Below, one piece after another: positions 1 through 33,941 of a DNA stretch of 33,941 nucleotides. A program made the position numbers and the translations under genes. Under the pieces are notes generated by a model. That model was not told the DNA's origin, did no database searches, and saw nothing but the letters and a program-made list of their open reading frames with translations. Numbering within the stretch: the stretch's first letter is position 1; the number at the start of each line of letters is the position of its first letter. The DNA is from Dehalococcoidales bacterium. GTDB taxonomy: Bacteria > Chloroflexota > Dehalococcoidia > Dehalococcoidales > UBA2162. The stretch spans positions 1 through 33,941 of the forward strand of contig JAUSGV010000066.1 in NCBI GenBank assembly GCA_030648675.1, in the 5' to 3' direction.

Positions 1-140
1 CTGACAACTGCCCATTCAAAGGTATTGAGTTCGGCATCGCCACAAAACCTTGGCCTTCGGTTCTATTAAGAGAGTAAGCAATTGTGCCCCAGACTTGTTT
101 TCCATCTATGTTTGTCACAGTCATAACCACATTATTATAA

Positions 141-179
141 ACAGAGCCGGTGGAATTCCACCGGCTCTGTTTTCGTTTT
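141..179 (+). terminator. Intrinsic-terminator-like hairpin
   Basis: Perfect 13-bp stem ACAGAGCCGGTGG (141-153) / CCACCGGCTCTGT (158-170) with an AATT loop, followed by TTTCGTTTT (171-179). The strand call rests only on the T-run being on the + strand. Confidence 0.55.
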
Positions 180-253
180 CAGTTTGTTCGTCAGGAATTG
201 GGGAAGGTTACTTCGAAAAAAGCTTCAGTATTCTGCTGTGGAAAAGTTCTCTT

Positions 254-338
254 TGGTGGGGAAGGGGGGACTCGAACCCCCAAGCCTTGCGGCACTGGAT
301 CCTAAGTCCAGCTCGTATGCCAGTTCCGACACTTCCCC
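254..338 (-). tRNA. tRNA-Leu (anticodon UAG), type II with long variable arm, CCA encoded
   Basis: The reverse complement reads GGGGAAG-TG-...-CTGGA/CTTAGGA/TCCAG-...-GGGGG/TTCGAGT/CCCCC-CTTCCCC-A-CCA. It has a 7-bp acceptor stem, a 5-bp anticodon stem with a 7-nt loop carrying TAG, a long variable arm and a canonical T-arm. Length is 85 nt. Confidence 0.9.
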
Positions 339-428
339 GCGGCTACCGGATGTTAACAGAAAACCGGAATTTATGGCAAGGGAAGAGCCTGACTGCCGTT
401 TGGTAATCCGGTCGCAATTACGAACCGT

Positions 429-470
429 AACAAAAGAATCAGGCTCGCCGCGCAAGCGCAAACGAGCCTG
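429..470 (-). terminator. Intrinsic terminator downstream of the zinc-ribbon gene
   Basis: 8-bp stem CAGGCTCG (440-447) / CGAGCCTG (463-470). On the minus strand it is followed by ATTCTTTTGTT (439-429). It sits about 44 nt after the stop at 514. Confidence 0.55.
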
Positions 471-513
471 ATATTATTCGAGTACTATTCAATTGTGAAC
501 CCCGCGAACCGAA

Positions 514-819
514 TTACCGGCGCGGTTTCACTTTGCTGTAGCATTCGCTGCAGTACACCGGTTTGCCCTGGCGGGGTTCGAAGGGAACCTGGGTCTCCTT
601 ACCGCACTCGCCGCAAACTGCGGGAAACATCTGGCGAGGTCCGGCTCCGGCTCCACCTGTCTCACCATAGCGGTTGCTACGGCGGCTCTGCCGGCAGGAA
701 GGGCAGCGCTTGGGTTCATTGGTGTAACCCTTTGAAGCGAAAAACTCCTGCTCCCCGGCGGTGAATTGGAAACTTGCCCCACAATCGGCACATTGGATGC
801 TCTTGTCCTGATAAGTCAC
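514..819 (-). CDS. Small double zinc-ribbon protein (two CxxC...CxxC units)
   Basis: GTG start at 819 is preceded by GGGAGG with a 6-nt spacer. The protein has CADCG...CPSC and CGECG...CSEC pairs, typical of the small zinc-ribbon / CxxC-x17-CxxC family. It is followed by a terminator. Confidence 0.8.
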   Translation of the reverse strand: MTYQDKSIQCADCGASFQFTAGEQEFFASKGYTNEPKRCPSCRQSRRSNRYGETGGAGAGPRQMFPAVCGECGKETQVPFEPRQGKPVYCSECYSKVKPRR

Positions 820-1055
820 GAATGACCTCCCGCTATGTAATATTTGGTTCGATTAAGGTCATCCACGACCTGGAGCAAGGGATTCCGAGATAAACCTTAC
901 ACAAACCACTACTATATATATATACCCACTCCTCAATTTTTGTCAAATGTAAGAGCTTCGCTTCTTGCGCACTCATTCTGCCGTACCTTCGTTTGACGCT
1001 TGATCGCAATAGCCGTTAGAATCAAGCAAGATATTTTAGAGAGGTGTAAACCACG

Positions 1056-2318
1056 ATGTTCCACAAAACCACCCTGGATAACGGACTCCGGATCGTTACG
1101 ACCACCATGCCGCACACGCGGTCGGCATCATTCTGCTTCTTTATCGGCGTCGGTTCGAGATACGAAAACGAAGCTGTGGCAGGAGTCTCGCACTTTATCG
1201 AGCACCTGCTTTTCAAAGGCACAACCAAGCGGCCTACCTCCGGCGATATTTGCGCCGCTATCGAAGGCGTCGGCGGCATCCTCAATGCCGGCACTAACAA
1301 GGAACTGACGCTTTACTGGACGAAGACAGCCAAAATACATTTCCCCCTTTCCCTCGACGTCATCACCGACATACTGCTCAACTCCAAATTTGAACCAGCG
1401 GAAATCGAGCGCGAGCGCCAGGTCGTCATCGAGGAGATCAACATGAGCAAAGACTCTCCCGCTTCGATGGTCAGCCTGCTCATCGACGAACTGCTCTGGC
1501 CGGGGCACCCCCTGGGTAGAGATACTGCCGGAACTAAAGAATCGATGTCCGGTATCTCCCGCGAAGCGATACTCGAATATCTCCAAACACATTATTTGCC
1601 GGATAACGCCGTTGTTGCGGTGGCCGGCAACATCAAGCACCAGGAAGCGGTCGACCTGGTGAGTGAGGCTACGGCCGGTTGGAAAACCAGGCAGGCACGT
1701 CCGGCATTTCAGCCTTATCGTCCGCAGCCCAACCCGCGCCTCCGCATCGAGAATAAGGATACCGAACAAGCCCACCTTTGCCTTGGTTTGCCGGGACTCT
1801 CAATGGTCGACCCGAGGCGTTTCGCCCTCGACCTGCTTAACGTAGTCCTCGGCGAAGGCATGAGCAGCCGGCTGTTTATTGAAATTCGCGACAAAATGGG
1901 GCTGGCATACAATATCTATAGCAGCTCCGACCATTTCCTCGATTCCGGCTGCCTTACCGTCTACGCGGGCGTCGACCCGAAAAAACTCACCGTTACGCTA
2001 AAGGCAATAATGGAACAATTGTCCCGCATCAAGGAATTGATCCCGGAGGAGGAACTTTCCCGGGCCAAGGAATTGGCCAAGGGACGGCTGCTACTCCGTA
2101 TGGAGGACACCCGCGACGTGGCCGGCTGGACCGGAGGACAGGAAATTCTTACCGGCCGCATTCTCAGCGTCGACCAGGTGACCAAAAAAATCGATGCCGT
2201 GACTGCCAAAGACATCAAGAAAATAGCTGGGGAACTACTGGTTGGCGAGCAACTGCGCCTGGCAGTGGTCGGGCCGGTAAAGAAAGAAGAACCACTGGAA
2301 GAGTTGCTGAAGCTTTAG
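1056..2318 (+). CDS. M16 family (pitrilysin/insulinase-like) zinc peptidase
   Basis: 420 aa. It carries the inverted zincin motif HFIEH (HxxEH) near the N-terminus and a downstream EIERERQVVIEEI block typical of M16 peptidases. Confidence 0.9.
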   Translation: MFHKTTLDNGLRIVTTTMPHTRSASFCFFIGVGSRYENEAVAGVSHFIEHLLFKGTTKRPTSGDICAAIEGVGGILNAGTNKELTLYWTKTAKIHFPLSLDVITDILLNSKFEPAEIERERQVVIEEINMSKDSPASMVSLLIDELLWPGHPLGRDTAGTKESMSGISREAILEYLQTHYLPDNAVVAVAGNIKHQEAVDLVSEATAGWKTRQARPAFQPYRPQPNPRLRIENKDTEQAHLCLGLPGLSMVDPRRFALDLLNVVLGEGMSSRLFIEIRDKMGLAYNIYSSSDHFLDSGCLTVYAGVDPKKLTVTLKAIMEQLSRIKELIPEEELSRAKELAKGRLLLRMEDTRDVAGWTGGQEILTGRILSVDQVTKKIDAVTAKDIKKIAGELLVGEQLRLAVVGPVKKEEPLEELLKL

Positions 2319-2325
2319 ACGAAAA

Positions 2326-2358
2326 CAAAAAGGCCCCGATTTTATCGGGGCCTTTTTT
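2326..2358. terminator. Bidirectional intrinsic terminator between convergent M16 peptidase and groEL
   Basis: Stem AGGCCCCGAT (2331-2340) / ATCGGGGCCT (2344-2353) with a TTT loop. It is flanked by an A-run (2326-2331) and a T-run (2353-2358). Confidence 0.8.
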
Positions 2359-2376
2359 CTCAATAGCTGCGGGAGG

Positions 2377-4029
<1,653 letters not shown>

Positions 4030-4347
4030 TTATCCGGTTTTGCTCTTTTTCGCGCTGCCCCTCTTGGCCAGGACGTCGCTTTCGCGAAGGATGATGACTT
4101 CCTCACCATCGACCTTGATCTCAGTACCGCCATATTTGGTATAGAGTACGATATCACCGACTTTGACATCCATATCGAGGCGCTTACCGTCTTCGCCCAT
4201 TTTGCCGGGTCCGACAGCAATGACTTCACCCTCTTGAGGCTTTTCTTTTGCCGTATCAGGCAAAATAATGCCTCCCTTGGTTACCTCTTCTCTCACGAGT
4301 GCCTTGACTACCAGCCTGTCTGCCAATGGCTCAAGCTTACCCGCCAT
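4030..4347 (-). CDS. groES: Co-chaperonin GroES (Cpn10), with a short Lys-rich C-terminal extension
   Basis: 105 aa ([11 protein letters not shown]...[24 protein letters not shown]). The start is preceded by GAAGGAGGGG. It lies 27 nt upstream of groEL. Confidence 0.97.
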
Positions 4348-4403
4348 AATAAACCCCTCCTTCTAAATTTTGTTGGTTAAAATCCCTGATTTGCTAAGAA
4401 AAT

Positions 4404-4430
4404 TTAGCAGTCCCAGGTCGAGACTGCTAA
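4404..4430. promoter_or_regulatory. CIRCE operator (HrcA binding site) for groES-groEL
   Basis: TTAGCAGTC-N9-GACTGCTAA is a perfect 9-bp inverted repeat with a 9-nt spacer. The consensus is TTAGCACTC-N9-GAGTGCTAA. It sits immediately downstream of the predicted -10 box. Confidence 0.9.
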
Positions 4431-4434
4431 AACC

Positions 4435-4463
4435 ATAATAGCGCAGGCTAAAATTAGTCGCAA
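4435..4463 (-). promoter_or_regulatory. Sigma-A-type promoter of groES-groEL
   Basis: On the minus strand: TTGCGA (4463-4458), a 17-nt spacer, then TATTAT (4440-4435). CIRCE begins 5 nt downstream of the -10 box. Confidence 0.6.
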
Positions 4464-4685
4464 CTGATAATGTAGCTATTTACAGCTATTCTCAGGCATT
4501 TATACCGTTTTGTCACGTCTATATATATTTTTTATTGCTATCTAGCATGCATCTTTACTTTATTTTTCTCCATTATTTAATACGTTTACTGCTTTTTCGC
4601 TATATTTTTTTTAGAGCCGTATAAGACACTCGTTACCTTTCTGCCAGTTGAGAGGAAGAGAAATTCCTGTTACCCTATTAGGACG

Positions 4686-5471
4686 ATGGCTGCAGACCAC
4701 AGGATTTATTTTGGAGACGCCGAGACTGTCCTGAAAAAATTGCCCGACAATTTCTTTCAATTGATGGTTACCTCGCCGCCGTACTGGAACGTGCGGGACT
4801 ACGGGCACAAAGGTCAGATCGGCCGCAACGACACTCTGCAGGAATACCTGGACAAATTGGACGGAGTCTGGCGGGAAGTCGCCCGGACTCTGCTCCCCGA
4901 CGGTAAGATAGCGGTAAACATCGGCAACGTCTATTATTCGGAACCGGACGAGAAACGGCGGACGACGGCGAATCTATCCCTTCTGGCCTGGCAGCAACTT
5001 AATAATATCGACAGCCTGCGCTTTATGGGCACGATTTATTGGCAAAAGACGACCTCCCGTTCCGGGGCCGTTCTCTTCGGCAGCTATCCTTATCCCACGA
5101 ATTTCATGATCTCCAACGCCGTCGAACCTATCCACGTTTTCCGGAAAGCCGGTAAAAGACAGGTCTCGAAAGAAATAAGGGAAAGGTCAAAGGTTACCCT
5201 AAAAGAGCACCGCAAATTCCGTGATGCCATATGGAACGACATTAACGGCGTCGAAGACACCCATTGCGCCGCTTTCCCCATTGAACTCCCGGCCAGGCTG
5301 ATCAGGATGTTCTCTTACGCAGACGACTGGATACTCGACCCCTTCCTCGGCAGCGGGTCAACTATGAAAGCCGCCAAAGACCTGGGCAGAAAATCGATTG
5401 GAATCGAGTTGAATCCGGATTATTTGCCCAGGATACGGGAAAAGACGGGGATAAAGAAACCAACTGAGTAA
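4686..5471 (+). CDS. Beta-class N4-cytosine/N6-adenine DNA methyltransferase (N6_N4_Mtase family), no cognate endonuclease nearby
   Basis: 261 aa. The catalytic motif IV, TSPPY, is N-terminal and the AdoMet motif I, DPFLGSGST, is near the C-terminus, which is the beta-class order. SPPY rather than DPPY leans toward m4C. Confidence 0.85.
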   Translation: MAADHRIYFGDAETVLKKLPDNFFQLMVTSPPYWNVRDYGHKGQIGRNDTLQEYLDKLDGVWREVARTLLPDGKIAVNIGNVYYSEPDEKRRTTANLSLLAWQQLNNIDSLRFMGTIYWQKTTSRSGAVLFGSYPYPTNFMISNAVEPIHVFRKAGKRQVSKEIRERSKVTLKEHRKFRDAIWNDINGVEDTHCAAFPIELPARLIRMFSYADDWILDPFLGSGSTMKAAKDLGRKSIGIELNPDYLPRIREKTGIKKPTE

Positions 5472-5474
5472 AGT

Positions 5475-5633
5475 ATGAAACCCTTTTTGTTGGCCGCCCT
5501 GATCTTTATCGGGTTTCTACAATGTTCCTGCGAACAAACCAACATCGCAAAAGAGCAAGCTATTGCGGCACCCAAACCCGATAACTCAAATCAATCTATA
5601 AGGCCGTCAAATCGTCGGCTGATTCTGCTATAA
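5475..5633 (+). CDS. Possible small secreted/lipoprotein ORF (52 aa), below the ORF-track cutoff
   Basis: ATG at 5475 and TAA at 5631-5633. It translates to MKPFLLAALIFIGFLQCSCEQTN..., a signal-peptide-like N-terminus with a weak lipobox (FLQC). There is no convincing SD. Confidence 0.3.
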   Translation: MKPFLLAALIFIGFLQCSCEQTNIAKEQAIAAPKPDNSNQSIRPSNRRLILL

Positions 5634-5640
5634 TTCAGCC

Positions 5641-6495
5641 ATGATCGTCGATTTCCACACTCATATTTTCTCCCCGAAGATCAAACGAGACCCCACCGAT
5701 TACCTCGCCCGCGACGCCTGCTTCGCGGAACTGTATTCCGCACCGCAAGCCAAAATTGCCACCGCCGACGATTTGATCGCCAGTATGGACGAGAATAATA
5801 TCGATGTTTCCGTCGTGCTCAATATCGGCTGGACCAACCCAGAGCTTTGCACCGAGACTAATGATTACATCATGGAATCGATCGCCCGTTTCCCGAAACG
5901 TCTTGCGGGTTTCGGTATGGTGCAGCCGCGTTTTCCCGACGCCGCCCTCGCCGAATTAAAGCGTTGCGTTAAGGGAGGGCTGAAGGGTATCGGCGAATTG
6001 CGGCCCGACGTCCAGGGGTACGATCTCAATGATAAAGACCTGATGTCACCTTTAGTTGACGCGATGGTAAAAAGCGATTTGATTCTACTCACTCACGCGT
6101 CGGAGCCGCTGGGGCATCTTTATCCCGGCAAAGGGACGATAACGCCTGACATTCTCTTTCGCTTCGCTGCTGCCTTCCCGAAGTTGACGCTCGTGTGCGC
6201 CCACTGGGGCGGCGGACTGCCGTTTTTCGCCCTGATGCCCGAGGTAAAAAAAGCCTTGGTAAATGTATATTTCGATACCGCGGCTTCACTTTACCTGTAC
6301 GACGCCCAAATTTACCGCCAGGTTATTTCGCTGCTGGGAGCGGAAAAAATCCTTTTCGGCACCGACTACCCTCTTTTATCACCAAACCGGGTGCTGAAAG
6401 AAATCAAACCGTTGGCTTTAGGGAAAGAGCCGGAACGGCTCATTCTCGGCGGGAACGCCGAAAAATTACTTGATATTTGCGGCTGCGGAATTTGA
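5641..6495 (+). CDS. Metal-dependent amidohydrolase (Amidohydro_2 / TIM-barrel hydrolase family)
   Basis: 284 aa. It has the N-terminal VDFHTHIF (HxH metal motif) plus internal H and D residues (CAHWGGG, FGTDYP) typical of Amidohydro_2. TATAAT at 5629-5634 lies 6 nt before the ATG and no SD is present, so the mRNA may be leaderless. Confidence 0.8.
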   Translation: MIVDFHTHIFSPKIKRDPTDYLARDACFAELYSAPQAKIATADDLIASMDENNIDVSVVLNIGWTNPELCTETNDYIMESIARFPKRLAGFGMVQPRFPDAALAELKRCVKGGLKGIGELRPDVQGYDLNDKDLMSPLVDAMVKSDLILLTHASEPLGHLYPGKGTITPDILFRFAAAFPKLTLVCAHWGGGLPFFALMPEVKKALVNVYFDTAASLYLYDAQIYRQVISLLGAEKILFGTDYPLLSPNRVLKEIKPLALGKEPERLILGGNAEKLLDICGCGI

Positions 6496-6499
6496 ACCC

Positions 6500-6523
6500 A
6501 TACCTGCGGAAGCAGGTATCCAG
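6500..6523. repeat. Stem-loop repeat (ATACCTGC-GGAA-GCAGGTAT-CCAG), member of the post-stop-codon hairpin family
   Basis: 8-bp perfect stem with a GGAA loop followed by CCAG. It matches the element at 22092-22115 (ATTCCAGC-GAAA-GCTGGAAT-CCAG) with compensatory stem changes. It starts 5 nt after the amidohydrolase stop. Confidence 0.55.
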
Positions 6524-6590
6524 AAAATCGCAGTATTATGTGCCAAGGGTATGCACTCTGGATTCCGTCAACGGAATGGTAAAAGAAGCC

Positions 6591-7166
6591 ATGGAAGAAA
6601 TTCGTTGTTTTATCGCCATAGAATTACCGGATGACATCAGAGAAGGACTCGGCCGGCTCATCGCCCGGCTGAAATCGCGCCAGCCGGATGTAAAATGGGT
6701 CGACCCCGCCGCCATCCACCTGACCCTGAAATTCCTCGGCTACGTCGCCCCCGATCGGGTCGGTGAAATCACCGAGGCGATTACCGACGCTGCCTGCGGG
6801 ATCCCGCCTTTTTCTCTGGAGGTAAAAGACTTGGGCGTGTTCCCAAGCTTAAATCGGGTCCGCGTCGTCTGGATCGGCGTGGAAGGGGAGACGGATAAAT
6901 TGCTGCAACTCCAGAAGCGTCTAGAAACCAACCTGGATATTCTGGGATTTCCTCCCGAAGAACGGGAATTCACCCCTCATCTGACCCTGGCCCGGGTGCG
7001 CGACACCGCCTCTCCGGCGGAACGCGAGGAACTCGTGCGGCTTATTACCGCCACCAAAGCCTCCCCTATCGGCAGCTTCACTGCAAAATCGGTAAGCCTG
7101 ATGAGCAGCCAGTTGGCTCGTACCGGGGCGGTTTACACGCAATTGGCCGCTGTCAAACTGAAATAA
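6591..7166 (+). CDS. thpR: RNA 2',3'-cyclic phosphodiesterase (ThpR/LigT, 2H phosphoesterase)
   Basis: Two HxTx motifs are present (HLTLKFLG and HLTLARV). The ORF-track start at 6477 overlaps the upstream gene and crosses repeat hairpins. ATG at 6591 (MEEIRCFIAIELP) gives the usual ~190 aa. ATG at 6576 is an alternative start. Confidence 0.8.
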   Translation: MEEIRCFIAIELPDDIREGLGRLIARLKSRQPDVKWVDPAAIHLTLKFLGYVAPDRVGEITEAITDAACGIPPFSLEVKDLGVFPSLNRVRVVWIGVEGETDKLLQLQKRLETNLDILGFPPEEREFTPHLTLARVRDTASPAEREELVRLITATKASPIGSFTAKSVSLMSSQLARTGAVYTQLAAVKLK

Positions 7167-7236
7167 ATATTTGTAATTAAAGCCTCCACCGTAGCCGTTA
7201 CTTCGGCATCCACATTTATCGCTCCGTGATTGCCTG

Positions 7237-8169
7237 CTACACCGATGACCCACTATGGAATTTATCACACTTGTCATTGTACGAGACGCTCCCCGAAATC
7301 ACCTTGTTGGAGACGCTCCCAAGTTGGAAAGTGAATTCTGCGCCTAGAATCATGATGAATGCCGAATAGTATATCCAGACAAGCAGGATGATAATAGAGG
7401 AGATAGAACCGTAGATAAGTTGGTAATTAGCGAAATTCTCAAGGTAGAAAATGAATAGAGTCCTGGCGAGTTCGAAGAGCACAGCCGAGAGGAGAGCTCC
7501 GGGCCAAATACGTCGCCAATACGTTTTAGTATTCGGAATGGTTTTGTAAAGCAACAAAAAAACTAACAATATCAGCAGGAATGCTACGAGCCTGCTAGCA
7601 ATGTCAATCGTTATCAGCATTGCAGCAGGCAAGTCGACTGAGCCGCGCAAAATTTCTACGATAACACTTGCTCCCAGGGAAAGAATGAACATTATGCCCG
7701 TACTTGCGGCCATCGCCAATTCGCTGGCTTTCCGAATAAGGAAATTTCGGTAGCGGCATATACCCCAGGCACGATTAATTACCAGACTTATCGCGCTAAA
7801 CATCGTACTCCCACTCCAGAAAAGGACAACTACACTCAATATCCCCAGGATACCCCGTAGTCTGACAATATTCGCGACATTTTGCCTCAAAATATCGGCA
7901 GCGCCGGGTAAATTATTGCTAAAAAATTCCAGCAATTCGTCTTTCAGATTCGTTGAGGGCAGGAAAAAACCAAAAATAGCAACGAGTCCCAGCAACAGCG
8001 GGAATATGGATAAAATTGCATAAAAAGAAACTCCCGCAGCCATATGTCCAGCATCGTGTTTGGCGGCCCCTTCTGTAGTGCGGGATATAAGTTGTATCAA
8101 AGGCATCTCAAGCAGGCGGGCCTTAGCGGTCTGTAACCTGGCGTTCAGGCTCTGTATCTTATTAAACAT
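7237..8169 (-). CDS. YihY/BrkB family inner-membrane protein
   Basis: 310 aa and polytopic. The GVSFYAILSIFPLLLGLVAIFG block and overall layout are typical of the YihY/virulence-factor BrkB family. Confidence 0.8.
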   Translation of the reverse strand: MFNKIQSLNARLQTAKARLLEMPLIQLISRTTEGAAKHDAGHMAAGVSFYAILSIFPLLLGLVAIFGFFLPSTNLKDELLEFFSNNLPGAADILRQNVANIVRLRGILGILSVVVLFWSGSTMFSAISLVINRAWGICRYRNFLIRKASELAMAASTGIMFILSLGASVIVEILRGSVDLPAAMLITIDIASRLVAFLLILLVFLLLYKTIPNTKTYWRRIWPGALLSAVLFELARTLFIFYLENFANYQLIYGSISSIIILLVWIYYSAFIMILGAEFTFQLGSVSNKVISGSVSYNDKCDKFHSGSSV

Positions 8170-8305
8170 CCCGGTGGCTCATTTTCATTTAGTGAATACC
8201 ACCCCATCAAGTCCGGTCATAAAAAACCACGCGTGCCCCGGATGCCGGGGAATTGTATGCCAAATCGAGTAATGACCAGGGCTTGAAGCCAATCAAACAT
8301 ACTAT

Positions 8306-9415
8306 CTATGGAAGCGCTTTCCCATTATCAGTTGTGACTGTAGTCGAGTGATAAACACGCCGGAAATACTTCAAAAGCTCGATAACCGTGGCTACTAAAG
8401 GTGCGGCGACAATGAATCCAATCATACCGAATACATAGGCACCCATTAGACTAATTAGAAGGATAAAAACAGGATTCATTTTCCAAACACTACCCTGAAC
8501 TCGGGGAGCAAGCAGGTTGTTTTCTATCAACTGAACTACTGCCAAGCCCAGAATAATCCAGATAGCTTTCTCCGGACTGGTCGCCAGAGCAATTGCAACA
8601 CTGGCGGCAATACTTAGCCAGAAGCCCAGAGTCGGGATGTTTTCCATCAAAGCTGCCCACACCGCCAGAGCCGGGGCGAATTCAACCCTCAAAACGGACA
8701 GCAAAATGAAAACCAGAATGCCCACAAAAACGCTCAATATTAACTGTCCGCGGATATAGCGCCCAAGTACTTTTTCAAGAATGCCGGCCACATTCTTCGC
8801 ATGCACACTCATCCAGGAAGGCAACACGTCGAAAAACCCGTCACGGAGACTGTCCCAATCCTTCAATATGAAAAAAACTATGAGGGGCAGGGAGAGGAAC
8901 CCCAGAACCAGACCGGCTCCTGTTGCTATTATTGAAAAACCACGTCCCAGCCCGTTACGCAGAGCCTCGACCACGGTAACGCCACCATTAGTGATGGATT
9001 GGTCATACTGCTGCAGCATAGATGCCGGCACTTCAAGCCGTACCGTTGCCATCAATTTCTGAATCCACGCTATAATATTGGAAATCATCTGAGGCACGTT
9101 CTGCCACAGAAGCGAGGCAGAACTACTGACAACCGTAAACATGTAAAATGCCGAGGCGGCTATTATGATAAGCCCGATGAAATAGACGCCGATAATTATG
9201 GATATGCGTTTGAGTCCCGGATGTTTTTTACCCCCGGGCAAATGCTTTTCCAGCCAGCGCACGATGGGCAATAATAAATAGGCGATAATAAGGCCGATCA
9301 GAAAAGGGGCCACGATAATAATGAATTTCCAGATAAGCCAGACTAACAGCAGCAGGCTGATTATAAACGTTATAAGCTGCCAGTGCTTTCTGAATAGAGA
9401 ATTAAACGAGTTCAC
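8306..9415 (-). CDS. AI-2E family transporter (PerM/UPF0118)
   Basis: 369 aa with about 8 TM segments and an AI-2E family-like layout. The GTG start at 9415 is only 3 nt after the stop of the upstream REC/HD-GYP gene. Confidence 0.8.
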   Translation of the reverse strand: MNSFNSLFRKHWQLITFIISLLLLVWLIWKFIIIVAPFLIGLIIAYLLLPIVRWLEKHLPGGKKHPGLKRISIIIGVYFIGLIIIAASAFYMFTVVSSSASLLWQNVPQMISNIIAWIQKLMATVRLEVPASMLQQYDQSITNGGVTVVEALRNGLGRGFSIIATGAGLVLGFLSLPLIVFFILKDWDSLRDGFFDVLPSWMSVHAKNVAGILEKVLGRYIRGQLILSVFVGILVFILLSVLRVEFAPALAVWAALMENIPTLGFWLSIAASVAIALATSPEKAIWIILGLAVVQLIENNLLAPRVQGSVWKMNPVFILLISLMGAYVFGMIGFIVAAPLVATVIELLKYFRRVYHSTTVTTDNGKALP

Positions 9416-9418
9416 AAC

Positions 9419-10585
9419 CTAATCTCCGCTGTAGTTACCCCAATATCTGGGCATCCGCAATCCTTGAAGGTTTTGTTGGCTCAGTAAAGCTTTCAATTCA
9501 GGAATATCAAAAGCCGGTTGATTATCGTCTGCGTATTGCTTCTTGATAGCAAGTATCTCATCCTGGATGGCAAAGAAAGCGTCTACGACATCCGGATCAA
9601 AGTGGCTCCCCCTGCCATCTTTGATGATGGCCAACGACTTATCTATAGAAAATGGCTCCTTATCTGGTCGCTTGGAAGTTAGGGCATCAAATACATCTGC
9701 GATTGCCGTGATGCGGCCGGCGTTTGGTATCTCTTTACCTTTTAGCCCACCTGGATAGCCGCTGCCATCCCATTTCTCATGATGAGACTGGGCTATAACC
9801 TCTCCCAGCTTAATAAATTCGGCGTCTGAACCCTTAAGTATTCTGGCACCAATGACCGTATGCAACTTCATGATTTCCCACTCCACCGGATCGAACTTGG
9901 CCGGTTTAACCAGTATATGGTCGGGTATACCCATCTTGCCTACATCATGCATAGGCGCTGCATAAAGAAGGGTCTTGATAGTATTCTCGTCCAGTCCTAT
10001 GCGGCGGGCGACCGCAGCAGAATAACGACTCATTCGCTTGATATGTGCGCCTGTGTCCTCGTCCTTGTACTCAGAGTCCATAGACAGCCGGTAAATCGTG
10101 TCCAGCGAAGCTGTTTTTATCCCCTCAACGGCTTGCCTTAATTCCTCTGTCCTCCTGGTTACCTCGGACTCCAGCTCTGTCCGGTAATTACTCATCAAGT
10201 CGTTGTAGGCTTTGACCTTCAGCAGAGACTGTACCCTGGCTAAAAGCTCCGTCTTGTCAACGGGCTTTGAAAGGAAATCGTCACAACCGGCTTCAATACC
10301 TTTTACCCGGTCTTCCGTTTCTCGCAATGCTGTAACTAAAATCATGGGGAGCAATCGATGTATATTATCCTGCCGAACCCTACGGGCTACTTCAAAACCG
10401 TCCATGCCCGGCATCATGACGTCCAGCAAAATCAGATCGATTTGATTATCAGAGAGTTTCCCAAGAGCCTCTTCACCGCTTGCCGCCTTGACAATTTTAT
10501 AACCCTGCGGAGCAAGATAGGCTTCGAGAAGTTCAACGTTTTGGGTCTGGTCATCGACAACTAAAATTACCGGTTTGTCCTTCAC
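9419..10585 (-). CDS. Response regulator with HD-GYP output domain (RpfG-like, probable c-di-GMP phosphodiesterase)
   Basis: 388 aa. The N-terminal receiver has VVDD..., LDVMMPGMDG and SKP. The C-terminal domain has HDVGK and HHEKWDGSGYP (HD-GYP signature). Confidence 0.9.
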   Translation of the reverse strand: MKDKPVILVVDDQTQNVELLEAYLAPQGYKIVKAASGEEALGKLSDNQIDLILLDVMMPGMDGFEVARRVRQDNIHRLLPMILVTALRETEDRVKGIEAGCDDFLSKPVDKTELLARVQSLLKVKAYNDLMSNYRTELESEVTRRTEELRQAVEGIKTASLDTIYRLSMDSEYKDEDTGAHIKRMSRYSAAVARRIGLDENTIKTLLYAAPMHDVGKMGIPDHILVKPAKFDPVEWEIMKLHTVIGARILKGSDAEFIKLGEVIAQSHHEKWDGSGYPGGLKGKEIPNAGRITAIADVFDALTSKRPDKEPFSIDKSLAIIKDGRGSHFDPDVVDAFFAIQDEILAIKKQYADDNQPAFDIPELKALLSQQNLQGLRMPRYWGNYSGD

Positions 10586-10625
10586 ATCTTCTCTTTTAAA
10601 TTCGACCTTTCAACACATTAGGAAC

Positions 10626-11008
10626 TCACTTAATGAATTGACTAATTTCCTTGGCGAAGGTACGCGTATTTATCGGTTTACCTATAAAATCCGCTGTTGG
10701 GCATGCTTTTTATGGCATCTATGCCCTCTGCCATTACTGAGACCCAAGTCGAAAGCAGAAGTAACGTTCCTCAAGACGGGCATTCATCGAAGAACGGCCT
10801 TCGGCTGGTTCTCCTGTCCTTATGTCATGCTGCTCTATATTTGGGGTGGGGGGGGTGACTCTTTAGATTCAACATCTTTCTGTATATCCATACGTTCTGA
10901 CATTACAAATGCAGGCTCCGTATTTACAAAACCTGCACTCCCTATCTGTATTTGTTTCTGGAAAGCTATTCTAAACTGAGGAAACGGAGTATATCCTCCA
11001 CCAAGCAA
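10626..11008 (-). pseudogene. Decayed receiver (REC) domain remnant, split over three frames
   Basis: Minus-strand fragments are: 11008-10835 ...AFVMSERMDIQKDVESKESPPPPQI* (MDIQ acceptor-box-like); 10783-10682 MPVLRNVTSAFDL... (PV..VT.AF, beta4-like); and 10694-10626 ADFIGKPINTRTFAKEISQFIK* (the D.F..KPI..R.. receiver C-terminus). No intact ORF of 60 aa or more exists. A C8 run (G8 on the + strand, 10848-10855) sits at one frame break. Confidence 0.35.
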
Positions 11009-11010
11009 AT

Positions 11011-11244
11011 TTAATGTAGAGGAATTTTCTCCTTTTCCTTGGACTCATATTTGATTTCAATAGTTGTTTCCTTGCCCGCCGCAAAATTCAACTCGATTTC
11101 TGAGTCTTCATCAACTTCCAAGAGTTTTTTTGCCATTTCCTTAGCACTCTTTAGCGGGAGCGGAATGGTGATGGTATTATTGATCTTCAGCCAGTCCGGG
11201 ATAGCTTTCAGATGAGCGATAATTTTTAATACTTTTTTCGGCAA
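11011..11244 (-). CDS. Hypothetical small protein (77 aa), AT-rich, TTG start
   Basis: The only support is an ORF with charged, Lys/Glu-rich composition. The RBS is weak and I recognise no motif. Confidence 0.35.
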   Translation of the reverse strand: MPKKVLKIIAHLKAIPDWLKINNTITIPLPLKSAKEMAKKLLEVDEDSEIELNFAAGKETTIEIKYESKEKEKIPLH

Positions 11245-11289
11245 CTATTACTTCTGATTTTCCTATTTCTTAATCGCAAGCAAAATCTT

Positions 11290-11535
11290 CTAATTCTTTA
11301 TTGCGTGCAATGCTGCCTGGCCCTTACGGCTCGCCTCGGAGCCGGCGTCCTTAACCAGGTCTATAGCTCCTTCAGTTTTACCTTTGAGAGCATCCACCAC
11401 TTCACCGGTCTTGTCTTTAATTGCCTGTCTGGTCTCTTTACCCGACTTTGGTGCAAAGAGCAAAGCAAGAACTGCTCCAATAGCAACGCCAGTGACCAAT
11501 CCGATACCAAAACCGATAGCATTATCTTTATTCAT
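11290..11535 (-). CDS. YtxH domain protein (general-stress-type, N-terminal TM helix)
   Basis: The start is moved to ATG 11535 (MNKDNAIGFGIGLVTGVAIGAVLALLFAPKSGKETRQ...), which is preceded by AGGAGGA. LFAPKSGKETR is the YtxH hallmark. Confidence 0.8.
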   Translation of the reverse strand: MNKDNAIGFGIGLVTGVAIGAVLALLFAPKSGKETRQAIKDKTGEVVDALKGKTEGAIDLVKDAGSEASRKGQAALHAIKN

Positions 11536-11821
11536 TATTGTTTCCTCCTGCATTACTTTCTTTTTTGAACATTTGGCCGAAACCCTCGAATCCCCCACAA
11601 ATACCCTGAATCAGCGTCACTAACGAAATCACCGGCTTAATACCATCTCGTACCATGGTAGCGGTATCATGGGCAATTTTAGACGTCGCTTTAACCAACA
11701 AGATTGTGGACATTATCGTACGATACAGACGGTAGATTAGTATTGCGGCAAAAATGAGCAATGCCGTTGTCACAAATCCCAGGATGGTGATACTCAAATC
11801 ACGGAACCATTCGATACCCAC
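11528..11821 (-). CDS. DUF948-like membrane protein, translationally coupled to the YtxH gene
   Basis: GTG start at 11821 has GGAGG 6 nt upstream. The protein is a single N-terminal TM helix followed by a helical region. It overlaps the YtxH start by 8 nt. DUF948/YtxH pairing is known from Firmicutes ytx operons. The family call is tentative. Confidence 0.55.
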   Translation of the reverse strand: MGIEWFRDLSITILGFVTTALLIFAAILIYRLYRTIMSTILLVKATSKIAHDTATMVRDGIKPVISLVTLIQGICGGFEGFGQMFKKESNAGGNNNE

Positions 11822-12143
11822 TGGTTACCTCCTTCATTCGGTAGTGGGATGAGGGTGATTGGTGAGCCAGTCATTCAACCGGCTCACCAGGATATTGCTA
11901 AACCGACTTGTCTTCTATCACACATGGTTTCGCCAAACAATTTGAGTATGTGCTCTGAATCACGAAGCCACAACCCTCTTGCCGTGAAGCGGACAGATGC
12001 GTAAGTGCCAATAAACTAATCTAATGGATGGTAACTAAATAGCACTTGACAAACGTAGAGGTGGGGGGATACAGTGGTTCTCACAACAGGCACTAAAGTA
12101 GTAGACGATAGTAAGCTAAAGTGTACTAAAACGGCATTTCACA

Positions 12144-12869
12144 ATGGGGAATAAAGAAACAAAAACCGGCACTCTTGGGGTCCTGATGATTGGGTTCAAT
12201 CCAGTTGTCAAAGAAGGACTACAAGCGATTCTGGCCAAAGACGAGAGAATTGAAATAATCGGAGATGTGCCTAATGAGCTTGATGCCCTCGAGCGTATCA
12301 AACAGGCTCATAAACGAGGCCAACAAGTCCGTGTGGTATTGACTGAGACTCGGAACAGTAAAGTGGATAGCGTGCAAATTACCAAGGTTATCAAGGACAA
12401 ATTCCCGGAGGTAGCCGTGCTGGTTCTTACGGAAAACCTCAACGATTCTTATATAATTGACGCCATCCAGTCCGGTGCAGCGGGATACATATTTCTTAAG
12501 GACATGTCACCGGAATTATTACTGCAAAGTATCTATCGTGCGGTTGAAGGCGGTTCCCAGATAAGTACAACGGTACTGCGTTCTGCCGTTGAAAATTTAA
12601 TTCAAAATGGACGAAAGACTCTTTCGGAACGTACGGCGGAAGCGGCTCATCTTACTGAAAGAGAAGTTGACGTACTCAGGCTCATGGGCAATGGAGACTC
12701 GAACAAGATAATTGCCGAGGCTTTGGGTATCACCCTGGATACTACTAAAAAACATGTGCGAAATGTCATCGATAAACTACAGGCACGCAGCCGTACTCAT
12801 GCGGCTATTATCGCCGCTCAAGCCGGCATTGTAGGTAGCCCTATCAAGAGGGATATCATCGAAAACTGA
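12144..12869 (+). CDS. LuxR/NarL-family transcription regulator with a degenerate (Asp-less) receiver domain
   Basis: The C-terminal GerE/LuxR HTH reads LTEREVDVLRLMGNGDSNKIIAEALGITLDTTKKHVRNVIDKL. In the N-terminal receiver fold, the DD pair is GF (VLMIGFNP) and the acceptor Asp is Glu (VVLTETR). The T (VLVLTEN) and K (FLKD) positions are kept. Confidence 0.85.
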   Translation: MGNKETKTGTLGVLMIGFNPVVKEGLQAILAKDERIEIIGDVPNELDALERIKQAHKRGQQVRVVLTETRNSKVDSVQITKVIKDKFPEVAVLVLTENLNDSYIIDAIQSGAAGYIFLKDMSPELLLQSIYRAVEGGSQISTTVLRSAVENLIQNGRKTLSERTAEAAHLTEREVDVLRLMGNGDSNKIIAEALGITLDTTKKHVRNVIDKLQARSRTHAAIIAAQAGIVGSPIKRDIIEN

Positions 12870-13159
12870 CCGAGTGTGGTAGGCTGGGTGTTTCTCTTAC
12901 TGATTACATTCAACACATCCTAAAAATCAATTGGGCGAACCAACAAGTACTACCTTAGACACCACAAACAATCAAGCGATTCGTCCATCGAATAAAACCT
13001 TCACTATCGTCATTAGATTCGAACCAATCCAATCTACAACAAGCGGATTTTAATCCGATTCCCTTTTTGTTGCACAAAATTTCAGTTATGTTACGATAAT
13101 TATTAGAGGGTCGGATTGACCCGACGGAACGCACGGCTAAAAGCCGAAAGGATCGAAAT

Positions 13160-14566
13160 ATGCAGATAAAGATAACGTTTCTCGGTGCCGCCCACAACGT
13201 AACCGGCTCCAAATACTTACTGGAAGCAAACAACAAGCGACTCCTGATCGACTGCGGTCTGTTCCAGGAACGCCAGTTCCGCGCCCGTAACTGGGAACCT
13301 TTCGTCGTTCCCCCGGCAAGCATCGACGCCTTGCTCCTTACCCATGCCCATCTCGATCACTGCGGCTATATCCCCAAATTGGCCCGTGAAGGTTTTCACG
13401 GACCGGTCTACTGCACTGCTGCAACCGCCGAAATCGGCAGGATTACCCTGCTCGATACCGCGGGCATACAGGAAGAAGACGCAGCATTTAAAAAGAAACG
13501 GCACGAAAAGGAAGGCCGGCAAGTCCCCTATCCGGAAATCCCGCTGTATACGATCGATGACGCCAAGGCTTCCTTCCCTTTGTTGTCGCCGGTTCGCTAC
13601 GGAGACGTGGTCAAACTGGGGGAAGGTTTGGAAACCACCTTCCACGACGCCGGACACGTGCTCGGCTCGTCCATGATACGGTTAAAAATAAAGCAAAACA
13701 ATGAGGAACGTGTCCTCGTGTTTTCCGGAGACGTAGGACGCCACGGCAAGCCTATCCTGCGGGAGCCGACAACGTTCGAAGAAGCCGATTACGTTGTCGT
13801 CGAATCGACTTACGGCGACCGTTTGCTCGAGCCTTTGGATAAAACCGGGGAGCAGTTCGCCGACGTTATTAACAATACGGTCCAATTGGGAGGTAACATC
13901 GTTATCCCTTCCTTCGCCCTGGAAAGAACGCAGGAGGTCATGTACTATCTCAACCATCTGCAAGGTGAAAAGAAAATACCTAACCTCATTGTGTTCATCG
14001 ACAGCCCGATGGCCATCAGCCTGACCGAAGTTTTCAAGCATCATCCCGAGTTGTTCGACAAAGACATGACGGAACTCTTGCTCAGGGGGAAGTCCCCTTT
14101 TGACTGCCCCTGTATGCATCTGACGCGTACCGTCGACGAGTCCAAAGCCATAAACAACATCAAGGGTTCGGTAATAATCATATCCGGCTCCGGGATGGCC
14201 ACCGGCGGGCGCATCAAGCACCATCTCGTCAACAACATTTCGCGGCCCGACAGCACCATTCTTTTCGTCGGTTATCAGGCCGCGGACACCCTCGGCCGAC
14301 AGATTGTCGATGGTGCGAAAGAAGTCAGGATTTTAGGCCAGATGTACCCGGTTCAGGCCAAGATCGTGTATGCGAATAGTTTTTCGGGACACTCAGACCG
14401 GGACGGCCTGCTGCAGTGGTTGTCCGGCTTCAAGAGGGCGCCGAAGCACCTTTTTGTCACTCACGGCGAAGCCGCTTCGGCGGAAAATTTTGCCACCCTG
14501 GTAAGAGACAAGAAGGGGTGGGCGGTAACGGTACCGGAATATAAAGATTCCGTCGTTCTCGACTAG
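13160..14566 (+). CDS. Beta-CASP family metallo-beta-lactamase ribonuclease (CPSF73/RNase J-like)
   Basis: 468 aa with THAHLDHCG (HxHxDH). The size and layout fit MBL + beta-CASP + RMMBL, and the C-terminal FSGHSD and HGE motifs are present. Confidence 0.85.
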   Translation: MQIKITFLGAAHNVTGSKYLLEANNKRLLIDCGLFQERQFRARNWEPFVVPPASIDALLLTHAHLDHCGYIPKLAREGFHGPVYCTAATAEIGRITLLDTAGIQEEDAAFKKKRHEKEGRQVPYPEIPLYTIDDAKASFPLLSPVRYGDVVKLGEGLETTFHDAGHVLGSSMIRLKIKQNNEERVLVFSGDVGRHGKPILREPTTFEEADYVVVESTYGDRLLEPLDKTGEQFADVINNTVQLGGNIVIPSFALERTQEVMYYLNHLQGEKKIPNLIVFIDSPMAISLTEVFKHHPELFDKDMTELLLRGKSPFDCPCMHLTRTVDESKAINNIKGSVIIISGSGMATGGRIKHHLVNNISRPDSTILFVGYQAADTLGRQIVDGAKEVRILGQMYPVQAKIVYANSFSGHSDRDGLLQWLSGFKRAPKHLFVTHGEAASAENFATLVRDKKGWAVTVPEYKDSVVLD

Positions 14567-14727
14567 TGCTCCGATTTAATCGGGGCACCCCGAGCCGATT
14601 CGATTCCTCATACGGTGTCTCCCGATTTCGTACCTCATGCGGGATGCCGTGTGAAAGATATGAATCGGCACCGTATGACCGGAGGGAATCGGGATATGAG
14701 TGAAACGAATCGCGGCAAATCCTTTCC

Positions 14728-15453
14728 TCAGCCGCCAGGCGACCGTTTGCAGACCGCTTTTTTGCCGGTAATGTTCTGTTTATCCGACCATTCCCGCACG
14801 AGGTCGATAACCGCATCCGGCGTATCGCATATCCTGACAATGTTGAAGTCGTCTTCGGTGATCAAGCCCCGATCCAGGACGACGTTGCAGAGCCAATCCA
14901 GGAAGCCCGCCCAGTATTGCCCGTCGAAAAGGATTACAGGAAAGGGCTTTATCTTGTGGGTCTGGATCAAGACCAGCACTTCAGTCAGTTCATCCATGGT
15001 ACCCAGTCCGCCGGGCATGATGATGAAGGCGGAGGCGTATTTAACCAACATTACCTTGCGTACGAAAAAGTGATCAAAGGTGAGCGGCTTATTCACGAAA
15101 ATATTGCACGCCTGCGGCTCCGGAAGCTCAATATTAAGCCCGATGGATGCCACGCCGGCTTCGTGAGCTCCTTTGTTGGCGGCCTCCATTAACCCCGGAC
15201 CGCCACCGGTAACGATGGAATAACCCATCTCCCCCAGCCTGCGGGCGATCTCTACACACTGAGTGTAAAGCTTATCGTCGGGCTGAACATGCAGCGAGCC
15301 GTAAAAGCTTACTGACGGCTCGATCCCGGAAAGCTTGTCGAAACCCTCGACGAACTCCCCCATGATACGAAACATCCGCCACGACTCCTCCTTCGCATAG
15401 GCATTGATCTCGTAGGGTTTTCCATTGTGATTTTGCGCCGTATTTCGTGCCAT
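14728..15453 (-). CDS. LOG family protein (TIGR00730; cytokinin-riboside 5'-monophosphate phosphoribohydrolase-like)
   Basis: Motifs GGGPGLMEA and PGGLGTMDELTE are present. The start is moved from 15519 to ATG 15453 (MARNTAQ...), which has GGAGGG upstream. The extra N-terminal 22 codons of the track ORF lie in the repeat element. Confidence 0.85.
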   Translation of the reverse strand: MARNTAQNHNGKPYEINAYAKEESWRMFRIMGEFVEGFDKLSGIEPSVSFYGSLHVQPDDKLYTQCVEIARRLGEMGYSIVTGGGPGLMEAANKGAHEAGVASIGLNIELPEPQACNIFVNKPLTFDHFFVRKVMLVKYASAFIIMPGGLGTMDELTEVLVLIQTHKIKPFPVILFDGQYWAGFLDWLCNVVLDRGLITEDDFNIVRICDTPDAVIDLVREWSDKQNITGKKAVCKRSPGG

Positions 15454-15487
15454 ATCACCCTCCAATTGATTGAATGGTAACACATTT

Positions 15488-15625
15488 AGGCGAAGCACGA
15501 AATACGAAATCCGAAGCACGATACAAGCACAAATTTTTTAAATTCGAATAACCAATGCATTCGTGCTTTGAATTTTGAATTTGTTTCGTATTTCGATATT
15601 AGGATTTCGAATTTCGATTCATCAT
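15488..15625. repeat. AT-rich composite repeat element (AAGCAC units ... ATTTCGA heptad units), copy A
   Basis: The 24-nt block GAATTTGTTTCGTATTTCGATATT (15577-15600) is identical to 19933-19956. There is an internal 12-bp inverted repeat, CGAAATACGAAA (15498-15509) / TTTCGTATTTCG (15584-15595). Confidence 0.7.
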
Positions 15626-15673
15626 GGGAATGTTTTATTGCATGAGAACCTATCGTTTTTGAGAGTGTTCACC

Positions 15674-15702
15674 TTGACACTGCTGAAAGCCTGTGTTATG
15701 TT
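15674..15702 (+). promoter_or_regulatory. Sigma-A-type promoter of ilvD
   Basis: TTGACA (15674-15679), a 17-nt spacer, then TATGTT (15697-15702), with TG at the extended -10 position (15694-15695). Confidence 0.55.
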
Positions 15703-15738
15703 AATTTTTCATATTTCCCGTTCAAAGGCGGCGAGACT

Positions 15739-17406
15739 ATGAAAAGCGATGTCATTAAAAAAGGTATAGAACGAGCACCCCACCGGTCTCTTTTGCATGC
15801 CCTCGGCTGCACCACCGCCGATATGCAAAAACCGTTTGTCGGCATCGTCAACTCCTTCAGCGAGATCGTCCCGGGTCACATGCACCTGAGAACTATCGCC
15901 GAATCCGTGAAGAACGGCGTACGGGCCGGTGGCGGTGTACCTTTCGAGGTCAACACCATTGCCGTCTGCGACGGCATCGCCATGAACCACCCCGGTATGA
16001 AATACAGCTTGCCCAGCCGGGAACTGATCGCCGATTCAGTAGAGATCGTCGGCAGCGCTCATGCTTTCGACGCCCTGGTCTTTATTCCTAATTGCGACAA
16101 GATAATCCCCGGTATGATCATGGGCGCTTTGCGGCTGAATATACCGTCCATCTTTATCAGCGGCGGCCCCATGCTTAGAGGCTACCTGCCCACGGAAAAG
16201 GGTACCAGCAAGATAGACCTCAACTCCGTTTTCGAGGGCGTCGGCAAAGTGGCCGCGGGTAAAATGACCGAGAAAGAACTGGCCGAACTGGAAGAGCTTG
16301 CCTGCCCCGGCTGCGGCAGTTGTGCCGGTATGTTCACCGCGAACACCATGAACTGCTTGATGGAAGCCCTGGGCATCGCCCTTCCCGGCAACGGGACGAT
16401 CCCGGCAGTGGACTCACGCCGCCGCAAGCTGGCGGAAACCGCCGGAGAACAAATAATGAAATTGCACGCGGCGGGATTTAAGCCGCGGGATATTATCAAC
16501 GAAGACTCCCTCCACAATGCGCTTACCGTCGATATGGCCCTCGGCGGCAGCACCAACTCTGTTCTGCATCTGACGGCGATAGCTCACGAAGCCGGCGTTG
16601 ATTTTCCCCTGGCTCGAATAAATGAAATCAGTGAAGCCACCCCTCAATTGTGCTATTTGCGTCCCGCCGGTCCTTACCACATTGAAGACCTGGATCGTGC
16701 CGGCGGCATATCGGCCGTCATGAAAGAGCTGAAAGATTTGTTGCGGCTCAAGGCAAAAACTGTGTCCGGAAAATCGGTGTCCGGGGTAGTCGCCGCCGGA
16801 AAAGTAGCCGATAGAGATGTGATCCGCACCAAAGCCAACGCTTACGCCCCGAGGGGCGGATTGGCGGTACTTTTCGGCAATATTGCTCCCGACGGGTCTG
16901 TGGTTAAACGAAGCGCCGTCGCCCCGGAAATGATGAAACACCAGGGACCGGCCCGTGTTTTCGACTCCGAAGAGGATGCGACACAGGCGATAATACGTGG
17001 TAGTATAAAATCCGGTGAGGTACTGGTGATACGTTACGAAGGACCGAGGGGCGGACCGGGAATGAGAGAGATGCTGACGCCCACTTCGCTGCTAGCCGGA
17101 ATGGGTATGGACAAGGAAGTCGCCCTGATCACCGACGGGCGATTTTCCGGCGCCACCCGCGGTGCTGCCATCGGACACGTTTCTCCCGAAGCCGCGGACC
17201 GCGGACCGATCGCCGCCATAGCCGACGGCGATATCATTAAAATAGATATTCCCAATTTCCGCATCGCAGTCGACCTCACCAGCCGGGAGATTTCCCGGAG
17301 ACTGGCGAAGGTGGCCAAATTCGAGCCGAAAATAAAAAGCGGTTATCTCCGGCGTTACGCCGAAAATGTATCGTCGGCGAGTACCGGTGCTGTTTTTCAA
17401 GGATAG
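15739..17406 (+). CDS. ilvD: Dihydroxy-acid dehydratase
   Basis: 555 aa with the IlvD/Edd family sequence, including CDGIAMNH and [11 protein letters not shown] and the C-terminal [11 protein letters not shown]. Confidence 0.97.
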
Positions 17407-17412
17407 ACTGGC

Positions 17413-19137
17413 ATGAAATTATCCGGTGGTGATATCGTTTGTGAAAGTCTGGTAAAGGAAGGGGTCGAGGTAATCTTCGGCATCCAGGGCGGCTCCGTTC
17501 TGCCTTTATATGATAGGCTTCCCCGCTACCCCCAACTCCGCCATATTCTGGTTCGGCACGAACAGTGTGCCGCACACTCTGCCGACGGCTATGCCCGCGT
17601 CACCGGCAAGGTGGGCGTTTGTTTTTCCACCTCCGGCCCTGGCGCCACCAATCTGGTCACCGGCATTGCCAATGCTTATCTCGATTCCGTACCCGTCGTC
17701 GCGATAACCGGTCAGGTCGCCCGGGCTTTTTTGGGTAAGGACGCCTTCCAGGAAGTAGACATCACCGGCATCACGCTGCCGATCACCAAGCACAACTATC
17801 TGGTGCTCGAGGCCGCAGACCTGGCCAAGACCATCAAGGAAGCGTTTTACCTGGCCCGGACCGGACGTCCCGGCCCGGTACTTATCGATATTCCGCGAGA
17901 CGTCTTCATCGAAGAAGCGGAATTTCACTATCCTACCAAGGTCTACCTCCCCGGCTACAAGCCCACGACCCAGGGGCACCCGGCACAGATCAACAAGGCG
18001 GCAAAACTCATCAACGATGCCCGCAAGCCCCTGCTGATCGCCGGCCGGGGTATTTCCATATCAGGAGCGTTCGACGAGTTAAAACAGCTTGCCGAGACCG
18101 GCCAGATACCGGTAGTGTCCACTTTGCTGGGTATCGGCTGTTTCCCGGAAACTCATGCCCTCAGCTTCGGCATGATCGGCATGCACGGCACGGCCTACGC
18201 CAACATGGCGATAAATAGCGCCGACCTCATAATCGCCGTCGGCATGAGGTTCGACGACCGCGCGACCGCCAAGGTCAGCGGTTTTGCCCCTGTCGGCAAA
18301 ATCATCCACATCGATATCGACCCCGCTGAGATCGGGAAGAATGTCCGCGTTGACGTGCCCATCGTGGGCGACTGCCGCAGCGTCCTGGAAGAGTTAAACA
18401 AGCTTGTTCCTAAGATTTCACACCTGGAATGGATAAAGCAGCTCGACGAATGGCGGGAAGAGCATCCCGCTACCATCGTCCGTAACAGCAACGGGTTGCT
18501 GCCCCAGTTTGTCGTACGCCAGATATATGAAGTGACCAAAGGCGAAGCGACTATAGTCACCGGGGTGGGACAAAATCAGATGTGGGCGGCTCAACACTAC
18601 TGGTACGACCGCCCCAACAGCTTCATTTCTTCCGGGGGGCTGGGTACGATGGGTTTCGGCCTGCCCGCGGCTATCGGCGCCAAAGTCGGCACCCCGAACA
18701 TCCCGGTCTGGTGTATCGACGGCGACGGCAGTTTCCAGATGACTCTCCAGGAGCTGGCCACGATCCAGCAGGAGAAGGTAGCCGTCAAAATTGCTATCCT
18801 GGATAATGGTTTCCTGGGCATGGTGAGACAATGGCAGGAATTTTTCTACGGCAAGCGCTATGTGGCAACTCGCCTTAGCGGGCCGGACTTCGTCAAGATC
18901 GCCGAGGCTTACGGTATCCCCGGACTGAAAGTAAAACACAAGGAAGAGGTCGTCCCGGCAATTGAAAAGGCCATGGCCGAACCCGGCCCCTTCCTGATAG
19001 ATTTCATCGTGGAACCCGAAGAGAACGTCTACCCCATGGTGCCCCCGGGCGCGACGCTTGCCGAGGTCATGGAAGCACCGGGCAAGGAGACGAAGGTTCT
19101 CTCGGACTCGGCAAAACTTCCGGTAAGTAACATTTAA
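17413..19137 (+). CDS. ilvB: Acetolactate synthase (AHAS) large catalytic subunit
   Basis: 574 aa. It is a ThDP enzyme with GGLGTMGFGLPAAIGAK and DGDGSFQM motifs. It lies directly upstream of the small subunit. Confidence 0.95.
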   Translation: MKLSGGDIVCESLVKEGVEVIFGIQGGSVLPLYDRLPRYPQLRHILVRHEQCAAHSADGYARVTGKVGVCFSTSGPGATNLVTGIANAYLDSVPVVAITGQVARAFLGKDAFQEVDITGITLPITKHNYLVLEAADLAKTIKEAFYLARTGRPGPVLIDIPRDVFIEEAEFHYPTKVYLPGYKPTTQGHPAQINKAAKLINDARKPLLIAGRGISISGAFDELKQLAETGQIPVVSTLLGIGCFPETHALSFGMIGMHGTAYANMAINSADLIIAVGMRFDDRATAKVSGFAPVGKIIHIDIDPAEIGKNVRVDVPIVGDCRSVLEELNKLVPKISHLEWIKQLDEWREEHPATIVRNSNGLLPQFVVRQIYEVTKGEATIVTGVGQNQMWAAQHYWYDRPNSFISSGGLGTMGFGLPAAIGAKVGTPNIPVWCIDGDGSFQMTLQELATIQQEKVAVKIAILDNGFLGMVRQWQEFFYGKRYVATRLSGPDFVKIAEAYGIPGLKVKHKEEVVPAIEKAMAEPGPFLIDFIVEPEENVYPMVPPGATLAEVMEAPGKETKVLSDSAKLPVSNI

Positions 19138-19143
19138 CACCCT

Positions 19144-19190
19144 TGTCATTCTGACCCGATGAAAATCGGGGGAAGAATCCGGGGGTGGGG
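19144..19190. repeat. TGTCAT-hairpin repeat, copy in the ilvB-ilvN spacer
   Basis: TGTCATTCTGACCCGAT-GAAA-ATCGGGGGAAGAATCC-GGGGG. It is an imperfect hairpin with a GAAA loop, starting 7 nt after the ilvB stop. Confidence 0.65.
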
Positions 19191-19239
19191 TAAAATAGAT
19201 AAAATGCCTGATAATTTCGTAACGGATAAGAGGTAAACT

Positions 19240-19785
19240 GTGACGACGAAGCACACCCTGGTCGCTCTGGTCGAAGACAAACCGGGCGTACTTAACCGGC
19301 TGGCCAGTCTTTTCCGCCGGCGCGGCTTCAATATCAACAGCATAGCCGTCGGTCACAGCGAGACCCCGGGATTGTCTCGCGTTACCCTGGTTGTCGACGG
19401 CAGCGCCACGGTTGTAGAGCAGGTCAGGAAACAATTGGACAAGGTAATCGACATCGTCAAGGTGTCCGACCTCACTGAATCGAGTCTCGTCGCCCGCGAA
19501 CTTGCCCTCATCAAGGTAAGCACGACCGCCGCTACCCGGAGCTCCATCATGCAGATCGTCGACATCTTCCGGGCGAATATCGTCGACGTGGGTTTCGACT
19601 CGCTGACCATCGAGGTGACCGGAGATGAAGACAAAATTGATTCCCTGTATAACCTCCTTCGCGGCTACGGCATTAAAGAGCTGGCCCGCACGGGGCGTAT
19701 CGCCCTGGTCAGGGGCGGCTCCAATCCCCTGCCCGTAGAGAAAGAACCGCCGAAATCCCCACCGTCAAAAACAGAGCCTAAATAG
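19240..19785 (+). CDS. ilvN: Acetolactate synthase small regulatory subunit (ACT domain)
   Basis: 181 aa (HTLVALVEDKPGVLNRLASLFRRRGFNINSIAVG...). GTG start with AAGAGG upstream. Confidence 0.93.
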   Translation: MTTKHTLVALVEDKPGVLNRLASLFRRRGFNINSIAVGHSETPGLSRVTLVVDGSATVVEQVRKQLDKVIDIVKVSDLTESSLVARELALIKVSTTAATRSSIMQIVDIFRANIVDVGFDSLTIEVTGDEDKIDSLYNLLRGYGIKELARTGRIALVRGGSNPLPVEKEPPKSPPSKTEPK

Positions 19786-19799
19786 TCTCTGTTTTAAAC

Positions 19800-19975
19800 T
19801 CGAAGCACAAAGCACAAAATCCGAAACAATTCATAAAACACAAAATTCAAAACCATTCCGTTGAAAACCTGTCCCGCACTTGATACGGAAACGGAATTCA
19901 GGAAATTTTTTAATTTTCCAATTTTGAAATTCGAATTTGTTTCGTATTTCGATATTCGAATTTCGGATTTTCTCA
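19800..19975. repeat. AT-rich composite repeat element, copy B (MITE-like, 11-bp terminal inverted repeat, internal ATTCC..GGAAT hairpin)
   Basis: AAAATCCGAAA (19816-19826) pairs with TTTCGGATTTT (19961-19971). There is an internal hairpin ATTCCGTT (19855-19862) / AACGGAAT (19890-19897). It shares a 24-nt identity with copy A (19933-19956). Confidence 0.7.
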
Positions 19976-19990
19976 CTCACTCCCTTCTTA

Positions 19991-20019
19991 TTGATTTTAC
20001 CCTTAATCTGGCGTATCAT
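19991..20019 (+). promoter_or_regulatory. Sigma-A-type promoter of the usp gene
   Basis: TTGATT (19991-19996), a 17-nt spacer, then TATCAT (20014-20019). The ATG is 18 nt downstream, preceded by GAGGCAGG. Confidence 0.45.
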
Positions 20020-20036
20020 CAAAATCGAGGCAGGTT

Positions 20037-20975
20037 ATGTATCGAAAAATTCTCGTTCCCCTTGACGGCTCCGCAGGCGCCGAAGTAACCCTCCCTGTCG
20101 CGAAGGAACTGGCGGCTAGAATGAAGGGTGTTGAAGTCGTGCTCCTGCATATCGTTGCTCCTGAGGAGCGCGGTAAACTCGAGCCGATGCATCGGGCGTA
20201 TATCTCCGCTGCCGTTGAATCCATTCGCAGCCAAGCCCAGGAAGTACAGAAAAATACCGGCATTAAACCCGCCGCCGATTCCGTGAAAGTATCCGGTGAG
20301 ATGGTGACAGGGTATCCTGACGAAGAGATTCCGCGCTTCGCTGACGCTAAAGGCGTCGACCTCATTCTCATGTCTACTCAGGATAGTACTGGCGGAAGCC
20401 GCCGGGCGCTGGGACATGTCGCGGAAAAGCTCATGCGGCAGTCGAAAATACCGGTTTGGCTGGTAAGGGCGGGCACGAGGGACACGGTTCCTTACGACAA
20501 ATGGACTAAGAAAACCCTGCTTGTCGTTCTGGACGGATCGGAGATTGCCGAATCGGTTTTACCGCACGTCGAAACTCTCGTCCAGCAGACCGGCGAAACT
20601 GTCGAGGTAGTTTTAGTCCGGGTCTGCGAGCCGCCGCCTATGCCGTCGTACTATTCGATGGAACTCTCCGGCGTCCCCCTCAACTGGGGACAGTACGTTC
20701 AGCAGGAACTCGACCAGTGTAAACAGATCTCTAAAGCCTACCTTGACGGAGTCGAAAAACGGTTCAAGGACAAGAACATCAGCGTCCGCTCTGAGATTCT
20801 TTTAGGTAAAGCTTCGACCGAGATAATAAATTATGCGGCGAATAATCCGCAGAGCGTGATCATGATGACCACACACGGACGCGGCGGGCTGGGCCGGCTG
20901 ATTTACGGCAGCGTCGCCGAAAGCGTCCTTTTGGGTGCTTTCAACCCTATCTTCCTCGTTAGAATAACAAAATGA
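20037..20975 (+). CDS. Tandem-domain universal stress protein (UspA family)
   Basis: 312 aa with two Usp domains (ILVPLDGS..., LLVVLDGSE...). The second carries the ATP-binding G-x2-G-x9-G(S/T) motif (HGRGGLGRLIYGSVA). Confidence 0.88.
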   Translation: MYRKILVPLDGSAGAEVTLPVAKELAARMKGVEVVLLHIVAPEERGKLEPMHRAYISAAVESIRSQAQEVQKNTGIKPAADSVKVSGEMVTGYPDEEIPRFADAKGVDLILMSTQDSTGGSRRALGHVAEKLMRQSKIPVWLVRAGTRDTVPYDKWTKKTLLVVLDGSEIAESVLPHVETLVQQTGETVEVVLVRVCEPPPMPSYYSMELSGVPLNWGQYVQQELDQCKQISKAYLDGVEKRFKDKNISVRSEILLGKASTEIINYAANNPQSVIMMTTHGRGGLGRLIYGSVAESVLLGAFNPIFLVRITK

Positions 20976-21002
20976 AAATCTATGGCGGCCATCTACCGGA
21001 TA

Positions 21003-21031
21003 TTGTCATTACGGCATTCTCGGCCTATAAT
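21003..21031 (+). promoter_or_regulatory. Sigma-A-type promoter of ilvC
   Basis: TTGTCA (21003-21008), a 17-nt spacer, then TATAAT (21026-21031). AAAGGAGGG lies upstream of the TTG start at 21078. Confidence 0.6.
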
Positions 21032-21077
21032 CTTTAGACTTAGTTAAATTCAGACCACGAAAAAGGAGGGTTTTATT

Positions 21078-22079
21078 TTGGCAAAAATATATTACGACAA
21101 AGACTGTAATCTGAAGTTGCTCGACGGGAAAACGATCGCCGTCGTCGGCTACGGCAGCCAGGGCACCGCCCACTCCAATAACCTGAAAGACAGCGGCTGC
21201 AATGTGATCGTCGCGGTTCCGAAGGGTGGTAACGGTTGGATCAGAGCCAAGAAGGACGGTTTCAACGTCATGACCGTCGCCGATGCCGCTAAAGCCGCGG
21301 ACATCATTATCATGCTGGCTCCCGACCACGTACAAAAGCAGATTTACTACGAATCCGTGGAAAAAAGCCTGACCAGGGGCAAAACACTGATGTTCGCCCA
21401 CGGCTTCAATATTCACTACGGCCAGATCAAACCGCCGGAGAATATCGACGTTTCCATGATCGCCCCCAAATCCCCCGGCCCCATGGTTAGACAGCAGTAC
21501 ACCGAGGGCAAAGGTACGCCGGCCATTATCGCCGTCCACCAGAATGCCTCCGGTAAGGCGAAGGCCAACGCCCTGGCTTATGCCAAAGGCATCGGCTGCA
21601 GCCGGGCCGGCGTCATTGAAACCACCTTCGAGGAAGAGACCGAAACCGACCTCTTCGGCGAGCAGACCGTCCTCTGCGGCGGTGTCTCCGCCCTCATTAA
21701 AGCCGGTTTTGAAACACTGGTCGAAGCCGGTTATCAGCCTGAGATCGCCTACTTCGAGGTCCTGCACGAGCTGAAACTTATCGTCGACCTGATCAACCGT
21801 GGCGGGCTTACGCTGATGCGCGACTCCGTATCCGATACGGCCAAGTACGGCGATTTCACCCGCGGCCCCAGGGTAATCGATGATTCGGTTAAAGCCGAAA
21901 TGGAATGTATCCTTTCGGAGATCCAGGATGGCACTTTCGCCAAAGAATGGATACTCGAAAACCAGGCCGGACGTCCGGTCTTCAACGCCCTCAAGCGGAT
22001 GGAATCAGAGCACGAGATTGAGGAAGTGGGCGTGGAATTGCGGAAAATGATGTCCTGGTTGAATCAACCGAAAAAGTGA
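21078..22079 (+). CDS. ilvC: Ketol-acid reductoisomerase (class I)
   Basis: 333 aa ([10 protein letters not shown]...GYGSQG Rossmann motif). TTG start with a strong SD. Confidence 0.96.
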
Positions 22080-22087
22080 CACGATAG

Positions 22088-22122
22088 TGTCATTCCAGCG
22101 AAAGCTGGAATCCAGCGGAATC
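22088..22122. repeat. TGTCAT-hairpin repeat, first of two tandem copies after ilvC
   Basis: TGTCATTCCAGC-GAAA-GCTGGAATCCAGCGGAATC. It has a perfect 8-bp stem (22092-22099 / 22104-22111) and starts 9 nt after the ilvC stop. Confidence 0.7.
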
Positions 22123-22127
22123 AACCA

Positions 22128-22188
22128 GTGTCATTCCGGATCCCGTATCGAGTACGAGACAGGCTTTGATCCGGAATCGAGCGGAATT
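22128..22188. repeat. TGTCAT-hairpin repeat, second tandem copy (long-loop variant)
   Basis: TGTCATTCCGGATC (22128-22141) ... GATCCGGAAT (22168-22177) CGAGCGGAATT. It has a 10-bp stem with a 26-nt loop. Confidence 0.65.
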
Positions 22189-22255
22189 AACAGGACTGAA
22201 ACAGTTTCGAAATACGGCCATTTTTTCTCCTGCCCGTGGTGCGGGACCCCACCCT

Positions 22256-22284
22256 TTGACACAAAATGACGTGAATTGTAATAT
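22256..22284 (+). promoter_or_regulatory. Sigma-A-type promoter of the ModE-like gene (probably gives a leaderless mRNA)
   Basis: TTGACA (22256-22261), a 17-nt spacer, then TAATAT (22279-22284). The ATG at 22294 is 9 nt after the -10 box and has no SD. Confidence 0.5.
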
Positions 22285-22293
22285 GTCAGTTAC

Positions 22294-22707
22294 ATGACTG
22301 ATCAAGAGGATGCGGAAACGAAAAACGTTCGCAAGCCTTCCCGGTTCGGACGTCATCCTGAATCCGGGTACACGGTGCATACCAGCCTATGGCTCGAAAA
22401 GGACGGCGAATTATACCTGGGCGGCGGCCGAGTTATGCTGCTGGAGCGTATCGGTCAACTCGGCTCGATAGCGGCCGCAGCCCGTTCCATGAACCTGACC
22501 TACGCCAATGCCTGGAACTGGATCAAAGCGATGAACAAATTGGCACCGTTCCCGCTGGTGGAGAAGATGGTCGGCGGTTCCGGCGGCGGTCATGCCATGC
22601 TCACCCTCGAGGGGCAAAAAGCGATCCGCCAATTCCAACTTCTCCATCACAAACAGGACCGGGCGCTGGGATTAGCTCCTGCCAAGAATCAACCCGCCCA
22701 ACCATAG
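22294..22707 (+). CDS. ModE N-terminal-domain-like winged-helix regulator (no Mop/molybdate-binding domain)
   Basis: 137 aa. GGRVMLLERIGQLGSIAAAARSMNLTYANAWNWIKAMNKLAPFPLVEKMVGGSGGGHAMLTLEG aligns by eye with the E. coli ModE N-terminal HTH (GSIS..A....SYK.AW..I..MN......V.R..GG.GGGGA.LT..G). Confidence 0.8.
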   Translation: MTDQEDAETKNVRKPSRFGRHPESGYTVHTSLWLEKDGELYLGGGRVMLLERIGQLGSIAAAARSMNLTYANAWNWIKAMNKLAPFPLVEKMVGGSGGGHAMLTLEGQKAIRQFQLLHHKQDRALGLAPAKNQPAQP

Positions 22708-22766
22708 AATAAGTTTACCGGCCAGGCTCCGTAAACCCCAAAATATAACAAACGATAAAATACCCC

Positions 22767-22795
22767 TTGACAAGACGCTATATTACGTGTAATAT
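22767..22795 (+). promoter_or_regulatory. Orphan sigma-A-type promoter with no downstream + strand ORF
   Basis: TTGACA (22767-22772), a 17-nt spacer, then TAATAT (22790-22795). The -35 box, spacer length and TGTAATAT block match the ModE-like gene's promoter. Confidence 0.5.
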
Positions 22796-22799
22796 AATA

Positions 22800-22901
22800 C
22801 TATTCCTCCGGCCATTAGAGTGCTTTACTTGAAAGACCTCCTTCAGGTAAAGCACTCCCTCGTAAATATCAGGGGTTGAGAATTATCTCAACCCCTTTTT
22901 A
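22800..22901 (+). ncRNA. Candidate small RNA of about 100 nt (promoter-to-terminator unit, non-coding)
   Basis: It runs from a predicted start near 22800 to the terminator. It contains single-stranded UUCCUCCGG (22803-22811). A 16-bp interrupted hairpin follows: outer stem GAGTGCTTTAC 22818-22828 / GTAAAGCACTC 22847-22857, and inner stem TTGAA / TTCAG. Its 8-nt apical loop reads AGACCUCC (22834-22841). No ORF is present. Confidence 0.4.
22871..22901 (+). terminator. Intrinsic terminator
   Basis: 10-bp stem GGGGTTGAGA (22872-22881) / TCTCAACCCC (22886-22895) with an ATTA loop, followed by TTTTTATTT. Confidence 0.8.
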
Positions 22902-23018
22902 TTTCCTAACTATATCTTTCGTGAAGTATAGCGTTGGCAAAGCTTGGATTCCCGGCCGCAGCTTTTCTCCAGGACCGCCGCCGCGCATTTGCAGGTTGTT
23001 GCTTCGCCAAGTAAGAAA

Positions 23019-23258
23019 CTATTTCTTCGCCGTTTTGGCTTTGGCCTTACTCGCCTTAGGCTTCATCGGCTCATCGCAGCACAGCAAGACCCTTTCTTCC
23101 CCGATCGCGACGCCGCCGACTTCCTCGACGACCACTGCCAAACCGCATACCTGGCATTCCAAAGCTTGGCCTTTGGTCACCTTTGTTCTGGCAGCCGGCT
23201 TTGCCTTTGCCGCCGATTTCTTGACCACCTTCTTTTGAGTTGCCGCTTTTTGAGCCAT
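23019..23258 (-). CDS. Desulforedoxin-like Fe(Cys)4 domain protein with Lys/Ala-rich N- and C-terminal tails
   Basis: 79 aa. AGGAGG lies 4-5 nt upstream of the ATG. The core, LECQVCGLAVVVEEVGGVAIGEERVLLCCDEPM, resembles D. gigas desulforedoxin [27 protein letters not shown] (CxxCG...CC..PM, with a 6-aa insertion). The tails are AQKAATQKKVVKKSAAKAKPAARTKVTKG and KPKASKAKAKTAKK. Confidence 0.7.
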   Translation of the reverse strand: MAQKAATQKKVVKKSAAKAKPAARTKVTKGQALECQVCGLAVVVEEVGGVAIGEERVLLCCDEPMKPKASKAKAKTAKK

Positions 23259-23279
23259 TCTTCCTCCTAAAAAGTTTTA

Positions 23280-23717
23280 TTACTTTGCGGTGCCTCCGGT
23301 TACGTACACGCCGAACACACCCATCTGGTCGTTAAAGACAACGGTACAATTATAGGAGGTATTGCCCGCCTGGATCGCCGCCAGGTCGTTGAGGGTACAG
23401 GCTTGTCCGCCGAGGGTCAGCGTCGTATTGGGTGAAATCGAGTAGGACTGCGTCCCGCCGGCAGTTTGAACGTTAATCGAGGAGTTTCCCCCGGCACTAG
23501 CCACCTTTACCCCGGCGAAAACGCCTGTGACGTTTTGATTCGCCGTAGGGGTTTTCGGTACTGTCGTCGGCTGATTGGTTTGAAGGTTGCAGCCCGCAAA
23601 AACCAGCATAACCAGCAGTATACCTGCTATACCAAAGAATTTCCTTTTCACAGCTTGGTCCGCCTTATCTTCCGGTGACCCAATTACTATGATAGTCCAA
23701 AAATCACGCGAAATCAT
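23280..23717 (-). CDS. Putative lipoprotein, Gly/Thr/Asn-rich beta-type domain with two Cys
   Basis: Signal peptide and lipobox: KRKFFGIAGILLVMLVFAG-C. The start is uncertain: ATG 23717 has no SD, and GTG 23651 would give a conventional 20-aa lipoprotein signal. I recognise no catalytic motif. Confidence 0.6.
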   Translation of the reverse strand: MISRDFWTIIVIGSPEDKADQAVKRKFFGIAGILLVMLVFAGCNLQTNQPTTVPKTPTANQNVTGVFAGVKVASAGGNSSINVQTAGGTQSYSISPNTTLTLGGQACTLNDLAAIQAGNTSYNCTVVFNDQMGVFGVYVTGGTAK

Positions 23718-23729
23718 AACAAATATGTA

Positions 23730-24539
23730 TCATTTTATTATCGGTTGGACACCCGCCGGGGTTTTGTCCTGGCTCTGAGCTTTTGGCTCCTTGCGTTTGA
23801 AAGTCTCCGCGAACCACAGGGGGTAATGCTGTCTCGCATAGGATTCGGACACTTTGCCGTCGAGCATAGAGCTTAACGATTCATCGGTTCTGGGATGCAG
23901 CATGCTCATGTACAGGTGCACGGTAAACATGACAGAGACAACTACAAAAGCCAGCGCGTGCGTGAACGAAGCCCAAAGATACAAACTGGTTTCACCCCGC
24001 CCCTTGAAAAACCATAAAAAGAGACCTGTGGGCAAAAGCACTGCCGCGGTAATAACGACAATCAATTGCCACAATTTCTGCCCGCCGTTGATGCGCCTTT
24101 GCGGCGGCATTTCGTCGCTGGTACCGAAATAATAGCTCAATGCTGATTTCACCCACGCTATATCGTCTTTCCCCCAACGGAATGTCTCCTTAATAAAATC
24201 AGCGGTGAGCCTGGGATTGGAAATCAAAAAGATCGTTGGCACTATGGCAAAAAATATCCCTGCAATAATATGGACCGCTCTTATGTCGTTTTTTCCGTTG
24301 GCATCGAGCAGATTAAAAAATAAAAGGGCCCCGGTTACGGTTAGAAAAACAAAGGCTATCGTATGGAGCCAGTGAGTTAAAATAGCCGCCTTCCCGAACC
24401 GCACCACTGTCCTTTTCTCGGTTCCCGCTGCCAATCTGGTTCTTCTGTTCACGATGGCGAAGTTAACCGAAATGCAGATAAAGCTGATTGCGAGTAGGGC
24501 GATTTCCAGCCATCTAAGGCCGGTAAACAAACGGTCCAT
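23730..24539 (-). CDS. Di-heme cytochrome b, FdnI / Ni-Fe-hydrogenase b-type subunit family (Ni_hydr_CYTB-like)
   Basis: 269 aa with 4-5 TM helices. Candidate heme-ligand His residues are in ILTHWLHTIAF, AVHIIAG, FTHALAF and VHLYMSMLHP. The family-typical INGGQK loop is present. Confidence 0.75.
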   Translation of the reverse strand: MDRLFTGLRWLEIALLAISFICISVNFAIVNRRTRLAAGTEKRTVVRFGKAAILTHWLHTIAFVFLTVTGALLFFNLLDANGKNDIRAVHIIAGIFFAIVPTIFLISNPRLTADFIKETFRWGKDDIAWVKSALSYYFGTSDEMPPQRRINGGQKLWQLIVVITAAVLLPTGLFLWFFKGRGETSLYLWASFTHALAFVVVSVMFTVHLYMSMLHPRTDESLSSMLDGKVSESYARQHYPLWFAETFKRKEPKAQSQDKTPAGVQPIIK

Positions 24540-24551
24540 AATCTTCTCATC

Positions 24552-24989
24552 CTAATCTAAAGGCAGCTTTACCTTGCTTAGCCAGAAATCTAGTAAAGAA
24601 CGTACGACGTCTGTCAGGGTGCCCAGATCCAAAGGTTTCACCAGATAACAATTGGCACAAAGATCGTAACAGGTCGAAACGTCCACGGGGGAACTCGACC
24701 CTGTCAACACAATCACCGGTATCCTCTTGAATTTAGGCGAAGATTTTAATTCAGCCAGCAATTCACGCCCATCGTAACGCGGCAAATTTAAATCAAGTAT
24801 GATAATTGCCGGCCTCGGAGAACCTTGTGATTCCATTTGATGGTTTAGAAAATCTGTGGCTTCGATGCCGTCCCGGGCCACATGAACGACTACATCCGGC
24901 CGGAATTCTTTTATTATGTCGGTTATGAGTACGACATCTCCCGGATTGTCTTCGACAAGCAGGACGTCTACATTCGGTTCATCCGGCAT
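24552..24989 (-). CDS. Single-domain (CheY/Rcp1-like) response regulator
   Basis: 145 aa with LLVEDNPGD, acceptor IILDLNLP, LTGS and VKP. GGGAGG lies upstream. It overlaps the 3' end of the upstream kinase gene by 11 nt. Confidence 0.9.
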   Translation of the reverse strand: MPDEPNVDVLLVEDNPGDVVLITDIIKEFRPDVVVHVARDGIEATDFLNHQMESQGSPRPAIIILDLNLPRYDGRELLAELKSSPKFKRIPVIVLTGSSSPVDVSTCYDLCANCYLVKPLDLGTLTDVVRSLLDFWLSKVKLPLD

Positions 24990-26445
24990 TCCTTGTGCCT
25001 CCCGGATTTACCGGCAGGGTGAAAGTAAATGTCGACCCCTTGTCCGGTTGCGAATCCACATAAACTTGCCCACCGTGACTTTCGATTATTTTTTTTACAA
25101 TTGCCAGACCGGTCCCGGTTCCCGGGTACTTGCCTCTCGCTTGTAGCTGTTGGAATAAAACGAATAAACGGGAAGAGAATTTCGGATCGATACCGATCCC
25201 GTTGTCCTTTACGGAAAAGGCCCATTCGTGCTTTTCTTCATCCTTCCAGGCCGAAACGTGTATTTGCGGAGTTTGTTCACCATGGAATTTGATTGCGTTA
25301 TCGATCAGGTGCTGTAATGCCCGTGCGATAAGCGTTCCATCGGCACGGATTACCGGGAGCGGATCGTGCGTTACAATCGCCCCGGTTTCCTTTACCTCGT
25401 TTTTAAGCCGCTCCATAATTTCACGGAACACGGTTTCCATATTCACGTCTTCGAATTGCCCATCGTGGCCGGCACGTGAATACGCTAAAAGGTCGTCTAT
25501 CAGTCTTTCCATCCGGGCAGCATTACTTACGATATACCCTATGTATTCATCAGCATCGGCCCCCAGTTTATCTTTGTAATGTTTTTCTAACATCTGGGAA
25601 AAGCTCGTTACCATGCGCAGCGGCTCCTTCAAATCATGTGACGCCGCATTGGCATACATCCTCAATTGCCTTTCGGCTTCAGCCAATTTCCTGTGGGCCG
25701 CTTCAAGTTCTGCCTTCGAGGCGATGACGTTTTTTAGATTTTCCGTCATCCGGTTGAAAGCCCGTGACAGGTCGGCGAACTCGTCATTTCCGGAAACAGG
25801 AATTACGTAGTCCAGATTACCTGAACCTACGATCTGGGGCCCAACAATCACTTTTGCAAGAGAACCTAATATCCGGCGGTTTATCAGTAACGCGTTGATA
25901 TATATCCCTATCCCGAAGATCAGGAATAAACCTAGCATCATTAAATTGTTAGTTTGCCTTAGTCTGTCGGATTTTTCATGTATTAAAAAATGAAGTCGAA
26001 TAATGTCCGTAACCATAGCCTGACTTTGTGCCTGCATCCGGCTCCACAACGTGCGAACGTACGCCAGATCGTTTAATGCAGACGGATTGGCATCAACATA
26101 GGATTGTATGTCGGAAAGTACTGCCAGAAATCTTTTCTGGTTCGCATTAGCTTCATCAACCAGACTTTGTTCTAACGCAGATTCCGCTTTAAAACGAGAA
26201 AGGTTGTCGGAAACGGCGTTTGTCTTTAACCTTAATAATTCGAGTTGGGAAGGGTATTGGAAAAGCAAATAGGCATTGGTGAGATAGGCGATCTCCTGGG
26301 CGTTTTGCTGAATACTCTCCGTCATACGCAGGTCAGTCTGGACTCTTTGTGCCCGGTTGTTCCAAAAAATTACTACACACACCGCTATCAGGACCATGAT
26401 AGCCCCAATAGAGGTACTTATATAAAACCGCGTCCTTACTCGCAC
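24979..26445 (-). CDS. Membrane sensor histidine kinase (TM - helical periplasmic domain - TM - HAMP - HisKA - HATPase_c)
   Basis: 488 aa with a GTG start 9 nt after the stop of the binding-protein gene. The HAMP domain reads DEFADLSRAFNRMTENL. The H-box is ASHDLKEPLRM. N, G1 and G2 boxes are present (DNAIKF, DNGIGI, GTGLAI). Confidence 0.9.
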   Translation of the reverse strand: MRVRTRFYISTSIGAIMVLIAVCVVIFWNNRAQRVQTDLRMTESIQQNAQEIAYLTNAYLLFQYPSQLELLRLKTNAVSDNLSRFKAESALEQSLVDEANANQKRFLAVLSDIQSYVDANPSALNDLAYVRTLWSRMQAQSQAMVTDIIRLHFLIHEKSDRLRQTNNLMMLGLFLIFGIGIYINALLINRRILGSLAKVIVGPQIVGSGNLDYVIPVSGNDEFADLSRAFNRMTENLKNVIASKAELEAAHRKLAEAERQLRMYANAASHDLKEPLRMVTSFSQMLEKHYKDKLGADADEYIGYIVSNAARMERLIDDLLAYSRAGHDGQFEDVNMETVFREIMERLKNEVKETGAIVTHDPLPVIRADGTLIARALQHLIDNAIKFHGEQTPQIHVSAWKDEEKHEWAFSVKDNGIGIDPKFSSRLFVLFQQLQARGKYPGTGTGLAIVKKIIESHGGQVYVDSQPDKGSTFTFTLPVNPGGTRNAG

Positions 26446-26454
26446 ATCCGGTAC

Positions 26455-27462
26455 CTAACGAATGATGGTCACTGCCGACCGATTCACGGCCCTAAGCGCG
26501 TCAAGGTAAAAGAAAGCCGCGAAATCAGGAATTTTGTTTGGAGACACCAAACCGGCTTCACTCATCCATTTCGCTTCATCGTTCATTATCGCGACCACGG
26601 CGAGGTCCAATGACAACATAAAACGGGTTAACGGCCATTCGGTTTCGATATATCCGGAATCGAGGTTTTGCTGCTTTGCTATTATCGTTTTCGCGTCTGT
26701 CGGCTGATTTAAAATAAACTGTTCGGCTGCATCTATTGCTCTGAGGTACTTTTCTACTAATTCTTCATAGGCAGTTATCCGATCCGCGCGTGCTACGGCT
26801 AGTCTGTAGCTTGTTTGATTACCCTGTGCCGGCCAGGTCAGAATGTCGGATTGCGGTTCAAGCTGATTTACGTAAATTCTCGAAAAAACTACTGCACTTA
26901 ACTCGCCGGCGTTGTAGTAATTAATCAATTGTGTCTGCGTGCCGTTAACAACAGTTATGTCCCTTAAACTAAGCCCGTTACGCTCCAAAAGGCGGCTCAA
27001 ATAGAATAAATTAACCGTGTCCGTGTTTACGCCAACCCTTTGGCCCTTTAAGGCAACAACCCCATCAATTCCGCTGCTTTTTCGAGCGGCCAATAATACC
27101 CCTTCGTATTTACTGTCGCTCGCAATTACTCTTACCGGTTGATTATCCAGGATGTTCCTGACCATTATGAATTCGGTCACGTAAGCGATATCCAAATTTC
27201 CTTCTGCCAGGGCGGCGGAAGCCTGAGTTCCCGTTTCGAAGCGTGTGAAAGTTACATTCAGGCCGTTGGCAGCAAAATATCCCTGGGCGTCAGCTATCAC
27301 TGCCGGACCGGCGGTAAGGTCTTTGAGGATGCCGACTCGTATAGATTCAACGGTTACCGGTTGGCCGTTTTGAGAACATGCCGTCCCTCCGGACGCTGCA
27401 AATAGTAGTGCCGCCGCGGCAACGGCTATTGTTTGAGTAATTTTGTAAACGTAACACCTCAT
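26455..27462 (-). CDS. Periplasmic substrate-binding lipoprotein, NMT1/SsuA/TauA-like (NitT/TauT family), no permease or ATPase partner
   Basis: 335 aa. The signal peptide has a lipobox-like AASGGTA-C. The type-2 PBP sequence pattern (IRVGIL...GNLDIAYV...ALKGQRVGV) matches the family. Its ATG overlaps the upstream kinase stop (ATGA). Confidence 0.75.
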   Translation of the reverse strand: MRCYVYKITQTIAVAAAALLFAASGGTACSQNGQPVTVESIRVGILKDLTAGPAVIADAQGYFAANGLNVTFTRFETGTQASAALAEGNLDIAYVTEFIMVRNILDNQPVRVIASDSKYEGVLLAARKSSGIDGVVALKGQRVGVNTDTVNLFYLSRLLERNGLSLRDITVVNGTQTQLINYYNAGELSAVVFSRIYVNQLEPQSDILTWPAQGNQTSYRLAVARADRITAYEELVEKYLRAIDAAEQFILNQPTDAKTIIAKQQNLDSGYIETEWPLTRFMLSLDLAVVAIMNDEAKWMSEAGLVSPNKIPDFAAFFYLDALRAVNRSAVTIIR

Positions 27463-29543
27463 GACAAAACTTGCTCCTGGCTCCCTGTTTCCTTTTCGGT
27501 ATTATTGATAGCAACGGTAAAATAGAAAGTCGATCCTTTGCCTGGCTCCGACTCTACCCAGACGCGTCCTCCGTGCCTTTGCACTACGCGTTTGGTTATA
27601 GCCAGGCCCATGCCTGAGCCGGGGTACTCCTCCTGGGGATTTAATCTGCTGAAAATCACAAACAAACGGCCAAACAACTCTTGAGATATGCCGATCCCAT
27701 TGTCTTTGACATAAAAAATCCATTCGCTGTCTTTTTTGTACGAAACACGTACCACCGGCTGCTCTCCCTGGCAGTGGAATTTGATGGCATTTGAAATTAA
27801 ATTTTGCAGAACCTGAGCCATCTGCGCCGGGTCCGCCTCGATCTCGGGCAGTTTGTCGTGAGTTATTGTTGCGCCGGTTTCTTCGATACTTACCTTAAGG
27901 TTTACTAAAACATCCTGAAACACCCTTTCCATGTCGACTTGCTGGAACGGTAATGTCTGTGTTGCCACCCTGGAAAATATCAGCAAATCGTCTAGCAGCC
28001 TCTGCATGCGCGCGGCTCCGTTGACGACGAATTCGACATACTCTCTTGCCCTTGCGTCCAGTTTGTCCTCCAGGTATTTTGCTAAAGACTGGCTGAAACT
28101 GGTCATCATTCGCAGCGGCTCGCGCAAGTCATGAGACGCCGCGTAAACGAACTGCTGTAGTTGGGCGTTAGCTTCCTCAAGTTTGACGGAATATTCCTTG
28201 AGCTTAACTTCCGCCTTCTTCCGTTCGGTGATGTCTACGCTTATTGAGATGGCGTAGGTTTTCCCGCCAATGGTAATCTGTTCGCTCGAGGAAAGCACGG
28301 ATATGAGTTTGCCCGTCTTGGTCCTTACGCTAAACTCACGGTTAATCATCTTGCCCGTCTCAAGAAAGTCCTGGATGCCTGCCGCCCGCTGCTCCGCATT
28401 TGGGAACATGCCCAGCTCGACGGAGGTATGGCCAACTATCTCTTCCCGGTTGTATTCCGTCAGCCTTAAGAAGCTATCGTTCACTTCGGTCCAGCGCCCG
28501 TCAGGGAGAGAAGCAATCGTCATCGCCAAGGGGCTGGATTGGAAAGTCTTGAAGAACCTTTCCTCGCTTTCCTTGAGTGCTTGCTCCGCTTTCTTGTGGG
28601 CTGTTATATCAACTAATATGCCCCGAACCCCCTGGACCTCGGCATTTTTGATTGCAAGACTGTGTACAAGTGCCGGGAATTGCGTCCCGTCCCGCCTTTT
28701 TATTAAGTACTCATTTGCACCGGCATCTTCGCCGCGAAGGACTCGCGCGAAACTGCTCCTGGCCGTAACGACGTAAGCTGGAGAAAAGATATCGAACAGA
28801 CTCAAACCCTTTTTGACTTCCTCTTCACTGGACCCCAATAAAGCCAGCATCCGGCGATTGGTATAAGTTAACGCACCGCTTGTATCAGTTTCATATATTC
28901 CTTCGGATAGAGCGTCGGCAAGTTCGCGAAATCTCTGTTCGCTTTCTTTCAAGGCTGTTTCAGCTTTTTTTTGCTCGGTCACGTCCATGATTGCCAGTCT
29001 GCATTGGCGTTGCCCGCCGACTTCCGGAGTCCACCCGATCCGCGCACTGACCGCAAAAACGCTGCCGCTGCTCTTATGCATCTGGTATTCACATGCGATC
29101 AACGCTTTCGACTTTTCAGCATTCTGTAAGCACAGATAAAAGGTATCCGTATAGGCCGGCAAAAGGTATCTGGTAAAGACATCGTTAAGCAGGTCCTGTC
29201 TGCTCAACCCCAGCATGGTACATCCGGTCAAGTTGACCTCAAGAATGCGATAATCGGGTGCCAGCGTAAAATAGCCGACTGGCGCGAAGTCAAATAACTC
29301 TCTATAATCGTCGCGCGATTTCTCCAGTTCCTTGCTGATCCGCTGTAACGACTCGTTCTGCGTGGCGAGCTGAATCTGGTGCACGTTTAATTCCTGGACT
29401 ACTTCTTCGATTTTTTCGGCCGGCATTTCAGAAACATCGAGCGGGATTTTCTCCGCTTGAGCTTCTGCCCGCTGGCGGGCGCTGATTTCCGTATCGTTTG
29501 ACGATTCTTTGAGTTTTGTTTTACTTCCGTTCGAATTTTTCAT
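27459..29543 (-). CDS. Cytoplasmic multi-PAS sensor histidine kinase (coiled coil + 3 PAS + HisKA + HATPase_c)
   Basis: 694 aa with no TM segment. There are three PAS-like repeats, each followed by (V/I)D(V/I)T(E/A)(Q/H/R)KKAE. The H-box is ASHDLREPLRM. The ATPase N/G boxes are SNAIKF, DNGIGI and GSGMGLAI. Confidence 0.9.
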   Translation of the reverse strand: MKNSNGSKTKLKESSNDTEISARQRAEAQAEKIPLDVSEMPAEKIEEVVQELNVHQIQLATQNESLQRISKELEKSRDDYRELFDFAPVGYFTLAPDYRILEVNLTGCTMLGLSRQDLLNDVFTRYLLPAYTDTFYLCLQNAEKSKALIACEYQMHKSSGSVFAVSARIGWTPEVGGQRQCRLAIMDVTEQKKAETALKESEQRFRELADALSEGIYETDTSGALTYTNRRMLALLGSSEEEVKKGLSLFDIFSPAYVVTARSSFARVLRGEDAGANEYLIKRRDGTQFPALVHSLAIKNAEVQGVRGILVDITAHKKAEQALKESEERFFKTFQSSPLAMTIASLPDGRWTEVNDSFLRLTEYNREEIVGHTSVELGMFPNAEQRAAGIQDFLETGKMINREFSVRTKTGKLISVLSSSEQITIGGKTYAISISVDITERKKAEVKLKEYSVKLEEANAQLQQFVYAASHDLREPLRMMTSFSQSLAKYLEDKLDARAREYVEFVVNGAARMQRLLDDLLIFSRVATQTLPFQQVDMERVFQDVLVNLKVSIEETGATITHDKLPEIEADPAQMAQVLQNLISNAIKFHCQGEQPVVRVSYKKDSEWIFYVKDNGIGISQELFGRLFVIFSRLNPQEEYPGSGMGLAITKRVVQRHGGRVWVESEPGKGSTFYFTVAINNTEKETGSQEQVLS

Positions 29544-29558
29544 GACCTTCCGCTCAAG

Positions 29559-30620
29559 CTAGGAATAAACGATCTTCTTGCCGAAGTAATCCAGGAGAAC
29601 GGCAAACACGAATTGAATAATGAGCAGGACCAGATACAAATAGGCGGCCGGGGAAGCCAGCACTATCTCCGGGCTGGTGAGCCTCCAGAGAAACAGGCCC
29701 AATATAGCGATAAACAAGAAAACGCTCAGGCTGAATTTATAATTGAATTTTCGCGATACCTGGTTTTCATAACTGACTGCCCACCCGATAAGTCCGGTGA
29801 AGATACTTACAGGTAAAGTAACCAACCCCAACAAAAGCAGGTACAGGGTTATCTGGTCGAAAATGCTTTTGCCAAGAAGTATCCATGCTGCGAAAGAAAA
29901 AGGGGCAACAACCGTGTAAGCAACCGTCAAATGGACCAGTGAAGTATGCGGCTTGAGGCTGTCGATCTTGCGGAATAGTTTGTGTTGAGCTGTCTCCTTT
30001 AAAGCAAGAAAACCGACGATAGGCAGCCGCGCCATCACCTCTTCGCCGTGCGGCGCCGGCAGAATTGCTTCAGTTAGGTCAATCCCGGCGCGGTGCTTTG
30101 CGCTGTGCAGGCCCTCTTTCCAACGTCTGCTGCCCGTCGCGTCAAACACCTGTCCTTTGAAGGCCACATAGGCTGCCCTGCCCTCTTTGCCGTCGGAACC
30201 GGCAAGTTCTTCAACGGAGAATGCGGTTTCCCTGCCCGCCCTCCTTGCTATCGCGTAGCGGATAGTCCTGACCAGCGTGTTGGCATCGATTTTTCCTTTA
30301 ACGAGGTAATCCTGCGCCCCCCGCCGGACCGTGCTGACGGCAAAAGTATCGTCATCGAGGCCGGTAAGGATAATAATTGGCAACACCGGAGCCACCGATT
30401 GAACGCGGGTAAAAGTCGTCGAACGCTGCGGGCTGTCTGGCAGGCCGAGGTCGAGTAATACGATGCTGTACCGGTTATCCGAAAGACTGTCGATGCCGCT
30501 TTTCAGAGTCTGTTTCCAGTCTACGGTAAAAGCCATGCCCGCGGCTTCGGCAAGCATATCCTCGATGAGGCGGGCATCTCCAGGGTTGTCCTCAATGAGA
30601 AGAACCCGTATATTTTCCAT
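29559..30620 (-). CDS. Response-regulator receiver fused to a cytochrome-b5-like (COG4892-type heme/steroid-binding) domain and a 4-TM DUF2231-like membrane domain
   Basis: The start is moved to ATG 30620 (MENIRVLLIEDNPGD), which has AGGAG 5 nt upstream. The track start at 30737 has no SD. REC motifs are EDNPGD, VLLDLGLPD, ILTG and VKGK. The middle region FSVEELAGSDGKEGRAAYVAFKGQVFDATGSRRWKEGLHSAKHRAGIDLTEAILPAPHGEEVMARLPIVG matches the COG4892 / cyt-b5-like pattern. The C-terminus has HTSLVHLTVAY plus four hydrophobic helices. Confidence 0.75.
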   Translation of the reverse strand: MENIRVLLIEDNPGDARLIEDMLAEAAGMAFTVDWKQTLKSGIDSLSDNRYSIVLLDLGLPDSPQRSTTFTRVQSVAPVLPIIILTGLDDDTFAVSTVRRGAQDYLVKGKIDANTLVRTIRYAIARRAGRETAFSVEELAGSDGKEGRAAYVAFKGQVFDATGSRRWKEGLHSAKHRAGIDLTEAILPAPHGEEVMARLPIVGFLALKETAQHKLFRKIDSLKPHTSLVHLTVAYTVVAPFSFAAWILLGKSIFDQITLYLLLLGLVTLPVSIFTGLIGWAVSYENQVSRKFNYKFSLSVFLFIAILGLFLWRLTSPEIVLASPAAYLYLVLLIIQFVFAVLLDYFGKKIVYS

Positions 30621-30943
30621 GCTGCTCCTGGACGGACTCACCTGTGCCGCGAAAAAACCATCGGAGAGCAGGTGCTGCCAAGATAATTCTAGACCTATTC
30701 CCGTTGCAGAGTCATAAAATCTGAATTCATAGACCATAAAGATTTTGTAACATTTTCATTTCTGTCCGTTGTTGTCTATAGTTGACTAATTCGCTTCGCG
30801 GGCTGATCCGAAAAATCAGGACCAATTACTTCTGCTGGAATTCAAGCCCCATTTCGCTATATACTATAGAAACTATGAACACCATCCATATTCTGTTGCG
30901 TGCCCACAATTTGGCCGGCAGAGACAAACTCATCCTTACCGTC

Positions 30944-30995
30944 CCCTCACCTTTTTAATTTCCCTCTCCCTCGATGGGAGAGGTGTAGGTGAGGG
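30944..30995. repeat. Nested C-rich/G-rich double hairpin element
   Basis: Outer stem CCCTCACCT (30944-30952) / AGGTGAGGG (30987-30995). Inner stem CCTCTCCC (30963-30970) / GGGAGAGG (30976-30983). The track ORF 30936..31139(-) is just its translation. Confidence 0.6.
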
Positions 30996-31028
30996 TGAAG
31001 CTAATTTCAAATACGGTAAGGAAGGAGT

Positions 31029-32558
31029 TTGAAACCCGTTATGGATAAAGTAACCATATTCGATACTACCCTGCGGGACGGTGAACAAGCCGCAGGCGCC
31101 ACCCTGAATATCAAGGAAAAGCTGGACGTAGCCAAACAACTGGAACGGTTGAACGTCGACGTCATTGAAGCCGGGATGCCGATCAACTCCCAGGCTGAAT
31201 TCGAGGCCGTCAGCCTCATCGCCAAAGAAATCCGCATCCCGGTCATCTGTGCCCTGGCCCGCGCCATGCCGCAGGACATAGTACGAGCCGGGGAATCACT
31301 GAAGAATGCTGCCCATCCGCGGATCCACACGTTTATTTCTTCCTCGGATATCCACCTGGTTTACCAGTTGAAGAAAAGCCGCGACGAAGTTCTCGAGCAG
31401 GCTCGCAAAATGGTCAAACAGGCGAAAAAGTTCTGCGACGATGTCGAGTTTTCGCCGATGGATGCCAGCCGTACCGAACCGGAATACGTCTATCAGATCG
31501 TTGAGGCTGCCATCGACGCCGGCGCCACCACCATCAACATCCCCGATACCGTCGGTTACGCCATACCTGTCGAGTTCGGTAAATTAATCGCGGGCATCTT
31601 CAAAAACGTGCCCAACGTGAACAAAGCCGTTATCAGCGTACACTGCCACAACGACCTGGGGCTGGCCGTCGCCAACAGCCTGGAAGCCGTGAGAAACGGC
31701 GCCCGACAGGTAGAATGCACGATCAACGGACTGGGAGAAAGGGCCGGCAATGCCTCCCTGGAAGAGGTCGTGATGGCCATCAGGACGCGTAACTCCCTCT
31801 TTAACGTGACCACCAGAATCGATACGACGCAAATCTACCGCGCTTCGCGCCTGGTTAGCGAACTGACCGGTTTCCCCGTGCAGCCGAACAAGGCGATCGT
31901 CGGTTCCAATGCTTTCAGTCACGAGTCGGGAATACATCAGGACGGCGTCATCAAGATGCCGATTACATACGAAATAATGGATCCCAAGTCAGTCGGCATT
32001 CCCTCGAGCAGCCTCGTCATGGGCAAGCACAGCGGACGCCACGCCTTCAAAGAGAGGTTAGCCGAGCTGGGCTACAGCTTGAGCGATGAAGATTTCGCCC
32101 GTGCTTTCAACGCTTTCCAGCAGTTGGCGGAAAAGAAAAAAAGCATCGGTAACCGCGACATCGAATCGCTGGTCGCCGAACAGCAGCGTACCGTTTCGGA
32201 GATCTACCGTCTTGACCGCATCCAGGTGACCTGCGGCGACCGCGGCATGCCCACCGCTGCCGTCAGTTTGATCGGCCCCGACGGCAAAGCTGTGGCGGAT
32301 GCCGCCCTGGGTACCGGCCCGGTCGATGCTGTTTACAAAGCTATCAACCGGCTCATCAACGTGCCTAACAACTTGACCGAATTCTCTGTGAAATCTGTAA
32401 CCGAGGGTATCGATGCCATCGGCGAAGTGATGATCAGGATCGAGAGCGACTGCGTGACCTATACCGGGCGCGGCGCGGATACGGACATTATCGTGGCCAG
32501 TGCCAAGGCATACATGAACGCCTTGAACCGCCTCCTCACCACGAGAAAAGCATCCTGA
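31029..32558 (+). CDS. leuA: 2-isopropylmalate synthase (long form with C-terminal LeuA regulatory domain)
   Basis: [23 protein letters not shown] and [10 protein letters not shown] are present. The start is ambiguous: TTG 31029 is 2 nt after GGAAGGAG, and ATG 31041 is 14 nt after it. Confidence 0.95.
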
Positions 32559-32572
32559 ACGCGGTTGTCCTA

Positions 32573-32605
32573 TGTTTCGTATTTCGAATTTCGGGCTTCG
32601 GATTT
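32573..32605. repeat. ATTTCGA-heptad repeat, short copy C
   Basis: TGTTTCGTATTTCGAATTTCGGGCTTCGGATTT. It matches copy B (19939-19971) apart from one missing 7-nt TATTCGA unit. It lies between the leuA stop and the mgtC RBS. Confidence 0.65.
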
Positions 32606-32616
32606 AAAGAGGAAAT

Positions 32617-33012
32617 ATGCCCCCTATCGTTGAGATGTCCCTGCGTCTTGTAGCAGCGGCCGTACTCGGCGCTGCCATAGGTTTTCAGCGCGAAAAAGCG
32701 AAGCGGCCGGCTGGCCTCCGCACGAACGCGCTTATCGCGCTTGGGGCTGCCCTTTTTACCATCAGCGGCGTCTTCGCCTTTCCTGACGATCAGGCAAGAG
32801 TTGCCGCCGGCATAGTAACCGGGATCGGCTTTCTCGGTGCCGGCGCCATTTTGCATAAAGACGGCGGGATCGTCGCCGGGCTTACCACCGCGGCCAGTAT
32901 CTGGACGGTCGCCGGTATCGGCATGGCCGTTGGCGCCGGGCAATATGTTCTCGCTCTTGTCACAACCGCCCTGACAATTATTATCCTGTCGTTGCCCCAC
33001 GCCTTTCGGTGA
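32617..33012 (+). CDS. MgtC/SapB family membrane protein
   Basis: 131 aa (LRLVAAAVLGAAIGFQRE...GLRTNALIALGAALF...TAASIWTVAGIGMAVGAG), which is the MgtC N-terminal membrane domain only. Confidence 0.85.
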   Translation: MPPIVEMSLRLVAAAVLGAAIGFQREKAKRPAGLRTNALIALGAALFTISGVFAFPDDQARVAAGIVTGIGFLGAGAILHKDGGIVAGLTTAASIWTVAGIGMAVGAGQYVLALVTTALTIIILSLPHAFR

Positions 33013-33029
33013 TAGCATCGCGTCCCAAT

Positions 33030-33058
33030 TGTCATGCTGGAGCGAAGCGAAGCATCTC
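33030..33058. repeat. TGTCAT-hairpin repeat, copy after mgtC
   Basis: TGTCATGCTGGAGCGAAGCGAAGCATCTC with stem ATGCT (33034-33038) / AGCAT (33051-33055). It starts 18 nt after the mgtC stop. Confidence 0.55.
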
Positions 33059-33096
33059 AAGGCAGGGTATAATACGAATTAAAAAAGGTAAACAAA

Positions 33097-33941
33097 ATGA
33101 ATTTAGCTGAAAAAATACTGGCCGCCCACAGCGGCCGCAACAAGGTCAGTCCGGGCGAGTTCGCCAACGTCAAAGTCGATATCATCCTGGCCAACGATAT
33201 CACCGCACCGATCGCCATCCGGGAGTTCCAGAAATTCGGCACGGAGAAAGTTTTCGACCCGAAGAAAGTAGTCATGGTCGCCGACCATTTCGTCCCGAAT
33301 AAGGACATTACCTCGGCGGAACAGGCAAAAACAATGCGCGAATTCTGCTACCGCCGCGATATCATCCATTTCGAGGTAGGCGAGACCGGTATCGAACATG
33401 TCCTGCTGCCGGAAAAAGGCCTGGTCTTGCCGGGAGATGTCGTTATCGGAGCCGATTCCCATACCTGCACCTACGGAGCGCTGGGGGCGTTTGCCACCGG
33501 CATGGGCTCGACGGATATCGCCGCCGCTATGGCCACGGGCGATATCTGGATGAAAGTGCCCCCTACCATCAAGTTTGTTTACAAGGGCAAATTGGAGAAA
33601 TGGGTCGGCGGTAAAGATTTGATCCTGTACACTATCGGACAGATCGGTGTCGACGGTGCCCTTTATGCCGCCATGGAATTCACCGGCGAAACGATAGATT
33701 TCCTGTCGATGGACGGACGTTTCACCATGGCCAATATGGCTATCGAGGCCGGGGCCAAAGCCGGTCTGTTCCGCGTCGATCAGAAAACCCTGGACTACGT
33801 CCAAACCCGGGCAAAACGGCCTTTTACCGTTTACGAACCGGACAAAGACGCCGCGTATACTCAGGTGTTCGAGTACGATGTTACGAACCTTGAGCCGCAG
33901 GTCTCTTTCCCGCATTCCCCGGCAAATGCTAAACCGGTGAG
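33097..33941 (+). CDS. leuC: 3-isopropylmalate dehydratase large subunit (aconitase family), 5' part only; runs off the window
   Basis: It is absent from the ORF track because no stop lies in the window. My own translation from ATG 33097 gives MNLAEKILAAHSG...LPGDVVIGADSHTCTYGALGAFATGMGSTD...MANMAIEAGAKAG, the aconitase/LeuC signature. The 270-aa minus ORF 33103..33915 is its antisense shadow. Confidence 0.93.
   Translation, partial: MNLAEKILAAHSGRNKVSPGEFANVKVDIILANDITAPIAIREFQKFGTEKVFDPKKVVMVADHFVPNKDITSAEQAKTMREFCYRRDIIHFEVGETGIEHVLLPEKGLVLPGDVVIGADSHTCTYGALGAFATGMGSTDIAAAMATGDIWMKVPPTIKFVYKGKLEKWVGGKDLILYTIGQIGVDGALYAAMEFTGETIDFLSMDGRFTMANMAIEAGAKAGLFRVDQKTLDYVQTRAKRPFTVYEPDKDAAYTQVFEYDVTNLEPQVSFPHSPANAKPV

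What the first reader, a model, noticed from the sequence alone, without database searches (positions are those of the whole stretch)
23019..30737. Eight-gene operon wiring two kinase/receiver pairs to b-heme membrane proteins and a desulforedoxin-like protein, with no transcriptional output domain
Eight genes lie on the minus strand with operon-like spacing. There is an ATGA overlap at 27459-27462 and an 11-nt overlap at 24979-24989; the other gaps are 9-21 nt. The gene order is as follows. (1) REC + cyt-b5-like + 4-TM DUF2231-like protein. (2) Soluble 3xPAS histidine kinase. (3) Orphan NMT1/SsuA-like periplasmic binding lipoprotein. (4) TM-HAMP histidine kinase. (5) Stand-alone CheY-like receiver. 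(6) FdnI-like di-heme cytochrome b. (7) Lipoprotein. (8) Desulforedoxin-like protein with Lys-rich tails. Both kinases share the ASHDL(K/R)EPLRM H-box and both receivers share the EDNPGD N-terminus, which suggests two paralogous, possibly cross-talking pairs. Neither receiver carries a DNA-binding domain. The only recognisable outputs are membrane or metal redox modules. The cytochrome b has no adjacent formate dehydrogenase or hydrogenase catalytic subunits. I do not recognise this combination as a named system. My working hypothesis is a phosphorelay that senses, or post-translationally gates, a small membrane electron-transfer module.
Basis: partly seen in the sequence, partly recalled or inferred. 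Interest (0 to 1): 0.8.

Follow-up and report, generated by a model that had tools for sequence, protein, structure and literature searches.

The report
Kinase-controlled membrane haem protein cassette
Six of the eight genes form a recurring but unstudied signalling cassette whose response regulator ends in a membrane-anchored haem protein instead of a DNA-binding domain and travels with a two-haem membrane cytochrome, suggesting direct phosphorylation control of electron transport; the last two genes are unrelated neighbours.

Summary
The eight minus-strand ORFs, their spacing and nearly all the domain calls are real. Comparative evidence splits the block in two.

Genes 1-6 (23730-30620) are a variable cassette inserted between leuA and gene 7. 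Its core recurs in every sufficiently long related locus (8 of 8): a REC-cytb5M-DUF2231 protein, a kinase, a stand-alone receiver and an FdnI-type dihaem cytochrome b. Gene order and flanks differ between loci. Some relatives also carry KaiC-KaiB, and one core sits inside a NiFe-hydrogenase operon.

Genes 7-8 (lipoprotein and desulforedoxin-like protein) are a separate pair. They have their own conserved upstream element and occur in sister genomes without any of the signalling or cytochrome genes.

The shared EDNPGD and SHDLxEPL motifs mark a pan-phylum class built as [quoted passage not shown]. They do not indicate local paralogy.

The b5 domain matches solved bis-His cytb5M structures, and all haem-contact residues are conserved. 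In other proteins b5M-DUF2231 is fused to flavin reductase, 2-oxoacid oxidoreductase or periplasmic cytochrome c, so it is an electron-transfer module.

Best reading: phosphorylation gates this module. That step is inferred, not shown. I found no description of the fusion in the literature searched. I rate it a new variant of a known kind.

The parts
29559..30620 (-). Gene 1: response regulator with a B-type receiver, a cytoplasmic bis-His haem cytb5M domain and a 4-TM DUF2231 bundle (353 aa; corrected start)
   Evidence: Pfam scores: REC 47.3 bits, DUF2231 30.9 bits. Homologues are 346-353 aa. Invariant receiver residues are E10, D11, D57 and K108, with T86 nearly invariant. Haem residues are H172 and H191 (axial), H176 and S164. 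AF2 pLDDT is 84.6. Foldseek match to 6nzx has TM-score 0.91 and 52% identity.
30686..30715 (-). Promoter-like site ATGACT-18-TAGAAT upstream of the corrected gene 1 start
   Evidence: Consensus scan. The block is conserved in L081. This is a consensus match only; function is not shown.
27459..29543 (-). Gene 2: soluble histidine kinase with three PAS domains (694 aa)
   Evidence: Pfam PAS_9, HisKA and HATPase_c. No TM segment. Its kinase core is 62% identical to the kinase of L083, the locus where a KaiC-KaiB pair precedes the kinase.
26455..27462 (-). Gene 3: NMT1/SsuA-like extracytoplasmic solute-binding protein with no transporter partner; probable co-sensor of gene 4
   Evidence: Pfam NMT1 74.2 bits. 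TIGR01728 scores 110 against a cutoff of 163.5. No ABC genes in the window. The order binding protein, TM-HAMP kinase, receiver A, receiver B recurs in L010, L029, L030, L052 and L064.
24979..26445 (-). Gene 4: histidine kinase with 2 TM, HAMP, HisKA and HATPase_c, and a ~130-aa outside loop
   Evidence: Pfam. TM segments at 5-33 and 165-190. Similar over nearly its full length (32-37% identity) to kinases that follow binding-protein genes in L010, L029 and L064.
24552..24989 (-). Gene 5: stand-alone A-type receiver (145 aa)
   Evidence: Pfam REC 63.5 bits. It is 43-50% identical to stand-alone receivers of the same class in five unrelated genomes, but only 31% identical to the gene 1 receiver.
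23730..24539 (-). Gene 6: FdnI/HydC-type dihaem cytochrome b with an extra N-terminal TM helix. It is an orthologue of cytochrome c-cytochrome b fusions that has lost the haem c domain.
   Evidence: Pfam Ni_hydr_CYTB 80.9 bits. PDB 1KQF chain C, E = 6e-13, with three of four haem histidines aligned. It is 48% identical to the 372-aa fusion in L082, aligning from residue 120 of that fusion. It has no CXXCH motif (from the sequence), whereas relatives have 2 or 4.
23690..23726 (-). Conserved non-coding element upstream of gene 7 (ATATTTGTTATGATTT...TGGACTATCAT)
   Evidence: Conserved in the window, L081, L169 and L170 whatever the upstream gene is. It occurs once in the window.
23280..23651 (-). 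Gene 7: lipoprotein of unknown function (corrected GTG start; lipobox VFAGC). Not part of the signalling cassette.
   Evidence: The start is conserved as ATG, GTG or TTG in four loci. No Pfam or NCBIfam hit. It is present next to leuA in L169-L171, which lack genes 1-6.
23019..23258 (-). Gene 8: desulforedoxin-like Cys4 protein with Lys/Ala-rich tails. It is paired with gene 7 and is not part of the cassette.
   Evidence: C35, C38, C60 and C61 are invariant in 13 homologues. All members hit PF06397 at E <= 0.1, but the window protein scores 17.8 against a cutoff of 23. It is absent from L081 and present in L169-L171.
22871..22896 (.). 11-bp GC-rich hairpin between the convergent gene 8 and the HTH gene; a probable terminator
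   Evidence: Terminator scan with a T-run on the plus strand. The minus-strand sequence has only a partial T tail.

Best explanation
Genes 1-6 are an accessory cassette that encodes a branched two-component network without a transcriptional output.

Inputs. There are two sensors. Gene 2 is a soluble kinase with three PAS domains and would sense a cytoplasmic signal. Gene 4 is a TM-HAMP kinase that most likely reads an extracytoplasmic ligand through the orphan NMT1-type binding protein (gene 3).

Receivers. Both kinases belong to the widespread class that serves two receivers: a stand-alone A-type receiver (gene 5) and a B-type receiver fused to an effector. Here the effector is a cytoplasmic bis-His haem cytb5M domain tethered to the membrane by a 4-TM DUF2231 bundle (gene 1).

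Proposed mechanism. b5M-DUF2231 is an electron-transfer module that connects cytoplasmic reductants with the membrane or the outside. The cassette also carries a CbcL-like, FdnI-type dihaem cytochrome b (gene 6). I propose that phosphorylation of the gene 1 receiver switches the haem domain between a competent and an incompetent state. Electron flow through b5M-DUF2231, and probably to or from the dihaem cytochrome b, would then be adjusted post-translationally. Gene 5 would act as a competing phosphate sink or a second branch.

Shown: the gene content, domain identities, conserved catalytic and haem residues, conserved linkage, and the class architecture.
Inferred: the binding protein-kinase partnership, which kinase feeds which receiver, any contact between gene 1 and gene 6, and the gating itself.

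Genes 7-8 are an unrelated neighbouring pair.
For: 1. Conserved linkage. A REC-b5M-DUF2231 protein (51-76% identity to gene 1), a kinase, an A-type receiver and a cytochrome b occur together in the window, L081, L082, L083, L093, L095, L172 and L173. Gene orders and flanks differ. Three more cytochrome b homologues lie on contigs of the same length as contigs carrying gene 1 homologues. No cytochrome b homologue was found in the 80 control loci or the 73 stand-alone b5-DUF2231 loci.
2. Class architecture. In 80 genomes of bacteria and archaea, 59 of 88 B-type receivers have an A-type receiver directly upstream. In 77 B-type proteins the attached domains include kinase ATPase domains (44), GGDEF (16), EAL (9), HD (4) and SpoIIE (2), and no DNA-binding family is among the 25 listed. 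These receivers sit N-terminal to such effector domains and presumably regulate them.
3. The haem domain is real. The family profile hits cytb5M crystal structures 6NZX and 6VZ6 at E = 4e-30 and 4e-26. Axial H42/H61 plus S34 and H46 of those structures (bioRxiv 10.1101/2021.11.30.470528) correspond to H172, H191 and H176, which are invariant, and S164, which is nearly invariant.
4. Receiver phosphorylation residues are conserved.
5. b5M-DUF2231 is an electron-transfer module. Natural fusions exist to Flavin_Reduct, to pyruvate:ferredoxin oxidoreductase domains, and to a fifth TM helix plus a periplasmic cytochrome c. Stand-alone copies neighbour cytochrome c, NrfD, 4Fe-4S, CydA and half-rubrerythrin genes. 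In gene 1 the N-terminal position, held in one fusion by a reductase, is held by the receiver.
6. The binding protein, HAMP kinase, receiver A, receiver B order recurs in five distant genomes.
7. No DNA-binding regulator lies inside the module where it is flanked by housekeeping genes (L093).
Against: - No experiment or transcript data exist.
- The AF2 inter-domain arrangement is uncertain (pTM 0.46), so no docking geometry is available.
- DUF2231 has no solved structural relative (best Foldseek E = 0.26) and no known cofactor.
- The more distant REC-b5M-DUF2231 clade (40-47% identity; L084-L087, L174) lacks the cytochrome b, so that partner is not obligatory.
- A cytochrome b of the gene 6 clade occurs without gene 1 or any two-component genes in L175.
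- In the window the cytochrome b has lost its haem c domain, so its outside partner is unknown.
- The loci with the linkage may descend from one lineage. The 8/8 count is therefore not 8 independent events, although the rearrangements argue for selection on linkage.
- A bis-His haem domain fused to a receiver could equally be a redox sensor.
Confidence: 0.45

Rival explanations
1. Redox sensing rather than gating. The haem b5M-DUF2231 protein, with or without the dihaem cytochrome b, equilibrates with the quinone pool or membrane redox state. The redox state of the haem then alters how well the fused receiver accepts or loses phosphate, or it alters the adjacent soluble PAS kinase. Membrane redox state is thereby fed into the relay, and the stand-alone receiver (gene 5) carries the true output to an unknown target.
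For: Bis-His haems are classic redox reporters (established knowledge). Gene 1 is adjacent to a soluble kinase in six loci (window, L081, L093, L095, L172, L173). Together the two proteins resemble a split version of the common receiver-sensor-kinase proteins of this class. Relatives pair the module with KaiC-KaiB, a metabolic-state device. One relative has a receiver-hemerythrin gene immediately downstream.
Against: Stand-alone and enzyme-fused b5M-DUF2231 proteins show the module has an autonomous electron-transfer role. N-terminal receivers normally control the domain that follows them (established knowledge; outputs). No target for gene 5 is identifiable.
Confidence: 0.3
2. Ordinary transcriptional control through an unlinked regulator. 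The kinases signal to a DNA-binding response regulator encoded elsewhere, for example the REC-GerE protein at 12144-12869. The cytochrome genes are simply members of the regulated operon, and the receiver fusion has a minor modulatory role.
For: A REC-GerE and a REC-HD protein are encoded in the same window. L082 and L083 have OmpR-type two-component pairs within 10 kb.
Against: The four-gene core is self-contained between housekeeping genes and has no DNA-binding regulator (L093). None was seen in the L095, L172 or L173 modules either. This kinase/receiver class typically has non-DNA-binding partners. The REC-GerE gene is about 12 kb away, on the other strand, and separated by the ilv genes.
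Confidence: 0.12
3. One reading: all eight genes, including the lipoprotein and the desulforedoxin-like protein, form one functional redox-signalling unit.
For: All are on the same strand, with short gaps and no strong internal terminator. Read-through from gene 6 into genes 7-8 is possible.
Against: Genes 7-8 occur next to leuA (93-95% identical) in L169-L171 with unrelated or no cassette genes. L081 has genes 1-7 but not gene 8. A conserved non-coding element precedes gene 7 in all contexts.
Confidence: 0.05

Closest known systems
Two-component systems with enzyme-output response regulators of the Cph1/Rcp1-like class (H-box SHDLxEPL; receivers with EDNPGD). The closest solved receiver is that of the dual-sensor histidine kinase, PDB 6OAQ/6OAP.
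   Same: It has the same H-box and receiver signatures. It has the same [quoted passage not shown] layout. The gene 1 receiver superposes on 6OAQ with rmsd 1.7 A and 30% identity.
   Different: The effector here is a haem b5M domain plus a 4-TM DUF2231 bundle. It is not a kinase, cyclase, phosphodiesterase or phosphatase. No such output was among the 77 class members sampled, and none was found in the literature searches.
Prokaryotic cytb5M (MAPR-like cytochrome b5), PDB 6NZX (Hadesarchaea) and 6VZ6 (Methanococcoides burtonii)
   Same: 52% and 45% identity, fold TM-score 0.90-0.91, and the bis-His axial ligands and haem-contact residues are conserved.
   Different: The solved proteins were crystallised as ~78-residue chains. 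Here the domain lies between a receiver and a membrane bundle. The cytb5M papers report co-location with two-component genes and ferric reductase only in CPR bacteria. In my term searches of those two papers, 'response regulator' and 'DUF' gave no hits.
CbcL of Geobacter sulfurreducens (dihaem cytochrome b joined to a nine-haem cytochrome c; a menaquinol oxidase that is inactivated by redox potential)
   Same: In relatives, the gene 6 clade is an FdnI/HydC-type dihaem b fused or adjacent to a membrane-anchored 2- or 4-haem cytochrome c, with no FeS, flavin or Mo subunit. CbcL is regulated post-translationally (bioRxiv 10.1101/2022.08.31.506072).
   Different: The c domain is much smaller and is entirely absent in the window (no CXXCH). 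Homology to CbcL itself was not tested. Any control here would come from a linked phosphorelay rather than from intrinsic potential sensing.
FdnI / HydC / PhsC membrane anchors of formate dehydrogenase-N, NiFe hydrogenase and thiosulfate reductase
   Same: Member of Pfam PF01292. It aligns to 1KQF chain C, with three of four haem histidines in register and the fourth one helical turn away.
   Different: It scores below the equivalog cutoffs (TIGR01583 92.8 against 115.85). No catalytic subunits are nearby. It has an extra N-terminal TM helix.
Binding-protein-assisted sensor kinases (TorT-TorS, LuxP-LuxQ, XylFII-LytS)
   Same: An orphan solute-binding protein gene lies directly upstream of a 2-TM kinase gene, with no transporter genes. 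The arrangement recurs in five distant genomes.
   Different: The binding protein belongs to a different family (NMT1/SsuA-like), and the kinase's outside domain matches no known family. No interaction has been shown.
KaiC-KaiB-kinase output systems
   Same: In L082, L083, L090, L091 and L094 the orthologous module includes or abuts KaiC-KaiB (plus kinase and receiver in L082 and L083).
   Different: The window has no Kai genes. Known Kai outputs are transcriptional (SasA-RpaA; established knowledge).

Membership tests
Response regulator receiver (PF00072) | Pfam score above the gathering cutoff, plus the acidic pair, phospho-acceptor Asp, Thr/Ser and Lys | tested here: met
   Gene 1 scores 47.3 bits and gene 5 scores 63.5 bits against a cutoff of 30.2. 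In the gene 1 family, E10, D11, D57 and K108 are invariant and T86 is nearly invariant across 63 homologues.
cytb5M (MAPR-like prokaryotic cytochrome b5) | Sequence and fold similarity to 6NZX/6VZ6 | tested here: met
   Profile E = 4.3e-30 and 4.2e-26. Foldseek TM-score 0.91 and 0.90. Pfam Cyt-b5 alone is below cutoff for the window protein (17.9 against 23.7).
cytb5M (MAPR-like prokaryotic cytochrome b5) | Two axial histidines (H42, H61) and the haem-contact Ser34 | tested here: met
   H172 and H191 are invariant and S164 is nearly invariant. They align to H42, H61 and S34.
cytb5M (MAPR-like prokaryotic cytochrome b5) | Binds haem b | not testable with these tools
   Needs expression, a pyridine haemochrome assay and UV-vis spectroscopy.
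DUF2231 (PF09990) | Pfam score above the gathering cutoff; 4-TM bundle | tested here: met
   30.9 bits against 26.4. The AF2 model of the domain has four long helices, pLDDT 88.5 and pTM 0.79. No function is known for the family.
FdnI/HydC-type dihaem cytochrome b (PF01292) | Pfam score above cutoff and four haem-ligand histidines | tested here: met
   80.9 bits against 30.1. H56 and the two TM4 histidines align with H18, H155 and H169 of 1KQF_C. The TM2 histidine is conserved in the clade but is offset by 4 residues in the pairwise alignment.
Formate dehydrogenase gamma subunit (TIGR01583 equivalog) | Score above the equivalog cutoff and adjacent catalytic alpha/beta subunits | tested here: not met
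   92.8 bits against 115.85. No molybdopterin or FeS subunit genes are in the window.
CbcL-like bc cytochrome | Dihaem b joined to a multihaem c domain (CXXCH motifs) | tested here: not met
   The gene 6 translation has no CXXCH. Orthologues in L082, L083, L093, L172 and L173 have 2-4 CXXCH, either fused or in the preceding gene. Gene 6 keeps only the linking TM helix. Direct homology to CbcL was not tested.
Desulforedoxin (PF06397) | C-x2-C ... C-C iron site and a Pfam score above cutoff | tested here: inconclusive
   All four Cys are invariant in 13 homologues. The score is 17.8 against 23. All members hit at E <= 0.1. The hit to PDB 1CFW is circular because I added that sequence to the profile. 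The family has a 6-residue insertion relative to desulforedoxin.
SsuA/NMT1 ABC-transporter binding protein | Family score above cutoff and a cognate permease/ATPase | tested here: not met
   Pfam NMT1 is met (74.2 against 20.5). TIGR01728 scores 110.3 against 163.5. No ABC genes are in the 33.9-kb window.
HisKA-type sensor histidine kinase | HisKA with an H-box histidine, plus HATPase_c | tested here: met
   Both kinases are above the cutoffs. The H-boxes are ASHDLREPLRM and ASHDLKEPLRM.
KaiBC-linked output module | KaiC and KaiB genes in the cluster | tested here: not met
   No tblastn hit to KaiC or KaiB in the window at E <= 1e-5. They are present in L082, L083, L090, L091 and L094.

The most novel reading that the evidence does not exclude
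A response regulator that is itself part of the respiratory wiring. Phosphorylation of its receiver, by ordinary sensor kinases here and by KaiBC-linked kinases in relatives, would open or close an electron path. That path would run from a cytoplasmic haem b5M through the uncharacterised DUF2231 membrane domain to a CbcL-like dihaem cytochrome b. This would be a post-translational "electron valve" and the first assigned function for DUF2231.
Probability: 0.25. Interest if true: 0.85.

Novelty: new variant of a known kind. Interest (0 to 1): 0.62.

Why it matters
Response regulators are known to control transcription, second-messenger enzymes, methylesterases and protein partners. To my knowledge, and in the literature I could search, no response regulator has a membrane haem electron carrier as its output.

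If the gating model holds, bacteria could re-route electron flow within seconds in response to signals, without new protein synthesis. It would also give a first handle on DUF2231, which is a widespread domain. The cytb5M + DUF2231 profile search found 3091 protein clusters (50% identity) at E <= 0.001, 202 of them at E <= 1e-30.

The links seen in relatives would connect clock-like and energy-state signalling to respiration in uncultured, likely Chloroflexota/Dehalococcoidia-type, anaerobes. Those links are KaiC-KaiB and a NiFe-hydrogenase operon.

Even on the sensing reading, the module would be a new kind of membrane redox input to a phosphorelay.

Tried and rejected
1. The genome-contig scan with the full-length gene 1 alignment chose patterns inside the receiver. 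It returned 80 generic receiver loci and no orthologues. I reused them as a control set and to define the class architecture.

2. Fold search with the full gene 1 model was swamped by receiver hits. A separate DUF2231 model gave no significant PDB match. The best E was 0.26, to generic helical bundles including cytochrome b561 at TM-score ~0.55. So "DUF2231 is a b561-like haem bundle" is not supported.

3. Literature searches found nothing on this fusion. The terms were DUF2231; receiver with cytochrome b5; Dehalococcoidia with cytochrome b5; and KaiC with cytochrome b.

4. Internal terminators: 18 terminator-like sites against 12.1 +/- 3.3 expected. All those inside the block have poor T-tails, so this is not informative.

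5. Rfam searches of the window and of the leuA-gene 1 spacer found only a tRNA-Leu at 257-338.

6. The KaiC-KaiB-kinase genes in L141 lie about 1.7 kb from a receiver-less b5-DUF2231 gene, with unknown ORFs between them. This is too loose to count as linkage.

7. I rejected the idea that gene 7 replaces the lost cytochrome c domain. Gene 7 has no CXXCH and occurs without gene 6 in L169-L171.

8. The organism was not determined directly. Only source names of gene 1 homologues (Dehalococcoidales, Chloroflexi/Chloroflexota, one Acidobacteriota MAG) suggest Chloroflexota.

Full report
**What is in the sequence**

The region 23019-30737 carries eight minus-strand ORFs at the coordinates given. By coordinates, the gene 2/gene 3 junction is an ATGA overlap and genes 4 and 5 overlap by 11 nt.

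Pfam and NCBIfam confirm most domain calls:
- Gene 1: REC (47.3 bits), DUF2231 (30.9 bits) and a sub-threshold Cyt-b5 hit (17.9 bits, cutoff 23.7).
- Gene 2: three PAS domains, HisKA and HATPase_c.
- Gene 3: NMT1/SsuA-like.
- Gene 4: HAMP, HisKA and HATPase_c.
- Gene 5: REC only.
- Gene 6: Ni_hydr_CYTB (80.9 bits). It is below the formate-dehydrogenase gamma equivalog cutoff.
- Gene 7: no hit.
- Gene 8: sub-threshold Desulfoferrod_N (17.8 bits, cutoff 23).

Hydropathy agrees with the proposed topologies. Gene 2 is soluble. Gene 4 has two TM segments around a ~130-residue outside loop. Gene 1 has four C-terminal TM segments. Gene 6 has five.

The block lies on the opposite strand inside an ilvD-ilvB-ilvN-Usp-ilvC ... 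leuA-MgtC neighbourhood. There are no ABC transporter genes, no formate dehydrogenase or hydrogenase catalytic genes and no Kai genes in the window.

**Two gene starts need correcting**

Gene 1 homologues are 346-353 aa and begin at MENIRVLLIEDNPGD. They contain a conserved promoter-like ATGACT-18-TAGAAT. Gene 1 is therefore 29559-30620.

Gene 7 starts at GTG 23651. This aligns with ATG or TTG starts in three related loci and is followed by a canonical lipoprotein signal ending VFAGC. The gene 6-gene 7 gap is therefore 78 nt.

**The block is 6 + 2 genes, not 8**

The desulforedoxin-like family of gene 8 is small, with 18 other clusters. In L169, L170 and L171, leuA is 93-95% identical to the window's. 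There the arrangement is leuA, then an unrelated cassette, then gene 7, then gene 8. None of genes 1-6 is present.

L081 is the closest relative of the cassette (gene 1 is 76% identical). It has leuA, genes 1-7 and an extra PAS kinase, but no gene 8.

A non-coding element (ATATTTGTTAT.ATTT ... TGGACTATCAT) precedes gene 7 in all four contexts, whatever lies upstream. It occurs once in the window.

Genes 7-8 are thus an independent conserved pair with their own upstream signal. Genes 1-6 are a variable cassette at the same spot. Read-through cannot be excluded, because there is no convincing terminator before the hairpin at 22871-22896.

**The core of the cassette is conserved elsewhere**

REC-b5-DUF2231 proteins form a sizeable family. 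More than 100 clusters at 90% identity were found. The source names that exist are Dehalococcoidales, Chloroflexi/Chloroflexota and one Acidobacteriota MAG.

In every locus of the >=51% identity clade with enough flanking DNA, the gene sits with a kinase, a stand-alone receiver and a cytochrome b of the gene 6 clade. These loci are the window, L081, L082, L083, L093, L095, L172 and L173.

Order and context vary:
- L093, L095 and L173: gene 1, kinase, receiver, small cytochrome c, cytochrome b.
- L083: gene 1, KaiC, KaiB, kinase, receiver, cytochrome c, cytochrome b. L090, L091 and L094 begin the same way (gene 1 followed by KaiC) before the contig ends.
- L082: KaiC, KaiB, kinase, receiver, c-b fusion, gene 1. 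This lies between NiFe-hydrogenase structural genes and maturation genes.
- L172: a cNMP-binding kinase, gene 1, receiver, cytochrome c, cytochrome b.

In L093 the four-gene module lies between cysS and a cardiolipin synthase gene and has no DNA-binding regulator.

Controls:
- tblastn found no cytochrome b of this clade in 80 loci (1.24 Mb) centred on receivers of the same class.
- It found none in 73 loci with receiver-less b5-DUF2231 genes.
- The gene 6 clade is small and sharply bounded: 31 clusters at >=44% identity, then a drop to 33% and 25%.
- Three of its members lie on contigs of the same length as contigs carrying gene 1 homologues.

The linkage is not obligatory in either direction. 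The 40-47% identity clade has kinase, receiver and gene 1 without a cytochrome b (L084-L087, L174). L175 has the small protein and the cytochrome b plus an MtrC/MtrF-like multihaem cytochrome, but no signalling genes.

The 8/8 loci may share ancestry. Even so, the repeated rearrangement with retained linkage argues for a functional tie.

**Gene 6 is a cytochrome c-cytochrome b fusion that lost its c domain**

The small proteins that precede the cytochrome b in relatives are anchored by a TM helix at each end and carry 2 or 4 CXXCH motifs. In L082 such a protein is fused to the cytochrome b.

Gene 6 aligns at 48% identity from its residue 4 to residue 120 of that 372-aa fusion. This is exactly the helix that links the two domains. 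Gene 6 has no CXXCH. The L081 orthologue, whose sequence I read, has none either.

Against E. coli FdnI (1KQF chain C, E = 6e-13), three of the four haem histidines align in register. The fourth lies one helical turn away and is conserved in the clade.

The nearest functional analogue of the c + b pair is Geobacter CbcL. CbcL is a dihaem b joined to a nine-haem c, acts as a menaquinol oxidase, and is inactivated by redox potential after translation (bioRxiv 10.1101/2022.08.31.506072). This is a resemblance only. I did not test homology to CbcL.

**The b5 domain is a real cytb5M haem domain**

A profile of the b5-DUF2231 part hits two solved cytb5M structures:
- 6NZX (Hadesarchaea): E = 4e-30.
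- 6VZ6 (Methanococcoides burtonii): E = 4e-26.

The AF2 model (pLDDT 84.6) superposes on them with TM-scores of 0.91 and 0.90.

The depositors describe bis-His ligation by H42 and H61, with S34 and H46 contacting the haem (bioRxiv 10.1101/2021.11.30.470528). These align to H172, H191, S164 and H176 of gene 1. The three histidines are invariant and S164 is nearly invariant in 63 homologues. The domain follows the receiver with no intervening TM segment, so it is cytoplasmic.

**DUF2231 remains uncharacterised, but its context points to electron transfer**

The isolated domain models confidently as a four-helix membrane bundle (pLDDT 88.5, pTM 0.79). It has no significant solved relative (best E = 0.26), and the only paper in the searched library that mentions DUF2231 is a database of DUF cysteine residues.

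Taking the predicted helix limits, six of its eight invariant residues lie at the cytoplasmic leaflet, next to the haem domain. They are H225, H230, G276, W280, Y284 and K295 in the gene 1 numbering. This suggests a cofactor or quinone pocket there, which is inference.

An exhaustive profile search found 3091 representatives at E <= 0.001 and 202 at E <= 1e-30. Most full-length matches are receiver-less proteins of ~225-250 aa. I counted only about 5 representatives of the receiver-fused form among the top 150 (two other ~340-360-aa entries carry something else at the N-terminus, and P0144 proved to have two b5M domains).

Informative natural fusions exist:
- Flavin_Reduct-b5M-DUF2231 (P0169).
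- b5M-DUF2231 joined to pyruvate:ferredoxin oxidoreductase gamma/alpha domains (P0187, P0222).
- b5M-DUF2231, a fifth TM helix and a periplasmic class I cytochrome c (P0193).
- b5M-DUF2231 with a half-rubrerythrin (P0206).
- Tandem b5M domains (P0144, P0155).

Receiver-less copies have a ~79-aa half-rubrerythrin gene 23-35 nt downstream in 21 of 73 loci. They also neighbour cytochrome c, NrfD, 4Fe-4S, CydA and UbiA genes.

Together these findings mark b5M-DUF2231 as an electron-transfer module between cytoplasmic reductases and the membrane or outside. In gene 1 the N-terminal slot is taken by a receiver.

**The signalling part belongs to a very common class**

The failed genome scan showed that EDNPGDA.. 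and LLDLxLPDS receivers occur in at least 570 places across bacteria and archaea. Of the 80 loci kept, 58 also encode an SHDLxEPL-type H-box kinase.

Within the window, the kinase cores are 52% identical, with an 85-nt stretch at 71% DNA identity around the H-box. The two receivers are only 31% identical. They represent two old subfamilies:
- A-type: stand-alone, mostly ~150 aa, like gene 5.
- B-type: N-terminal in proteins mostly of 272-1454 aa, like the gene 1 receiver.

In 59 of 88 cases an A-type gene lies directly upstream of a B-type gene. Among 77 B-type proteins, the attached domains include kinase ATPase domains (44), GGDEF (16), EAL (9), HD (4) and SpoIIE (2). No DNA-binding family is among the 25 listed. 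The lack of a transcriptional output is thus normal for the class. What is unusual is the nature of the output in gene 1.

Genes 3-4-5 also match a recurrent cassette. The order NMT1-type binding protein, 2-TM/HAMP kinase, A-type receiver, B-type receiver occurs in five MAGs labelled Deltaproteobacteria, Nitrospirae, SAR324, Methanosarcinales and Thermoplasmatales. The kinase is similar to gene 4 over nearly its full length in three of these loci. This supports the binding protein as a co-sensor of gene 4, in the manner of TorT-TorS or XylFII-LytS (established knowledge).

**Most likely mechanism**

Two kinases report a cytoplasmic PAS signal and an extracytoplasmic ligand. They phosphorylate the two receivers. 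Phosphorylation of the gene 1 receiver would change the electron-transfer competence of the attached haem b5M-DUF2231 module. That module probably works with the dihaem cytochrome b. Gene 5 would be a sink or a second branch.

The shown steps are domain identities, conserved residues, linkage and class architecture. The inferred steps are kinase-receiver pairing, the binding protein-kinase contact, the gene 1-gene 6 partnership and the gating itself.

The main rival is that the haem protein senses membrane redox state and modulates the relay. I put gating at 0.45 and sensing at 0.30. The remainder goes to transcriptional control through an unlinked regulator, to the full eight-gene reading, or to no functional link.

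**Novelty and verdict**

Every component belongs to a known family, and the network follows a known architecture. The combination is new as far as I could find in the literature searched. It consists of a response regulator whose output is a membrane-tethered haem b5M, genetically coupled to a CbcL-like cytochrome b, and in relatives to KaiBC and a hydrogenase operon.

I rate it a new variant of a known kind, with interest 0.62.

Noticed in passing
window 30860-30945 (leuA 5' side of the divergent leuA-gene 1 spacer): A nearly invariant block of about 90 nt is shared with L081 upstream of leuA. It could be a leader or regulatory element for leucine biosynthesis. No Rfam family matches it, even at E <= 1.
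   Followed up: partly
window 23690-23726 (minus strand): A conserved non-coding element, ATATTTGTTATGATTT...TGGACTATCAT, lies upstream of gene 7. It is shared with L081, L169 and L170 whatever the upstream gene is, and occurs once in the window. It is probably the promoter or operator of the gene 7-gene 8 pair.
   Followed up: partly
L001-L080 (80 genomes of bacteria and archaea): A pan-phylum layout recurs: kinase, stand-alone A-type receiver (~150 aa), then B-type receiver fused to an enzyme. In 59 of 88 B-type cases an A-type receiver is directly upstream. The fused parts include kinase ATPase domains, GGDEF, EAL, HD or SpoIIE; no DNA-binding family was among the 25 listed.
   Followed up: partly
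L010, L029, L030, L052, L064: NMT1-type binding-protein genes (three in tandem in L030) lie directly upstream of a TM/HAMP kinase related to gene 4 and the two receivers. These MAGs are labelled Deltaproteobacteria, Nitrospirae, Methanosarcinales, Thermoplasmatales and SAR324. This looks like a widespread binding-protein-dependent sensor cassette.
   Followed up: partly
L096-L168 (receiver-less b5M-DUF2231 loci): In 21 of 73 loci a ~79-aa half-rubrerythrin gene, sometimes fused to an SRPBCC domain, starts 23-35 nt after the b5M-DUF2231 gene. Other recurrent neighbours are cytochrome c (9 loci), NrfD (7), 4Fe-4S (4), CydA (4) and UbiA (3).
   Followed up: partly
P0193, P0169, P0187, P0222, P0206, P0140: Natural fusions of cytb5M-DUF2231 exist with periplasmic cytochrome c (through a fifth TM helix), flavin reductase, pyruvate:ferredoxin oxidoreductase domains and half-rubrerythrin. 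One protein (P0140) has six tandem cytb5M domains.
   Followed up: partly
L082 1106-17468: The orthologous KaiC-KaiB-kinase-receiver-cytochrome c/b-gene 1 module is inserted between NiFe-hydrogenase structural genes (small subunit, large subunit, cytochrome b) and the HycI/HypACDEF maturation genes.
   Followed up: no
L175 9657-11619: A cytochrome b of the gene 6 clade, with its small upstream partner, is followed by an MtrC/MtrF-like multihaem cytochrome and has no signalling genes. This may be an extracellular electron-transfer module in an uncultured organism.
   Followed up: no
window 23019-23258 and homologues P0122-P0137: The desulforedoxin-like family has Lys/Ala-rich tails on both sides of the Cys4 core. 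The tails resemble histone-H1-like nucleic-acid-binding tails. The gene is always paired with the gene 7 lipoprotein. Its function is unknown.
   Followed up: partly
window 9419-10585 (-) and 12144-12869 (+): Two further response regulators lie in the window: REC-HD (HD_5, possibly HD-GYP-like) and REC-GerE. No adjacent kinase was examined.
   Followed up: no
window 22818-22857: A 19-nt inverted repeat (89% complementary, 2-nt loop) lies next to the terminator hairpin at 22871-22896, between the convergent HTH gene and gene 8.
   Followed up: no

Follow-up and report, generated by a model that had tools for sequence, protein, structure and literature searches.

Response regulators and redox sensing in two-component systems

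In almost all response regulators studied so far the output consists in DNA binding, enzymatic activity (GGDEF, methylesterase) or protein binding, and the redox cofactors found in two-component systems are normally located on the kinase. This is the case of ArcB, RegB and the haem-PAS proteins FixL and DosS, in which signalling is coupled to the respiratory redox state by a cofactor or sensor residing in the kinase. The protein described here, encoded in a 33,941-nucleotide stretch of DNA from a Dehalococcoidales bacterium (contig JAUSGV010000066.1 of assembly GCA_030648675.1; hereafter the window), would establish a coupling of the same kind, but with the cofactor placed on the response regulator. 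It joins a receiver (REC), a MAPR-like prokaryotic cytochrome b5 (cytb5M) domain and a DUF2231 membrane domain.

The receivers nearest in structure to that of the regulator belong to PleD, WspR and DgcR. In these proteins phosphorylation drives a dimerisation that activates the C-terminal effector, the mechanism expected here too, and, following the DivK-PleD logic, a single-domain receiver and kinases are likewise co-encoded with the regulator. The effector is nevertheless different, being a GGDEF cyclase in PleD, WspR and DgcR and a haem and membrane module in the regulator, with no nucleotide second messenger implied. A second point of comparison is provided by KaiA and CikA, whose pseudo-receivers sense the quinone redox state as part of the input to the cyanobacterial Kai system. 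Here again a receiver fold is tied to the redox state of the membrane or its quinones, and relatives of the regulator adjoin KaiC-KaiB genes. However, the pseudo-receivers of KaiA and CikA lack a phospho-acceptor and bind quinone directly, whereas the regulator has a complete acceptor site, a haem domain and transmembrane (TM) helices.

The two modules following the receiver also have described counterparts. The cytb5M proteins of Hadesarchaea YNP_N21 (PDB 6NZX) and Methanococcoides burtonii (6VZ6) contain a buried, bis-His ligated haem, which in 6NZX has H42 and H61 as axial ligands and is contacted by H46 and S34 (bioRxiv 10.1101/2021.11.30.470528). The same bis-His ligands and S34/H46 contacts are found in the regulator, although the solved proteins are soluble, stand-alone and of about 78 aa, while the domain is here flanked by a receiver on one side and a membrane domain on the other. 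Stand-alone cytb5M-DUF2231 proteins (COG4892 plus PF09990) share 30-40% identity with the C-terminal 225 aa of the regulator and have identical invariant residues; they differ from it in lacking a receiver and in having molybdoenzyme, FeS, NrfD and cytochrome c genes as neighbours instead of kinases.

Gene and start

The regulator gene (29559..30620, minus strand) is complete, as judged from its open reading frame (ORF), ribosome-binding site and homologues. It encodes 353 aa, the length originally predicted, and ends with a stop codon at 29559..29561. The start at 30620 (MENIRV...) has an AGGAG sequence 6 nt upstream, and the N-termini of complete homologues (346-363 aa) align either with it or, in the 346-aa forms, 7 residues downstream. 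The full ORF extends over 29559..30737 of the same strand; a longer start at 30737 was rejected because no homologue has the corresponding N-terminal extension.

Positions 29559..30620 contain neither an internal stop nor a change of frame. The original prediction had contemplated that two genes could be involved, and a receiver gene might in principle have been joined to a cytb5-DUF2231 gene by sequencing error, frameshift or chimeric assembly, all the more as stand-alone cytb5M-DUF2231 and single-domain receiver genes exist and are sometimes adjacent. Yet the same architecture recurs full-length in one ORF in more than 100 independent clusters (90% identity) from many samples and several phyla, at 346-363 aa and with a conserved linker; in the regulator, the linker between receiver and cytb5M has five residues. 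The fused homologues occur in Chloroflexota, Acidobacteriota, Deltaproteobacteria and Methanoperedens, including one complete Methanoperedens chromosome. This recurrence refutes a frameshift or chimera, and the probability left to an artefact is negligible. The regulator is thus a single, intact and conserved gene with three parts, corresponding to receiver, haem domain and membrane domain. Elsewhere in the window, an Rfam scan returned one tRNA only, and a promoter/terminator scan gave promoter-like matches at chance level.

Receiver domain

The receiver comprises residues 1-128 (30237..30620, minus strand) and matches Pfam Response_reg (PF00072) over residues 6-120 with an E-value of 2.6e-12 and 47.3 bits (cut-off 30.2). 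Its active site is formed by E10, D11, D57 (in VLLDLGLPD), T86 (in ILTG) and K108 (in VKGK), and Y105 is also present. The codon of the phospho-acceptor D57 is 30450..30452 (minus strand). Across 73 homologues each of the five active-site residues is either invariant or conserved at 90% or more, and the receiver can be regarded as phosphorylatable, as had been proposed when these residues were first pointed out. The AF2 model presents the (beta-alpha)5 arrangement of five strands alternating with five helices, and Foldseek superposes it on BeF3-bound receivers with rmsd values of 1.6-2.0 A, DgcR and WspR being the closest matches. A pseudo-receiver of the KaiA or CikA type was ruled out: the full set of catalytic residues is in place, and the domain is therefore a true receiver.

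Haem domain

The cytb5M domain corresponds to residues 134-205 (30006..30221, minus strand). A phmmer search of the PDB with this region retrieved 6NZX (E 1.2e-19, 53% identity) and 6VZ6 (E 6e-17, 46% identity) in alignments without gaps over 73 residues, and Foldseek matched its AlphaFold model to the same structures with TM-scores of 0.90 and 0.89, respectively, and an rmsd of 0.9 A. The Pfam Cyt-b5 model (PF00173), which was built mainly from classical cytochrome b5, gives a weak match in the window protein (E 0.0033, 17.9 bits, under the 23.7 cut-off); most close homologues have a precomputed match to it. With its solved relatives, the region first called cytochrome b5-like is better named bis-His cytb5M.

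In the gapless alignment H172, H191, H176 and S164 occupy the positions of 6NZX H42, H61, H46 and S34, which makes H172 (30105..30107, minus strand) and H191 (30048..30050, minus strand) the predicted axial ligands. The three histidines H172, H176 and H191 are invariant in 82 of 82 relatives, with S164 conserved at 93-99%. On the strength of this ligand conservation, the regulator is predicted to bind haem b. A eukaryote-type MAPR domain (PGRMC1-like) was ruled out by the bis-His ligands and by the gapless alignment to 6NZX, a protein with neither tyrosinate haem ligation nor the MIHIR insertion (bioRxiv 10.1101/2021.11.30.470528).

Membrane domain

The C-terminal part, residues 206-353 (29562..30005, minus strand), consists of an amphipathic helix and a four-helix DUF2231 domain. 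Pfam DUF2231 (PF09990) is matched with an E-value of 3.4e-7 and 30.9 bits (cut-off 26.4) over 127 of the 139 profile positions, and with 6NZX/6VZ6 in the middle region this means that both non-receiver regions, for which the absence of a match had been considered, give significant ones. The helices span residues 224-249, 252-283, 290-315 and 325-349 in AF2 models, in agreement with hydropathy, and the model of the DUF2231 domain by itself has a pLDDT of 91.5 and a pTM of 0.84. The topology is N-in/C-in, which fits the positive-inside counts. At the start of helix 1, the HTSLVH motif provides H225 and H230, neither of which varies among 82 relatives. The four C-terminal TM helices with an H....H motif first described for this protein are thus recovered. 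At position 223, where 93-96% of relatives have His, the window protein has K. The invariant residues of the domain (H225, H230, G276, W280, Y284, K295 and G347) are all positioned at the cytoplasmic membrane face, and the His, Trp, Tyr and Lys among them constitute a predicted site at that face, adjoining the haem domain.

Comparison with known structures gave no relatives for this domain. A Foldseek search of the PDB with the DUF2231 model returned nothing significant (best E 0.35), the hits at noise level being CcmF (top), cytochrome bd, b561, bo3 subunit III and a FAT domain, that is, a mixture of haem membrane proteins and unrelated four-helix bundles. A profile search against PDB sequences found no match at E up to 10, and hhalign assigned a probability of 0.3% to kinship with the neighbouring FdnI-like cytochrome b. 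DUF2231 is therefore not detectably related to known haem-b bundles, and a quinone or second-haem site in it is conjecture.

Since the top match is to the haem lyase CcmF, albeit a non-significant one, it could be asked whether the module, instead of carrying electrons, handles haem or a prenylated cofactor under the control of phosphorylation, delivering it to, or inserting it into, a cytochrome b or c encoded nearby. In one relative there is a fusion with a prenyltransferase of the UbiA family, which has haem O synthase among its members, and cytochrome genes do adjoin the regulator. Nevertheless, structural hits that include bundles as unrelated as the FAT domain are noise, the buried bis-His haem of 6NZX and 6VZ6 resembles that of a stable electron carrier, and fusions and neighbours are mostly redox enzymes and not cytochrome-maturation genes. 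Cofactor handling is for these reasons considered improbable.

Fused and stand-alone forms

The best 150 clusters at 50% identity included 78 stand-alone cytb5M-DUF2231 proteins and 4 fused to a receiver. Stand-alone proteins, whose existence had been pointed out in the original prediction, are thus the commoner form, and the receiver fusion is rare, being outnumbered about 20 to 1 among these best clusters. With 4 of 150, the architecture is not a common one, and it does not appear to have been described before: literature searches outside Galperin's response-regulator censuses found no characterisation of receiver and cytochrome b5 fusions, of DUF2231 function or of COG4892, and nothing of relevance under membrane-bound response regulators or transmembrane output domains.

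Fusions of the cytb5M-DUF2231 pair also exist with flavin reductase, pyruvate:ferredoxin oxidoreductase, cytochrome c, rubrerythrin and UbiA. In 27 loci of the stand-alone form, the commonest neighbours were cytochrome c (11 ORFs), 4Fe-4S dicluster (10), NrfD (9) and molybdopterin oxidoreductase (6) proteins. The frequency of the stand-alone form, its fusions and its neighbours together suggest, as the best reading, that cytb5M-DUF2231 is an autonomous electron-transfer module.

A simpler role for the module would be that of a membrane tether, with DUF2231 and cytb5M localising the receiver, protein-protein contacts exerting the effect and the haem having no regulatory or catalytic part. Many receivers work by protein binding alone, and the full-length AF2 model has a pTM of 0.46, meaning that the geometry and packing between domains are of low confidence. 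However, the haem ligands and the cytoplasmic-face residues of DUF2231 show equally strict conservation in the fused and the stand-alone forms, which argues that the module has retained its own chemistry, and a haem domain would be needless for tethering. A mere anchor is accordingly an unlikely function for the module.

Operon in the window

The regulator is the first of seven genes forming an operon on the minus strand. It is followed, 15 nt downstream, by a cytoplasmic sensor histidine kinase with three PAS, HisKA and HATPase_c domains (Pfam) and without TM segments (27459..29543). The next gene (26455..27462), overlapping the kinase stop by 4 nt, encodes an SsuA/NMT1-like solute-binding protein with a lipoprotein-type N-terminus (Pfam NMT1, 1.8e-20; NCBIfam SsuA_fam, 1e-31, which is under the cut-off). 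Then come a second histidine kinase of membrane type, with HAMP, HisKA and HATPase_c domains in Pfam (24979..26445), a single-domain receiver of 145 aa (24552..24989; Pfam Response_reg, 2.5e-17) and an FdnI-like di-haem membrane cytochrome b (23730..24539; Ni_hydr_CYTB, Pfam PF01292, 1.3e-22). The translation of the last gene (23280..23717) is a lipoprotein-like protein of 145 aa with neither His nor CXXCH and with no match in Pfam and NCBIfam searches; whether it belongs to the regulator system is uncertain.

The cytochrome b shares with FdnI and CbcL the four-His di-haem pattern, with H56, H90, H194 and H208 invariant in 6 homologues and a spacing of 14 residues between the last two, both on the last helix. 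In the relatives, a domain with 2-4 haem c precedes the cytochrome b or is fused to it, resulting in something like a miniature CbcL. The cytochrome b of the window departs from FdnI and CbcL in several respects. It scores below the equivalog threshold of the NCBIfam formate dehydrogenase gamma model (2.7e-26; 92.8 versus a cut-off of 115.85), there are no genes for catalytic dehydrogenase subunits close by, and the haem-c part has been lost, the extra N-terminal TM helix being a relic of that partner, as judged from the c-haem proteins of related loci.

Proposed control of electron transfer by phosphorylation

The best reading of the regulator, to which we give slightly less than an even chance, is that of a device for phosphorylation-controlled electron transfer in the membrane. 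In this model one of the co-encoded histidine kinases would phosphorylate D57, with the single-domain receiver of the operon serving as a second branch or as a phosphate sink. Phosphorylation would then alter how the cytb5M-DUF2231 modules are arranged or paired, receiver dimerisation as in DgcR and WspR being the most likely means, thereby switching on or off electron transfer between the haem at the cytoplasmic face and a membrane partner. Candidates for this partner are the quinone pool and the FdnI-like di-haem cytochrome b of the operon; in most relatives the latter carries 2-4 extracytoplasmic c-haems. The output of the two-component system would consequently be not transcription but a valve, acting post-translationally on a branch of respiration or electron export. 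The order of receiver followed by effector and the short linker speak for control in this direction, as they are those of ordinary phosphorylation-activated regulators.

Control between phosphorylation and the haem/membrane module could nonetheless, with less probability, run in the other direction. Bis-His six-coordinate haems are also known as redox sensors, so the anatomy of the regulator fits the reverse arrangement too. In that case the redox state of the haem, set via DUF2231 by the quinone pool or the cytochrome b, would determine how the receiver accepts, holds or loses phosphate, and the regulator, as a kinase modulator or a phosphate sink dependent on redox, would pass the redox state of the membrane or of the extracytoplasmic side on to the network of histidine kinase, single-domain receiver and KaiBC. 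Against this possibility stand the receiver's full set of catalytic residues and its usual place at the N-terminus, as in regulators that control an output, and so do the neighbours of the stand-alone module, which are respiratory enzymes and not signalling genes.

Neighbourhoods of the fused relatives

Among 16 loci of the fused regulator with flanking sequence, a kinase or KaiC-KaiB adjoins it in all 16 and a single-domain receiver in 12, the latter suggesting competition for one kinase, as the reverse arrangement would have it. A PAS kinase directly after the regulator, as in the window, is also seen in loci L168 and L094. The FdnI-like cytochrome b is encoded in 6 of the 16 loci, window included, with a 2- or 4-haem c protein in 5 of those 6; it is therefore not an obligatory partner of the regulator. 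Side by side, the stand-alone form is accompanied by molybdoenzyme, FeS, NrfD and cytochrome c genes, and the fused form by signalling and cytochrome genes.

Several of these neighbourhoods point towards haem-to-receiver signalling. KaiC-KaiB lies directly beside the regulator in 6-7 loci (kai genes are absent from the window), and receiver-like sensors of quinone redox are a known input to Kai systems. In locus L087 the regulator is adjoined by a paralogous REC-hemerythrin, in which a receiver is likewise joined to a sensing domain with a metal cofactor. Moreover, in full clusters the c-haems and the two b-haems form a chain across the membrane that leads to the face where cytb5M sits. An argument in the opposite sense is that the related clusters do not consistently encode a downstream transcription factor. 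Taken together, redox control of the receiver is regarded as possible but less probable than phosphorylation control of electron transfer. A more specific proposal, in which the regulator would be the cytoplasmic end of a redox wire running from extracytoplasmic c-haems to b-haems, DUF2231 and cytb5M, is doubtful. In it the regulator would receive electrons as well as a phosphoryl group and, working as a detector of their coincidence or as a phosphate sink gated by redox, would signal the redox state of the membrane or the cell exterior to the histidine kinase and KaiBC; if true, it would be for Kai systems outside cyanobacteria the functional analogue of the quinone sensing of KaiA and CikA.

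Should either direction of control hold, the regulator would be either the first electron-transfer component found to be a direct target of phosphorylation or the first redox-sensing receiver. It would also offer a functional handle on two orphan modules: on DUF2231 together with the widespread cytb5M proteins, the latter with solved structures, and, given the KaiC-KaiB genes beside it in several relatives, on the inputs and outputs of non-cyanobacterial KaiBC. The soluble REC-cytb5M half is expected to be easily expressed.

A conserved receiver-haem-membrane fusion

The regulator (29559..30620, minus strand) joins in one conserved protein of 353 aa a receiver with its full catalytic set, a haem domain of the bis-His cytb5M class (MAPR-like prokaryotic cytochrome b5) and a four-helix membrane domain. 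Its ORF spans 29559..30737, and the start originally predicted at 30620 is the right one, being preceded by AGGAG 6 nt upstream and aligned with the beginning of complete homologues; the 346-aa homologue forms begin 7 residues further in. When 5.8 billion proteins were searched, the whole query was covered by more than 100 clusters (90% identity), with lengths of 346-363 aa and identities of 39-76%; their named sources are MAGs of Dehalococcoidales, Chloroflexota, Acidobacteriota and Deltaproteobacteria, and Candidatus Methanoperedens nitroreducens. Alignments of 23 and 73 members showed the receiver catalytic residues, H172, H176 and H191 of the middle domain, and the membrane-domain residues H225, H230, G276, W280 and K295 to be invariant or at least 90% conserved. 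Such full-length homologues and shared conserved residues exclude a frameshift or chimera as the origin of the regulator, which was correctly read as a single gene.

Pfam comparison placed the receiver among true CheY-like family members (Response_reg, E 2.6e-12, 47.3 bits, cut-off 30.2) and the C-terminal domain in DUF2231 (E 3.4e-7, 30.9 bits, cut-off 26.4). The original prediction had proposed a cytochrome-b5-like module between them; its Pfam match is weak (Cyt-b5, E 0.0033, 17.9 bits, below the cut-off of 23.7), whereas its matches in the PDB are strong. All the residues that it listed (E10, D11, D57, T86, K108, H225 and H230) are present, and the full-length AlphaFold model has a mean pLDDT of 83.8. 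No paper on DUF2231, COG4892 or the receiver-cytb5M-DUF2231 fusion was found in the literature searched. The architecture is unstudied yet not unseen, since automatic annotations already show all three parts, IMG having given the three COG names to several full-length homologues.

The haem domain

A PDB sequence search with the middle domain retrieved two solved structures, 6NZX from Hadesarchaea (a "cytochrome b5 domain protein"; E 1.2e-19) and 6VZ6 from Methanococcoides burtonii (E 6e-17), both aligned over 73 residues without gaps, and the regulator model superposes on 6NZX with a TM score of 0.90, an rmsd of 0.9 A and 53% identity. The domain therefore belongs to the cytb5M class, whose solved structures have a buried haem with H42 and H61 as axial ligands, a hydrogen bond from S34, and H46 touching the haem (bioRxiv 10.1101/2021.11.30.470528). 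Once the numbering of the PDB chain is shifted by one residue, H42, H61, S34 and H46 correspond to H172, H191, S164 and H176 of the regulator. The three histidines are invariant across 15 receiver-fused and 67 stand-alone relatives (cytb5M-DUF2231 proteins devoid of a receiver), in which position 164 is Ser in 93-99%. Because the ligands match the solved structures and are conserved in relatives, the middle domain very likely forms a six-coordinate bis-His haem b site. The Tyr-ligated, MIHIR-containing type of eukaryotic MAPR proteins was ruled out.

The membrane domain

The DUF2231 domain modelled separately gave a confident structure (pLDDT 91.5, pTM 0.84) in which four long helices come after an amphipathic one; the same four segments were delimited by hydropathy analysis, in agreement with the number of TM helices originally proposed. 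Lys and Arg are concentrated before helix 1 (5), in the loop between helices 2 and 3 (3) and at the C-terminus (2), with 1 in each of the remaining two loops. This distribution of positive charges in cytoplasmic segments fits an N-in/C-in topology, the same that a cytoplasmic receiver demands. Every invariant DUF2231 residue is consequently placed on the cytoplasmic side of the membrane: helix 1 starts with H225 and H230, helix 2 ends with W280 and Y284, and K295 and G347 mark the start of helix 3 and the end of helix 4. This conserved site adjoins the place that the cytb5M domain must occupy, with a quinone, a metal or, at a dimer interface, a second haem as possible ligands.

The helix 1 start motif of the family is H-x-H-x4-H, with H223 conserved in 93-96%; residue 223 (29952..29954, minus strand) is Lys in the window regulator and its two closest relatives, P0002 and P0003. 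Neither solved structures nor their sequences include a significant relative of the DUF2231 fold, and kinship with the neighbouring cytochrome b was rejected by comparison.

Occurrence of the module with and without a receiver

An exhaustive HMMER search of 1.84 billion cluster representatives, for which the C-terminal 226 aa served as query, returned 1493 proteins at E <= 0.001. Among the best 150 of these, 78 clusters carry a single cytb5M with DUF2231 (median 236 aa), which agrees with the earlier statement that such stand-alone proteins are known, 55 have tandem cytb5M repeats (2-6) and 9 a single cytb5M, both without DUF2231, 4 have the receiver with cytb5M and DUF2231, and 4 are of other kinds (two cytb5M with DUF2231, or DUF2231 only). 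Further cytb5M-DUF2231 fusion partners include flavin reductase, pyruvate:ferredoxin oxidoreductase domains (twice), cytochrome c, rubrerythrin and UbiA prenyltransferase. Judged by these counts and varied redox fusions, cytb5M-DUF2231 behaves as an autonomous redox module to which the receiver is a rare addition. In a rough neighbour-joining tree, 14 of the 15 fused sequences share one clade and the Methanoperedens fused protein groups among stand-alone proteins; as the tree carries no support values, this is no more than a hint that the fusion arose twice or that a receiver was lost.

The tandem proteins lacking DUF2231 (P0121-P0125 and others; 2-6 domains, with six repeats in the 655-aa P0121) could be soluble multi-haem-b wires.

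The neighbourhoods of the stand-alone genes (150 ORFs, 27 loci) differ from those of the receiver-fused form, the commonest neighbours being cytochrome c (11), Fer4_11 (10), NrfD (9) and molybdopterin oxidoreductase (6), which are components of Psr-type or alternative-complex-III-type quinone-coupled complexes. In L155 (5062..10696), and also in L154, L135, L156 and L149, the stand-alone gene lies just downstream of a Psr-like molybdopterin oxidoreductase/4Fe-4S/NrfD trio, which suggests that the module is an accessory or subunit of quinone-coupled molybdoenzymes.

The operon in the window

The regulator gene is the first of seven in a tightly packed minus-strand operon (23280..30620), where genes for kinases, a further receiver and a membrane cytochrome accompany it. 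It is followed by genes for a cytoplasmic 3xPAS histidine kinase (29543-27459), an SsuA/NMT1-like binding protein (27462-26455), a HAMP histidine kinase (26445-24979), a single-domain receiver (24989-24552), an FdnI-like cytochrome b (24539-23730) and a lipoprotein-like protein of unknown family (145 aa, 23717-23280). The lipoprotein-type solute-binding gene being directly upstream of the HAMP kinase gene, the two products suggest a binding-protein-dependent sensor through which the operon would have a second input.

Four histidines of the cytochrome b are invariant (H56, H90, H194 and H208), and the spacing of 14 residues between H194 and H208 is that of FdnI. It retains an extra N-terminal TM helix (GLRWLEIALLAISF...NRR) homologous to the C-terminal anchor of a 2- or 4-haem c-type cytochrome that precedes cytochrome b in L004, L086, L094 and L168 and is fused to it in L085. 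Since this anchor is kept and no CXXCH motif occurs in the window cytochrome b, the c-haem domain has apparently been deleted, in agreement with the Dehalococcoidia being monoderm and often devoid of cytochrome c maturation.

The remaining window is ordinary chromosome that carries groEL, the ilvD-ilvB-ilvN genes, a gene for a universal stress protein (Usp), ilvC and leuA, besides further regulators. Its GroEL shares 85% identity with that of Dehalococcoidales MAGs, followed by matches in Chloroflexota. The operon sits between ilvC (21078..22079, plus strand) and leuA (31029..32558, plus strand), on the strand opposite to ilvD, ilvB, ilvN, the tandem Usp gene, ilvC and leuA; this branched-chain amino-acid cluster is otherwise co-directional, and the operon looks like an insertion into it. 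The window also encodes receiver-HD_5 (HD-GYP-like; 9419..10585, minus strand) and receiver-GerE (LuxR-type; 12144..12869, plus strand) response regulators, and its sole Rfam match at the gathering threshold is a tRNA gene (257..338, minus strand).

Related loci and possible role of the fusion

Exact-protein look-ups and a metagenome scan yielded related loci with two main arrangements. In the first (L086, L085, L004, L094 and L168), the order is regulator, KaiC-KaiB in some cases, PAS kinase, single-domain receiver, a c-type cytochrome with 2 or 4 haems and a membrane anchor, and cytochrome b, and the window corresponds to this arrangement minus kai genes and c-haems. The second (L087, L106, L115, L169 and L170) comprises kinase, single-domain receiver and regulator, while L001 has the two receiver proteins and lacks the kinase. 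Across the 16 loci with flanking sequence, a kinase or KaiC-KaiB was always adjacent (16/16), the single-domain receiver in 12, KaiC and/or KaiB in 7 and cytochrome b in 6.

Our tentative reading, to which we give slightly less than an even chance, is that kinase phosphorylation of D57 gates electron transfer between the haem/DUF2231 site and a membrane partner. A co-encoded kinase would phosphorylate D57, and this would change dimerisation or domain packing by analogy with DgcR and WspR, whose receivers, with that of a dual-sensor kinase, are the closest structural matches; such a change would then gate electrons passing from or to the cytoplasmic-face site, with either the quinone pool or the FdnI-like cytochrome at the other end. 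The regulator would come closest to a branched pathway of the PleD/DivK type whose effector is a redox module, although it is not a member of that group.

The main alternative reverses this logic: the haem redox state would tune receiver phosphorylation, and the regulator, its receiver competing with the single-domain receiver, would report membrane redox to the kinase/KaiBC network, resembling the pseudo-receivers that sense quinone in the cyanobacterial clock, a group to which it does not belong. We consider this somewhat less likely. The Kai linkage in relatives, the accompanying second receiver and a receiver-hemerythrin paralogue next to the regulator in L087 argue for it, but the usual order of domains, the unimpaired catalytic site and the association of the stand-alone module with respiratory genes speak for gating by phosphorylation. 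Regulated handling of haem or cofactor, or a pure membrane tether, are each improbable roles.

KaiC-KaiB lies directly beside the regulator gene in L086 (7114..8888), L085 (1227..3016), L090 (1808..3684), L091 (3269..4666) and L093 (10581..10826), and KaiB only in L001 (9609..9932). In several relatives the pair is followed by the PAS kinase and single-domain receiver, and non-cyanobacterial Kai systems may be linked in this way to a membrane haem protein. The L087 receiver-hemerythrin fusion (7085..7924), directly downstream of the regulator, has a receiver closely paralogous to that of the regulator (E about 2e-40) and is a second case of a receiver joined to a metal-cofactor domain. In L085, the regulator is followed by a full set of hydrogenase maturation genes (HycI, HypA, HypC, HypD, HypB-like, HypF and HypE; 7066..13056), with another Ni_hydr_CYTB gene upstream, which hints at a hydrogenase-linked electron path in that locus.
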